Shown piece after piece: positions 1 to 64,000 of a stretch of DNA of 64,000 bases (within the stretch, counting starts at the first letter, position 1; every line of letters starts with the position of its first letter). The notes below the pieces were generated by a model. That model saw nothing but the letters and a program-made list of their open reading frames with translations. It made no database searches and was not told the origin of the DNA. The DNA is taken from positions 3,906,001-3,970,000 of the forward strand of contig CATNEN010000024.1 in NCBI GenBank assembly GCA_950097015.1, given 5' to 3'. The translations under genes and the position numbers were made by a program. The DNA comes from Macrostomum hystrix. Its lineage: Eukaryota > Animalia > Platyhelminthes.

Positions 1-329
1 GGGCATAGTTTTTTGTCCAAATCTTCTTTTTAGGCTGCCAACTGTCTATCCATCTATTCTATCTATTTGCAGGGGGGCCCGGGTTATTGTTGCACAAGCA
101 ACGGAGTGGCACACCCCCGGACCAGCAAACTAGGCTAGGCGCTTTTGTGCCTATCGGGCCACCTCCCCTCAGCAGGCACCACACACAGCAGCACAGACCA
201 GCCAGGGAGGGCAGGAATCACTCAGAATAGGCAGCAGTGTCCCCCACCCCAGCCCCACACGCACAGAGCAGACCAAGCCGGGGCGGAAGGCTGATAAGAA
301 ATCACTCATAAGAAACCAAGTGGGTTTAA

Positions 330-369
330 GGGGCAAGTGGGTTTCATAAGAATGAAACCCACTTGCCCC
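330..369. repeat. Perfect 18-bp inverted repeat (hairpin/cruciform) with a 4-nt loop
   Basis: GGGGCAAGTGGGTTTCAT (330-347) / AAGA / ATGAAACCCACTTGCCCC (352-369); 4 more pairs form after one mismatch. Confidence 0.9.
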
Positions 370-591
370 CTAAATATTGCCAACTGCTGTTTGCTAATTG
401 GAACTGATGGATTTCAGCAAAATTAGTTGTTTTTGTTGACTCTAGCAGTCTAGTTTCACCATCACTAGTGTAGCTTGCTAATTCTTTCAGATAGGCCTAT
501 ATTTGGGCAGCAGATGTGTGGTTTGCTGATTTTGTTATAGTGGTTTGGACACAGTTTTCTGTCTAAATCTTCATTAGCAAACAGCACTGAT

Positions 592-856
592 GTTGTTTGC
601 GAATTCTAGCAGTCTAGTTCCACTATTAAAGGTGCTTTTTGCTGATTCTGGACATCTAGTTCTACCATCACAGGTGCTTTTTGCTGATTCTGGCAGTCTA
701 GTTCCTCTATCACATGTGCTTTTTGCTGATTCTGGAAGTCTAATTCCACCATCACAGGCGCTTTTTGCTGATTCTGGCAGTCAAGTTTCACCATCACATG
801 TGCTTTTTGCTGATTCTGGAAGTCTAGTTCCACCATCACATGTGCTTTTTGCTGAT
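592..856. repeat. 42-bp minisatellite, ~6 copies
   Basis: Unit GTGCTTTTTGCTGATTCTGGCAGTCTAGTTCCACCATCACA(G/T); accounts for the 14-aa periodic ORFs at 590-862 and 606-839. Confidence 0.9.
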
Positions 857-2490
857 AGATAGTAAGATAGTAAATATGCTACCTAGACTAACTAAAGAAA
901 ATACTCAGAATAACTAAATACGCTATCAGACTAAATACGCTACCTTATAATAAATAGTCAGACCCCCGTATAATAAATAGGATTATTCTTCAATAGGTCC
1001 CCATGCCTCCATTGAAGTTAAAACCTTTTTATTATTCTTTAAACAGTCCAACCCAAAACACTTTAATCACTATGTCCCACTTAGTATGCTTTATTGCTGT
1101 ATGGTATTCCAAAAATAATTATACCCTACCAACAAAAGCCCTGTTTAGGAGCAAAATAGTTTCTCTTTTAACTCACAGTTAAAACTTTTTCTGACTTAGA
1201 TTTTTGTGAACTTACTAAAACTGATTCTATTATATTATATACGACTAAAGTTCGAGAAACCAGATTTCCCGAAGGACCACTAGAAAAAGAAACGTTCAAT
1301 TAAAGTGTCGTTAAAGCTTACGAACGCACACGAACAAATGAACAGTAAAAGCTTCTAAAAAAACAAATACAAATAAAAACTTTACATGATTATCTTAAAA
1401 TACAACGCCAAAAATCCTTTTTGATGATTTTCGTTTTACTGATTACAAAAAAAGGATAAGATTTTTAAATCGTAGTTTTTTATATTTTAGCAGGCCTGCT
1501 GTTCTGTTCTGCTATCTCAATTTTGTTCCGCTATCCTCTTTTGCATATTGTCTCGCGTTTTTCTTTGTTCTTTCTTTCCTTTACACATAATTGAAATCTA
1601 CTGAAATAAAAAATAGAGCCTCGTATCTTGCGATTATTGTTTTCTTTTTTTGTTCCTGTCTCGCACTTTTTCACTCGTCAGCTACAATAGGCTTTACACA
1701 GTCAAACGTACGTACTAGCCTATACTGTTCGTTTTTAGTTTTAGCATTAAAAAGCTAGCTATTTACAATACAATTGTACTTTTTGTCTTTTTTGATTAAT
1801 TGAGACTTTGTTTCTCAATCCCTTGTTCGGTTATAAAGCAAGTAGGGGGCCTAGTTCATCTTGCCTGCCAAAAGCCTAAAATAATTGTCTGTAATGTAGA
1901 TACATTATAAATATGTACTCATATACTTAACATACATATCTAGTACAAGTTATATTTGTATGTTTATTTAAGTATGTATGTATATAGTATATGTGTATGT
2001 GTATATATATATCTACAGATATTTTGGCCATGTGTATGTTTAGGGCTACTTAAAGTCACTAGGCCCTACATTGTCTACATTATATACCCTTTTGTAATTG
2101 AATCTAAAGAAAGTATTGATATAAACAATGCAATATTCATTTTAAAATATATAGATATTGACTAAGACAGAAAAATGTGTATTATGTCTTTTGTTAACAG
2201 TTGCTAAATAACCTGTCAAACAATTGAAATGATTAGTACTTGACAAACTCTATAGTCTAATTATAAGTTTTCTAGTTCAATAGCTAAAGTATATTAATGT
2301 AGTGTAACAATAATCAGTAAATATAAAATGTCATTGTGAGGAAATTAAAGTTTATTTTCAAGTTTTTTTATAAAAAATAACTTTTGTAGAACATTTTATG
2401 TTTATTTTAATCGGCTGTTGACAAGTAATTAAATCTTATTTTTTTGCAGCAAAGCTGGCTTGGTCATCACATTCCTACGGCACGTCCAGC

Positions 2491-4762
<2,272 letters not shown>

Positions 4763-5789
4763 ATTTGAAGTTTGACTACGCTGCGAGAGGCCTTGTGTGT
4801 TTGTCGCCGCACTAAAGCACAGCTTGTAGTCTAGTCCCCACGTTAGGTAACCGCTCCCCATTCAGCTGTTCAGTCCGTGAACTGAAAGCCGCCATATCCA
4901 CCATTCTTGTGTCGAAATTCGAACTCCTGACCTTTTCGGTTATCACTCAGCATAAATTAAAAGTTAATAGTTAAATAAATATTAATCCAATCTAGTTGTG
5001 TCCAAATTTATTATTGAGTCCATATTCAATACATTAACTCTGAATAATTGTTCATAAATAAGTAACTGTGCCGTTTGAGATGAAGTTGTTTAAAAATAAA
5101 ACTTAAACTTGATCGCAGCTCTTTGTGCACATAAATTTGTTCTAACACTCGCTTGTCGCTCGGGACGTTAAAGAATCTCCTGTTCGGGAAGTTTTTGATG
5201 CTTGCATACTTTTTTAACCTTTTTAATCAGTTCTAGCCTTAGTATTTCGCTTCGCTGTTCCGTGTAAATTGGAGTCCCTTCTCCTTAGTTACTCTGTTTT
5301 GTAACTTATTTTATTCCTCACAGTTCTGAACTATTCATCGTGTATTTAATTCGCAGTTTTTTTGTTGTGTTCAGTTTTTTTAGAAACGAGCTTCGTTGTT
5401 TTTCTACATTTATTTGTGTCAGTTTTTTATTTGGTCACTACTAAACTAGTGTGATGGCAACTTGCATCATAGGCCACCTTACTGTTAAAATGCTGTTTAA
5501 TGAAAAAAGCGTACATTTTCAGTAGTCGATTGCATGCACTGATGTGTTTTAGCCTTTTTGTGTCTGTTCGGATCCTTTTTCTATTCCTTAACTCAATTGT
5601 TTTCGGAGCTGCTGATACTACTCATTGTGCGGCAAGTAGCGCATACGATTTGTTATCTTGATAAATAAATACATAAGCATACACGAATTGGCAGATTTCG
5701 ATGTGTGCGCGAACTTGAATACGCGTTGTAAACTGTATTATAAACTTTGCACTTTCAACGTGTTCATTTATATGATTTGAGTAAATGGT

Positions 5790-7585
5790 GAGTTACAAGG
5801 TCTGGTTTGCGGTTAGTTGTGAGTCCTGGTTTATGGTTTCTTTGCGAATCCTGGTTTGTTGTTAGTTGTAAGTTCTGGTTTGTGGTTAGTTGTGAGTCCT
5901 GGTTTGCGGTTAGTTGTAAGTTCTGGTTTGTGGTTTCTTTGCAAATCCTGGTTTGTTGTTAGTTGTAAGTTCTGGTTTGTGGTTAGTTGTAAGTTCTGGT
6001 TTGTGGTTTCTTTGCAAATCCTGGTTTGTTGTTAGTTGTAAGTTCTGGTTTGTTGTTAGTTGTAAGTTCTGGTTTGTGGTTAGTTGTAAGTTCTGGTTTG
6101 CGGTTAGTTGTGAGTCCTGGTTTGTGGTTAGTTGTGAGTCCTGGTTTGTGGTTAGTTGTGAGTCCTGGTTTGTGGTTAGTTGTGAGTCCTGGTTTGTGGT
6201 TAGTTGTAAGTTCTGGTTTGCGGTTAGTTGTGAGTCCTGGTTTATGGTTAGTTGTGAGTCCTGGTTTGTGGTTAGTTGTGAGTCCTGGTTTGTGGTTAGT
6301 TGTGAGTCCTGGTTTGTGGTTAGTTGTAAGTTCTGGTTTGCAGTTAGTTGTGAGTCCTGGTTTATGGTTAGTTGTGAGTCCTGGTTTGTGGTTAGTTGTG
6401 AGTCCTGGTTTGTGGTTAGTTGTGAGTCCTGGTTTGTGGTTAGTTGTAAGTTCTGGTTTGTGGTTAGTTGTGAGTCCTGGTTTGTGGTTAGTTGTGAGTC
6501 CTGGTTTGTGGTTAGTTGTGAGTCCTGGTTTGTGGTTAGTTGTGAGTCCTGGTTTATGGTTAGTTGTGAGTCCTGGTTTGTGGTTAGTTGTGAGTCCTGG
6601 TTTATGGTTAGTTGTGAATCCTGGTTTGTGGTTAGTTGTGAGTCCTGGTTTATGGTTTGTTGTGAATCCTGGTTTGTGGTTAGTTGTGAGTCCTGGTTTG
6701 TGGTTAGTTGTAAGTTCTGGTTTGTGGTTAGTTGTGAGTGCTGGTTTGTGGTTAGTTGTGAGTCCTGGTTTGTGGTTAGTTGTGAGTCCTGGTTTGCAGT
6801 TAGTTGTGAGTCCTGGTTTGTGGTTAGTTGTGAGTCCTGGTTTGTGGTTAGTTGTGAGTCCTGGTTTGTGGTTAGTTGTGAGTCCTGGTTTGTGGTTAGT
6901 TGTGAGTCCTGGTTTGTGGTTAGTTGTTAGTCCTGGTTTGTGGTTAGTTGTGAGTCCTGGTTTGTGGTTAGTTGTGAGTCCTGGTTTGTGGTTAGTTGTG
7001 AGTCCTGGTTTATGGTTAGTTGTGAGTCCTGGTTTGTGGTTAGTTGTGAGTCCTGGTTTATGGTTAGTTGTGAATCCTGGTTTGTGGTTAGTTGTGAGTC
7101 CTGGTTTATGGTTTGTTGTGAATCCTGGTTTGTGGTTAGTTGTGAGTCCTGGTTTGTGGTTAGTTGTAAGTTCTGGTTTGTGGTTAGTTGTGAGTGCTGG
7201 TTTGTGGTTAGTTGTGAGTCCTGGTTTGTGGTTAGTTGTGAGTCCTGGTTTGCAGTTAGTTGTGAGTCCTGGTTTGTGGTTAGTTGTGAGTCCTGGTTTG
7301 TGGTTAGTTGTGAGTCCTGGTTTGTGGTTAGTTGTGAGTCCTGGTTTGTGGTTAGTTGTGAGTCCTGGTTTGTGGTTAGTTGTTAGTCCTGGTTTGTGGT
7401 TAGTTGTGAGTCCTGGTTTATGGTTAGTTGTGAGTCCTGGTTTGTGGTTAGTTGTGAGTCCTGGTTTGTGGTTAGTTGTGAGTCCTGGTTTGTGGTTAGT
7501 TGTGAGTCCTGGTTTGTGGTTAGTTGTGAGTCCTGGTTTGTGGTTAGTTGTGAGTCCTGGTTTGTGGTTAGTTGTGAGTCCTGAT
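5790..7585. repeat. 24-bp minisatellite, ~75 copies, with an internal 456-bp higher-order duplication
   Basis: Unit TGTGAGTCCTGGTTTGTGGTTAGT; diagnostic variants recur 456 bp apart (6651/7107, 6736/7192, 6927/7383). Confidence 0.97.
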
Positions 7586-8689
7586 TGGTCGTAAGTTGAG
7601 TCCTGATTCTTAAAAGATAGTTTTTTCATGCATATACTGTAATTGAAGTTTAAAGTAGGAAAGTTGATAGATATAGTTTACTTTTTATAGAAATGAAAAG
7701 TCGGTTTGTGTAAACAAAATTAGCACAGCGGCTGTATTGTGGCCCATTAATCCTAGTGTAATTTGCTGTGTCAAGTTGAATGTGATGCATATTCTACGTT
7801 TTAGTGATAGACTAAGTGACTCGACAGTTAATGAGCAATGGAACTATGTTTTGCTTTAAATTAAACTGATGTTATAGCGATAATATTTCACATGAAAGAG
7901 TGAGTTTCCAGTGACCTTGAGTGCAAAAAATGTCTGTCATTGATGTATGATGAGTTTCAGTCTGAACAAAGGGTCCAATGAGAGAAAAATAAACACAGAA
8001 ATCATAATCTAACTCTAAAAGGTTGCCAAATACACAAAAACTCGTAGCATTTCAAGAAAATATAAAATCCAGGCAGTACGTTTGAGCATTTAGTATGAAA
8101 GTTATAGTTTTTACCTTACACGTGTACAAAGCGTTTGAGTTGTGTGACTTAACGAGGGAATTTACATAGGTATTGAAGTTGCAAAACTCCTTGCCAAAGG
8201 CGGCTTTAAAATTGCGACAGTAAGCTCGGCAAGTTTATATATACGAGCTATTTTTGACTGATTTTCTCAAACACCCACCATCAAAATATACCTGGTGACT
8301 TCACGTAAATGCTTAACATGAACCTAGTTTATAGACGTGCAGTTCATACTGCTTTACACTAAAACAACCTACAAGCTTAACACCTCATGGAAGATACGAC
8401 TAAACTTTTGCCATTTGAACTTAGAAGTTCAAGAAGATTAGAAGACTTAGAAGATTTAGAAGACTTAGTGGCCAAAATCTACTAAGTGGCCTAAAATTTC
8501 AACTGGCCAAATCTACACCCCAAAGCTTGATATGTGAGATGGGAGAATTTCTCAGCCCGTGTTCTAGAATTTTGCACCGTTCTATAGCAAAAATCTTCTG
8601 GGAATGGGAAATCCCTCCTTGATACTTCTACAGTTAAAAAACAGGTGCTCAACCTAGTTGAAAGCCTTAGTCCAAGAAGCCTTGAACAC

Positions 8690-11600
8690 TCAGAACAGCT
8701 GCACCCGGCTATTGTCCCGGTCAGTGACAGCCAGCCGTCCGTCAGGCAGAATCGCCACACCTTCGGCGCCCTTGAAGCAGCCAGGCCGACGGCCGGTGGC
8801 GCCCCAGTGGCAGAGGAAGGCGCCGTCACGGCGGTACACCTGCAGGCGGCTGTTGCCGGCGTCCACAACAATGAGCCGGCCGGCCTGGTCGCAGGAGAGG
8901 CCGCGCGGATGCCGCATCTGTCCGGCGCCGGAGCCTTCAACGCCGAATTTGAAACGAAATCCGCCGCCATCCGCTTCGAACGCCTAATGTTGAATGTTTA
9001 AAAATTGTTTAATTTAATAAAATAGCCAGATGACAAGGTGGCGGGCGCTTCTGTTCCGTGACCATTCTTGAAAAACCGACCGGAAACTGTTGTCTACAGC
9101 TCTCAGTGCCAGCGTTGGTGCATCACCATTGTGCCCCAATCTTAACTGTACTTGTCAATTCTGACCGCCGCTCTCATTCTGCCCCGAGATGATAGCCCCC
9201 CATTATAACCCAGGTGACCGCTCCCATTGTACCCCGAGTGACCGCTCCCATTGTACCCCGAGTGACCGCTCCCATTGTACCCCGAGTGACCGCTCCCATT
9301 GTACCCCGAGTGACCGCTCCCATTGTACCCCGAGTGACCGCTCCCATTGTACCCCGAGTGACCGCTCCCATTGTACCCCGAGTGACCGCTCCCATTGTAC
9401 CCCGAGTGACCGCTCCCATTGTACCCCGAGTGACCGCTCCCATTGTACCTCAAGTGACCGCTCCCATTGTACCCCGAGTGACCGGTCCCGAGTTTTCACC
9501 CCCCTTGCGAACCTGAATCCGATTATTATTGCTATCTGACACCAGCACCAGCGCCGCAGCCCCGTCCTGACGGACGCAGACGAAGTGCGGATTGTCCAGC
9601 TGTCCGTCCGACCTGCCGTGCTCACCGAAGCTGGCCAGGAACTGACCGTCCAAATCGAAGGCCTGCACTCGGTGATTTTTCTTGTCGGCCACGTAGAGCC
9701 GGCTGGCGTGAACTGCCGCGCCCCAGGGATAGCGGAACTGGCCCGGCTCCGAGCCCTCGGAGCCGAACTCGCGTAGGAAGCCCCCCTGAATGGCGGGCAG
9801 GGAGCATTATCAGTTCGCAGTAATCATTGAAAACTGTTCGAGCGCATTAGTAGCGATAGGAGGTTTGATTATCGCCAAATTAATCCGATACAATAGCTAC
9901 GGTTGGACTCACGACTTGAGGGCCGGGGGTTCGATTCCCGACTCCACTGGAGCAAGCAAGACAATTAACACTCGGCATCGTTTAGTTCACCCACCCTCCC
10001 TAAATCCATGGACTGTACAGCCGAACACAGCCTTCAGATGCGCCATGCAATAGCTGCGGCTGTGCTGTAAGCTACACATCTGGCCCTATTGGGGTTATTA
10101 TTGATTAATGCAGTAGTAGCAAGTCAGCAATCAAGTATTATAAAATAAAATCGAGCTGGGCTTGACGCCGCAGCTTTTGCGATTCACTGTCTACTAAATA
10201 GCAGTCGCAGTCACCTGACTCAGCCTCACCTGATAATCAAACACCAGCACCTTGTGATTGTAGCGATCCGTGGCGAACACGCGACGCGTCGCGGCGTCCA
10301 CAGCCACCCCTGTGACGCACTCAAATTCGCCGTGCCCCGAGCCGCGCCGGCCGAATGCCTGCCTCGGCTGGCCAGTTGGCGAGAAGGCCTGCAGTCGGTG
10401 ATTGTTGGAGTCGGCCACAAACAATGTGCCGGTCTGCGGGCAGGCCGCGATGCCGCGCGGTGCGCTAAGCTGGCCCAGCTCACCGCCCGGACCTCGGCCG
10501 AAGACGCCGCAAGGGGCGCTGCGAGCCAGGTAGGCGGCGTCCTCGCCAGCAGACACCGACAGATCTGACGGGTCGCCGTCGCCATCAAGGGTTACCTATC
10601 GATCACCCGATTTACGTTATTTAATTTAGCACTCAAAATGTAGAAAATTTTCACTAAATTTCAAACGCACCTGAAATGCGACCGGTCGATTAGAACGTGA
10701 CAAGACGAAGGTTCCGGATCTTTGCACAGGCGAAGGTAGCTGCTGCTGCTGCTGACCGTCTGCAATAGTCGGCGAATCTTCATTTCGGTGTTGCTGCTGT
10801 TGTTCTTGTCTGCGGATTGCTGCATTGGCGGCACGTCTAGATGCATCAACTCTACTGCCACCACCAACGCCTGCGCCGCCGCTGCCTCCACCGCCGCCAC
10901 TGCCTCCTCCGCCGCCACTGCCTCCTCCGCCGACACTGCCTCCTCCACCGCCACTGCCTCCTCCACCACCGCCGCCGCCCCCGTTGGGAGCTGCGTCGGA
11001 GCTCAGTCGGGGAGGTCGCCGATTACCGCGGAAGGCCGGATTAGCGAAGCTTATAAAGGCGCCGCCGCCATTTCGCGAGTCCTCAGACGGACGACGAGGT
11101 TCGAGACGATGATATACCTGCTGCTGCTGCTGTTGTTGGCTGGCCCCTCGCTGTGGATTCAACGGTGTCCGATAGTTGTTGGCCACCACCAGTTCTGGCG
11201 GGTAGGCGCCTCCAGCCAAGGACGACTGTCGACCCGACGAAGACGATTGGCGGCCCATCGCGGCGATTGCCCGGCTTACTGGATCAATGTTGACAACTAG
11301 CTCAGCTGCCGGGAGTCCAACATCCGAGGCGACGTCCGACCAATCGGCGACAGCGGCGCCAGCGAGTCGACGCGCCGCCTCTTCGCATGCATCAAGGCGG
11401 CGTCGAAGCTCTTCGGCTGGCGCGCCAGGCGGCGGCAGCGACTCGTAGCAGCTGCTGACGCTGGCGGCCTCAACCTCCAACGAGTCTAGTGCCGAGTAGA
11501 TTCGCTCGAGCTGGCCCGCCGAAGCGGCTGCGATTTCAGCCAGCAGCTGGGCTCGCCGCTCCGCCAGCTGTTCGGCCAGCGTGTCAACAGCGGCCGCCAG

Positions 11601-12056
11601 CCTCGCGCTCTGTCTGGCTGCCGAGGCTTCAATATCGGCCGCTACGGAACGCAGTCGGGCTGCCTCAGAAAGCAAGGCGGGCACTGCGGCGCTCAGCCTG
11701 CCAGCTGAGGCGTCCAAACGTCGGCGCAGGTCAGCCTCGCTGGATCCTGCAGAATCGACAGCCGATGCAGATGACGCGTCTGCGGCCTCCCGACGCTGCG
11801 AAGGCGGCATACGCTGCTGTTGCTGAACGCCCAGCAGAGCGGTGACTGTCAGATTGCGCGGCAGATTCTCCGGACCCCTGGCAGCCCTGCTGAGCTCGCG
11901 GCACAGCGGACAGCGGATGGTTCTCGCCGACTCGTCGTAGATATTCACTAAGCAGGGCTGCAGGCAGAAGGTGTGCTGGCAGGGCAGGAGCCGGGGATCG
12001 GTGAAGCGGCTGAGGCACACCGGGCAGGTGAGGACGTCCTCCACTGTGGTGCCCAT
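8690..12056 (-). CDS. RING-coiled-coil-NHL (TRIM-NHL-like, thin/Abba/NHL-1-type) E3 ligase, ~772 aa; exons 12056-10671, 10595-10230, 9785-9513, 8983-8690
   Basis: C3HC4 RING CPVC..LPCQHTFCLQPC..CPLC; Ala/Glu/Leu helical region; six NHL repeats (e.g. LSAPRGIAAC..LFVADSNNHRLQAF, FRYPWGAAVH..YVADKKNHRVQAF, MRHPRGLSCD..VVDAGNSRLQVY); three phase-0 GT-AG introns all join in frame. Confidence 0.9.
9213..9485. repeat. 24-bp minisatellite, ~11 copies, in TRIM-NHL intron 3
   Basis: Unit GTGACCGCTCCCATTGTACCCCGA; starts ~30 nt into the intron from the donor at 9512. Confidence 0.95.
9890..10110 (+). mobile_element. tRNA-derived SINE family A, near full-length copy in TRIM-NHL intron 2
   Basis: B-box GGTTCGATTCC at 9928-9938; shared 3' domain CCATGGACTG..CAGCC..CAGATG..CATCTGGCCC..TTGGGG; (TTA)n-like tail. 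Confidence 0.8.
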
Positions 12057-12729
12057 GCGAGCCGGTTTGCTGCATACAGCTATAGGCTATCGGCAGTTGA
12101 GCTGGATCTACTTTCCCATTTATTGTTTGCGCATCTGTGTAGTCTGCTGGCTATAGCAGCCCCAGCTGATGAAGTTGTTTTTGCCTAATGAAAACTTTCT
12201 CATTCCCATTGCAGGTGGATCTCAATTGGAAGACTATTTTAGACTCTCGGTCAACAGCTATAAGCGACTAGTGTACATAGAGGCATGGGGCGCTCACTCT
12301 GTGCTTGCGTGTGTACAGGACTGAGCTGTGTCTAGCTTTCCTGCCCCCCGGCCTATACCCGTGGACTGCAGCAGTCGCTCACTATACGCATATAGACACT
12401 TAGACAACCCCATGGATACTGAGCGAAACCATTGTACGTTTCGCGTCATTGGCAACCCGCTGGGGTGAATTTGTGAGCAGCACGAGTTGGGGCTGTTCTG
12501 CTTTGGTACTATCTGTCTTGGAGACGCACTATCTATTATTTTACAGTTTAGAAACTCCTAAACGGCCCTAAAACAGTCCTAAAACAATCCTAGATTTCGG
12601 ATGCTGAATGAGAGAAAATGTAGAGTAGCCAAGTTCGAACTGTAAGAGCAAAAAGGATAATTAGCTACAAGAACATCTTTCTTCAGAAAATTTGCCACAC
12701 ATTTTTCCTGAATGGGCAAGACAATTTGG

Positions 12730-13424
12730 ACACTCGGGTGTCCGTTTACAAACTCGGGTGTCAGTTTAGGTACTAGGGTGTCAGTTTAGACACTCGGGTG
12801 TCAGTTTGTGCACCCGGTTGTCAATTTAGGCACTCGGGTGTCAGTTCAGTTACTAGGGTGTCATTTTGTGCACTCGGGTGTCAGTTTAGGCACTTGGGTG
12901 TCCGTTTAGAAACTCGGGTGTCCGTTTAGAAACTCGGGTGTCCGTTTAGGCACTAGGGTGTCAGTTTAGGTACTCGGGTGTCAGTTTAGGCACTCGGGTG
13001 TAAGTTTAAACACTAGGGTGTCAGTTTAGATACTAGGGTGTCAGTTTAGGTACTCGGGTGTCAGTTTAGACACTAGGGTGTCAGTTTAGGTACTCGGGTG
13101 TCAGTTTAGGCACTCGGGTGTAAGTTTAAACACTAGGGAGTCAGTTTAGATACTCGGGTGTCCGTTTACAAACTCGGGTGTCAGTTCAGTTACTAGGGTA
13201 TCATTTTGTGCACTCGGGTGTCAGTTTAGGCACTAGGGTGTCAGTTTAGATACTAGGGTGTCAGTTTAGATACTAGGGTGTCAGTTTAGATACTAGGGTG
13301 TCAGTTTAGGTACTCGGGTGTCAGGTTAGACACTCTGGTGTCAGGTTAGACACTCTGGTGTCAGGTTAGACACTCTGGTGTCAGGTTAGACACTCTGGTG
13401 TCAGGTTAGACACTCTGGTGTCAG
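12730..13424. repeat. 20-bp minisatellite, ~35 copies
   Basis: Unit CACTCGGGTGTCAGTTTAGG with variants; a variant block repeats at 12841 and 13181. Confidence 0.95.
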
Positions 13425-14269
13425 TGGAGGCAGATCAGCCATGGGCTACAATAATCGGTGACCTATTACAAAGTCCGACTTTCAAAATCTTCAGCCAAGG
13501 GATCACAAATAACGGTACCTTTTGCAGTCAGATTCCTAGACATGTTTCGCATAAATCACCCATTTCCGTCCCACTTTTAAATCAGTTCATCACCTGACTG
13601 GATGGATTTTGACAACAAATAAACTAGACAAACACATTCGAAAGCTTCCAAATTAAGCCGACTTTGGCGACCAGTAGAACACATTAAGTAAGAACATTGG
13701 AACACTCAACAGCAAGGCTAATGCAGTACATATTTTATTTTAATATCAACGTTCAAAACCTACATACAAATAAAACAATAAACTAAAAAAGATGTTGCAG
13801 GAAAAGATACAAGTAATTATTATATGTTTCTAAATGTGATTTTGCATAACAAATTAAAGTAACACGGTTAACTGAACACAGGTTAAAGAGGATATAGATG
13901 AAATACTAGTAGTTAGCTGACTTTGACGCACGTGTGAGTCTACATATTAATAGTACAGTGAAACGAGCGAGTGTACGAAAGGTTGAAAACACTAGGCAGC
14001 CGTGTTAACAAAGCTATTAACGCGTACGTGAGTGCAAGCAATTAAGAAAGACTTGAGCAACATAGTGTGTTGCGTGTAATTCATTCATAAAATTAGAGAT
14101 AGAGATTATTATTTCGAGGCGCAATGAGATAAAATATGATTCTACAATGGGGAACAACTGCTGGAGTGGAAACTGACACAAAAGTTCATGCTCTCTACAA
14201 AATTATGGCGAATCGAAGTTTTCCATTTACAGGACTAGCCAAATGTTGTGCTGCTGAAAGAGGGAGGAA

Positions 14270-14750
14270 AAGGAATCGCAGCAGGACACCCAGAAAGAGG
14301 AGGAATCGCAGCAAGAACCTCAGGAAGATGAGGAATCAAAGCAGGACACTGAGGAAGATGAGGAATCGCAGCAAGAACCTCAGGAAGATGAGGAATCAAA
14401 GCAGGACACTGAGGAAGATGAGAAATCGCAGCAAGAACCTCAGGAAGATGAGGAATCAAAGCAGGACAGTCAGGAAGATGAGGAATCGCAGCAGGACACT
14501 GAGGAAGGGGAGGAATCGTAGCAAGACTCTCGGAAGATAAAGAATCACAGCAAGAACCTCGGGAAGATGATTAATGGAAGCAGGACACTCTAGAAGAGCA
14601 GGAATCGCAGCAAGACCCTCGGAAGATAAGGAATCGCAGCAAAAAAACTCGGGAAGACGAGGAATAAAATAAAGAAACTAGGACAGGGGAATCGCGCCAA
14701 GACTCTTAGAAAGATTAGGAATCGCAGCAGCATACTCAGGAATCGTAGAA
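14270..14750. repeat. 30-bp purine-rich minisatellite with an alternating A/B (60-bp) pattern, degenerating toward the 3' end
   Basis: A=GAGGAATCGCAGCAAGAACCTCAGGAAGAT, B=GAGGAATCAAAGCAGGACACTGAGGAAGAT. Confidence 0.9.
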
Positions 14751-15027
14751 CGCCACTAACACAAGGGAGGGACTTTAAGATTTTTCATCAAAAATGAGCA
14801 TTTAAAAATCAGTTTAGAAATCAAAATCTTGTTTTGTCCCTGCCTAAGTTGTTAAGTCGCTTGTCGCATTTTTTATTCTGCTCTTAATTAAAAAACAATG
14901 CTCAATTAACTGCGATTCAAGTCTTTTGTAAATGCGATATTTCGACTTGCCACAAGGTGGGAGAAAGCATGAATTTGCGGGTCAGTTAAAGATGAATTTA
15001 GACCCAGAAGACAAGCAGCTGCAGCAG

Positions 15028-16134
15028 TCATTTTGGATCCTTTTTAACAAAGGGGAATGCCGATTTACTCGGCGGCGTTGTGATTTTGGTTGTTATGGCA
15101 ACGAATGCGTCAATTAACGATTGGCGATCCTGGGCAGTGACGGTGAAGTGCCGGAATACTGAAAATGAGACAAAGGTCAGCTTTCGTATTGTAGGTTTGC
15201 ATCATTGTATTGCAGCTATTGCCTTGATGGACCGGGGGCCGCCTCACCTACCAAAAAGTCTACCAAGTAATCTCACGTAAATCGAAAGGGTAATGAATAG
15301 TCCATTTGCCAACCTAAACTAACAATAAACTGATTTACAAAGGCGAAAATTTCATAATTAATTTTGCCACTTACTTTTCTCTTTGTTGACAAACTTGGCC
15401 GCCTGGTCTTGAGTTCTTGAGCAGCCCTCCAGATCCTTCTTATTGCCCACAGCGAACAGGAGCACATCTTTGCGCTCTTTATTCCTTTCTATTTCGCGCT
15501 TTACAGCGTCCAAATAGGACAGCGAGGCAGAGTCTGTAGTGTCGTAGACTAGCACAAACGCCTGCGGATAGAATCAAGTTAAAGTGTTGACAACAAACAT
15601 GATCTTGCATACGGCCCCTAGCTAATTAAGAGGCCTGCTGAATAAAAAGGAACCAAAATAGGACGGAACGGACGAAACTCGAAAATATGCCACACTTACA
15701 TCTGCTCCAACAACAAAGTGCTTTGGAATGCTGACTGACTTGATGTCCTAAAATAAAAAATCTTTTTTGTTCATAAAAAATCTGTAGAATGACTATATAT
15801 CCAAGTAATAGATCAAACAGGATAGAACTGAACTCACAGGTGAGCCACCAATCTCATAGAAGCGCACCTTTTCTTTCACACCTCTCTCTGACTCGATATG
15901 AGCAACATAAGTGTCCTCTATTGAGTGTGGAAATGGCGACTAAAATATGAATTTAAAGTAGTGTTGTGACCAGATGTAATCTTTAAACGAGTATTGATTT
16001 AATTCAAGAAAAAGTCATTTATAACTCACCTTCGATGTCAATGTTGAATAATTATTATAGATAAGCTGCTCCAGGATAGAAGTCTTGCCACAGCCTTGAC
16101 TACCACAGACAACTAATTTTAATGTTTTGCCCAT
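15028..16134 (-). CDS. NKIRAS: NF-kappaB inhibitor-interacting Ras-like protein (kappaB-Ras), ~190 aa; exons 16134-16030, 15939-15838, 15747-15700, 15561-15375, 15158-15028
   Basis: MGKTLKLVVCGSQGCGKTSILEQLIY; EDTYVAHIESERGVKEKVRFY; VLVYDTTD; GNKKD; C-terminal PPSKSAFP without CAAX, all characteristic of kappaB-Ras; four GT-AG introns join in frame. Confidence 0.92.
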
Positions 16135-17946
16135 AATTTTTTGCTGGAATCTGCTGTTTAAGTTTATAGTTATCTTGATTGAATATGAATTAGTATCAAC
16201 AAAATTTAAGCCAAGACAAATGACAACACCTTTGCTTACCTGAATATTAGCATCTAGCTTTATGGCTCATTTGTTAAACAAAAGAAATAATATTGTTGCC
16301 AAAGCAACTAGTTTTCTGATAAAATTTTGCATTTCTATTACTGAAATACACTTGTACTTTATGCATTTAAATCCCAAGGATTTCCCTTTGTAATTCTAAA
16401 ATAAGCAACTGCTATTAGATGTTTAAGCAAAGAAAAAGCTATAAAGCAAACAAGTGTAATTAGGGAATGAATAAAAAGGGCAACAATTAAATTTAATAAT
16501 GGAATTCCATACATACATAAGCAAACAAATACTAAACAAATATCATACATATTTGAGACCCTAACAATTCTGAAAGGTTGCTAATCAGCTTTGCCTATGC
16601 CCCAGGAATTTTTTTCCATCTGGCTACTTGTTATTGTTGATTGTTTTGTTCTCTTGTTCTCTTGTTTTGTCAAATTTACCAAATTTGTTTTATTGATGTC
16701 AATTCAAAAAGACCTGATCACACAACATTGATTGTTTATTAGCCATATTGCCAATCATATACATATCCTTACATATTGGCAAAACAGTCATTTTGTGGCT
16801 TCTTTGAGCCTAATTTACTACTATTCTACAGCCTCTATTGCCTACAGTGGCAATTTAGAATCTAAATACATTAACAAGGTTAATATAGCTAGTGCTAGTC
16901 CTCTATTGAGAAAATGACCAATTTAAATACATTAGCCTTTGACAAGCCAAAGACAATGACTAACTATGCATGAGAAATGAGGGGTCCATATAAACACCAA
17001 AATGAATGGACCACAACAAACACCAATAGAGTGCAATGGACTGCAATGGACCACAGTGGGACCAAAGAAGGTGTTCACTGTTTTTGGTATCTCAATGTTT
17101 ACATAGAACCAGTAAGGAGTATTATTAGCAATCTTTTCAATTAAAAAAGAACATTAGTTTTGTACTTCTGTGCTTTTACTTTTAAGCTCTTCATAAAAGA
17201 AAAAGACAGAAAGAATAAATGGAAGAATAATCAATAATCCTAGCTGTTTTGCTTTGCTTTATAGGAAAAACTAGTTTTCAAGTAAAAAATATCAACTGCT
17301 TTTTGTTGTAGGGACATATTAACAGTTCAGAAGTTTGACTTAGACATAGGCCCTACATCAAATATATGAGTAGTTCTTAGCTATAACGACTAAAATAGTT
17401 TAACCTATAGGTAAACAACACTTCCTAGAGCTTTTTTATATCATGATTAGAAGTAAAAAATCTGGTAACATTAGACTAATAAACTTTTGATGATTTAAAA
17501 ATTTGTATCTGTGTGCCATTGACATAAAGCTACTGAAGCAAAGAAAAGTTTAGCCCAAAGCCAGAATACATCACAAACTTGAACACAAGGAGCAAATCTT
17601 TGTGAATTAAAAAACCATTCTTTAAGTGTGAATTCATTTGACGTATATAAAAAAGTTATCAAGTTATTAGGAATTGAAAAATATGACAACTGTAGTGTTT
17701 CCTAGATCGGCCTTGAGTTAAATTTCTAAAGAAAAAATATTTTTAGAAGAAAACTATACTTCTAGTTTCTGTTAAATAAAATAAAAATGCATACTTTTTA
17801 AGCAAAATGTTTCTGTACTCTCAAAATTACGCGAACTCTAATACGCGATGCTTTTATTTGTTTATGTCTCTTCACGTAAAGACGGTCGTCAAAGTAAAGT
17901 TAGGCCCAAAAGCCTGAATACCACAACCTTGTACACAACATGCGAA

Positions 17947-18173
17947 CAGTGGCGTAGCGAGGGGGTATTGATTTCCGTGTCGCCGAAATTAACTGTCGCC
18001 GAAATGCCTGGAATTCGGTGTATCGGCCAATACCCCAAAAATTTGATGTCTCATTTTTTCGCATTCAGTTTCTTCGAAAGAAATGAATTAATTGTTTTTT
18101 ATTCTGGATACACTGGATAGAACCAAAACCGATATCCCCCAAAAAATCCTGGCTAGGCCCCCCTACGCCCCTG
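17947..18173. mobile_element. MITE-like non-autonomous DNA element
   Basis: Termini CAGTGGCGTAG..CTACGCCCCTG; flanks CATGCGAA / CATGCCAC could be a decayed 8-bp TSD (hAT-like is inference). Confidence 0.55.
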
Positions 18174-20730
18174 CATGCCACGCGTGACTTACGCAACGAT
18201 TCTATAAAACTTAATTCAATTAAAGTACGCAAAAAAAGTTATTGTATATGTTTAGTGGTCTAGTGGTCTAGTGGTCTAGTGTATTCTAGTGGTCCTGGTG
18301 TAGAATACAGTCAAAGTTTTACTACTAAACAAATATAAGCCTAATGTTTAGTCAGCGCCTTGCTAATTTGGAATAGGCGTAGGCCCTATAGTAGTAAAAT
18401 AGAAATTTTGAATAGGAATAGGATGGGCGTACTAATTATGTTAATTTTAACCTAAATTTTGTTTGTTGTACAGAAATATAAAAAACCTAAGCTAGGCCTA
18501 GGCATTTTATCTGTCAGGAATTTGTCATTCTTATTCTAAATATTAATGTTACCTTCATTTCATTTGTTTTTATTGCTAGCCTCAGGCTAGTAGCCTGGAA
18601 TCATGGGACCTAGATAGGCTGTAACTAGTATGATTTTCTATGTGCTTTATTAAGTTTAATATAGTTATGTCTACTATTGCTATGCTTAACTAAATAGGCC
18701 TTGTTTAAGCCTAGGCTTAGGCCCCTATTCTTAGTCAACAGTTGTATTCCTAACTTAGATCACAATGTAATTAAATGAAATACAATAGGCCCTAGGATAT
18801 GTAAATATTACAAATGCTAATAGATTATATCTTGCTGTTAGAAAGGTTTTGCACACAAACAAAAGCAAGTTTATTAAAGCAGTAAAACAAGTCATAGGCT
18901 TAGTGCTTAAGAAATAGTAGGCCTAGAGTCTCTTTTGCCAATCATTCAGCATTACATGCTACATGCAATGCACTTCCAATGCATTTCCCAATTGCAACCA
19001 TGCATTTGTCAATCATTGTCTATACTATACTTTGTTGATCCAAATGACTCAACCATGCATAATAATACTATTAAAGGCACCTAGGCACATGTGAAGGCAA
19101 AGTTGCATAGTTAGCATTGTACCATTGGCAACCTTTTTGACTCCCACCTCATCAAGTTCCTCTGATGCCGAAACTCAAAACAAAACTTACTATATTGGCT
19201 GACCCATTACTATGCTATGTTATACAGTTTCTTAATTGCAATGACCTATTTTACTGCTTTTATAAACTAGCTTTTGCTTGTTTGCTTATAATTTTGAGTC
19301 AAAATAATTTAACATGGAAAACTAGGACATTGTCAGTTTTGCTATAAATTGTAGTCGGCATTCATTTTAGAGCCTAGCTAGGCAGGTTCCTGTCTTTTCA
19401 TCTATTGCCATCTTGTCTGCCAACAGACAAGTTGATTTATTTGTAGGCAAGTCAAATTCATGAGCAAATGAATTTGGTCAACTTTGCCTTAGCTGAAATG
19501 AGGAGCAATTAAACACCTTGCTATCATACCAGTGTGAAGATAGAAGAAAAGCTGATTTGTTTAGCTCTTTGATGAATTAGAATGGATTTGTACATTTGTA
19601 TTTTTTGGAAGGAGAGAGACAATTTGCAAAATAATGAATATAAAGGGGGGGTTAGCTAGAAAGTACAATGTATAACATAATTTTTATATAGCATTTAATT
19701 TGATGGTCATGAGCCTTTTAAAATAAGTCAAATATTGTTTGGATGCTACAAATTAAGCAAAAAGATGTAGATAGGCCTAGTTTAGATGAAAGCATGTGAT
19801 CAAAATAAAATTGTGCATTGTGCATTGCATCATTTATGATGTTTTTATTTTGTGATGATGAAAGCATAGCCAACAACTTTGTTTTAATTAGGCCCCTATC
19901 TCTATGGCTGACAAGTTTGTAAAAAGTTTATTTTAAATACAAGCAAAAAGCAGATAAGATGGCAGCAGACAAAAAAGACCAAGGCCTATGTATATTATAG
20001 CTTTTAGTTTTGGCTATGTTGTCATGCAATCTCAGCATATGCCTTAGGCCATCAGGGCATTTGGTTTTTTTGCCCATCTCATAACTACATTTTTAGTACT
20101 AAAGCTAGCTGCATTGTACCATGGACAAAGCTACCTTTTGGTTTTAAGACCACACTAAGCCAATTTCAGCTTGGCATGTGCAATCTCAGTCATCTGTTAG
20201 CAGTTTTTTTAGGGATATTTTACTTAATAATTCTTACGCTTTTAAAAATCAAATTAATATGATACTTTTTGTGTAAATAGCCTATTTTTCAATATTATTT
20301 ATTAGTGAACAATACTAAATGTGTTTTTAAAATTCACTCATTCAAATCTAACTAAGTATATTCTGTATATATAAGCAATTCTAATTTTGTGTGAAAGAGC
20401 AATGTGCCAGTGTGTCACATTGTAATGATTCCTAGATAAGCCTGACAAATAGGCAAAGCTACAGTTGAGCAAGATGTTTCAAAATGTATTAAGTTTTGAG
20501 TTTGTTTTTTGAGGCTGTGACCCTCTGATCCATGGAAGTGCTCAGTGAAGACTAGTCCCGTAATAGCCTTAGAAAGAGAGACCACTCATGCTGAATAAAA
20601 TGCTTCTGCAGAGAGAGGAATAAAGTGATTAGCCCTCTTAGATAAGCTATTCTGCTCTTAAATTTGCTTCTATTAGTTAGGATATATAAAAAATAGTTAC
20701 ACTTTTTTCCACTTCAGTTTTTTATTGAGA

Positions 20731-23700
20731 ATGAAAACATCAAGCAAATTTCCTGAGAAGAATACTGAGGAAGAAGAACTACTTATACAGAAGTATGCAT
20801 TGCTGAAGCAATTGGTAAGCTGTAAGAAGTTTATTCTCTTTAATTGATATGTACCTTCTTTTTGTTTAGATTTAGATTTTGGTTTAACACATTTGTCTTC
20901 AGTTTGTTGATGTCTAGGCAATTGCTTGTCATTGTCGCAAACTTAACAAGCCTGTCGATCTGGCACTAGGCGCCTTCAACTGATACAAAAACCTAGGTGC
21001 TTCTCATTGTGTTGGCAACCATCATTAGGAAAATGGAGACTAATCTGGAGCACCCAGTCCATGAGTAGTCCAAGAAGAAGCGATCAAGTAAAAAAATTGC
21101 TTAGCATACAGCTTAAGCTATATACAGCTTAAAACATGTATTTATACCACTATAGGCAACAATTCCTTTAGCAGTAGCTGATATATCAGCGCTCTAAGCA
21201 GTAGGCTTAGCTAAAATATATCAACCTGAGCAGTAGCTGGCACAGCTCAACCTGCATCGTTGGCTTAGCTGACCCAGCTCGGCTTGAGCAGTAGGCGTGG
21301 CTGACACAGATCGGCCTGAGCAGTACGCTTAGCTGACACAGCTCGGCTTGAGCAGTAGGCGTAGCTGACACAGCTTGGCCTGAGCAGTAGGCGTCGCTGA
21401 CACAGCTCAGCTTGAGCAGTAGGCGTAGCTGACACAGCTTAGCTGAGCAGTAGGCGTAGCTGACACAGCTCAGCTTGAGCAGTAGGCGTAGCTGACACAG
21501 CTTAGCTGAGCAGTAGGCTTAGCTGACATTATCAATATAGACAACTCAAATGTTCCCAAATGCCCGCGCACAGCGCAAGCAGCTGACGGAGCTGCGCAGT
21601 CGTCAGGCCGCTGAGGCGGAGATTAATCGCGAGAAGGAGGAGACCCCCGTCAAGACTAGCGAAGATGCTCGAGTAGCCGCTGAGCGATTAGTCAAGCTAG
21701 GGAAGATCAAAATTCAAAGCGCTTGTCCGCCGCGTGTCCTAATGAAGAAAGGTCGCGACTCTACTGGCCCAGCGTCTGCTTATAGGCCCTATTCTCCAGG
21801 CGGCGGCGGCTCAGACGATGCTTCCGGAAGTGTGAGTTTGGTACTAATCTGACTGACTGTTATTTACAAAATGAGTTGGATTAATCGTCGACCAATGTAT
21901 GTTGTTTTAATGTATTAATGTAATGTATAAATTAATGTATTAATGTAATGTATAAATTAATGTATTAATGTAATGTATACATTAATGTATTAATGTAATG
22001 TATACATTAATGTATTAATGTAATGTATACATTAATGTATTAATGTAATGTATACATTAATGTATTAATGTATTATTTAATGTGTTACATTAAAATTTAG
22101 TTTTAATGTATGTTGTTTACTGAGGTTGAAGCTCTGTGGTTACAGATTCGCACTTCTGACTTAAACAGCGGACAAAACAGTTGTACACACAGCCTTTAAC
22201 GGGCTGTTTAACAAATAAATAAAGAAATAAAACAATAAATGATTACACCTGCCCCAATCGGGCCAGATGGCAGCCGAATGCACAGTCGCAGCTGTTGCAC
22301 GGCGTATCTGAAGGCTGCGTACGGCTGTTCAGTCCATGGACTGGGGGATACCACACCCACCCTTCAATTACCCAGCTGATGCTGGTACCCAATTAACAGC
22401 TGCGTGAACTGAAGCAAACCAGAGTCAAGTGTCTTGCTAAAGGACTGAATTTTTTTCCAGTGCAGTCGAGAATCGAACCCCCACCTTCATGTCGTGACTA
22501 CTAGGCTACAACCTCCTGGGTTGTTTTGTAATATTAACATGCTGTCTCCTGGTGTCTCTAAGATTAAAATTTACTATAAAAATACTCGGAATTCGAAATA
22601 TTTATTATCTCTAACAACACAGCAGCAGCAGCCGGCTGCAAAGAGGCCACGCGCCAATCTGTACGATAGCTTCGTATCAGGCGGAGTCCAAGATCCTTCA
22701 GCCGGCAGAGCTGGGGCAGCTTCGCCGTCAGCGGCTGGTGGCGGCGGCGAATCGAGCCGGCCACGCGGCAACACGCTGTTCGTACAGGGCTACAACATTC
22801 ATCCGGATATGCTGCGCGCAGCGTTTGCTCCGTTCGGCCAAATATCGCGCATCGCCATGGAAACGCGGCCCGGCGGTGGACGCTTCGGTGACGCCAAGGC
22901 TAAGCCGAAGGCTTTTGTTACATTCGAATCGGAAGATGATGCCGCAAAGGCAATGGATCAGGTGAGGTTAATGTTTATCAAAAATGCTCTACTTTTGGAA
23001 CGAGTGATAGTCTAAATGAGCCTCTTAAAACCGTACACGTATGGCACACTAGTTTAATGAGACAACGATGCATTAAAATACGCCATCAAGTGTTTAATTT
23101 CTTCCACCGCTTACTTGGGTTTCCTGCTATATAAAAACAAATTTTCGCAATGCCTCTTACTGTTAGTAGGCTATATGCATTGGCTGGAGTGAAAATAATT
23201 CGTCTTATATATCAGGAGATGGTGTTTCTTATCGTGTGCTGACACTATTGGAGTATTAGGTAGGGGTTGAAGCACAGCTGTCCCAGGGTAAGAAGTGAGG
23301 TGGGTTGCTCTCGTCTACAAGGGCTTTTAGCCGGGCACCATATATGGCAGGCAGCCAGCGCCTAGACACTTCTATTTATGGATAGTTTTCCGTTGTGTAC
23401 TGCCTACTAGCGCTAAATACGACATCGCACGGTTTAAACTAAAAACCCACCAGCCACCCCCCGCCGCCTCCCGAATGTTAACAAAGTTTTATCGGAGGCC
23501 CTGGCGCCTACCAGCTCTAGATTTGGCCCGTTGTTTCATAAGTGTCTGCCATAAATGGTGTTCTGCAAAGTGGGCAAAAATTATCATGTCTATACAGTTA
23601 TATTTAGTTAATTGCTCATGCATTATTTTAAACTATTTCTGGTTTTGTCTCTCACTATGAACAAGGATGCTTCAATGTTGTTTGTATCGAAATTTGGTAA

Positions 23701-26529
23701 TCTCTAATTAAACACTTTCTTTTTTAGTTTTTTTACTAACATTTTGGAGGGTATCTTGCGCATCGTCTAATTCTGGCTTGAGGCATTTTCTTTAGATGAA
23801 ATAAAGAAATCAATATAACTGCAACTACAAATGACAGGGAGTTTATAAACAGTACAGTACTGGACAGTACATGCGTCAGTGAGATCTCGCGTCAGTTCAC
23901 ACAGACCCCCCAGTCAAATAGTTATCATTGTAAAAAATGTGTCGCTTCCTAAAATATTGTTATGAGTTTAGAAACAATTTATAATCGAAAACCACAAGGT
24001 TATAGCCTTGTGGTTAGAGCATCGGATTCACGACTTTAAGGTCGGGGGTTCGATTCTCGTCTCCACTAAAGAATCGTGTCCCTTTAGCAAGACACTGAAC
24101 TCTGCATTGCTTCAGTTCACCCAGCTGTTAATAATGAAAAAACAATAATGATTGCAGGAGGGCTGCGGGCAATGGCACATCATTTAGTGACACTAGACAC
24201 GCAGCCAGTGAGGAGGCAATTCTGCCCATTTCGCTGACTCCTGAGCACACACGCACACAGATACTGTACGCAGGCACACGCTCACACAGGTGTGTACATC
24301 TGCCTTGGCTTTCTCATCGTCAGGCAGTGTACACTTCGCTGTGCCTTGTGTACAGTTGTGTAAGCCCCCAAGACTTCTCCAAATAAATGCGCCCCAAATA
24401 AATGTGGCCTCGCCTTGGAATCGAACTTAGGAACCTTGGTGCGAGAGGCAAACGTGATAACTGCTCTGCCACTGACCCTCCTCGAGCAAGACATTAATAG
24501 GACATTGTTTTAGTTCAAAGAGCTGGAAAATGTGGTAGAAATAAGGGTTAGTGTCTTTAATTGTTAATAATAATTATTATTATTATCGATGATTCAGCTT
24601 AATATCCTGTCAAGTGCCAAATATGAAAGACCGCGCTACATATTATTGGCGGTCACAAAACAATGTCTGCCTAACGTGCAGGCAGAGCTGTATGGAGCAG
24701 TCGTCTAACTTTGTGGCTCGCGTGTGCGCCTGCACAGCCCTGTATTGTGCGCACTAAACTATTGCCTTTCATTACTAACCCCATTCGAGCCTGTGTGCGC
24801 CACTGCTGGTCAAAAGTGTGTTTAGAAGAAAATGTAGTTTGAGATTACTAAGCTACACGGTAGAGCTAGGCGGTTAGCAGCAGCGCCAACCCCTTCCTTC
24901 CAAGTCAGGTTTCAAGGCAGACAGAGGCGGACGCCTGAAGTAAAGCTTCAGCTGAAAGTATTTTCCGTCTTTCTCTTCTATTCTGTGCTCTCATTCTCTA
25001 TCTATATTTTTGTGCACGCGTGTGATTGTCGCGTACATTCTATTTTAACTAAGCAATGTCTGTTCGACCAGAAGCGACAGCTTGTTATGCGCATTTAGCT
25101 CCTCCGCCCTTGCCAATTTTAAAATTAAGCATTCGCAAACCTTCACCCAGAACACTATTTCGGTTCTCTGGTTAATTTCGCTCTTTATCTTAGGAGGGCA
25201 AGGACAATGTTGCTGAAATAGAATTTGCCTTGTTAAAATACGTCAGTGAGGTAGTGCATTTCTTCGGCCACCATTTAGTCAAGCGAATAAAATGAGATAG
25301 TGAAATGAAACATTTTGTATGGACCGTTGATTTTGCTTGCTTGGAATTTGCATTCTGGATTCATAGCCCAAGCGATTAAAAATACGAGTTATATACGAGA
25401 TACTATACTCATCCATCCACTCGTATTCATTTTGAAGCTCAAAATGATCTCCCTATTTACGACTAAAAACTAACCTGTGATATGGAATCTTGCCAAGAAC
25501 ACCATCCACTTCAGCTCTGAACACACCATCCACTTCCTTCAGTTCTGAACACACCATCCACTTCCTTCAGTTCTGAACACACCATCCACTTCAGTTCTGA
25601 ACACACCATCCACTTCAGTTCTGAACACACCATCCACTTCAGTTCTGAACTTACCATCCACTTCCTTCAGTTCTGAACACACCATCCACTTCCTTCAGTT
25701 CTGAACACACCATCCACTTCCTTCAGTTCTGAACACACCATCCACTTCCTTCAGTTCTGAACACACCATCCACTTCCTTCAGTTCTGAACACACCATCCA
25801 CTTCCTTCAGTTCTGAACACACCATCCACTTCCTTCAGTTCTGAACACACCATCCACTTCCTTCAGTTCTGAACACACCATCCACTTCAGTTCTGAACAC
25901 ACCATCCACTTCAGTTCTGAACACACCATCCACTTCAGTTCTGAACTCACCATCCACTTCAGTTCTGAACACACCATCTACTTCAGTTCTGAACTTACCA
26001 TCCACTTCAGTTCTGAACTCACCATCCACTTCAGTTCTTATCGCACTCTCTGAACCCGCAGCTGGACGGTCAGCTGGTGAAGGGTAGTGTGCTCAGTGTT
26101 CGCTTGGCCCGCAAGCAACCAACTCCCGGCCAGATGTTCCGAGGCGGCGGCGGTCGCGACGGTCACCAGCCGCCCCAGCTACCCGGCCTCTCAGATTGGA
26201 ATAGCGGAACTGGCGATGCTGGCGGCAGACGGCGCCTAGGCTTCGGCTTCTCCGGCGGCAGCTCCGCCGACGACGACTATGCTGCTGACGCTGGTAGCAG
26301 TAGTCCGCCGCGTTACGCGCCTTCTCAATCATTGTTGTCCCCGCGTGACAATGCGCCGCCATCGATGCCCACTGGCCGCAAGGTTGAGGAGGACGACAGA
26401 TCGACAAGATTGGCCAACGAAGAGCAGCAACAGCAGCATAGGCGACCGTTGGAATACTCCGATGGTGTATTCGTGTCCTCGGATCCTATGGAAGAGGATG
26501 CCGTTGTTGAACTCGAAGAGGTCATGTAA
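20731..26529 (+). CDS. NELFE: Negative elongation factor E (RRM protein), ~382 aa; exons 20731-20814, 21574-21831, 22623-22961, 26062-26529
   Basis: N-terminal FPEKNTEEEELLIQKYALLKQL|RKQLTELR; LYDSFVS motif; RRM GNTLFVQG..LRAAFAPFG..KAFVTFES..|LDGQLVKGSVLSVRLARKQP; C-terminal RRPLEYSD; three phase-0 GT-AG introns. Confidence 0.9.
21170..21530. repeat. 31/32-bp minisatellite, ~11 copies, in NELF-E intron 1
   Basis: Unit GAGCAGTAGGCGTAGCTGACACAGCT(C/T)AGCT(T). Confidence 0.9.
21910..22075. repeat. 25-bp AT-rich tandem repeat in NELF-E intron 2
   Basis: Unit ATTAATGTATTAATGTAATGTATA(C/A), ~6 copies. Confidence 0.9.
22235..22515 (-). mobile_element. tRNA-derived SINE family A, full-length copy in NELF-E intron 2
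   Basis: Minus-strand tRNA head with GGTTCGATTCT, CORE-like TAGCAAGACACTTGACTCTGG..TTCAGTTCAC, shared structured 3' domain, TTTA tail. Confidence 0.8.
23998..24135 (+). mobile_element. SINE family A, 5' half (tRNA head plus CORE-like domain)
   Basis: A-box TAGCCTTGTGG (24003-24013), B-box GGTTCGATTCT (24047-24057), GTGTCCTTTAGCAAGACACTGAACTCTGCATTGCTTCAGTTCACCCAGCTG. Confidence 0.8.
24136..24480 (-). mobile_element. tRNA-derived SINE family B, tail-to-tail with the family A copy
   Basis: Reverse complement aligns with 28740-29100: TGGCAGAGC A-box, GTTCGATTCC B-box, GAGGCCACATTTATTTGGGGCGC body. Confidence 0.8.
25497..26038. repeat. 24/28-bp minisatellite, ~21 copies, ending ~20 nt before the NELF-E exon 4 acceptor
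   Basis: Unit TTCTGAACACACCATCCACTTC(CTTC)AG. Confidence 0.95.
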
Positions 26530-28473
26530 GGCAGGCAGCTGAACTGTTCGTTTTGAACTTTACCATTCTTCTCATGATTTATTATGCTTGATTCTGATCG
26601 AGTGTATTTTTTCGTTTCTTGTGTTGTGCCTACGCAACGACAAGTCGTTATTAGTGTACTAATCAAGTCATGATTAGTGTAAAAACCAGCTGCAGCTAAT
26701 CAGTACGTTAAAATTACGTCAAATAAACGAAGTTATTGTAGATGTGCAAGCTGTCAACCTATCGATACGGCTGGCGGTCCCGTTTTTATTCTTAAACCTT
26801 TCTAATCCGCGCATTCCCTTATCGATCGTTTCTTTAACGGCAGGAAAACAAGCTATTTTTCATCCCGTTTTAGTACCCAGGGGGGGCATTAACCCCTAAA
26901 CGGGTCAGCTGGTGTCACCATTTGAAAGTATGGAAGCTACTGTGTATTTGTTAAAGCTCGAATGCTACGGTGATGACTAAAACACATGCGGTCGACAGGC
27001 AGATAAAATTTGGTGGCCTGTCAAAATCTCGACTTGATTCCTGTTAAAGAAGGTGCGCAACGAAACGATTGTCAAGGTTCTATAACCTCGTATGCATGCG
27101 TTGCTGTGTTCAGTCGCAGCAGAAAAGTGTCCTGCATGGTAACAACTTAGACCCACCATTGAACGTTTACTTTTTATGGACCACTTTGCCTTCTCTCCAC
27201 TTGTTTAGTTAAGTCTAACCATCCAGTGGAAGGAAATTGGCTTATTTTAAAGTTAAACACTGCATTGGTATGTCATGTACGATGTGTTACTAACATCACA
27301 TGTTCTCATTAAACTAAACTTTAGAAACGTCTACACGTTGGACACCAGAGATGCAGAGATAAATTATTGTATATACGAGCGTAGATATTAGCCCTAAAGT
27401 TGCTTGATGAATTTGCAGGACATCTCTAGCAATAGGTTATAGGTAGGTCAAAATAAGATAACAATTAAGGCAATGGTCAAGCAGTTTTTTATGACAAAGC
27501 ATTCTTTTAATAGAAGAGTCGCTGGATTTTATCGTGTATTTTAGTCTTTCTTAGAAACTGGCTTCTGGTGTTGTAAAATTACTAATCGAAAATTTCTTTA
27601 ATAATAAAAACCGGATTAAAGACAACTATAATAATAACGGGAGCTGAAAAATACTGTAAACACCTAGGACTTGCATTCGCGCAGATTGTAAAACTGGTAT
27701 TTTATTAGGAAATAGAAAACAGAAAACATACGAATGGGAAGGAAACCAAAGCTTGGAACATTTGTCAGATAGGAATTAAATATTTCACTCTGGCATAATC
27801 TTATATAATGACAACAATTTTTTACTAATAGAGAAGAGGCATACCATAATAAATATAAATATATAATAGCCGACTCCCACACTAACTAAGGAGATGGGTA
27901 AAGAAGACAAATGTTACGTAATCGTATAGATTCATAATGAAGAACAGAACATAAAAAAAGTTAATAGCTTCTCAGAATACAGATGATATTCTTACCATTC
28001 TAAATGTTCTTTTTTAACATTTTTTAACACTTGATCTTAACAATACACAACAAAGATTATGCTGGATGGTGGATTAGAAAGGCTGCAACGTTAATAATCA
28101 CTTAACGGAGTAAATATATTTTTTGTAGTTATTATCCATTAGAATTTTTCCCAACCTAAAAACAATATTACATATACGTGCAAAACCAAAATAATTAGAC
28201 AATGGGAAACAGAAAGAGAATTATATTGAAAACACATTCTTTCAAACCCAATAATGAGCTTAAGGTTGGGCGACTGGAAAGATAAACGAAACGGAGCTGG
28301 AATGGGATTTCGATTGATTGGAGGACTTAGTCCGCCTCCCACAGAAAATGATAGATTAGGAGATAATTAGAAAATTATTAATATAGGATAAGAACTGGGT
28401 TTATGCAGCAACAATGGGCGGTGCAACAATTGTCAAAATAAGATTAGATAGACGTATAGAGATGCCCAGCGGT

Positions 28474-29798
28474 TTAGTTGGCTCCGCGGTCTCCCTGGCG
28501 ACAGAGCTCCAGCATGCACTCCTCAGAGGCCTCGTCGATGCCGCTAGCCTGTAGCTCCTTGAAGATGCCAACTAGCTTGTTCTTCAGTTCGACCTTCGAG
28601 GACGCGATTAGCATCTTCTGCCTGATTGGAATGCCGTCAGGACCCCTGGGAGGTTTCCAGATAATTTAAATAGATGAGTTGCTCATTCGGTTTTATCAGA
28701 CACAACGAAATGAATTAACATGACTTATAACCCAGTTGGGGCAAACGTAGGGGTGAGTGGCAGAGCGGTTTATGCACCTGCGTCTTGCACTTATGACCCT
28801 GAGCTCGATTCTGCAGCGAGGCCACATTTATTTGGGGCGCAGCCGCGGAGAGAGGGCTTTGGAGCTTGTCGTGCAATTTACGCCCTTGAGGGTCAACCTC
28901 CAAGGCACAGTGAGAGTGTACCCTGCCTGACGATGCGAAAGCCAGGGCAGAGGTAAACACCTGTGTGAGCGAGTGCCTGCGTACAGTATCTGTGTGCGTG
29001 TGTGCTCAGGAATCAGTGAAATGGGCAGAATTGCCTCTGCAGGCTGCAGGACTAGTGTCACCAAATTATGTGCCATCGCCTGCAATTATTATTATTATTG
29101 GTGCATATGTACAGGCAAGGGCACAGGTTCAATCCTTTGAGCACAGGTTCAATTTGAGTCAGTCACTCAAATTTCTGCCCAAACCACTGATGCTTGTAAT
29201 CATTTCTTAGCAATGGGGAATTAAATATTTTGCTTTATATGTAATCAATTAATAATAATAATTGATTACACCTGCCCCAATCGGGCCAGATGTGCATCTG
29301 ACAGCACAGCCGCAGCTATAGCGCGGCGCATCATAGTTGCTTTATAACAACTATTTGACTTCAATTTTTGATAATTTTAGTGACTTAAGGTCACAATTTT
29401 TAAAGCTTTTACAACTGGGTTTCAGGTATTTCAGGGTTTCAATAAAAATCAATTTTATAGTTATCTGTGTAGATATATGGATACTGTTATTTAAAAATAA
29501 AATATATATATTGAAAAAATCCTAACCAGGACACGAAGACAAGTCGACTGCGCTTCTGCTTGGACTCCTCGAACTCAAACTCCAAATCATAGACAGCATA
29601 GCAGCCAACCTTGCGAGCTATGGAATCCTTCAGATCGTCTAGGAAGTCGTTGTATGTGGCCTCCGCTGGCGCCTTTTTAATAAGACCAATCTCCTTATCA
29701 TTGTTAGTGAAGCCAAACAGCAGATACCTGTAGTTGTGATTGGTCTTCATGACCTGGAAGGTGTCAATCACCTCCTGCTGAACTTTCACTCCAGAAGC
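28474..29798 (-). CDS. cofilin/ADF: Cofilin/ADF, ~148 aa; exons 29798-29527 and 28645-28474; the ATG-bearing first exon was not located
   Basis: ASGVKVQQEVIDTFQVMK..YAVYDLEF..LVFVSW|GPDGIPIRQKMLIASSK..LVGIFKELQAS; acceptor directly before ASGV fits the common ADF intron just after the ATG; phase-2 junction in the Trp codon. Confidence 0.93.
28740..29100 (+). mobile_element. tRNA-derived SINE family B, full-length copy in a cofilin intron
   Basis: A-box TGGCAGAGCGG, B-box-like GAGCTCGATTC, body shared with 24136-24480, (ATT)n tail. Confidence 0.8.
29250..29332 (-). mobile_element. SINE family A, 3'-terminal fragment
   Basis: GATTACACCTGCCCCAATCGGGCCAGATG matches 22240-22268; (ATT)n tail on the minus strand. 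Confidence 0.75.
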
Positions 29799-30910
29799 CT
29801 GAAATTGTACAAAATAATATGATAGTAGGTGAGAAGGCATGATATATCAGAGTAAATATCATAGTGATGTTTTAACCACAATTAACTTTTCATATTTTAT
29901 TGTTAAATTACAGTCTACTTATCCATATGTTTTGTCTACTAATAAAACCTATGGGATTTTTGCAAAGTTCATAGACATGCACTTGGAACTGTTAAAATTT
30001 GGCTAAAACAGTGTGGTGCCAAGCTAACAACAGAAATGGCCTGTGTTTCCCAAAAGGAAAAGATGACATTAGGGTGTCACACCATGCTGCGCCAAGCCAT
30101 GCTACCTAATCAAGCACTAGGCCAGGCAGAATTTTTTTAAATGCACTGGACTTGTGTTTACACAAAAGTTATTTTTTTCTTTAGAGCTAGTTATAATGGT
30201 GCCTAGTAGTATAGTCAATAGTCAAGGGGTCATAAGTTTTTATGACCTATATACCTGATTTTTATGGGTAAATACTGTTGCACTAGTATAGCAGAGTATA
30301 GCAGAATCTATGAGCTATCACCAATAGTTCCCCTAGACAAAAATCATGGCCATGACAAGGTTAAGGCAGATTTTACTAAAGTCAGATTTTAGAAATTTAA
30401 ATGTATATAACACTATACAGTAAATTACTACTAGAACACAAGACTTTTGTATCTGTGGCTTTGATAATACAACTTTTGTATAGGTTGGTCACTTAGTAAA
30501 CTAGTCTGAATTAAGTTAAACCTATCTTTATCATTCTGTCAACTATAATATAAGGAGACCTAAACTTTTACTTAGTCATTTTATTTTATTACACAAAATG
30601 GCAATTAACTAGATAGGTTGTAGCCAATGGTTAAATGGCAGGACAAAGAATTGTATAAGTGTAAATCATTATAACAAATGCACTTTGAATTAATTTATTA
30701 ATAGACTAATAAAGAAGCACTAAGAAAAGTTATTTAATTTGAAGTATTTGCTATAGTCAGTTCTGAGAAATATTACACTTAACAATACTGGCATGTCTAA
30801 ATCGTGCTCAGAAAAATAGAAGGCTAGAATGCACACAAAAAATTATTTTTGGCATAATTGAATGTTAGAAAAGTTTCATCAGTTGGATAAATGGATAAAT
30901 GAAATAATGG

Positions 30911-31502
30911 CATAAATTTACTTTCGTTTGCAAAATTTTTTCCTCTTTTAAAATGGTGCCAATGACATGGCCCTATGACCCATAATAGCCATGTAGAGTT
31001 GTTTGGGGCACAGAAATTCAGCTGAGTTTTATTGAGCCCTCACTATAGTTTGAGACTTTGAGACTCTTCTGATTTGCAAATAGCTGGGTAGCCCCCAAGA
31101 CAATTGTGTATTGTGCCACGGAATGAAGTTCTGCCAGCATAGGCACTGATAGAACTAAATATGAATTCAAGGGATCTGATGGAAGTGACAGCAAGTATTG
31201 ACGAGACTATGTGGCATGGCACTAACAATGCCCTCTTTGAATCACACATCTAAGAGTATCTATGGCAATGCCTTCACCCAGGGCCTGCCAAGGCTTTCGG
31301 CAGCATTCTGTACTGGATTCGTCATTTGTCATCCCAGTTTAGGAATCTGAGACAGTTAGGACTGCATTGAACTGAACTGAGCAATGCTCAGTGCCATTTA
31401 AAAATGTTTCCAACCAGTTGTGTTACCAGTTTACATTATCCGCTTCATCGGTAAACATTTAAAAAGAAAAAAATAATTTCGCGAACAAAAGTAAATTTAC
31501 GC
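30911..31502. mobile_element. Possible degenerate MITE with ~45-bp imperfect TIRs
   Basis: TAAATTTACTTTCGTTTGCAAAATT.. (30913) versus the reverse complement of ..AATTTCGCGAACAAAAGTAAATTTA (to 31499); no TSD identified. Confidence 0.4.
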
Positions 31503-32919
31503 TGAAATAATCATAAAGGGATGTATCAAAAATGCATGCCAGAATTTTTAGGCATATACTACATGATACTCACAACTATGCAATAGTATCGCAATAAATT
31601 AAGATCCATGAAAGCACTGAAAAATAAATAGGCCTAATATTGACAATTTGAGTAGGCCTAGCGAGCTAGCTAGGCCTAGCTGACTAGGCCACTGGTTTAG
31701 AGTAAAATATTTCAGCTAAAACATTAACCTGAGTAAGCCTTATATAAGAAATATTGTCATCAAAATGCATTTCAAAACATAGCTACATGGTATAGTACAC
31801 AAGATTTATAAACATACATAGTCAGATAACTTTTGGCCAAACTGTCCATGTCAATGTCAGAAAAAAAATCGTTAAAGTTTTTATAATATTCTTAAGCTAG
31901 AAATAAATCAAGATAAATCCTTACATAGCTATCAGCTTTATATTACAAAAACTCTATAGCGTCTTAACTTATATAAAAACTAAGTCGCTTGGTGGTGACT
32001 CATAACGTCATTCATCAGCAGGTGTGTTGTACATACTTTGTACATACTTGTGGTCTTAGGCTTATATAGCGGTAGCAATATAGACAATCCCTAAACGATA
32101 CCTTGACGATGGCGCTTTAGATAGCTTATTTGCTTTTTTTGGTAACTTGCATATAATTTAGAACATGACAACTTTGAACGAAGGCGTCCGAAGCCGTACT
32201 TGACTAGTTAGAACTGCGATCAACTTAGGAACAGTAGGGCCTAACACACATTGCTTAGTGATTTTAATGTATTTCTGTACAGAAGTAACATTCGACTTAG
32301 CTTTGGCCTTCCGAACCCATTTTTTAGCTAAAAAACGACTGATGAGTGAACTCGCTAGCGATTGACTTCAGTCAGTGGCAAAAGGATGATGAACGCACAC
32401 ATAAAGCCGGGAATAAAGGAAACTACAAAAACTTAAATTATATACATTTTTCAGTTGATAAAAACAAAATAAAACTGCTCTAAATGTATTTGTGCAAATA
32501 AACACGAATCATTTAAAAGCTTTAATTGCTAAAAACATTTTTAATAACAGCTTATTTATTTGCTTATAGTTGAAGCTTTTTTTATATGCAGCATTTAAAT
32601 CCTGTCGTGTCTACTCTAACTCTTTTTTCTTCTTTTTAAAACCCAAACGTTTAATTAATGTTCGTCTTTTATGCATCGGTTATAATATATTAAATAAATA
32701 TCGAACTGGACAAACAGGCTGCTTGCCTGAGCCAAATATCAAATATCAATATTAAAAAAATTGCATTGGTGGTTAAATATTGTAAAAAGTTAATTACAAA
32801 CTGCCTACGCTCGTTTGTTTGATTTTAGTTTGCCAATGCTTCTTGCTGTAGGCCTAAAGGTTTGTTAAGTTAGTCCTATGAATACAATTATGCCTTTCAT
32901 AGCAGTATACTAAATTTAT

Positions 32920-33185
32920 CTGTCTCTGTTTTTTCTCTATTACTTTAACTGTACGATATTCTTCTCCTTTACTCTCTGACTTTCTTTCTCTTCTACTCTT
33001 TCCGTTTTTATTCTTTTCTACTCTCCCTCTGCATTTTTTCTTGTATTCTGTCTCTGTCTCTTCTACTCTCTGTTTTTCCTCTCTTCCACTCTCTCTGTTT
33101 TTTCAACTCTTTCTGTTTTTTCTCCTTTTTCTTTGTCTTTTCTTCTCTTTGTCTCTCTTCTGTCTCTGCTTTTCTTTTCTTTTGA
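32920..33185. repeat. Polypyrimidine (CT-rich) low-complexity tract
   Basis: Nearly all C/T over ~260 bp; produces the spurious K/E/R-rich antisense ORF 33008-33190. Confidence 0.85.
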
Positions 33186-34983
33186 GGCAAAACAATGTTG
33201 CAGACAAGGGAAATAAGTCATGAATGAGAGAAAGCAACATCATACATGCGCAACCTCCCAAATCTTAGCCGGCCGTGCAACTTAGTTTTTGCTCTCATTT
33301 GCAACTTAGTTCGTTTCATTGCTCTATTTACGACTTAGTTTGCTCTCATTTGCTCTTTTTCTCTCCCCTTTTTCCTTTTCTTCATGCCTTCCTTTTTTGT
33401 CCCTTGGTCCCCCCTTTGATTTTTTTGCGCTTGGTCAATTGGTTTTTGCGACTTACCTTGCTTGGCCCTCGTTTCACCCGGCCGGGTCGGCCAGGTGTTG
33501 CGCATGTATGAGCAACATGCAGATAAGAGAAAACTAAGTTGTGAATGAGAAAAAAAATAATAACCCACAAAGTTTCCTAACTTCCCAAAATATGGTTAAC
33601 TGTTCTCTAGTCCCTTTAAGTAGACTTCCCTCTAAGGTGTCTATTTCCCTTTGATATACTTTTAATTTTATAATCATATTATTTCAATAATCTAATTGCA
33701 GATTTTCTAAACATCAAAGCAGTTTTGTGATAATCTCATTATAGGAAGACCCTAGATTTTTTACAAGATGAATTCATCCAGTCATTTCATGCATTGGAAT
33801 CCACTTATGAATCAAATCAATGAAAGTTGCTAGTAAACTAGTTGCAAGAGGGTCATAATTGTAATTTGCAATTGTGACTTCTTTTTATGTTTCACTTTTT
33901 TTCTATAATAAACCCTTATCACTAGGCCCTAAGTATTGAAAATCATTGCATTTGCAACTAAAAGTGTAAATATATATTTAATCTTATTAAACTAATCTGC
34001 TACTATGTAGTATGTATCACTCATTTTTTGTTTTAAAAAGTTGCATGACAGATTTTCTGGAGGTTGCACATGTATACATTTTTCTATGGCCAGTACTGAG
34101 GCCAAAATCAAATTATTTTTTAATTCAAAAAATAACAATCAATAAATGTAATGAAACAAAACAGTATGACAGACATTCTATTCAGTTTTTACCTTAGTTG
34201 TAGATTTTTTAACTTTCACAAAGGAGTGTTTACAACTTTAAACAAAGTAGTACACTATCCAAAACAGAATGGCCCCAAAAACTTTGGTAGCTCTTGTCAT
34301 TGAAATGACCATATTCCATTTTATTGGCTTAACAAGCTGAAAACAAAAAGTATAACTGTTTTTTGTTTCTCTCTATATAATTACTACTTCATCATTGATT
34401 TCTAGTATAAATTAGATAACTAATATATTATTATATAGTATGTGGCTATATGTGGCTATACTTGTAACATGGCTAATGTTACAAGTACATATATGCTGTA
34501 AAAATAATCAATTAAATAGTAAAAAAAAGAGGCAATCAATAGACAGTGTCCATTTCACACAGTAAGCATTTGTTTAATATGACATTTGAATAATTTTTAC
34601 TGAACTTTTATGACAAGATCATAGCTTTAGAAACTTACTCTTGTCACTTGCCTATTGACAAAGTAGACAGACAAAACAATGCAAGCAGTGAAATGTGCAG
34701 CACATGTTTCTAAAGAAGGTATCTATAGGATTTCCACATTTAGCTCTGTGGCAATGGACTTGACGTGAATGGATAAGTGAGTTCAGACCCAAGACACATG
34801 GGGACCTTAGATAATTTAAGTACACATGGGGGCATATAATTTCAAGTAAAATATGTAAAATAATGCAAAATATTGTAGATTTTGTTACAATTATCTTTTC
34901 TGTCTATACAATGAAAATGTTTTTATTAGCTAAAGTATTGCTACATAACAATAAATATGAAAACCACTTGAATTGCAGAGGCT

Positions 34984-35541
34984 ATGGGCCGGTACAGTGT
35001 CAAGCCAGAAAGTGCAGCTAAGTGCGCCAAAGCACGCGGCTCCTACCTGCGCGTGCACTTTAAAAACACCCGCGAGACTGCTGGCGCTATCCGCGGAATG
35101 GCTCTTAAGCGAGCTCAGCGCTACCTAAAGAATGTCATCTCTAAGAAGGAAATCGTGCCCTTCAGGCGTTTCATGCGCGGCACGGGGCGTCACGCCCAGG
35201 CCAAAGTCTGGGGCGTAGCTACTAGCCGATGGCCGAAAAAGTCCTGCGAATTTCTTCTTCAGCTATTGAAGAACTGTGAAAGCAACGCTGAATTTAAGGG
35301 TCTCGACGCCGATCACCTGGTTATTGATCACATCCAGGTAAATCGGGCGCCCAAGATGCGCCGCAGGACTTACCGCGCACACGGCCGAATCGGGCCTTAC
35401 ATGTCTTCGCCGTGCCACGTAGAGGTGATCCTGAACGAGAAGGAACAGGTGGTCGCCCGCGCCGCTGACACTGAGGAGACATCCACAAAGAAGAAAGAGA
35501 GCAAGAAGAAGCTGAAAAAGGCCAAGCTGCGTGGCGAATGA
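34984..35541 (+). CDS. RPL17: 60S ribosomal protein L17 (uL22), 185 aa, uninterrupted CDS
   Basis: [61 protein letters not shown]; acceptor-like TTGCAG at 34973-34978 just upstream of the ATG. Confidence 0.97.
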
Positions 35542-36546
35542 TGAACTGCCTATCATTTTTAGTTCACCTGGTAGCGCAATTGACTCGCGAAATTGCTGTT
35601 CTGAGTGCCTATTGTTTGGCTGAAATATATAGGGCGAGCTGGTTGTGAAGATTTCTAATCGCGATAAACTCTGTTTTGGCGGTTGTCCTGGAAATATTGT
35701 AGATTTTTACGACTTCAGTGTCTGTCTTTTTGGGCTACGTAAGGTTGCAGTTTTTATACTAACTGTTAAAACGGGATATTAGTATTCTACAAGTATTATA
35801 CTCGCAATTCGCAAGACGTTTAACAGATTAATGATTCAAAACGGGCCTCACAATAGTGCTGAAAATTTGAATATAGTAGATGGAGCCACTCGTGTCTTAC
35901 AAGTTTAATCGAGTAAAAAGTAGTTTAAACTTATCAACATAGACTCGTACTCTACATCAGCGACTCCGGACAATAAGCAAAGAAAACATACTGCATTGAA
36001 AATGGTATAAAATCAAGTCCCTTAGGCAGGTTAGTAAGACAATCAAGTCCATTAAACAGTTTTAGAAAATAATCACACCCCTTGATTCAGTTAGTAAGCT
36101 TTTAGAATCGACTTGCTTGAATTTTGGTTTGTCATGAAAATCTAAATATAGGCATTTATCCGAGCTATATACGCTTCGAGTCATTAGAAATGAGTTTCGT
36201 CGGAAAAAATCTGCACCAATCTGTGTGGAGATGTGTCTATGGCAATTAACAGTCAATCGACCGCAACGGACATTGACAACGAGCAAAACATAAATATCTC
36301 CGTCGGAGAAGCAATCAATCATATTATTTCAACCATGTCGCGCACCCTCGACTGGAACAGCTTAAAGATGTATGTCTATGGACCAAGCCGCGATAGGGAC
36401 AGTTTCTCGGGGTACTCAGCTGGATATGCAGCTTGCCTTGAGCTTAAGTAGCTGAAAGGGATCTTAAACTTGCGCATAGTGGAACCGCGCAGAAGTCTAT
36501 AAACATCTGGATTTGAGAAGCCTTTGCTTAGAGTGCACTGCTAATT

Positions 36547-39500
36547 ATGAGCCCCTCCGTGGATAGCTTGCCAAATCCTCCGGCGTTCCTCGACCCGCTG
36601 ACGCAGATTGATCTGAGTTATTACTATGCGGTGCCGAAATTCTTTAGTCAGGACCACCCGAACACTCGCTGGCTCATCACCATGATGCAAAACGGTGAGT
36701 TGGACCGGCTCAAGCGCAAGATGGAGACTTCCCCGGATTTGTTCAGAACAATGTACTATCAGATTTCGGACGATCCGCAGCTGCATAATCCAGAAGATTT
36801 CGCTTCTCCGCCAATGTTCAGGCGGAATGCGGTTTTGTATCTAACTGCATTGGGCATCGCCGTTTATATGGGAAAAGTGAGTTCGAACTAATATTGAATT
36901 TTCTTGCTAGAAGCAAGACTGCATATTAGCATACATACTGGCTTCTTATAGTTGGATAAAAAATATTCCATTGCAAACTTCCACTGCCTCAGGTCTGCAT
37001 AGTTGAGCTGCTGCTAAACTATAGGGACGTCTTCAATGAGCCATTGTGCAGCCATGAGCAAGTGCAGTACGCCTCTCACCTGCAGGACCCTGAGGTCGGC
37101 GATTTTCACGCGTTCCCTATCCACGTTATTATGATTCGCCGGGCCTGTTTCAGTTGCGCACAGGCCCTGTTGAAAGCCGGCTGGCTACCCGACAAACCAG
37201 TTGCCATGCCAATGCGGCGCAAGTTTGAACGAAGAGTAATTTATTTCCGAGATTGGCTGGACATAACACTGTCTGTGCTGGCGTCTCGACATATGTTTCC
37301 GATTCAAAACCTGCTCCGTGAGCTAACTAACTGCAAGGAATATACTCCGTTGAAGATGCAACTTGAGCAGTTCCTTTCTCTGAATCCGGCGACCGCCATC
37401 CCGATTGGCATCATCACTATTGAGGAGCTGCCGCAGGGAGTCAATATGCTTGGCGTCCGCTCACTGCTTGATTTGACTGAGCACTATGACCGCTATCTGC
37501 AGGTGCGTAATTGCGCTAGAGAAGTGGCTACGCTAAAACGCGAAGCCGTCGCTCTCGGCTTAAACCCGGAGGTGTTGATGATCCAGGCGCAGAACTTCGA
37601 CCCCGACGCCGCCGAAAAGGACCAGAATAATGGCAACGCTAGACGGGCACGCGGTGCTAACAATAGCAGCATTATAGGCAACGTGTCTGATGAGTCAAGC
37701 CCACAGATCGAGGACATCAATATGAATGCGAACAGCGGAACTAAGCGTAAAAGGAAAGTCGATCATCCGTACATCTCCGAAGGTTGCCGCATTTTGCACT
37801 TTGCGCTGATGCGCGATATTCACGGAAAATGTTTGCAGGTGAGTATTTGTTGGCTTCAAATGGCTGAGCTTAGCATTCACTCTTAACTCGGTTGCAAACA
37901 AAAGCAAAAGTTTAAAGGTATACCAACCAAATGCCTGGAATAGGTCAAACAGGCAACAGACTGGGATTGGGTGCAACAAACAACTGACTGGGATAGAGTT
38001 TATCAACAACATACTAGGGTTTATCCACCAACAGACTGGGTAGAGGGTGTTCTAACCAGGAAACTAAGAGAGGGGTGTAGGAAACTAGCGACTGACAGTT
38101 CCGGTACTGAAATTTGCAAACTGAAACTTCCCCGGCCAAAGGTGTGCATTGCAGCATTCGACGTGTTGTTGCAACGAAATTTCTATATGACTTCGAAAAA
38201 GTTGGAATCGGATAGCCCTGTCGCCAGAGATGCGCGCAACATGGTCTGTCTATTGCTCAACATGTTGCAGCGCGAGCAGGTGAGCCGATAACACTATTTA
38301 ATTATCGTAGATTTTATATTTTCTCCATAATCTGCACTAAGTTACAATATGATAAATAAGTTCCCTAAAACTGAACACGCCATCCGACAGAACAAAGTGG
38401 ACACTATTGTGTGCAAAATCAAGTCCGGTGTAAAGAAATTCCCTCACTTGGAGGAGCACAAGCAGCTTGAGAACCGCAAGTCTGCCTGCCTCCAGTTCAT
38501 GAACAAGCTGCTACGTTTGATAGCCACACTGCTGTTACAAACCAAGCTGCTTGTCCACTTTGTCCAGTCTAAATTTCCGCTTTACTCGGCTCAAGCCACA
38601 AACTTCCCGTTGAATCCTCTTCTGGCGCATAGGTTTGATGAGGTTAAAATTAGTATCATTCAAGAGTTTAATTTGCGTAAAGACGCGTGGATTTACCTTG
38701 ACAACGACATGATAGAGACTGTGGCCGGTATACCAAATATGCAGATGCACTTCAAGGTTGGTAAGAGGCCGCCGCAAAAGGTATCAAGAAAAGGTTTTAG
38801 GAAGAGTACTTCGAATAAGAGCAACATGACAAGCACTAACAGCTGTTCTGTGACCTACACTCGAGTTGAGCCAAAACGGAAGAAGATAAAGACAGTATCC
38901 TCTACAGCGTCATACTCTGCATCTGTATCGAACGTAATTAGTTCCGCAGCTCAACTTCTCGGCGAAAATGACACATACGAAAAATATAGAGGGACCGGTC
39001 TACCGGAACAGGGCAGCCCAGACATCAACACTGTCGAAGGCGCGGCTAGCCTGTCCGACGCACCCGACCTGTTCGATTTTGCGGCTGCCACCAAAAACTT
39101 CGCTGGTCTGCTGATGGCTGCCAACAGACCCGACTCTGTAGCCGCCCATCCAGAGTCGTCAGTGAAGCCGCAGATGTCGGAGAATGTTGCTTCAGATGGA
39201 AAGGTCACATCAAGCGCTCCGACTGGCATGGAGGTGCTGCTAGCCAGCCTGTGTCGCGAGGTCGACAACCTTTTTCGACCTTTGGAGAGCCCCGGTGGCG
39301 AGCTAGGTGGAGGCGGCGGCAACTGCGGCGGCAACGTCGGCGCCTGGACGGTGTCTCACGCTGACAACGCCGTCTGGTGCACGACGGCAGATCCAACTTC
39401 AAGTGTTCAAGCAGTGCACTCCAACATCGAGCCAGATCTGGCGTCAACACCGAAGCCAACACCGGAGCCAACTCCCGCTTTGATTCACTCGTCCTGTGTG

Positions 39501-39689
39501 GTCAACGCTACAGACGAAAACGCTCGTCAGGTTGACACTGTTTCTACAGCTTATCTGGCGCCCCAGCCGTCTGTGAGCTGTCGGCTTCAACAGCTCCAGC
39601 ACCGACGGAAGCCTAGCTGCGTCAGTCGACTGTTTAAACGCTTTTCAGGCAGAGGCATCAACACTGGCGCCGAGGCGAGTTCCAACTAA
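36547..39689 (+). CDS. Orphan ~946-aa protein with degenerate ankyrin-like repeats and NLS-like motifs; exons 36547-36876, 36993-37838, 37944-38279, 38361-39689
   Basis: Four long ORFs joined by short phase-0 GT-AG introns (116, 105, 81 nt); splicing creates the ankyrin-like LTALGIAVYMGK|VCIVELLLNY; second repeat FPIHVIMIRRACFSCAQALLKAG; TKRKRK and PKRKKIK; last acceptor and start codon less certain. Confidence 0.7.
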
Positions 39690-41352
39690 AGTCGACTGCG
39701 ATGCACACAGCAAGGCGCAGTCTTATACCGAAAACTGCTAAATGCTCGCTTCGATTTTTTTTCTTGTCTTAGTAGACGTTTTGGATTAATCGCCAATATT
39801 CCAAATGGCATTTGGTTTTTGCACTCCTGTTCTGTATGGTGCGTATGTTCTCTCGATGACTTCGTGTGTGTACCCTTTTTTTCAAGCATTTCAATCGCTT
39901 CTGCGATGGCGATGGTCGTGCATTCTGCGCTCTTCATTATTCTGAGCAACTTATTGACAACTGACGACACTATGCGAATGGTAACTTCGTGCTCAACAGA
40001 ATTTTAACGGAATCCTGGATAGAGGAAATGAGCACGTGGTGTTGCTCTCCTCGCCAGGAAAACTGCGCACTGTGAGAGCTTGTGCCATTGTTGCCTTTTT
40101 ATCGCCTCATTATGCAACATTCTTAACTGTTTTCTTTGTTTGAACCAGAGAGAGAATAAACAATATTTTTTAACGGATGTCTTAAAATTTGCTTAATCAA
40201 TTAAGTTTGACTTAGTTTTCCGTGTTTGTTATAGTTCTTTCTCCAGTTTTCTCGTACGTCAACTTTTATGTACTCGATACGCTCGTAGTGGGCTGGGTGT
40301 AATTAAAGTGCGGGTTCGTCTACGAAAACGCTTGTAAAAACTGTTGTATATATAATACTCGTACTCAAGCATAGTGTAACTGAATGCACGTGTGAATGTA
40401 AGCTCGTATATATTAGGCCGTATGAATAATTTCTCAGTTTATTCATACAGGCCCGAGTGTTGTCAACTCATAACAACTCATAGGCTTGAGTTGGAGCAGT
40501 TGCTCATTTTATTCATATGGCCTATTGTGCAACTTAGGTTAGCGGTACATAGCTTGTTCAAAATGAAATGTATTCCACCCGCCAACAAAAATTTTCTATA
40601 TGAAGCACTAATAATTATCAGTATACTAACCTAATTAGCCTAATTAATCATCATACTTAATTCCTATTATGCTGATTAATTAACATATATCCAGATGCAG
40701 CGGGGAGGCGTCGCCGCCCATTACGCTAGACCCTGGCGAACACGGGCAACTAAAGCTGCTGTGCCGTGCAGGGGTCAAATAAACTCTGGCAATTAATTAA
40801 GCTATTGTTTAACGACTAAAGAGTCATTACGATCAATGGAAGTCGATCGGTAGCCATAAAAAGGTCTTTTTACATACATATTAGTTGAATCACTGTAGAG
40901 TGCAGCAAGCTTCGGGTAGACATTTCACCAAGCTTCGCTTTATCACATCAACTTGTCTAGCCTCGCCTCAACCCATACTTGTATTGAACACGCAACCGAC
41001 TCAACGCTTCTTTACAATAGCTCAATCACACAGGAGTGATTGTAAGTGCGTTTGCGCGAAGCCAAAAGGTAGCGGAATCGATGAATATATATATATATTT
41101 CTAGATTATTTCTTTATTTTAATTTAATTCAGTTGATTTGTTCAATCAAATCTTATATACTAAAAATTAAATGGTTGCTTGCTTGCTTGTAATTGATTTT
41201 CTCCCGAACGGCCCAACCGATTTTCACCATTTAACTTCATTCTAAAATTACTTACACCTGCTCAATTTCCTTTGAGCTTTGCTTTGAGGTTTGATTGAAG
41301 ACGCAAATTGCCAGGGTTACAATAGCTTTGTATTTATTCAAGTGCATTCAAA

Positions 41353-42416
41353 ACTAGATTGAAGGTGTGCCACCTTAGCAGGTCGAAGTGCATTATATGC
41401 TCAATATTTCGAAATTATTTTTTACTTCAGATCATGTCACCCAATAAAATGAACAAAAAACCGTTGTAAATATTCCAAAACTTAGCGGCCTTTGTACTGA
41501 GGATACTCACTGAAGCACTTTAATAGAGCAGACTACTGCATCATTGACTCCTGTATCAAAATCTTGATGAGCGCTAATATCTCCTTGACTGACTGACAGC
41601 CGAATGTGGGACCCCCATATGGAGGGAGAGGGTGAATTTTTGTTTTTATTAGGGAACAAAATAAACAAAATTAAAACAGCGGGAGGGAGCGCGGAGAATC
41701 GGAGAGTGAGAGAGACAGTATGAGATCTATCTACCTGTCTATCTATGCCCATCTGTCAAAAAACGTAAAACATAATTAAAGGAAAGATTTATCCAAACAG
41801 CACTTGTTTTGTACATGCAACAACACGAATGGGCAGACACACACATTAGCAGTGCCATCAAGCCACGTTACCATATATATTATGTTGTGTTACTTCAGTA
41901 CGTAGGGTATAATTAATGGGACTGATAACATATCTGTTATTTCCTAAGCAAGGTATCTTTAAAATGCATATAATAAATCTACTAATTTTACGTTGCGAGA
42001 ATGTACTAATGTACCAGCGATTATTGACACTTTCATATAGTACAAAATTAGGATTGATGATGACAGACTGAAATGCGTTGCACTTTAAAAAGTACTCGCC
42101 CACTTCAAAGTACGCACTTTAAATGAATACCAGAGTACTCTATTGCTACGCCCTTAAAGAGTACCAGAGTACGAGTACTTAAGAGTGCTCAAAGAGTACA
42201 CTGTGAAAACACTGCCTTAAACAGAAACTGGGTTCGAGGAACGAAGACAAGTACTTTACTTTTAATTAACAAAAAATATATAAAAGCAGCGAGATGCAGC
42301 CCGGATTAGCAATGTGTTGTATGTTGTAGCCTTCCTTTAGGCTAGTTCGGGACGCTCACACTCTACCTCGCTCGTCGGTAGTCTCAGGAAGGTGGCGGCC
42401 TTAACAGGATCAGCCC
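41353..42416 (+). repeat. Left arm of a 1,064-bp inverted repeat pair
   Basis: Reverse complement of 51130-52193; the ORF track gives identical peptides (41507-41752 = 51794-52039; 41858-42103 = 51443-51688); spot checks were identical. Confidence 0.96.
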
Positions 42417-43149
42417 AGAGGTTTTCTAACGTGATCTCCGTAGGCCTGGCATTGCATCTGAAGAGGTGTGAAGTGGTGTAAAATTTTACTAATTTTACTG
42501 ACTAGGCCCCAATGCTATATTGGCCATGCTACTATCCACCTGTACACCTACTACTATTAACTTTGTCAATAACAAAACTGCTAATTTGCCTTTGCTTATC
42601 TTGTTGCTTAGGCATCTCATCCAATGATATCAAATAGGCCTAGGCCTACTGATAGTGGCACAACTAGGACACTACATTTTCTAGGCACCATATTATAATG
42701 TCATATTACACTGCTATAGCTGTTTAAAAAGGAACAAACAAAGATAGTTAGGCTTAAATATCATATTGTCTATATTATTATTATAAAAACAAAGCATAGG
42801 CCCTATAGAAATATAATGCTTCTAATTTTAACATTATAATCATTTATAGTTTTAAATCTAAAATGGATTGTTTAAATTTTTTTTCTTCATTTGTGTATTA
42901 TTTATTTTTCATTTTGTTATTAAAACAGCTGTGTTATAATTGTTGTTAATGTGATTCCAAATCACAACAACAAAAAGTGCAATTTAAACAGGCAAATATA
43001 CTTTCTTAATGCTAAACACTAGTTTGGTAAATGTTAGGAGTAGGCTTTTCAAAATATTTAGCTGCATACTTCAATTGTTTTTATTGTCTAATTAGCACTT
43101 AGACTAGCCCTAATAAATCAATTTCTACAAATATTTATATATTTACAAG

Positions 43150-43825
43150 CGGAGAGCCTCTCCACATCGCCAAATGGGAAGTGTCACACCTATCTGACCT
43201 GATGTCTTGTTACTGTAGCGACAAACAACAGCAGTTCTATTTGTTGTTTTTTGATTCAAACCTAGTGGTGACAGATTTGGCTGGCTCAGTGCTCCACACT
43301 GTGTGCTTACTCCAATTTGAGCACCCTTTGCGAGTAACGGGCTGTGCCAGCAAAATATTCGTTCTCGGTAGCAACTCAAAACTTTTGTGCCTGTCTTCGG
43401 AGATACTGGAAGTTCAAGAGCGCTCTCAGATTCCAGTAGAAAATGTTGTCGACATCGCAGTGGTCGGTCGCCGACTGGTCGTGATGAACAAAGAGTCCGT
43501 GTATTTGATGGGACTTACTTGCAACAATCTGAATCTGCTCTGGTCTCCTGATCAACCGAGTCAAGAGCCGAAGACAAACTTAGTACGACTGGTTGGTCTC
43601 GGCTTTGGATGTTTTCTCACTTACAGCGATGCAAAAGAATGGCTGATGTCAGTGTCTACCGATGTTCTAGCTACGCGTACTACGCTACCATTTCCTAGCT
43701 TTGCTTATCTCCAGCAGAACTTGCTGTGCGGTCATTCGATGGCGATTCCGAAACTGTCGATTGTTCGAATATTTCTCGAATCGAATGCTATTTATATGCG
43801 TGTTGCTAACCGTCGTGTAATATGA
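43150..43825 (+). CDS. Orphan terminal exon or ORF, beta-strand-rich (possible beta-propeller fragment); upstream exons not found
   Basis: Open frame of ~225 codons in AT-rich surroundings, preceded by acceptor-like TTTACAAG (43149); repeated hydrophobic strand motifs (KIFVLGSN, DIAVVGRRLVVMN). Confidence 0.45.
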
Positions 43826-44486
43826 CGAACCGGCGTAGACGACCGGCGAGGACTAACTACCAGGTTTGTTTAATTAACGGTCAGGAGTCAGGACAGATAT
43901 TTCTTCTACTGGAGTAAGTACTAATAATTAGTAGCACTTATTATGGCTTTCTTAGAAAACTTGGCTAGGAATTTTATCATTCTGATTTCCAATTTAATAT
44001 ATATTTTTACCATTTTCTTCTCTTATTGTTTATAACTTTTAGCAACATGTGTGTCACAAGCAAGGTAATTGTCGTATCGTATACTACGTTATTTTATAGT
44101 ATGCTATGATTCCCCTATGAAACGTACTTTGTGCTTTTTTCTTCGAAGTTTAAAATTACTAAAATATACTTCGTGGTACACGTGTGTAAATCGTGTTTTC
44201 TTAGATATAATTTTGTCTGGTGAACCTCGCAATTACACTTTTATACTTATACTAGCTTTTTTGCCTGTTGTTTTTGGGGCAGAAAGTTAAAGCAAAGCAG
44301 TAAGCAATTCACGTCTCTGTATTAACTTTATAGTGAAGGTCACCATTTATTTATTTACTGCATTAATGAAAAGTGAAGAGTTTGTTTAAGGGCGTTTAAG
44401 TAAAAAATAAGTGAAAAGTTTGTCCAAACAGCCCCCTCTTGATTACTTCTTTAGAAACATGTCTCTTAGCCACTCCTCTATACAGT

Positions 44487-44690
44487 CAGTGGCAGATCCA
44501 GGAATTTTGTTTTGGGGCGGTCTGTCAGGGGAGCGCCATGAGAATCACAGAGGGGGTGCCAGCGGCCGAAAAAGGGCGCCAGGAGCCAAGAAAGGGCGCC
44601 AGCGGCTGAAAAACGGGAGCCAGCGGCTGAAAAAGGGGCGCCAGCGGCCGAAAAGGGGCGCCAGTGCTGCGACTGGCGCCCCTGGTGGGG
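44487..44690. repeat. GC-rich MITE-like fragment with ~21-bp internal repeats
   Basis: Starts CAGTGGCAGATCCAGG; GGCGCCAGCGGC(C/T)GAAAAAGG repeated ~4-5 times. Confidence 0.5.
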
Positions 44691-44699
44691 GCATCTTAT

Positions 44700-45416
44700 T
44701 CCCATGATTAAAATTTTGGGCATCATTTCTAGGACACAGAATTGCCCTCTCTGACAGCCAGTCAACGCCAGCCTCTCTCTTTCTTATCCCAGGCTGGCTG
44801 GAGAGAAATATCGACCGGAGAGCCCTGCGCACTGGGATGCCACCGCACTCACCGCACTCAGTCTCAGTGCTGCTTGGGGGCCAGTAGACAGTCTAGGGGT
44901 TTGGGCTGTGTACATTCACGGCTTGAAATACAATGTACAGTCTGGGGCTTTGGCGCCCGGGGAAGGGAGGGGGTGGCTGTAATAAAATTTGGCCCGCAGA
45001 GTGGCGGAGGGGAGTTGGGGTGGCTGTCCTCGGAAAACAAAAAGTGACTCACTTTGAGATGATGCAGCTTTGCTTTGGATTGAGTAGAGATGTTCAAAAT
45101 TGACAGCATTGTTGGAAAACATGTAAAGTGTAAGTGGATCAAATTTTGAGAAAATCTGACAAAGTGGGGCGACGATATGTCGAATTGAGTGATTTTTTGG
45201 CGATTTTTGAGCAGTTTTTTGCACTTTTGAGCAGGAAGGAAATGACTTTTTGGGAATTTGAGTAGCCTATTGCACTCAGCGTAGGTGGTTTTAGGTATGT
45301 GCAAAGTTTGGTGCGATTTAGTTGAGCGGTTTTGGCGTCTATAAAGACAAAAGGTTGCACACACACACACACACACACAGACAGACAGACAGAGTTTTCA
45401 CTTTTATATATATAGA
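44700..45416 (-). mobile_element. Non-autonomous Helitron remnant
   Basis: Minus-strand 5' terminus A|TCTATATATATAAAAG followed by (CTGT)n(GT)n microsatellite; degenerate PIF1-type helicase motif WLSERAILCPRND..NFN at 44706-44760; 3' CTRR end not defined. Confidence 0.6.
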
Positions 45417-45489
45417 TAAAGTATACAGCATTTTCCTTAGCTAGCTTCTTTGCTCTAATCCTTATATATTGATTTTCAGCTGTTTATTC

Positions 45490-46116
45490 ATGTCGACTCC
45501 CAGCCCCACTGCTCAAGACAGCCTGCTTCGGGCTGTACTTCTCAGCACTAAGAATGGTGTCCGACTATGCGAGCTGCAGGCCCAGTACAGGGCCCTGGCC
45601 AGGCACGCCCTCGATCTGGCTGGACATGACAATGTGACTTCACTAATGCGCAGCTTGCCTAATGTAGGCTACATCCACCTAGTGAATGGCGAGTTAGTCG
45701 CATTTGGTCGAGAAACAGAGGAGACAAGCCACATCTGCTCGCTTATCCAGCGACAGAGAACAGGCGGCGCCAACCAAGGCGCTAGTCGAGGTGGTGGCGC
45801 TTTTCGATCGCAGAGCTTTGGCCAGCGCGCACTGCAGCAAGAGAAGCTTCATAGTCGCTATAAACCGCACCACACTACTATTCAGTCTTCTCGGAGCCAA
45901 GATGAGAACGCCAACTATTATCAGTCTGATTATAAGCAGCAGTGGCAGCGGGTCTGTCTGTCTGTTATCAGAGTCAATGAGGAAAGCGACAAGGAGTTGC
46001 CCTGTCAGTTGGTGCACCTCGGCGAGGCCAACACTGGCGGCCTGTGTGTCACCATCAGTAACGATAGGCACATTGTGGACTGGTCTAGCCATGGCCGCTG
46101 GCCAGTCAGGGTCTAA
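45490..46116 (+). CDS. Stand-alone extended LOTUS (OST-HTH) domain protein, 208 aa, TDRD5/TDRD7 (Tejas/Tapas)-like N-terminus
   Basis: LLRAVLLSTKNGVRLCELQAQYRALA..DNVTSLMRSLPNV..ETEETSHICSLIQRQR parallels the TDRD7 eLOTUS pattern (LRAVLQSHKNG..LQGEYRSL..ETARIAQLVARQR), including the C-terminal extension helix; acceptor TTTTCAG at 45473-45479, ATG at 45490; no Tudor domain seen. Confidence 0.8.
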   Translation: MSTPSPTAQDSLLRAVLLSTKNGVRLCELQAQYRALARHALDLAGHDNVTSLMRSLPNVGYIHLVNGELVAFGRETEETSHICSLIQRQRTGGANQGASRGGGAFRSQSFGQRALQQEKLHSRYKPHHTTIQSSRSQDENANYYQSDYKQQWQRVCLSVIRVNEESDKELPCQLVHLGEANTGGLCVTISNDRHIVDWSSHGRWPVRV

Positions 46117-48973
46117 TTGAACTGCTTGGAAACTAGTTGTGTAGGACCTAGCGCACTATTAATGTTGGTTGCTACTGTGTGTCATTTTACAAAAAATTAA
46201 GGTGCCCCTTGCTTGGTATCGCTTCCCCAGCTAAAATCAATTAGATCTTTTGTCCTTTGTGCTGGCCAATGTCGTTTTTATGATTCATTTTATGTTTTTA
46301 GCTTCCCCCTGTATTTTTAGTTTTTTAGTCTTCTTAGTTCAATTTGATATGGCTGCATCAATTGATTTTAATCAAACCTTGTGCCTGATCGATAGAACAT
46401 TTGCTCAATTTTCAGCTTTTAATTTGCCAATATTGTTATTAAATAACGAAATCAACAGTTTTTATTTGAATGTCAATCTGTGTTCAGGGTTAATTAGCAT
46501 CTCAGAAGTGACAAAGTTTGTGCCTATGCTTTGGTTATTGCTTCCAAGTGTCAACAATAAGATTTTATTTCATGACTTACTCCTGCCAATATGCTTATTT
46601 CTTCGAAATGATGGCAATGTGTAGAAATGTATCTTTGCATTTCATCCTTGCCTTGGAACTTTCCACTACGAGAATTTCTTTTTGTCATCGAAACTAAAAG
46701 AATAATACTTTGCTGTGGTGGAGAGTCAACACGCGACCAGCCAGCGCCAGTGCAGCCGCACCCAAAACCCCTCAACCTCAGTCTAGTTGAGGTGGGGGTT
46801 GGTGCACCCAGCCAGCCGGCTTGCTAAGCCAGGGTATGAAGTCACACCACCAGTTCGCACCTCCCTAGACCCCTCTATCTCGCTCTCGCGTTGTATATAA
46901 ATATACGTGCAATGCAGCACACAAACTTTGCTGCCACTCCAACTTGTAAACAAAAAGGCCTTCCGCCTTATTGCAGTTGTAAATTGGACGAATCTTTATT
47001 TTTTTAAGTTTTTTTGTGTACTTTTAAATTTCATATTAGTCATTCTTTGTGGACAGCATGCCTTGTGCGGATTAAAAATAGTGCTTGTTTTTCCTTGTCG
47101 ATTTATTTTCGTATTTTATATTCGTTATTTTGACAATAACTTTGTGTTGTATTTTGTATCGATTGACTCCAAGAAGCAAATATATATGTTGACAAGTCTC
47201 TAAAATCACTCAATTCTAACTCAAGTAGATACCTGTTGTTCGATCAAAATAAAAGTGAGCCACATGAATTAACATCATATACTAAGGTCCAATAAATAAT
47301 ACTCATAATAGAAAATCTTGGACATTCTATATATTTGGATTAGGAATTCTAAAGATGAAAATCTGAACAATACAATTTATGCTATTGGTAGAAAAATACC
47401 AAGTAATAAAAATATTTAAAATTAGATAAAAAACTAAATCTTGTTTATTAGTTCTTCTACAAATGGGCTAAGTAGAATAGCTAGCAATGGTAATAAATTT
47501 ACAAAGTTGAAAGTAAACATGCTACCTTAATAAATTGAAATTTTCTGTAAAAATAGTCTTATAATTAACAACATAATTAAGTTTTAAAAACTTTTTTACA
47601 CTCGGATTCTGTTCACTGTGTCTTTATATTAAAATGAGATTTTCCACTTAATTAAGCATTTTAAATGTATATTTTAACACCCACAGGTACGTGAAACAAC
47701 AAGATATGCCTTTGCAGTGAAATTCTTTGCCATTCAATACAAGTTACCCAACATTAGGTAGGCCTAGGCTAATTATTTAGCTAAGTCCATAATTAGACAT
47801 AGTATCTTTAAAAATGCAAAACAAATCAAATCAATCAATAAATATCCAAATCAATGTTGAGAGAAAAGTACTGCCATGCCTAAAACAAAAAGCATTGAGC
47901 ATTTAACTAATCTCACAACAGTTATTGCCTAAAGGCAGTTAATTGCCAAACAGTCAAATGGTTTGTTTTGTAAGTGCTTTGCTTATAATAATTCTGCAGC
48001 CATTGCAGCCCAAATTGCACTATAAATCGCCAAAAGGCAATTAATTGCAAAAATGCAAATGGTGCATTTCAAGAGCTTTGGTTTGGTAAAAATTCAGCAA
48101 CTAACAATCTAAAAACTGCATTATTGCATTAAACTGCTAAGAATCTCGTTTAATACATAAACACTTCTGCTTAATTATCTACGCAGTATAAAAGTAAAGA
48201 ATGTTTGAATAATAAAATATTATTCAAATACTATACATCAGTTAGTATTTAAAAGAAAACTATAAGCTTACACTTACAATGTAAAATAGGCCTATGTAAC
48301 AATTGAATTATTTACAAGTAAAACTTGTACTTGTAGAATACAATATATTGTAAAACAAGTATTTATAAGGTAGTAGGATACTTATATATAGAGTAAAAAG
48401 CGAATATAATAGCTACAGATTAAAGGCCTGAAAAAAATTCAGATTTAGATAGTGATTGCTTGGTTAAGTTGCTTTGAAATTTTTATGTCAAATTTGCCGT
48501 GCGACAAAAATTTCGAATGCTACTGTTAACATAGCCGATTTGAATTTTATTTTCTTGTAGAAACCATATAAAACAGAACGACTGAAATGTACAATTTGAT
48601 TTTTTAAAAATTATTTTAATTCAGTTTTTTAAGCAACTTATTTCTTTCTTCAATTAAATTTTGTTATACAATTTATAAAATGCTTATTTTCAAAATATCC
48701 ACTCAAAAAGTAAGTTCAAGAGCTTTAAAAATGCGCACATTTTTTCACTTCACGGCTCCAAAAAGTCACCATAGAAGCTTTTTGCAGGACGCAAGAATTT
48801 TTACGTTACAAAATAGCACTTTTATGTGCATTTTTTATTCAGTTTCAAAAGGCTTTTTAGTTACCTATTTGGTATTTTCTTCTTTTAAAGATTTTTGCGA
48901 AATCAGGTCTTTTTAACTTATTACGAAACTGTGGACCCACACTTTTACGCAACGCAATGCGCATGATGTCATC

Positions 48974-50029
48974 TTAAAGCACTTGCTAAATGCTATTTAT
49001 TGACACCACACTGAAGGCCTGGCGTAGCATCGTTAATAAATGGCAGCGTGAAATATAGCAAAAAAACGCATAGTACCGGAACCTCGTAATTCGGTAAAAT
49101 GTTAATAGCGTCAAAATACGAATTTTCGCACACTAACGAAGATGGCAGTCATCTGTACGTGTTTACTGGGCACAATAGTGCTCTTGGAAGCTAAGAACCT
49201 CATAGCGAAAATTAATATATTTTCCGCCCTATGTAGTGCTCAAATGGGTTGTTTTTGCACAAAATCACGTTTTTCGATTTTGAGAGTAAATTAAAAATTT
49301 TTTTTGCAACTGACAGACGTGAATGTCACTTTTTCTTAGAGTAGTCATCTAGATGTTTCTAATAAGTACTAATATGGGTCATTCTTATGCTTCACCTATC
49401 CTTACTATAGGTACAAAGTCATTATTTCATTTCCAGCAAGTCACGTGACCTGGCCTGAGGTGTACAACGCATCGTGCAATGCCAGCGAACATACACTCAA
49501 ATTAAAGCACTTTTTAAATGCTAACTATTGACACCACACTGAAGGCCTGGCGTAGCATCGTTAATAAATGGCAGCGTGAAATATAGCAAAAAAAACGCAT
49601 AACACCGGAACCTCGTAATTCGGTAAATGTTATTAGCGTAAAAATACGAATTTTCGCACACTAACGAAGATAGCAGTCATCTGTACGTGTTTACTGGGCA
49701 CAATAGTGCTCTTGGAAGCTAAGAACCTCATAGCGAAAATCAATAAATTTTTCACCCTATGTGTGCTCATATGGGTTGTTTTTGCACAAAATCACGTTTT
49801 TCGATTTTAAAAGTCAATTATAACAAAATTTTGCAACTGACAGACGTGAATATCATTTTTTCTGACAGTAGTCATCTAGGTGTTTCTAATAAGTACAAAT
49901 TTTGGCTCATTCTTACGCTTCACCTATCCTTAGTATAGGTACAAAGTCATTATTTCATTTCCAGCAAGTCACGTGACCTGTCCTGAGGTGTACAACGCAT
50001 CGTGCAATGACAGCGAACATACATTCAAA
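48974..50029. repeat. Two tandem 528-bp diverged direct repeats
   Basis: Units begin TTAAAGCAC at 48974 and 49502; next TTAAAGTAC at 50030; shared GACACCACACTGAAGGCCTGGCGTAGCATCG and further blocks. Confidence 0.92.
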
Positions 50030-50588
50030 TTAAAGTACATCTAAAATTTAGTTCAATGACACCAAGTGCGTCGCGCTCCGGTAATCCGTTCAAAAGTTAC
50101 AGGCTAAAAAGTATGTTCGATATGCAAGCCCCCCGTACCGTCGTTAAAGTACATTTCTGTACCGGCAGCGACTTCAATAAACTAAGACGAAATTTCAAGA
50201 TATACATATTGTGCGAAATTTAGTTGTGCACCTTGTCTAAAAAGTCTGATTTTCCTAGCATGTCGTCGTTGCTTATTTTTTGTACATTTGTATCATGAAA
50301 AATGCATAAAAATAGCCTAAATCACGTTTATCGACTTTAGCAGTGTATGGCTCAGAGTCAGTGGAACGAAACGGCTCAAAATGTATTATAAACATGTAGA
50401 TCTTACCTAAATGACCACATTCATGTACTTTTTAGAGCCTCGCAACAAGGTTGAATTTCCTTTATTTCGGTTCGAATACCTACCCGTCGAATATTCGAAT
50501 GTAATTAACAGGTGCGAATGTACAGTTAAAGTGAGTATCTTGGTTAAAGTCGTGCGTCATGTAAGAGTCCCAGGTGCCATCGTTAGAA

Positions 50589-50636
50589 TGACGCAGCTCA
50601 AAGGTCGCGCTGACGCGCGACCTTTGAGCTGCGTCA
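50589..50636. repeat. Perfect 22-bp-arm hairpin with a 4-nt loop
   Basis: TGACGCAGCTCAAAGGTCGCGC / TGAC / GCGCGACCTTTGAGCTGCGTCA. Confidence 0.95.
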
Positions 50637-51056
50637 GTTGAAAGTTAAAAAAAATGTGCATTTTTTGACACTTAAAAAAAGACACTTTTACAGAATTACC
50701 TATCAAGGTAAGCATTTAGCGGAAAATAACCAATCAGTGTCTTGAAGGTCTAAAAATTCGCCAAAAGTTGGGTTCAATCAATTTTTGACTCCATATTGTG
50801 AATCCTTATTTTTTAAGATTCAAGATTTCGATGGGTCCAAAAAAATTCACTTTTTTGTTGCCATGGCAACCAAGACGCGTTGCTATGGAACTTTCACGTC
50901 ACTCATCTTGTAGCCCTAAATGTTTTACGTCCATAGAGGGGTCACACATGGTTTCATCTCAAGTGGTTTTAATTCTGCATCAATTTTAGTTTCTAAAACG
51001 TTGATTTTACGTTGGGGGAGTCTCCGGGACATCTTATCTCGGTCTCGTTTGTCCGA

Positions 51057-51117
51057 AAAAATTGCCAACGAGGAGCTACGCTCGCTTCGCTCGCTTCGCT
51101 CCTCGTTGGCAATTTTT
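51057..51117. repeat. Perfect 20-bp-arm hairpin with a (GCTCGCTTC)2 loop, 12 bp from the right inverted repeat arm
   Basis: AAAAATTGCCAACGAGGAGC (51057-51076) / GCTCCTCGTTGGCAATTTTT (51098-51117). Confidence 0.93.
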
Positions 51118-51129
51118 CCGGATTTTTCC

Positions 51130-52193
51130 GGGCTGATCCTGTTAAGGCCGCCACCTTCCTGAGACTACCGACGAGCGAGGTAGAGTGTGAGCGTCCCGAA
51201 CTAGCCTAAAGGAAGGCTACAACATACAACACATTGCTAATCCGGGCTGCATCTCGCTGCTTTTATATATTTTTTGTTAATTAAAAGTAAAGTACTTGTC
51301 TTCGTTCCTCGAACCCAGTTTCTGTTTAAGGCAGTGTTTTCACAGTGTACTCTTTGAGCACTCTTAAGTACTCGTACTCTGGTACTCTTTAAGGGCGTAG
51401 CAATAGAGTACTCTGGTATTCATTTAAAGTGCGTACTTTGAAGTGGGCGAGTACTTTTTAAAGTGCAACGCATTTCAGTCTGTCATCATCAATCCTAATT
51501 TTGTACTATATGAAAGTGTCAATAATCGCTGGTACATTAGTACATTCTCGCAACGTAAAATTAGTAGATTTATTATATGCATTTTAAAGATACCTTGCTT
51601 AGGAAATAACAGATATGTTATCAGTCCCATTAATTATACCCTACGTACTGAAGTAACACAACATAATATATATGGTAACGTGGCTTGATGGCACTGCTAA
51701 TGTGTGTGTCTGCCCATTCGTGTTGTTGCATGTACAAAACAAGTGCTGTTTGGATAAATCTTTCCTTTAATTATGTTTTACGTTTTTTGACAGATGGGCA
51801 TAGATAGACAGGTAGATAGATCTCATACTGTCTCTCTCACTCTCCGATTCTCCGCGCTCCCTCCCGCTGTTTTAATTTTGTTTATTTTGTTCCCTAATAA
51901 AAACAAAAATTCACCCTCTCCCTCCATATGGGGGTCCCACATTCGGCTGTCAGTCAGTCAAGGAGATATTAGCGCTCATCAAGATTTTGATACAGGAGTC
52001 AATGATGCAGTAGTCTGCTCTATTAAAGTGCTTCAGTGAGTATCCTCAGTACAAAGGCCGCTAAGTTTTGGAATATTTACAACGGTTTTTTGTTCATTTT
52101 ATTGGGTGACATGATCTGAAGTAAAAAATAATTTCGAAATATTGAGCATATAATGCACTTCGACCTGCTAAGGTGGCACACCTTCAATCTAGT
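51130..52193 (-). repeat. Right arm of the 1,064-bp inverted repeat pair
   Basis: Reverse complement of 41353-42416; identity ends at GGGCTGATCC (inner) and ATCTAGT (outer). Confidence 0.96.
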
Positions 52194-52706
52194 CTTAGTT
52201 GATTGTCTATGAATCACAGACAGAAACTTATTATATGACGAAGTGTCTTAATTTTTATCGTTCTAAAAACAATTAATTAAAATCTTGTATTGATCTGTAA
52301 GACGCTAATCACGCGAAGTGGCATTGATGGTTTTTGTCTCTGTTGACATTTAGTAAGCCTATTTGTCTCCAAACTTATGTATCATGGATGATTTTATATA
52401 TATATATATACTACAATAAATAGCAGCAAGCTTATCTTAAGCTTGCTAGTCAGCAATAGGTAGAAAATGTGAGTTTTTTCTCTATAGCAGTATTATTCAT
52501 CCCTTGACTGAAGTTAATGTTAATTTCTTTATTAAATACACACTTCAAATTTAAGCTAGTTAGTGGACCTAAATGTGAAATCGCTATGTTGTATATCAAG
52601 GGGCTAATTTCGAACTATAAATAAGTCTTATCTTGGTATTATACATAGCTATAGTCATATAGATATGGTATATTGGCATAATGGTAGTTTCTTTTTTTAA
52701 TTATTA

Positions 52707-53461
52707 TGTCGTAGGGCTCCTTACTTAAATCTTACAGCTGCCACTAAGTTGTCGTAGGCTCTCTCCTCTTTGGGTTTAAATATCACCGATACTCTTTTAT
52801 TAAATATTAACAATTGCTTATTTCACACCTTGAATTAACCTTTGAAATAACTCTTAATTTCCTTTGTCTATGACTTAGTTATTCTTCATAGGCTAGCTAT
52901 GTATCCTCTTATTACATATGCATATATTGCTTAACTTGGCCAGATAGGCTGCTTTCCTTCCAAAATTTGGTAGCGTTCTCACGAGTGTCCGAGCGGCAAG
53001 ACACTTCTTCCTCTCCTTACTTACTCACAACTGTCTGGCTCTCTGGTTTGTTCCCAGTCTTTCAAGGCTTCCAATGGACTGAAGTTGCCCAACTTTGCAC
53101 ACAGTGCTATTCACCAATCAGGATTTTACCCTCTGCTCTTTTGTTTTACACTCTACTACGGCTTTTTATAACTATCTCCTTCTTTATTCTTTCGAATATT
53201 CACCGACTTGTGTATTATCACAGACCTGCTTTTCTCCTTCTCTCTAAAATAATTGAATTCAAACACTTTGAGTTTTATTCTCCTTTGTTTTCTCAGAACT
53301 GGGCACGGGGCACCGGTTGGGGATTTTGGGCAAAACTGCATCTATATTTATAGCAAAATTGGGGTGGATGATACGGTGTATTATAACAAAATGAAAATCG
53401 GGAAAAAGCATTTGGCGGGAATTCAACTTATAATTCTACAATAAAATTTGGGCCTGCCTCA
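52707..53461 (-). repeat. 3' LTR
   Basis: Direct repeat of 60840-61594 (offset 8,133); minus-strand TATAAATA near 53345-53352 and AATAAA near 53275-53280. Confidence 0.97.
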
Positions 53462-53640
53462 ACTGGCTTCCCCTATATAAATTTTGGAATAAGAAATACA
53501 ACGCGTGACAAAATTTATAGTAATAATAGCATACATAAAAACGGGTAGCAAAATAGCATACACACAAAGTAAAACGGGTAGCAAAAATAGCACAATAAAA
53601 CGGGTGACAAATGTTATAGTAACACGGTTAGATTGTCCTT

Positions 53641-54855
53641 TTAAGAAAAGTAGCACTCCTCGGTCAGTCTTTCGTTGCGGGGCCATCCCACTGTGCTGGC
53701 CATCCACCTCAACTCAATGTTGAGAGGAATGCGATTTACTGGCAGTGGGCTGCGATTGATAACCTTCCGCGCATACTGCACAGCTCTCTTCCAGGCAGTT
53801 ATACAGTGCGCCCTTGAGAACTTCTCGCATAACACTCGCATGACGGAGTAAATTGCAGCTCGCTGTGGGTACCGCCGGTCGTTGTTGAATAGTCCAGCGT
53901 CCAGAATGTAGCCTTTCATGTGCCGAATCAGCCGTTTGAAATGCTCGTGCTGAGCATGTGGGATCTCCGCCATTGTTCGGGCGAATTCTTGGTTCTCCAC
54001 GGATTCCATGCTGGCATCGTCCTCGTCATCCATCGGTTGTGGCGACTGCTGCGACGGCTGCGGCTGTGGCTGCTGGTACAGAGGCTGCTGCTGTGGCGGC
54101 TGTTGCTGCGATGGCTGGGGCTGTTGCGACGGCTGCGACTGTGGCTGCTGGTACAAAGGCTGCTGTGGCTGCTGTTGCTGCGATGGCTGGGGCTGTTGCT
54201 GCTGCTGCGACGGCTGCGACTGTGGCTGCTGGTACAAAGGCTGCTGTGGCTGCTGTTGTTGAAAGTCAGTTCGATATCGGTACTGAATCGGTACCCTTTG
54301 CGCCTTTGGAGCTATTGGACGACCTTTAGGCTGTGGCTGCGGCTGAGGAACCGGCTTTGGGGCTATTGGCCGCTGTCCGGCCATACGTCGGCCCGGCTCC
54401 TGGCTCGGCGCAGCAATGACTTTGGTGGATCTAGCTCCTTCCATTCGTCCATCCTGAGCAGCTTCCGCTTCTGCCACCGGCGCAATCGCCTGCTGCCGGA
54501 GTAGATTAACTCTCGTGGTAGCATCGAGGAACACTGGCAGTCTTGAACTGGGCAGCTTTCTCTTACTGGCGACTCCTTCCTGTACCGATGTGGCAGCTCG
54601 CTTCTGGCTGTTTGCCCTCGACTGCTGGCCAACCATAGACGGTTGCGTCCTCTGCCGCAATGGCGCCTCGAGTTCTTCCGACTCATCGATAATTGCTTGA
54701 ACAATATCTACTTCGCCATCTCCGGCTTCCTTATTCTTAGTCTGCTCTGCTCTGTCAGGTTCGACATTCTCGCTGTCCGAAAAATCCACGGTAACAGCTT
54801 CTAATAGCTTCTCGAATTCACTTACGCTCATGGCGGCTTCTTTATCTTGTTCCAT
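53641..54855 (-). CDS. Gypsy accessory ORF3, ~404 aa from the first ATG (54855): acidic N-terminus, Q/P-rich repeats, helical C-terminal domain; not env-like
   Basis: Uninterrupted ORF between pol and the 3' LTR, same strand as gag-pol; QQQPQQPLYQQPQSQPS repeats; no signal peptide or transmembrane segment visible. Confidence 0.8.
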   Translation of the reverse strand: MEQDKEAAMSVSEFEKLLEAVTVDFSDSENVEPDRAEQTKNKEAGDGEVDIVQAIIDESEELEAPLRQRTQPSMVGQQSRANSQKRAATSVQEGVASKRKLPSSRLPVFLDATTRVNLLRQQAIAPVAEAEAAQDGRMEGARSTKVIAAPSQEPGRRMAGQRPIAPKPVPQPQPQPKGRPIAPKAQRVPIQYRYRTDFQQQQPQQPLYQQPQSQPSQQQQQPQPSQQQQPQQPLYQQPQSQPSQQPQPSQQQPPQQQPLYQQPQPQPSQQSPQPMDDEDDASMESVENQEFARTMAEIPHAQHEHFKRLIRHMKGYILDAGLFNNDRRYPQRAAIYSVMRVLCEKFSRAHCITAWKRAVQYARKVINRSPLPVNRIPLNIELRWMASTVGWPRNERLTEECYFS

Positions 54856-54930
54856 TGCGGACTTGCTTTCTTTGTCAGTATGACTTCTCTCTCTCTCTCT
54901 GTATGTTTGTTTGCCTTCCCAGGGCACTGG

Positions 54931-55011
54931 TTCATATAGGCGTGAGGCTGACGCGCATCATTGTGTCTCAGATTTCATTGGGCTATACTGGCTTATTCTT
55001 AATCCTATTGG
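54931..55011 (-). promoter_or_regulatory. Candidate internal promoter for ORF3
   Basis: On the minus strand: CCAAT (55007-55011), CCAAT (54977-54981), near-palindrome TGATGCGCGTCA (54949-54960), TATATGAA (54931-54938), ~75 nt upstream of the ATG; motif match only. Confidence 0.35.
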
Positions 55012-55130
55012 ATCCCTACTTGATTTCAATTAACCCCTACCTAATTGACTGGAAGTGGCTAACCCCTACTCCCTTTCTATCCCTTGCACGTGGTTTCCTT
55101 GTGTTACTATTGCGTCACCCCAATCTCTGC

Positions 55131-58100
55131 CTAGATCTGTAAATTCCCAAGTATACTGAACACGGTGGCAAGCCTCTGCAAATAGCCTTCAAACCTCGCG
55201 GGGGGTCTGATTTGTCTGCGCGGACGGCTTGTCACTCCTTCCCTTTCTTCATTCTGTGCAATGTACATGCCTCCTTCTGAGGTGGCTGTCGCCAGACCCT
55301 CAGCTGTCCCTTCGCTTTCGCTCTCCTCTTCACTGCTCGTAGCCTCAGGCTCGGTGTGTGATTCATCCTCAACTTCTATCTCAGCTCCTAACTCCAAATC
55401 TTCTCCATTAATTTCACTTGGATTCCTCCTAAAGTGACATTGCCATTCTAATCTGTCTTCTTCCTCTTCGGATTCATCTTCCTCTGTTAGAACAAATCTT
55501 CCCTTCTCCTTCGGCTGGCTTCCCCTAACTTTGACCTCTGTCTTCTTAGCTTTCTTCTCTGGTGCGGCCTGGCTTCCCCTAATTAATTCCTCTTGGGTTG
55601 AATTAGGCACAATAGTTATGTTGTCTCTATGGACAATCATGATATTGCCTACTAACTGTCCTTGCTCCTCTTTTTGCACTCGAAATACTACCTCTGATAT
55701 TTGCTCTATTACTCTGAAGGCTGATCTCTTTTTCCTATGAAATTTGTGAGATTCCTCACTGTCCAACTGTGGATTATTGATCAATACTAGACTTCCAACT
55801 GGGACTGTCTTAGGCAATTTGCTGTTTTTCGCAGACTCTTGTCTGTTACTGACAACCTTCTCCAATTTTCTTTTGACAATGTCTCTCGCAATCTTCAGCC
55901 GTTCGGCATGTTCTGTCACATAAGATGGATAACTGGCGAATGACTTTGGTTGGCTGATTTGACTGTCCATAGGCAATACTGCTTCCCGTCCAAATAACAG
56001 GTAGTGGGGAGTAAAGCCTGTGGTTTTGTTTACACTAGTGCGGACAGCAACTAATGCAGCTGGGATCATAAGGTCCCAATCACTGTGATCTTTCTCAATG
56101 AGACAGGTTACTATTGATTTAATTTGCTTGTTAAATCTCTCCACCAATCCATTGCTTTGGGCATGGTAGGGTGTTGTAAACGTATGCTTCACGTTATACA
56201 TTTCGCAAAAAGCTTTGAACTGCTTGCTAGCGAATGCCTTGCCATTGTCTGTGTGTAACCACTGACATTGCCCATACTCTGCGAAGATTCTTTCCTGTAA
56301 GATTTTGATCACAGTATCTGACTTTTGATTTCTAGTAGGGAATGCGAACGGATATCGAGTGGTGCTATCCACAATAGTTAGGACATACTTGTGCCCTCTT
56401 TTGCTCTCTTTGGATAGTGGGCCTATAAAATCGACATGCAGGCGATGGAAAGGTTCACTGATAGGGAACGATTGCACTGGCGCCTGAATCGGGTTTCCTC
56501 TCTTGCTTTCCAGGCACGGAATACACTCTGCGATATGAGCTTCCACTGCTTTGACCAATCCTGGTCTCCAAAATCTCTGCCTGACACGTTGAATTGTTTT
56601 ATCGCGTCCCAAATGTCCTGCTAGTGGGCTATCATGCAGATCGCTGAGAACTAGCTTATCCAAGGACTGGGGCAGTACAACTTTCCAACTGTCATCTTCG
56701 CTAATGATTAGCATCTCATTCTCTACCTTCATATCCTCAAAGAATTTCCTCATCTTCTTCAATTCTGGGCTGACAATTTCAGGTAACTGGGGATTGTTCT
56801 CTCCTGATTTCTTCCATTCAATTAGCACTTTAATTACTGGGTCATCTCTTTGTGACGCAATAATTTGCTCTCGTTTCAATGGGCTGGGTAAGAAATCGGT
56901 CAATAACTTCTCGCACTTGCTACTTGTTGCTTGCAGCATATTCTCACTCTCACTAGGATTAAATTCTTCAGGAACTGGACTCGGAAGCGGAATGCTGGAG
57001 TCATGTTCAAGTTCACTGGGAATTCTCACCTCTCCTTGTCCTGAGATAGTAGACTGGATCCTGCTATTGGGATCTAACGTCTTTTTCTCTCCTTCACTTA
57101 GGGCAGTCTGGGGCTGTGTCAAGCTATATAAGCTATCATTAGCCTTGACTTCCTGTCCTGACTCTTCCATTACACTGCAGCTTTGCACTATCGGCTCAAT
57201 AACTTGCTCTGCTTCAGGGACATCAGCTGGTCTTCTTGACAGACTGTCAGCGTTCTGGTTCTTTGCACCGCTTCTGTGTTCTATATCAAACGAGAATTCG
57301 TTTAGGCGCTCGACCCACCGACCAAGAATTCCTTGAGCTTCTGTTTGCCTTAACAGCCAAATTATCGCCTTATGATCTGTTCTTGCCAAAAACTTCTTGC
57401 CTAACAGGTAGAAACGGAAATGCCTCATGGCATCCACTAGGGCTAAGAGTTCTTTTCTAGTGATAGGGTAGCGTTTTTCCGACTCTTTCATAGCTCGGCT
57501 GAAATAAGCTATAGGTCTCTCTATGCCATCTGATTGGATCTGGCTAAGTACAGCGCCAATACGGCTATCACTTGCATCGGTATCCAATACCATCTTCACC
57601 TTCTCGTCATCCACAAATTCGGGATACGCTAAGACTTCAGTGGACATCATCCGGTTCTTTAGCGACTCAAACGCTTCGTCATGCTCTTTGCTCCATCTCT
57701 CTTGAAAGTTCTTAATTCCTTTCCTTGTTAGCTGGAAAAGGGGATGGGCAGCTTCTGCATAATTTTTAATGAAGCGGCTATAGTAATTACATAGGCCAAG
57801 GAAACTGCGTAGCTCCTTCACATCTTTTGGCTTCGGCCAGGTCTTGATTGCTTCAATCTTCGTCTCATCCGTACGGATACCTTCTGTACTGATCACATGT
57901 CCTAAGTACTTTAACTCTCTATGAAAAAGGTTACATTTCTTTGGCCTTAGCTTCAATCCTGCGATTATTAATCTCTTGAACACTTCCTTTAGATGGGAAA
58001 GGTGGTCATTAAAGTTCTTCGAATAGGTAACTATATCGTCTATATACGACATAGCAAATTGATGTTGAATCCCTAAAAGTACAAGATTCATGAGCCTTTG

Positions 58101-59879
58101 GAATGTTCCTGGGGCATTCGATAAACCTTGTGCCATAACCTCATACTCAAACTGTCCTCGGGTTAGAGTAGAGGAGGCGGTCATGAACTTGTGTTCTTCC
58201 TTTATCGGCACCTGCCAATAACCAGAATTCAAATCGAGACTACTAAAGTACTGACTGCCTGATAAATAGGTGAAAGTCTGGTGGATGTTAGGAAGCGGAT
58301 ACGGAACATAGTTCACCTTCGAGTTTAACACTCTGAAATCACTTACAATCCGTATGGATCCGTCCTTTTTCGGCACAATGACTAGTGGTGTAGAATAAGT
58401 TGAATAACTGGGCCTGATTAAATTTTTAGCCAACATGTCATCCAACTGTGTGTCGACTTGCTTTTGGAGATGGGGTGGTATTCTCCTAGTTGGGATCCTC
58501 ACGGGAGTCTCATCCTTCAGTGAGATCTCATGTGTGATCAGATGGGTTAAACCCATATCCAACTCATTCTGTGAAAAAGCTTCACGATGCTCTTTCATCA
58601 ATTCAATCACTGACTTCCTTTGATCATCGGTAAGATCTTGACCAATCTTGACCTCATGGATCCACGCATCTTCCACAGTCTGTGTCTGATTGACTCGTCC
58701 GGTAGGTTGACTGACTACTTCTTTTTCCTCTTTGAAATACTTCAGCTCACTTGCTTTCACTGGTTTGGCTAGGCCTACCAATGTTGACTTCGACAGCTTC
58801 ACTTCAACTGGATTGTTATTCACAATCTCCACAATGGCGGAACCTTCTCGCATTGTGACTAGAGTGGGAGCCATCTCGACTGTCAATTCTTTGGCTTTTA
58901 CGCCTTCGCCAATCATACTCACTGTCATAGGTGTTCCAAAATTGCACTCGGCATCTCTCGCCAATCTCACTGGGATTCTCAACGCACTATTTGCAGGAAT
59001 CACTACTTTCTCCTGAGTATACACTCTGCATACTTTTACAGGTAGATGAGTGAACTGCATAGGAATGCTTGCTCCTTCATTTAGAATCAACATGCCTTTA
59101 GCAAGATGAATGCTATCACAATGTCCTAGGAAAAATTCCATTCCTAAGATATTGTCGCTCTCATGTCCACACAAAAGGAATTCTATTTCTATCTGGATGT
59201 CTCCGAATCTGACTGGAATACAACTCTCGCCTTCCAATTGTACTCTGGTTCCGTCGAAAGTAGAGACTCGCTTGTCTGTACTTCTTATCTGTTCTGGCTT
59301 AAGTAATTTTGACCAAATAGATTTGCTCAAAAAGCTGTTCCTAGCCCCTGTGTCTAGGATAAAATTAATTTCCTGATTCTTAAATTTTCCTACAATTACA
59401 GCTTCAAATCCTTCAGGTTTAATAAGTTCTAGCTTAGAATTAGAAACAAATACTTTGCGTTTGTTCTCACGTGTCCTTGAGTATTTTCCAGATGTTGCGG
59501 CGGCTGATCTCGGTGCTGATACTTCGGAAGCTGGTTCCTCCAGGACTGACATGCAGGGGGCTGACGCAATGGTTGCTGATACAGATGCCGCTGGGGCTAA
59601 CGCAATGGGTGCTGACGCAGATGGTGCTGACGCAATGGGTGCTGACGCAGATGGTGCTAACGCAGATGGTGCTAACGCAAATGGTGCTGACGCAGATGGT
59701 GCTGACGCAATAGGTGCTGACGCAGATGGTGCTGACGCAGGGTAACTCGATTGCTTTTGTGCATTACGCAAATTCGACGACTGGGCTTGGTATCGCCGAT
59801 TCTTAGAGGCCTGAGGTTCGAATCGGGGTTTACTAGAGGGGCGCGGCCTCGACTCTCGTCCCTCGATATTCAGTTTCCC
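55131..59879 (-). CDS. pol: Gypsy Pol (protease, RT, RNase H, integrase), in the -1 frame relative to gag
   Basis: LDTG protease, YIDD RT, DTDAS/ELLA RNase H, GHLG zinc finger, LHVDFIGPL / TDNG / NGLVERFN DDE integrase; frame open from the slippery site at 59879 to the stop at 55131. Confidence 0.97.
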   Translation of the reverse strand, partial: GKLNIEGRESRPRPSSKPRFEPQASKNRRYQAQSSNLRNAQKQSSYPASAPSASAPIASAPSASAPFALAPSALAPSASAPIASAPSASAPIALAPAASVSATIASAPCMSVLEEPASEVSAPRSAAATSGKYSRTRENKRKVFVSNSKLELIKPEGFEAVIVGKFKNQEINFILDTGARNSFLSKSIWSKLLKPEQIRSTDKRVSTFDGTRVQLEGESCIPVRFGDIQIEIEFLLCGHESDNILGMEFFLGHCDSIHLAKGMLILNEGASIPMQFTHLPVKVCRVYTQEKVVIPANSALRIPVRLARDAECNFGTPMTVSMIGEGVKAKELTVEMAPTLVTMREGSAIVEIVNNNPVEVKLSKSTLVGLAKPVKASELKYFKEEKEVVSQPTGRVNQTQTVEDAWIHEVKIGQDLTDDQRKSVIELMKEHREAFSQNELDMGLTHLITHEISLKDETPVRIPTRRIPPHLQKQVDTQLDDMLAKNLIRPSYSTYSTPLVIVPKKDGSIRIVSDFRVLNSKVNYVPYPLPNIHQTFTYLSGSQYFSSLDLNSGYWQVPIKEEHKFMTASSTLTRGQFEYEVMAQGLSNAPGTFQRLMNLVLLGIQHQFAMSYIDDIVTYSKNFNDHLSHLKEVFKRLIIAGLKLRPKKCNLFHRELKYLGHVISTEGIRTDETKIEAIKTWPKPKDVKELRSFLGLCNYYSRFIKNYAEAAHPLFQLTRKGIKNFQERWSKEHDEAFESLKNRMMSTEVLAYPEFVDDEKVKMVLDTDASDSRIGAVLSQIQSDGIERPIAYFSRAMKESEKRYPITRKELLALVDAMRHFRFYLLGKKFLARTDHKAIIWLLRQTEAQGILGRWVERLNEFSFDIEHRSGAKNQNADSLSRRPADVPEAEQVIEPIVQSCSVMEESGQEVKANDSLYSLTQPQTALSEGEKKTLDPNSRIQSTISGQGEVRIPSELEHDSSIPLPSPVPEEFNPSESENMLQATSSKCEKLLTDFLPSPLKREQIIASQRDDPVIKVLIEWKKSGENNPQLPEIVSPELKKMRKFFEDMKVENEMLIISEDDSWKVVLPQSLDKLVLSDLHDSPLAGHLGRDKTIQRVRQRFWRPGLVKAVEAHIAECIPCLESKRGNPIQAPVQSFPISEPFHRLHVDFIGPLSKESKRGHKYVLTIVDSTTRYPFAFPTRNQKSDTVIKILQERIFAEYGQCQWLHTDNGKAFASKQFKAFCEMYNVKHTFTTPYHAQSNGLVERFNKQIKSIVTCLIEKDHSDWDLMIPAALVAVRTSVNKTTGFTPHYLLFGREAVLPMDSQISQPKSFASYPSYVTEHAERLKIARDIVKRKLEKVVSNRQESAKNSKLPKTVPVGSLVLINNPQLDSEESHKFHRKKRSAFRVIEQISEVVFRVQKEEQGQLVGNIMIVHRDNITIVPNSTQEELIRGSQAAPEKKAKKTEVKVRGSQPKEKGRFVLTEEDESEEEEDRLEWQCHFRRNPSEINGEDLELGAEIEVEDESHTEPEATSSEEESESEGTAEGLATATSEGGMYIAQNEEREGVTSRPRRQIRPPARFEGYLQRLATVFSILGNLQI

Positions 59880-60769
59880 TGATATCGGTACTGCTGCTGC
59901 TGCTGTGAGCTCTTGCAGTACTTGGCAATATGCCCAACTTTGTTACAGTTAAAACATGTCGGCGGAGGCCTCGACTGTTGCTGCGGCTTCAGGTACGTCT
60001 TCGGCTGCATGAGCGGCTGAGGTGTTACTCTCTGGCATTCAGCCTTCCTCCTTTCCTGAATCAGGTCTTCAATCAGCTTCTTCTGTTTATTGATTTCATA
60101 CTTCTGCCTCTCGATGGTCTCCTCCATCTTCTTATTCCGATCCTCGTCGAATTGCTCGTCTTTAACAACTCGAACTCCACTCTTGTGTGACATATGCCAC
60201 GCTGCTTCGATGCGTCTCAACATCCTTCTAGCCTCTTGCAGGCTGGCTGGCTGTGCAAATATTAACTTTTCCCTAGTGTCGGAAGGGATTCTCGCTCCTT
60301 TAATGAACTGCTCTACTACTTCCTCCTCCCTCTGTTCTGCATTCATATTGGGGAATGCTTGCGCGGACAACTCAATCAAGGCATCTGCGAATGAGTCAAC
60401 GGGCTCATTCCTCCCTTGCATTCTACCTCTAAATTCCTCCCTAAACTCGGCTGAGCTTCCTAGTCTTCCGAATCTTTCGATTAGTCTTTCCTTCAACTCC
60501 TCATACGTTAAGTCTTCTGGCAGATTCAACCGCTGAACGGCTGCAAATGCGGTCGCGAGGTCTAGATTAGCTAACAGCTCATTCTTCCTATGTTCATCCT
60601 GTTCTAATCCTTCATTGTCGCATCTCTGATCAAATGCTTTGAGCCAAATTCTGATGTCCTGGCTAGGTGTGTACTTTTGGATCTTTACGTGTCTCATGGG
60701 TCCTAATTCTAGTCTATTTCTTAATTCTTCTGCTAACAAGCCAATAGCATCATTAATTCCTGCGGCCAT
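59870..60769 (-). CDS. gag: Gypsy Gag, 299 aa, with a CCHC zinc knuckle
   Basis: CFNCNKVGHIAKYC; capsid-like helical region; ATG 67 nt downstream of the PBS start. Confidence 0.95.
   Translation of the reverse strand: MAAGINDAIGLLAEELRNRLELGPMRHVKIQKYTPSQDIRIWLKAFDQRCDNEGLEQDEHRKNELLANLDLATAFAAVQRLNLPEDLTYEELKERLIERFGRLGSSAEFREEFRGRMQGRNEPVDSFADALIELSAQAFPNMNAEQREEEVVEQFIKGARIPSDTREKLIFAQPASLQEARRMLRRIEAAWHMSHKSGVRVVKDEQFDEDRNKKMEETIERQKYEINKQKKLIEDLIQERRKAECQRVTPQPLMQPKTYLKPQQQSRPPPTCFNCNKVGHIAKYCKSSQQQQQYRYQGN
59873..59879 (-). promoter_or_regulatory. -1 ribosomal frameshift slippery heptamer G GGA AAC
   Basis: Correct X XXY YYZ phase in the gag frame, immediately before the gag TGA; the -1 frame is the pol frame. 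Confidence 0.85.
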
Positions 60770-60824
60770 ACCTTTATCTAACTTTCAAACTGACTGTGTG
60801 CTTTAGCTGGATTCCAATCCTTTA

Positions 60825-60836
60825 CCGCTGACACCA
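60825..60836 (-). promoter_or_regulatory. Primer-binding site, probably tRNA-Leu
   Basis: TGGTGTCAGCGG 3 nt after the 5' LTR; TGGTGTCAG is complementary to the 3' end (CUGACACCA) of eukaryotic tRNA-Leu CAG/CAA. Confidence 0.8.
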
Positions 60837-60839
60837 AGT

Positions 60840-61594
60840 TGTCGTAGGGCTCCTTACTTAAATCTTACAGCTGCCACTAAGTTGTCGTAGGCTCTCTCCT
60901 CTTTGGGTTTAAATATCACCGATACTCTTTTATTAAATATTAACAATTGCTTATTTCACACCTTGAATTAACCTTTGAAATAACTCTTAATTTCCTTTGT
61001 CTATGACTTAGTTATTCTTCATAGGCTAGCTATGTATCCTCTTATTACATATGCATATATTGCTTAACTTGGCCAGATAGGCTGCTTTCCTTCCAAAATT
61101 TGGTAGCGTTCTCACGAGTGTCCGAGCGGCAAGACACTTCTTCCTCTCCTTACTTACTCACAACTGTCTGGCTCTCTGGTTTGTTCCCAGTCTTTCAAGG
61201 CTTCCAATGGACTGAAGTTGCCCAACTTTGCACACAGTGCTATTCACCAATCAGGATTTTACCCTCTGCTCTTTTGTTTTACACTCTACTACGGCTTTTT
61301 ATAACTATCTCCTTCTTTATTCTTTCGAATATTCACCGACTTGTGTATTATCACAGACCTGCTTTTCTCCTTCTCTCTAAAATAATTGAATTCAAACACT
61401 TTGAGTTTTATTCTCCTTTGTTTTCTCAGAACTGGGCACGGGGCACCGGTTGGGGATTTTGGGCAAAACTGCATCTATATTTATAGCAAAATTGGGGTGG
61501 ATGATACGGTGTATTATAACAAAATGAAAATCGGGAAAAAGCATTTGGCGGGAATTCAACTTATAATTCTACAATAAAATTTGGGCCTGCCTCA
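60840..61594 (-). repeat. 5' LTR
   Basis: Direct repeat of 52707-53461; followed on the minus strand by the PBS. Confidence 0.97.
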
Positions 61595-62440
61595 ATTATA
61601 TCATTTTAAATAAACTGTTGATAAATATTTTCGATTGGTATGAGATCACTATATTCTACCAATGAGTTTTTAATTATGCTCTGGCTTGTGTGGCCCCAAT
61701 TAGCTCAGAATCTACTGATCTTTTTAATGCTGATGTAGACTGTGCAATAAAAAAACTTTTTAGGCTGATGTGGCTTACTTTAATATTTGTTTATGGTCGA
61801 TGGTCAGTAAGAGTTTGGGTGTGCAAGTAATGCTTTGCAGGGAATAGGAGCAGGTTATTGATATTTTTATATCAAAATCAAAGGAGTTCCTGTGGCAACA
61901 TAGTACCCTGTTAACATGTTTGGTTACTTTCTCTACTGGGTTACCCATTACTAGGCCTAGCCACTGTAATAGGCTTTTTCCTGACAGTGTTTTAAATTCC
62001 TGAATGCTTTAATGAGTTTTTGAATGACTTGTTTTGACACAGTTTGTCTGTTTGTTGTTAACAATTGTAAATCTTCATTAAGAGTTTATTTAAAAAGCAA
62101 ATAATTTAATGAATGAAACTACAGTTATGTTGGTATATTAAATATTAAAACACTTGCTAGCAAAAGTAGATTGCTACAAAAGGCAGCTATGTACAGGTAA
62201 AGAAATTAGCAATCTAGTAGCTATATAAATTAATTAGGTTTGATGTTGAATTGTTTCACCTATACATTGCATGCAGTTTTTTGTATCAATCTAGCTAGCT
62301 ACTTTTGCAAACAATTTTTGTTTATGTTTGATATACTATAAAGCTATATATTTTATAATAAAGCCTAAATAAATTTTTATTTAATATGAACATGATTTAG
62401 GCAAGATAATATTTAAAAAATAGATACTATTTTTCAGGCT

Positions 62441-62858
62441 ATGAAGCAGTCACCCAATGGTTCAGTGGCTGAGACTGAGCATGCCAGATGCCAGGATCAG
62501 CCACTATCTGTTTGTGAGCAATGCTGTGATAGGACCTGCTACAAGTGGTGCCTAGCTGAGAGGCACAAACTGTCACATGATCCTAGCCTATTGGAGAGAG
62601 TGAGGCATGATTTACTATGTCCACCGCATGGCTGCACTGGCAAACTATTGGCAGGCCTGGCTGCCATTCTGCTTCTCTATGCCACTATCTGGTCTATTTT
62701 TCCTGAGCAGACAGTGCCAGGCACATGTGCCATTGTTCAAAGTAATCATTCCGGTGGAAACTCTTCTATGAACTCAACATTGACCAAAAAGCCTGAGATA
62801 AACTGTACTGGTGGATTATTTGGCCTGTTTCTGCTGTTCATCTCATCTATGCTGGCAG
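62441..62858 (+). CDS. SLC9B: SLC9B/NHA-type Na+/H+ antiporter, first coding exon; the gene continues beyond the window
   Basis: LLCPPHG..LLYATIWSIFPEQTVPG..GGLFGLFLLFISSMLAG resembles the NHA1/NHA2 N-terminal CPPHG plus first TM segments; acceptor TTTTCAG (62437) and donor CAG|GT (62858/62859). Confidence 0.82.
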
Positions 62859-63029
62859 GTGATAACAGATACCAGATTTTTTGTTTATTAGCTAGTTTTT
62901 CACATTTCTACTTTATCATTTTCCTTTCAGTGTGTCTTATTCAATGTCTACTTCGACTAAACCAATATTATTGGATGTCCCCTTACATTCCTTATTGGTT
63001 CCTTACATTCCTCGCTTTTTATGTTCCCT

Positions 63030-64000
63030 TACCTCATCTGTTATTTAATGTCCCATTACCTCATCTGTTACTTAATGTCCCATTACCTCATCTGTTACTT
63101 ATGTCCCATTACCTCATCTGTTATTTAATGTCCCATTCCCTCATCTGTTACTTAATGTCCCCTTACTGCAGATCTGCTATTTATTGTCCCATTACCTCAT
63201 CTGTTATTTAATGTCCCATTACCTCATCTGTTACTTAATGTCCCATAACCTCATCTGTTACTTAATGTCCCCTTACTGCAGATCTGCTATTTATTGTCCC
63301 ATTACCTCATCTGTTATTTAATGTCCCATTACCTCATCTGTTACTTAATGTCCCATAACCTCATCTGTTACTTAATGTCCCCTTACCACATCTGTAACTT
63401 AATGTCCCCTTACCACATCTGTAACTTAATGTCCCCTTACTGCATCTGCTATTTATTGTCCCATTACCTCATCTGTTATTTAATGTCCCATTACCTCATC
63501 TGTTATTTAATGTCCCATTACCTCATCTGTTATTTAATGTCCCATTACCTCATCTGTTATTTAATGTCCCATTACCTCATCTGTTATTTAATGTCCCATT
63601 ACCTCATCTGTTACTTAATGTCCCCTTACCACATCTGTAACTTAATGTCCCCTTACCACATCTGTAACTTAATGTCCCCTTACTGCATCTGCTATTTATT
63701 GTCCCATTACCTCATCTGTTATTTAATGTCCCATTACCTCATCTGTTATTTAATGTCCCATTACCTCATCTGTTATTTAATGTCCCATTACCTCATCTGT
63801 TATTTAATGTCCCATTACCTCATCTGTTATTTAATGTCCCATTACCTCATCTGTTATTTAATGTCCCATTACCTCATCTGTTATCTAATGTCCCATTACC
63901 TCATCTGTTATTTAATGTCCCATTACCTCATCTGCTATTTAATGTCCCATTACCTCATCTGTTATTTAATGTCCCATTACCTCATCTGTTATTTAATGTC
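63030..64000. repeat. 27-bp minisatellite, >30 copies, in the SLC9B intron; runs off the window edge
   Basis: Unit AATGTCCCATTACCTCATCTGTTATTT with recurring variant blocks. Confidence 0.95.

Follow-up and report, generated by a model that had tools for sequence, protein, structure and literature searches.

A perfect 1-kb inverted repeat in Macrostomum hystrix, read as a rearranged copy of an ACTAG-specific, Helitron-like repeat family

Introduction

The locus studied here lies in a 64-kb stretch of the Macrostomum hystrix genome (the window, 64,000 nt analysed as a whole) and consists of 10.8 kb of DNA whose two ends are arms of 1 kb, inverted copies of each other. Do these arms belong to the design of a mobile element, or do they result from an accident that befell one? 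The original prediction favored the first answer and described the unit as a young, non-autonomous foldback or composite transposon, inserted at a CTAG (or TA) site. Comparison with other copies in the 220-Mb genome leads to the second answer: the inverted repeat is a one-off that stands outside the design of the family to which it belongs.

Results

Identical arms with true termini at their outer ends only

The arms had been described as mutually reverse-complementary, and a script alignment now establishes that the match is exact: positions 41353-42416 (plus strand) and 51130-52193 (minus strand) agree at 1,064 of 1,064 positions, with 0 differences. They form the single inverted pair of the repeat search, which placed them at 41350-42419 and 51127-52196 with 8,707 nt between the arms. 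The identity of the two arms is thus 100%, whereas every other pair of copies differs. Moreover, both arms have in common three private variants (positions 44, 45 and 77) with respect to the 17 other full-length copies compared, the closest of which differs from them at nine sites. The locus is mid-contig, its flanks are unique on both sides and the 64-kb window contains no N.

The left outer junction has the sequence caaa-ACTAG-ATTG and the right one CAAT-CTAGT-cttag; as judged by comparison among copies, the outer ends of both arms are true element termini. The sharp boundaries noted originally are real at these two points but not at the inner edge of the left arm. Indeed, this arm is the element's first 1,064 bp and no separate unit, since 18 of 18 other full arms run on unbroken into the window sequence that starts at 42417. 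Element positions 1-1064, with their ACTAG (52189-52193, minus strand), make up the right arm in inverted form, and in the genome this arm alone stops at position 1064. By the same comparison, the inner end of the left arm bounds nothing; it marks only how far the truncated right-hand copy extends. Reading the arm as a solo LTR or as an element of 1 kb in its own right was also considered and rejected, all other copies continuing past 1064. An LTR retrotransposon with the arm as its LTR, suggested by same-strand pairs 7-10 kb apart, was rejected as well; these pairs are either head-to-tail tandems sharing ACTAG or a triplicated block made of the element plus 3.1 kb of gypsy.

A young family with asymmetric ends

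Genome-wide, 5' ends number about 37 and 3' ends 33; the family has roughly 35 copies, of 1.7 to 12.7 kb in length with an identity of 97-99%. The typical mobile unit, of which ~30 are present elsewhere, is composed of the 5' arm, cargo and a different 3' terminus, without a right arm. On the 5' side, all 37 ends read ACTAG|ATTGAAGG, as do 23 of 23 independent junctions whose upstream flanks are unrelated. On the 3' side, the canonical end, defined from 12 copies having unrelated flanks, consists of a long hairpin and a 20-nt tail with ACTAG at its tip (CTGCACTTCGACCTAACTAG). There is no inverted repeat at the canonical tips, which read ATTGAAGG... and ...CGACCTA. Further inside, a 5' subterminal 13-nt inverted repeat (AGGTCGAAGTGCA; 41380-41392, plus strand) is complementary to the 13 nt before AACTAG at canonical 3' ends. 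At head-to-tail tandem junctions sharing one ACTAG (n = 3), the paired 13-nt repeats constitute a stem with ACTAG|ATTG in its loop (predicted DNA fold of -47.5 kcal/mol, z -10). The family also includes 5'-only fragments without a 3' end, such as positions 1-864 and 1-798. On one point, the original prediction is well founded: this is a young, non-autonomous, cargo-carrying mobile element. The family is multi-copy, and no transposase could be connected with it.

Insertion at ACTAG

Two paralogous empty sites inside a gypsy family contain a single ACTAG (...A-ACTAG-A...), and their occupied counterparts read ACTAG-element-ACTAG. As shown by these sites at the sequence level, the family inserts only at 5'-ACTAG-3', and the 5-bp ACTAG duplication is compatible with a target-site duplication. 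The base following the 3' end is T, giving the junction ACTAGT, in only about half of the copies. In the window, the pentanucleotide at the element 5' junction (41353-41357, plus strand) is target-derived according to the 5' junctions and the two empty sites. The outer CTAGs had thus been rightly attributed to the target, but the family-wide target is ACTAG rather than CTAG or TA, with a single occurrence in empty sites and one at each border of an insertion. The flanks of the window locus are single-copy in the assembly, so that no empty site is obtainable there, and this assembly contains no empty site for the 10.8-kb composite. Our literature searches yielded no account of a Helitron-like family that targets ACTAG, in Macrostomum or elsewhere.

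A scar at the inner right junction

The window holds the body of one family copy of about 9.77 kb (41358-51122, plus strand), as delimited by comparison with other copies. All but 232 bp of it are matched in other genomic copies at 94% identity or more, with 96-99% for the longest matches, and the copy at C1:21322716-21334386 matches it at 98.5-99.3%. The canonical last 20 nt are absent from the window copy, whose breakpoint coincides exactly with the base of the 3' subterminal hairpin (51052-51122, plus strand; 30-nt arms with 27/30 paired, 11-nt loop). At the rearrangement junction follows a 7-nt filler, TTTTTCC (51123-51129, plus strand), which is foreign to both the canonical 3' end and the arm and which, together with the adjoining GG, repeats the preceding adjacent 9-mer TTTTTCCGG. 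Both the filler and the truncation point are unique, being found in no other copy. Read from its sequence, the inner right junction is a repair-type scar that combines a 20-nt loss with a 7-nt templated filler. The arrangement of the window is unique too: nowhere else in the 220-Mb genome do two 5' ends face each other, no copy in it begins at position 1065, and the window contains no other piece of the element.

Captured host gene fragments and no transposase

The predicted 528-bp tandem repeat was confirmed in the interior (about 48969-50047, plus strand) as two copies of ~528 bp that are 87-95% identical; it is family sequence with the same structure in other copies. Among the hairpins said to be perfect, the one at 50589-50636 is so (22-nt arms), in contrast to the subterminal one with its 27 pairs out of 30.

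Two open reading frames point to an origin of the cargo in host genes. The fragment at 43181-43825 (plus strand), which had been taken for an orphan exon, is indeed an open 214-aa ORF that matches no Pfam family and is present in at least eight family copies, most of them with stops. C3:5980187-5980819, with 92% amino-acid identity inside a 599-aa open frame, is its probable parent exon. The second ORF (45469-46116, plus strand; 215 aa) had been assigned to eLOTUS, and a LOTUS/OST-HTH-like nature is retained on the basis of a weak Pfam match below the curated cut-off (PF12872, E 7.7e-4) and of atlas neighbours that are all OST-HTH (score 0.88). Its parent-like locus is C37:4282486-4283011. With a pN/pS of 0.5-0.85, close to neutral, among three gap-free copies, no clear constraint is seen on this ORF. 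Given these parent-like loci elsewhere in the genome, the cargo is best described as captured host gene fragments.

In agreement with the original prediction, the interior ORFs of the window copy (at least 70 aa) contain no transposase, RT, Rep or recombinase domain; Rfam gave no match in the window either. The Helitron remnant proposed for the interior was not recovered, as the genome has 67 Helitron_like_N matches and the window none of them. Among these 67 Rep-domain matches, no RepHel sharing the family termini was found. Only C3:7229521 sits between family termini (a 26.9-kb pair), and it was rejected as an autonomous partner since its Rep type is that of a Helitron family also found at sites without these termini, which makes it probably nested. 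Similarly, the 1,480-aa ORF of the 12.7-kb C7 copy was discarded as a nested gypsy pol, and no recombinase gene was found in the family copies read.

Discussion

Origin of the inverted arms

Our preferred explanation, to which we give a probability of about 0.62, is that the window contains one rearranged family copy without its last 20 nt, joined via the filler to an inverted head of its own lineage, with a second insertion followed by a deletion as the most likely route. This route, which we infer from a single locus, would start from an ACTAGT site that makes ACTAG available on both strands. A further copy, probably derived from the first, would have landed on the opposite-strand ACTAG at the 3' junction of the latter, giving a tail-to-tail pair analogous to the head-to-tail tandems of the family. 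The resulting giant palindrome would be unstable and may have been resolved by deletion and end-joining, which would have removed its centre and ~8.7 kb of the second copy. Some observations do not sit easily with this route: about half of the 3' junctions read ACTAGT, yet a partner is found only at the window locus; the presumed deletion would be strongly unequal, with 16-20 nt lost from one side and ~8.7 kb from the other; and intact tail-to-tail junctions are absent from the assembly.

Could the same structure have arisen in one step? An aberrant transposition that draws both 5' ends from one donor in a single event, with end-joining of the broken ends, might proceed by two abortive strand transfers into both strands of the palindromic ACTAGT or by snap-back synthesis after a linear intermediate had broken at its 3' hairpin. 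It would account for the identity of the arms and their shared private variants, for the break at the hairpin base with its templated filler, for outer ends that are exact element 5' termini adjoining unique DNA, and for the 5' fragments devoid of 3' ends that exist elsewhere (1-864, 1-798). The sequence does not distinguish it from the two-step route, but we know of no precedent for its product, which counts against it, and snap-back run-off alone leaves the CTAG at the right junction unexplained; we regard it as unlikely. Much less credit is due to a foldback or composite transposon that moved whole into a CTAG site. Its outer A-CTAG ... CTAG-T junctions do fit a single ACTAGT target, and the inverted 5' end, which also ends in ...CTAG because CTAG is palindromic, could in principle serve as a substitute 3' cleavage site. 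However, no second 10.8-kb unit occurs in 220 Mb, every remaining family copy lacks a right arm and terminates in another 3' end, no copy uses the arm's inner edge as a terminus, and truncation with filler is typical of repair and not of element design. The original prediction had named, as evidence against itself, arms found elsewhere only as independent ~1-kb elements never paired around this cargo, together with the lack of an empty site; pairing elsewhere and an empty site are indeed lacking in this assembly, but the arm is never an independent element. Altogether, the uniqueness of the unit largely refutes this reading. Foldback (FB-type) and composite transposons share with the locus long perfect inverted arms around cargo and no transposase inside, but foldbacks have these arms in every copy, versus 1 in about 35 here, and each composite arm is a complete mobile unit, versus a head-only arm.

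The perfect identity of the arms, where all other pairs differ, could also betray an assembly artefact, and in a young multi-copy family a mis-join of reads from different 97-99% identical copies at the right arm or its junction is conceivable. Such an error is nevertheless highly improbable, given the filler and truncation point seen in no other copy, the unique flanks on both sides and the N-free, mid-contig location; besides, the three private variants exclude that the arms were borrowed from any of the 17 full-length copies compared. A templated filler and a hairpin breakpoint are typical of replication-based rearrangements, which would suit an inversion, or an inverted segmental duplication, that arose independently of transposition, e.g. 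by template switching or inversion between direct copies. We consider this extremely unlikely since the inverted copy ends exactly at the element 5' terminus plus ACTAG, with no inverted left-flank DNA, and no reciprocal product is found in the window or the genome. For inversion between two direct copies in particular, the missing reciprocal junction in the window and the missing 1065-start copy in the genome led to its rejection, as did, for a left copy nested in an older inverted one, a left flank that does not continue the right arm.

Relation to Helitron-type elements

From its end structure and behaviour, to which the label is confined, the family behaves like a Helitron-type rolling-circle element. 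IS91 and IS200-IS605-type HUH elements, which are prokaryotic and encode their own transposase, have hairpin-bearing asymmetric ends and yield tandem or one-ended products. Like the family, they insert beside a short specific sequence resembling their own end and have no inverted termini, but the window copy has no transposase among its interior ORFs. Canonical Helitrons (HLE1) are defined by a 5' TC, a 3' CTRR after a hairpin and insertion between A and T without duplication (PMC11417382). The family 3' end, ...CTAG after a stable hairpin (the window copy keeps the hairpin but has lost the last 20 nt), agrees with CTRR plus hairpin, and further likenesses are the asymmetric ends without tip inverted repeats and the variable interior with host gene fragments of non-autonomous forms, the head-to-tail arrays with exact junctions and the Helitron-rich genome of M. 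hystrix. Conversely, the 5' end is ATTG and not TC (0/37 ends), the target is ACTAG instead of A|T and flanks the inserted element at both borders, a far larger hairpin lies 20 nt from the end, and among the 67 Rep-domain matches no RepHel gene was tied to the family termini. With Helitron2/Helentron (HLE2) and the non-canonical FoHeli of Fusarium, the family shares a short (13-nt) inverted repeat between end regions, a 3' stem-loop and structured joined ends. It departs from HLE2 by a left repeat located 22 nt inside the 5' end instead of 12-16-nt terminal inverted repeats, by a stem-loop preceding instead of following the right repeat, and by ACTAG in place of T|T or TNAT|T. Composite Helitrons have been proposed to arise by an opposite-orientation insertion beside another element, after which internal termini are lost (PMC5148889).

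Cryptons and other tyrosine-recombinase elements resemble the family by a short identical core (here ACTAG) in target and joined ends, direct repeats at the borders, the lack of terminal inverted repeats and tandem copies sharing one core; in contrast, a hairpin-plus-CTAG end is not a Crypton feature, and no recombinase gene was found in the copies read. As for TIR cut-and-paste DNA transposons, the tips of the family are not inverted repeats, although the 5-bp ACTAG duplication would be compatible. A doubtful, more ambitious proposal is that the family represents an undescribed kind of site-specific element, driven by rolling-circle replication or a recombinase. Its (A)ACTAG target would copy its own 3' end, so that resident ends would act as landing pads, same-strand landings leading to head-to-tail tandems and opposite-strand landings at ACTAGT to tail-to-tail palindromes whose collapse would leave structures such as the one in the window. 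In a less likely variant, the inverted 5' end would now work as a substitute 3' end and create a new mobile form bounded by inverted repeats.

To conclude, for the finding as originally posed the main value of this work is corrective: however striking, the perfect 1-kb inverted repeat around host-like cargo marks no new foldback or composite transposon but one rearranged member of a repeat family. If transcribed, this repeat with its 8.7-kb spacer could, speculatively, form double-stranded RNA against the family. The locus also offers a testable idea, namely that palindromic target junctions may generate inverted Helitron-like pairs and, from these, deletions. Beyond this one-off structure, the ACTAG-specific, Helitron-like family is of more interest by its strict targeting, a target that equals its own 3' end, its Helitron/Helentron hybrid termini and its amplified gene fragments, which make it useful for studying site choice and array building by Helitron-like elements.

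The inverted repeat and the family behind it

A single inverted pair was returned by the repeat search of window 39000-54500 (41350-42419 versus 51127-52196, arms separated by 8,707 nt), in which three extra bases per side reflect tolerated mismatch. In a script comparison, 41353-42416 and the reverse complement of 51130-52193 were identical at 1,064/1,064 positions, and the inverted arms of the original prediction are therefore real. An inverted repeat of 1 kb without a mismatch exceeds chance expectation by far, and the window contains no N. The left outer junction reads caaa-ACTAG-ATTGAAGG and the right one ctaag-ACTAG-ATTGAAGG on the minus strand (CAAT-CTAGT-cttag on the plus strand). Since three variants (positions 44, 45 and 77, counted from the outer end) are common to both arms and absent from 17/17 other copies, while the closest other copy differs from the arms at nine sites, the right arm shares its immediate source with the left copy, if it does not stem from that copy itself. 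Immediately to the left of the element, 41148-41239 holds a ~90-bp repeat unit with hundreds of genome matches (658 first-look candidates), some of them in tandem arrays, e.g., on contigs C14 and C31. Elsewhere in the window, strand composition is extreme over 2 kb at 6001-8000 (GC skew +0.57, AT skew -0.50) and G+C reaches 62% at 10001-12000. No sequence examined resembled human, viral-pathogenic or toxin-related material.

Against its own 220-Mb genome (G000), the arm matched 17 other sequences over its full length (97-99% identity), together with shorter and older relatives. The match starts identically in every copy (ACTAGATTGAAGG) behind upstream flanks that are all different, and past arm position 1064 every copy runs unbroken into sequence equivalent to 42417 onward. 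With 42417-42778 as query, 18 other full-length genomic matches were found, each adjoining an arm. Of all full arms, only the window's right arm lacks such a continuation; as all others run on past position 1064, the arms are not independent ~1-kb elements, the alternative envisaged at the outset. In a BLAST of 40001-53500 versus fetched copies, 41353-51122 was matched at 94% identity or more except for 232 bp lying outside the copy sequences compared. The copy at C1:21322716-21334386 is 98.5-99.3% identical over nearly its whole length, and the similarity of many copies stops at window 51122, not 52193. On sequence grounds, the presumed host-like cargo is thus part of the family. Parent-like loci were located for both captured gene fragments, at C3:5980187-5980819 for the 214-aa ORF (43181-43825) and at C37:4282486-4283011 for the LOTUS-like ORF (45469-46116). 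The latter, also present in family loci L012 and L019, has kept an open frame in five or more family copies, a state that probably reflects youth rather than selection because pN/pS is 0.5-0.85 among three gap-free copies.

Family ends and target site

The true 3' end was defined from copies with unrelated downstream flanks, 12 of 12 of which read hairpin, then CTGCACTTCGACCTAACTAG, then flank. Genome-wide, 37 5' ends and 33 such 3' ends were counted, shuffled controls giving 0. Paired ends delimit elements of 1.7 to 12.7 kb, and four wider pairs, recorded by their ends, span 16-27 kb (C1:25886858-25910748, C30:4724279-4746815, C3:7212532-7239389 and C3:142718-159254). In the window, the 3' hairpin has 30-nt arms (51052-51081 and 51093-51122) with 27/30 bases paired. 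The intact family tail reads ...CCTAACTAG, and the 13 nt preceding its AACTAG (TGCACTTCGACCT) complement 41380-41392 exactly, at a distance of 22 nt from the 5' end. In the single strand of a head-to-tail junction, the 3' hairpin is predicted to be joined by a second stem built from the 13-mers, whose loop would hold ACTAG/ATTG (-47.5 kcal/mol, z -10). A single ACTAG is shared at three tandem junctions (C1:24635384-88, C7:6541307-11 and C38:21009353-57).

The target could be read from a gypsy element that hosts two family copies on C1 and has a paralogue in the window (~52707-61126). Site 1 is ...cattccca-ACTAG-[element ending ...CCTA-ACTAG]-aaatcaaaag when occupied and ...CATTCCCA-ACTAG-AAATCAAAAG when empty (11/15 gypsy copies); site 2 is ...ttctaa-ACTAG-[element]-ACTAG-aacttatt versus ...TTCTAA-ACTAG-AACTTATT (13/16). 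These occupied and empty paralogues indicate that family members enter 5'-ACTAG-3' sites in one orientation only, with one ACTAG before insertion and one on each side afterwards. Both a 5-bp duplication and insertion just 3' of ACTAG by an ACTAG-ending element would fit the sequence. As the base preceding the target is A in 15/23 cases, the preferred target is AACTAG, identical to the element's own 3' end. The CTAG target duplication initially proposed was thus close to right, the family target being ACTAG, single in empty sites and bilateral in occupied ones.

The window paralogue is a gypsy-type LTR retrotransposon (52707-61126, LTRs ~52707-52993 and 60840-61126) that starts 513 bp beyond the right arm; more than 40 genomic matches to its LTR were found, frequently paired at a distance of ~8.1 kb. 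Its two ACTAG-type sites, the source of the paralogous empty sites, lie on the minus strand at 56332-56336 and ~59429-59433 and read TACTAG and GCTAG in the window itself. At G000:C1:24651747-24678673 (loci L006-L008, L035 and L036), three element copies have an exact 10,016-bp spacing and are separated each time by the same 3.1-kb gypsy piece (window-equivalent 59428 down to 56337). This triplet fits two insertions at one gypsy's two ACTAG sites followed by unequal crossing-over; alternatively, the gypsy piece was captured by 3'-end bypass.

Origin of the inverted arm

Facing 5' ends occur nowhere else in the genome and the inner edge of the arm is not a terminus, which refutes a foldback or composite family and with it the headline of the original prediction, a 10.8-kb unit bounded by its inverted repeats; the young, non-autonomous and cargo-bearing character of the element and its CTAG-containing target stand. 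The inverted repeat itself is a rearrangement scar peculiar to this copy. The window copy ends at 51122, the final hairpin base, and misses the canonical 20-nt tail. It is followed by a 7-nt filler, TTTTTCC (51123-51129), which together with the next GG repeats the immediately upstream TTTTTCCGG, then by inverted positions 1064 to 1 including ACTAG, and by unique DNA. Truncation with a short templated filler is typical of repair by end-joining or template switching and, to our knowledge, is not a pattern that assemblers invent. Nested insertion is rejected by a left flank that does not continue the right-arm sequence, and inversion between direct copies by the lack of any other element piece in the window and of any copy starting at 1065 genome-wide. 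A transposition-independent inverted duplication is at odds with an inverted copy that stops exactly at the element terminus, with no inverted flank.

The outer flanks fit a single pre-insertion site, caaa-ACTAGT-cttag, whose empty allele would read ...TTCAAA-ACTAGT-CTTAGTTG. The palindromic ACTAGT offers an ACTAG target on both strands. As the three tandems show, the ACTAG at the 3' end of a resident copy is used again as a target by the family; with T as the next base, the same junction is an equally good opposite-strand target. A second copy landing there would create a tail-to-tail palindrome with arms of ~9.8 kb, centred on ...CCTAACTAGTTAGG...; other tail-to-tail junctions of the family would probably be rare or somatic. 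Perfect palindromes of great length are unstable, and deletions that remove the centre resolve them. A deletion from the first copy's hairpin base to the second copy's position 1065, sealed by templated filler, would yield the observed structure. Such an opposite-strand insertion followed by deletion is the most likely mechanism, as argued from one locus. A comparable origin, with opposite-orientation insertion and then loss of internal termini, has been proposed for composite Helitrons in Fusarium (PMC5148889). The proposed deletion is very asymmetric, and no intact tail-to-tail junction exists in the assembly; one aberrant event may instead have delivered both 5' ends. At another locus, L023 (G000:C1:17248034-17248893), a 5' family fragment with an 864-bp arm terminates in a small fold-back (CTGTGAAAACAC and, after a few bases, GTGTTTTCACAG), a hint that inverted-repeat scars at truncated copies may be recurrent in the family.

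Classification and implications

The family behaves like a non-autonomous Helitron-type element, with its 3' hairpin and CTAG, its two dissimilar ends, its head-to-tail arrays with exact junctions, its varying length and the gene pieces it has captured. However, it has neither the 5' TC and the target between A and T of canonical Helitrons, nor the tip terminal repeats, the stem-loop after the right repeat and the target between T and T of Helitron2/Helentron (PMC11417382, PMC5148889). Among 67 Rep-domain matches genome-wide, no RepHel was found to share the family ends; only the one at C3:7229521 lies between family termini, and its Rep type is also found at sites without them. The long ORF of the 12.7-kb C7 copy was rejected as the family enzyme, being a nested gypsy pol. 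This pol is intact (L044:4678-9120, minus strand, in the locus handle; G000:C7:6544677-6549119) and encodes 1,480 aa with protease, RT, RNase H and integrase, with a gag ORF upstream. A recombinase-type (Crypton-like) mechanism with ACTAG as crossover core is possible.

To conclude, the main interest of this locus lies in an ACTAG-specific family and in the idea that a palindromic target may receive it on both strands.

What the first reader, a model, noticed from the sequence alone, without database searches (positions are those of the whole stretch)
45490..46116. Stand-alone eLOTUS (Vasa-activating-type) ORF inside the inverted-repeat element
Seen: a 208-aa ORF whose first ~90 aa match the TDRD5/TDRD7 extended LOTUS pattern, followed by an RGG-like (GGANQGASRGGG) and Q/S-rich region and a stop, with no Tudor domain. 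Established: eLOTUS domains of Oskar/Tejas/Tapas/TDRD5/7 bind and stimulate the DEAD-box helicase Vasa in germ granules and the piRNA pathway. Inference: a captured, Tudor-less piRNA-pathway module on a putative mobile element could act as a decoy or modulator of transposon silencing, or be a new germ-granule gene. This is the best candidate here for an undescribed system.
Basis: partly seen in the sequence, partly recalled or inferred. Interest (0 to 1): 0.8.

Follow-up and report, generated by a model that had tools for sequence, protein, structure and literature searches.

The report
Transposon-borne copy of small eLOTUS gene
A flatworm jumping gene has picked up and multiplied a small host gene whose protein module normally docks on the germ-cell helicase Vasa. 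The copies look like drifting passengers, not a proven new weapon against transposon silencing.

Summary
Window 45490-46116 (+) is an open 208-codon ORF. Its first ~93 residues are a true extended LOTUS domain by sequence, fold, alpha-5 helix and Oskar-type interface residues. An RGG/Q-rich linker and a short C-terminal block follow; there is no Tudor domain.

It is not a truncated TDRD5/7. It is one of nine transposon-borne copies of a small stand-alone LOTUS gene. Its native locus (G000:C37:4282104-4283808) is syntenic with the Macrostomum lignano orthologue (38% identity, same length, same stop position).

A non-autonomous DNA element with CTAG ends ("E1", ~33 copies) captured the whole gene plus flanks. 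Five of the nine copies are still open. The native copy has a 116-nt frameshifting gap.

Substitutions among the copies fit neutrality (N:S 60:27 against a neutral ~2:1), and so does the number of open copies (5 seen, 6.1 expected). The only hint of constraint is 2.5-fold fewer changes in the LOTUS part.

The 1070-bp inverted repeat is peculiar to this copy. A composite Helitron sits 73 bp upstream of this copy's ATG. Expression is unresolved. A structure model docks the domain on the genome's Vasa-like helicase (0.85; best control 0.00).

Verdict: real captured gene, probably passenger cargo. The decoy idea is unsupported but not excluded.

The parts
45490..46116 (+). 208-codon ORF plus stop. 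Residues 1-93 are the eLOTUS domain, ~94-157 an RGG/Q-rich disordered linker, and ~158-206 a C-terminal block shared only with the M. lignano orthologue.
45490..45768 (+). eLOTUS domain: a winged helix plus the alpha-5 extension at residues 80-93. A15 corresponds to Oskar A162 and I82 to Oskar L228.
42771..43145 (+). Left part of the captured host module, the native upstream region of the LOTUS gene. It is 72% identical to C37:4282104-4282418.
45417..47245 (+). Right part of the captured host module: 73 bp upstream, the ORF and 1.1 kb downstream. It is 88-91% identical to C37:4282418-4283808. The homology ends exactly at a module boundary seen in other copies.
43146..45416 (-). Composite Helitron inserted at an A|T site inside the module, 73 bp upstream of the ATG. 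44252-45416 is an internally deleted derivative of an autonomous Helitron family (5' TC end, 3' hairpin followed by CTAG). 43146-44251 is a 95% copy of part of a host gene at C3:5979759-5980856, picked up by 3' read-through.
41354..51122 (+). Non-autonomous element E1. CTAG at its head. Its tail lacks the family's last 20 bp. It has no long ORF other than cargo. The family has about 33 copies in the genome and variable cargo.
51052..51122 (.). Subterminal palindrome of the E1 tail (30-nt arms, 11-nt loop).
51127..52196 (-). Inverted, 100% identical duplicate of the first ~1070 bp of E1. It is joined to the truncated tail through TTTT. This right arm of the inverted repeat is found only in this copy.

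Best explanation
Shown: the ORF is a transduplicate. A non-autonomous DNA transposon (E1) captured a complete, intron-less host gene for a small stand-alone eLOTUS protein. E1 has CTAG at both ends, short imperfect terminal inverted repeats, subterminal palindromes and about 33 copies. The capture included ~375 bp of upstream and ~1.1 kb of downstream sequence. The gene came from its native locus on contig C37 and was spread to nine places.

The domain has the fold, the alpha-5 helix and the two key interface residues of the Oskar/TDRD5/TDRD7 eLOTUS.

Inferred: the transposon-borne copies, this one included, are passenger cargo drifting neutrally, not a selected anti-silencing device. In the window copy a later Helitron insertion separates the ORF from its native upstream region, so this copy is probably poorly expressed or silent. 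The 1070-bp inverted repeat is a secondary rearrangement of this one copy.
For: Copy number and context:
- There are ten loci in the genome (89-98% aa to the window ORF over the parts that align). Nine lie inside E1 copies that share the same head and have unrelated flanks.
- In most copies 43145 is joined directly to 45407, as at the native locus.

Native locus:
- C37:4282104-4283808 matches only the module.
- It is collinear with the M. lignano contig for the LOTUS gene and for a convergent transporter-like neighbour at 55-83% aa.
- No E1 end lies on C37.
- The orthologue has 216 codons and stops six codons after the conserved RWP motif; the window ORF stops three codons after it.

Neutrality:
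- Parsimony on a tree of the ten loci (the native copy as outgroup) gives N 60: S 27. The neutral expectation is 1.98:1 given the observed 77:15 transitions to transversions.
- 5 of 9 copies are free of stops, against 6.1 expected.
- LOTUS-less derivatives of the element multiplied further.

Domain and docking:
- eLOTUS evidence.
- The complex model with the Vasa-like C-terminal domain scored 0.85; the best of 3 controls scored 0.00. That mark was reached by 51 of 78 solved complexes and 2 of 108 mismatched pairs.
- The runs agree in >=93% of contacts and the partner's pLDDT is >=83. The interface uses LOTUS residues 14-20, 36-39 and 76-91, and Vasa-like residues 218-237.

Helitron insertion.
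Against: - The LOTUS third of the ORF has 2.5-fold fewer variable sites than the rest of the ORF and both flanks (non-CpG 0.024 against 0.061-0.096 per nt). This hints at some constraint.
- The native copy is broken by a 116-nt frameshifting gap. The only full-length open copies are therefore on transposons, which fits a function that has moved to them.
- Contigs of four public runs of unknown kind cover 45422-46945. Their variants are those of the majority of the copies; at three of the four sites they are also those of the native locus. If those runs are RNA, some copies are transcribed.
- The complex score may reflect the model's memory of the solved Oskar-Vasa complex.
- The Vasa-like residue equivalent to Drosophila F508 is Leu or Met, not aromatic.
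- No autonomous partner of E1 was found, and its superfamily is unresolved.
Confidence: 0.62

Rival explanations
1. Counter-defence cargo. The transposon-borne eLOTUS copies lower host silencing in one of two ways. As protein, they bind Vasa away from nuage (a decoy or mis-activator). As RNA, they yield small RNAs against the host's LOTUS genes, in the manner of TART-A and nxf2.
For: - Complete ORFs survive in 5 copies.
- The interface residues are kept and docking is predicted.
- The LOTUS part is less diverged than everything around it at both synonymous and non-synonymous sites. That would suit selection for nucleotide identity.
- There is a precedent for a transposon capturing part of a piRNA-pathway gene (PMC7785250).
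- The native gene is broken.
Against: - The N:S ratio is neutral.
- The number of open copies matches neutral decay.
- Only 9 of ~33 E1 copies carry the gene, and LOTUS-deleted derivatives multiplied.
- There are no expression or small-RNA data.
- E1 is non-autonomous, so any benefit would be shared with all transposons.
Confidence: 0.12
2. Host gene relocated and amplified. The small eLOTUS protein is a working germ-granule factor of this lineage. After the native copy broke, one or more transposon-borne copies supply it, while the other copies decay.
For: - Long-term conservation with M. lignano: LOTUS part 58% aa, C-terminal block kept, same length.
- The native copy has a frameshift. It is present in the assembly, and one contig of run X1 has a matching 116-nt gap.
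- Three of the open copies are only 6 substitutions from the family consensus.
- The LOTUS part is unusually conserved.
Against: - No copy-specific signal of selection could be extracted.
- The C-terminal block evolves at the flank rate.
- The gene may simply be on its way out in this species.
- The native locus still encodes a 105-residue LOTUS-only product that could suffice.
Confidence: 0.2
3. Not a mobile-element cargo at all: the copies are segmental duplications or assembly artefacts, and the inverted repeat is a mis-assembly.
For: The two arms are 100% identical while other copies differ by 1-3%. That fits either a very recent event or an assembly fold-back.
Against: - About 33 copies share base-precise ends and have unrelated flanks.
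- Cargo varies between shared ends.
- An insertion into a satellite has CTAG at both element ends where other satellite units have a single CT(A/G)G.
- Both arms run into unique flanks.
Confidence: 0.04

Closest known systems
eLOTUS domains of Oskar, TDRD5 (Tejas) and TDRD7 (Tapas) (Jeske et al. 2017, PMC5458760)
   Same: - Winged-helix LOTUS fold with the C-terminal alpha-5 helix.
- A small residue at the Oskar A162 position (A15) and a small hydrophobic one at L228 (I82).
- Predicted docking on the alpha-2 helix region of the Vasa-like C-terminal domain.
   Different: - No Tudor or OSK domain; the protein has only 208 residues.
- The loop before helix 3 is two residues shorter, as in Oskar and in the Macrostomum paralogues.
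- The C-terminal block has no relatives outside Macrostomum.
- Binding and ATPase stimulation are untested.
C. elegans MIP-1/MIP-2 (EGGD-1/2): Tudor-less LOTUS proteins with disordered regions (PMC8331183)
   Same: eLOTUS plus an intrinsically disordered region and no Tudor domain. This shows that stand-alone LOTUS scaffolds that recruit Vasa exist.
   Different: The MIPs have two LOTUS domains each and are ordinary single-copy host genes. There is no detectable sequence relationship beyond the domain.
Transduplication by DNA transposons (Pack-MULEs and other Pack-type elements, Helitron gene capture; from general knowledge)
   Same: - A non-autonomous element with conserved ends and variable host-derived cargo.
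- An identifiable parental locus.
- Copies evolving almost neutrally.
- A textbook Helitron read-through capture is nested in the same locus.
   Different: - A whole intron-less gene with its flanks was captured, not a fragment.
- The carrier targets CTAG and fits no canonical Helitron or Mutator signature.
- The host is a flatworm.
TART-A capture of nxf2 sequence in Drosophila (Ellison et al. 2020, PMC7785250)
   Same: A transposon carries sequence of a host gene from the transposon-silencing machinery.
   Different: TART-A holds a fragment and acts through antisense piRNAs, with expression evidence. Here there is a full ORF, no small-RNA or expression data, and a role for this LOTUS gene in silencing is itself only inferred.

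Membership tests
LOTUS / OST-HTH domain | Sequence match to the family profile | tested here: inconclusive
   Pfam PF12872 gives E=7e-4 and 19.8 bits, under the 23.8 cut-off. The paralogue at C37:4447315, which is 44% identical over the domain, passes with 25.2 bits. phmmer against PDB hits Oskar LOTUS at 2.6e-5.
LOTUS / OST-HTH domain | Winged-helix LOTUS fold | tested here: met
   AlphaFold2 pLDDT is 95-98 for residues 1-93. Foldseek gives 3rco (TDRD7) TM 0.87, 5nt7_A (Oskar) 0.71, 3s93 (TDRD5) 0.75 and 8wxs (Tejas) 0.81.
extended LOTUS (eLOTUS) subclass | C-terminal alpha-5 helix extension (Jeske 2017) | tested here: met
   A helix at residues 80-93 is predicted with block-mean pLDDT 87-95. 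It aligns with the conserved motif T-x-H-I-x-x-L-x-x-x-Q-K/R of TDRD5/7 N-terminal domains.
extended LOTUS (eLOTUS) subclass | Small residue at Oskar A162 and small hydrophobic residue at Oskar L228 | tested here: met
   A15 and I82, from the phmmer alignment to Oskar chains. Numbering was checked, and the residues were read.
extended LOTUS (eLOTUS) subclass | Binds the Vasa C-terminal RecA-like domain on its alpha-2 helix | tested here: met
   In silico only. The score was 0.85 and the best of 3 controls 0.00; that mark was reached by 51 of 78 solved complexes and 2 of 108 mismatched pairs. The runs agree in >=93% of contacts and the partner's pLDDT is >=83. Contacts centre on Vasa-like residues 221-226 (DFVGLA). 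A like complex (5nt7) is solved, so the pass may come from memory. The F508 equivalent is Leu.
extended LOTUS (eLOTUS) subclass | Stimulates Vasa ATPase | not testable with these tools
   Needs biochemistry.
TDRD5 / TDRD7 | One or more Tudor domains C-terminal to the LOTUS domain(s) | tested here: not met
   The ORF has no Tudor domain and ends at 46116. The M. lignano orthologue ends at the same place. Downstream ORFs of the module have no Pfam match. LOTUS+Tudor relatives were scanned. The longer LOTUS loci elsewhere in this genome had no Tudor match in Pfam where tested.
Transduplicated (transposon-captured) host gene | Parental locus outside the element, identified independently | tested here: met
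   C37:4282104-4283808 matches only the module. It is syntenic with the M. lignano locus, including the neighbouring gene, and no E1 ends are nearby.
Transduplicated (transposon-captured) host gene | Cargo lies between conserved element ends in several copies with unrelated flanks | tested here: met
   Nine copies.
Helitron (nested insert 43146-45416) | 5' TC, 3' hairpin followed by CTAG, insertion between A and T without duplication, kinship to a RepHel-encoding element | tested here: met
   The composite's own 3' end is a de novo end inside captured host sequence.
Helitron (carrier element E1) | 5' TC end and a RepHel-encoding partner with the same ends | tested here: not met
   The head starts with CTAG followed by ATTG. 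No RepHel lies inside long copies. No terminus-sharing autonomous element was found with up to 3 mismatches. A hairpin followed by CTAG is present at both ends. An insertion into a satellite points to CTAG as the target, either duplicated or shared. The superfamily is left open.

The most novel reading that the evidence does not exclude
A DNA transposon family has armed itself with a complete Vasa-binding eLOTUS gene stolen from the host's germ-granule machinery. The copies blunt piRNA silencing in one of two ways: as a Tudor-less protein that engages Vasa outside nuage, or as a source of small RNAs against the host's own LOTUS genes. The host's native copy is already disabled. The unusually low divergence of the LOTUS segment at all codon positions would then reflect selection.
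Probability: 0.12. Interest if true: 0.85.

Novelty: new member of a known kind. Interest (0 to 1): 0.45.

Why it matters
LOTUS proteins are the known recruiters and activators of Vasa in germ granules and nuage. Two points are new here.

- A minimal, Tudor-less eLOTUS protein is conserved in Macrostomum. This is a compact natural test case for what an eLOTUS can do on its own.
- A transposon captured and amplified the whole gene while the native copy broke. If any transposon-borne copy is expressed, this would be a rare animal example of a transposon carrying a component of the pathway that silences transposons, or of a host gene surviving only as transposon cargo.

On present evidence it is a well-documented transduplication. 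It is useful for annotation: nine LOTUS 'genes' in this genome are transposon cargo. It is also useful for studying gene capture by DNA transposons in flatworms.

Tried and rejected
- Splicing to downstream Tudor exons: rejected.
- Parental TDRD5/7 locus: the longer LOTUS genes at C37:4447315 and C3:15553729 are paralogues at 38-44% identity, not parents.
- The inverted repeat as the element's defining ends: rejected. Other copies have one head and a different tail.
- E1 as a canonical Helitron: rejected for lack of a TC end and of a RepHel partner. Long copies on C3 and C30 hold nested retroelements or repeats, not a transposase.
- Naive Nei-Gojobori dN/dS gave 0.45-0.70 and looked like weak constraint. 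That signal vanished once the 5:1 transition bias was modelled.
- Expression: the one run search found four runs of unknown kind kept as contigs. Their coverage is patchy and cannot be told apart as RNA or DNA.
- Exact-sequence look-ups of six copy products found nothing.
- Literature searches for the M. lignano locus tag and for Macrostomum with 'LOTUS domain' found nothing.
- The C-terminal block has no relatives outside Macrostomum and folds at low confidence.
- The Atlas search returned only LOTUS clusters scoring under 0.9.

Full report
**1. The observation**

Window 45490-46116 (+) is an open frame of 208 codons from ATG to TAA.

Pfam gives a sub-threshold OST-HTH/LOTUS match: E=7e-4, 19.8 bits against a cut-off of 23.8. 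Stronger tests agree with it.
- phmmer against all PDB chains finds only LOTUS domains over residues 10-90: Oskar 2.6e-5, TDRD7 2.6e-4, TDRD5 3.5e-3.
- An exhaustive phmmer search of 1.84 billion representatives gives 30 proteins at E<=1e-3. All but one match only residues ~10-100.
- Of the ten scanned with Pfam, seven have an N-terminal LOTUS followed by Tudor domains.
- AlphaFold2 on an alignment of these hits models residues 1-93 at pLDDT 95-98. The model shows a winged helix plus a further helix at 80-93. The rest stays below 60.
- Foldseek returns TDRD7 LOTUS (3rco, TM 0.87), the Oskar LOTUS of the Oskar-Vasa complex (5nt7_A, 0.71), TDRD5 and Tejas.

The extra helix is the defining feature of the extended LOTUS subclass (Jeske et al. 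2017). The two Oskar residues whose mutation abolishes Vasa binding, A162 and L228, correspond to A15 and I82. These are the residue types the paper describes for TDRD5/7.

The RGG-like, Q/S-rich linker is there. No Tudor domain is present in the ORF or downstream.

**2. It is one of nine transposon-borne copies**

The window's genome (220 Mb, 42 contigs) holds ten loci for this ORF, at 89-98% amino-acid identity to it over the parts that align.
- Five of the nine transposon-borne copies are open: the window, C1:21327720, C2:4772637, C10:2851573 and C38:21013967.
- The other four carry stops, frameshifts or an insertion.

Nine of the ten lie inside copies of a repeated element that I call E1. 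In window coordinates its canonical form has three parts.
- A head from 41354, which starts with CTAG.
- The module: 42771-43145 joined directly to ~45407-47245.
- A further 3.9 kb up to a 71-bp palindrome, followed by a 20-bp end that again finishes in CTAG.

Exact-pattern searches find about 33-35 heads and 33 tails, with unrelated flanks.

The tail's last 20 bp are the inverted complement of a subterminal stretch of the head, so the ends are short, imperfect inverted repeats. Head-to-tail neighbours share a single CTAG. One copy is inserted in a ~35-bp satellite. It has CTAG at both ends where other satellite units have a single CT(A/G)G. CTAG is therefore the target, either duplicated or shared.

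E1 encodes nothing long apart from cargo. Long copies contain nested retroelements or repeats, not a transposase. The genome is rich in Helitrons with intact RepHel genes, but none shares E1's ends, and E1 lacks the TC start. I leave its superfamily open. Cargo differs between copies with the same ends.

**3. The parent is a stand-alone LOTUS gene, not TDRD5/7**

The tenth locus, C37:4282104-4283808, matches only the module. Identity is 72% over 42771-43145 and 88-91% over 45416-47245. The match stops exactly at the module boundary 47245, and no E1 end lies nearby.

The only full-length relative in public protein collections is a hypothetical protein of Macrostomum lignano, at 38% identity over 94% of the query. 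Its gene is an intron-less ORF of 216 codons that stops six codons after the conserved RWP motif; the window ORF stops three codons after it.

The M. lignano contig and the C37 locus are collinear for the LOTUS gene and for a convergent, transporter-like gene 1.6-1.9 kb downstream, at 55-83% amino-acid identity. C37 is therefore the ancestral locus, and E1 captured the whole gene with its flanks.

The longer LOTUS genes of this genome (C37:4447315, C3:15553729) are only 38-44% identical over the domain and are paralogues.

The native copy now lacks 116 nt of the linker. This shifts the frame and leaves a 105-residue LOTUS-only ORF. One contig of public run X1 shows a matching 116-nt gap.

**4. 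Features peculiar to the window copy**

*The Helitron insertion.*
- 43146-45416 is absent from the parent and from most copies.
- On the minus strand, 45416-44252 is an internally deleted derivative of an autonomous Helitron family. It has the 5' TC start, a 3' hairpin followed by CTAG, and 95-98% identity to elements with 1702-1840-residue RepHel ORFs.
- It runs straight on into 44251-43146, a 95% copy of part of a host gene at C3:5979759-5980856. The present-day sequence of that gene is an empty A|T site at the very point where the Helitron end abuts.
- This is a read-through capture. The composite landed between an A and a T of the LOTUS module, 73 bp upstream of the ATG.
- The C1:21327720 copy shares the insertion and has normal E1 ends in different flanks. 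E1 therefore still moved afterwards.

*The inverted repeat.*
- The window copy's tail lacks its last 20 bp. Instead TTTT is followed by a 100% identical, inverted copy of the first 1070 bp of E1.
- No other copy examined has this arrangement.

**5. Selection**

Naive pooled pairwise dN/dS is 0.66 (LOTUS part 0.45, rest 0.70). Parsimony on a tree of the ten loci, with the native copy as outgroup, gives 60 non-synonymous and 27 synonymous changes.

Substitutions from the consensus of the nine transposon-borne copies run 77 transitions to 15 transversions and pile up at CpG. With that bias the neutral expectation is 1.98:1, so omega is about 1.1.

Random substitutions would leave 6.1 of 9 copies free of stops; 5 are.

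A derivative of E1 that lost 44015-48333, LOTUS included, reached at least seven copies (the derivation is inferred from coordinates).

One signal points the other way. The LOTUS segment has 2.5-fold fewer variable sites than the rest of the ORF and both flanks (non-CpG 0.024 against 0.061-0.096 per nt). Its N:S ratio of 13:8 is still not distinguishable from neutral.

**6. Expression**

Their kind is not on record and they are kept as contigs. Contigs cover 45422-46945, and the variants they carry are those of the majority of the copies; at three of the four sites they are also those of the native locus. Coverage is patchy over other multi-copy parts of E1. That looks more like RNA than DNA, but the tool warns that holes prove nothing. 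I treat expression as unresolved. Exact look-ups of the proteins found nothing.

**7. Likely biochemical activity**

Three tandem genes at C25:7422343-7432771 are Vasa-like. The best PDB matches are Bombyx and Drosophila Vasa, ahead of DDX3X.

A complex model paired residues 160-345 of one of them with residues 1-100 of the ORF.
- The score was 0.85; the best of three controls scored 0.00.
- That mark was reached by 51 of 78 solved complexes and 2 of 108 mismatched pairs.
- The runs agree in at least 93% of contacts, and the partner's pLDDT is at least 83.

The interface uses the helix carrying A15, the alpha-5 helix carrying I82, and the Vasa-like stretch DFVGLA. That stretch corresponds to the F504-F508 helix of Drosophila Vasa.

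The Oskar-Vasa complex is solved, so this shows likeness, not binding. The F508 position is Leu or Met here.

**8. Verdict**

The interpretation needs three corrections.
- The gene is a captured stand-alone LOTUS gene, not a TDRD5/7 piece.
- The inverted repeat is incidental.
- The substitution pattern is neutral.

The best reading is passenger cargo (0.62). Two other readings remain open and testable: a host gene now living on transposons (0.20) and counter-defence cargo (0.12).

Precedents exist for each ingredient.
- Tudor-less LOTUS scaffolds: MIP-1/2.
- Capture of silencing-pathway sequence by a transposon: TART-A and nxf2.
- Transduplication by DNA transposons: general knowledge.

I therefore class it as a new member of a known kind.

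The scan had also noted elsewhere in this genome a 318-letter 'LOTUS-only microprotein' (s1-306136). By its length this is probably the truncated native copy, but I could not confirm the place.

Noticed in passing
window 43146-45416 (minus strand); parent gene at G000:C3:5979759-5980856 (L066:3759-4856): A textbook Helitron 3' read-through capture. A deleted derivative of an autonomous Helitron runs on into 1.1 kb of a host gene with a 599-codon exon (RING-like cysteine motif by eye, no Pfam match). The present-day site in that gene is an empty A|T site.
   Followed up: yes
E1 copies: window 45407-47245 and loci L002-L009: Substitutions among the copies run 77 transitions to 15 transversions and are concentrated at CpG (0.39-0.56 variable per CpG nucleotide in the ORF and distal flank, against 0.02-0.10 at other sites). 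The genome has C5-DNA-methyltransferase-domain loci at C2:2150957-2155240, C39:20070480 and C11:3925561. This suggests methylation-driven decay of transposons in this flatworm.
   Followed up: partly
G000:C25:7422343-7432771 (L074-L076): Three tandem Vasa-like DEAD-box genes. The residue equivalent to Drosophila Vasa F508, reported as strictly aromatic from insects to humans, is Leu or Met.
   Followed up: partly
G000:C38:19320000-19339999 (L067, L068): Two autonomous Helitrons with 1840-residue RepHel ORFs lie head to tail. They are joined base-precisely, with CTAG followed directly by TC, at a period of about 6.4 kb.
   Followed up: partly
G000:C37:4282504-4282821 (L010:1501-1818): The native LOTUS locus still has an open 105-codon ORF encoding the eLOTUS domain alone. 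It could be a working micro-protein or a fresh pseudogene.
   Followed up: partly
window 52707-61139: LTR retrotransposon on the minus strand. The terminal direct repeats are identical over at least 300 nt (52707-53006 and 60840-61139). It has a 1546-codon ORF (55131-59771) and a further 428-codon ORF (53641-54927) with a repetitive stretch.
   Followed up: no
window 34984-35541: A complete ribosomal protein L17e/L22p ORF of 185 codons in one exon (Pfam Ribosomal_L22, 1.7e-34). It is either an intron-less gene or a retrocopy.
   Followed up: no
window 48969-50047 and 63021-64000: A 528-bp tandem duplication inside E1, and a 27-bp minisatellite of at least 30 units at the window's end.
   Followed up: no
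G000:C1:24651747-24678680: Three LOTUS-less E1 derivatives recur at a period of about 10,016 bp, with about 3.1 kb of other sequence between them. This looks like a tandem segmental duplication that includes the element.
   Followed up: no
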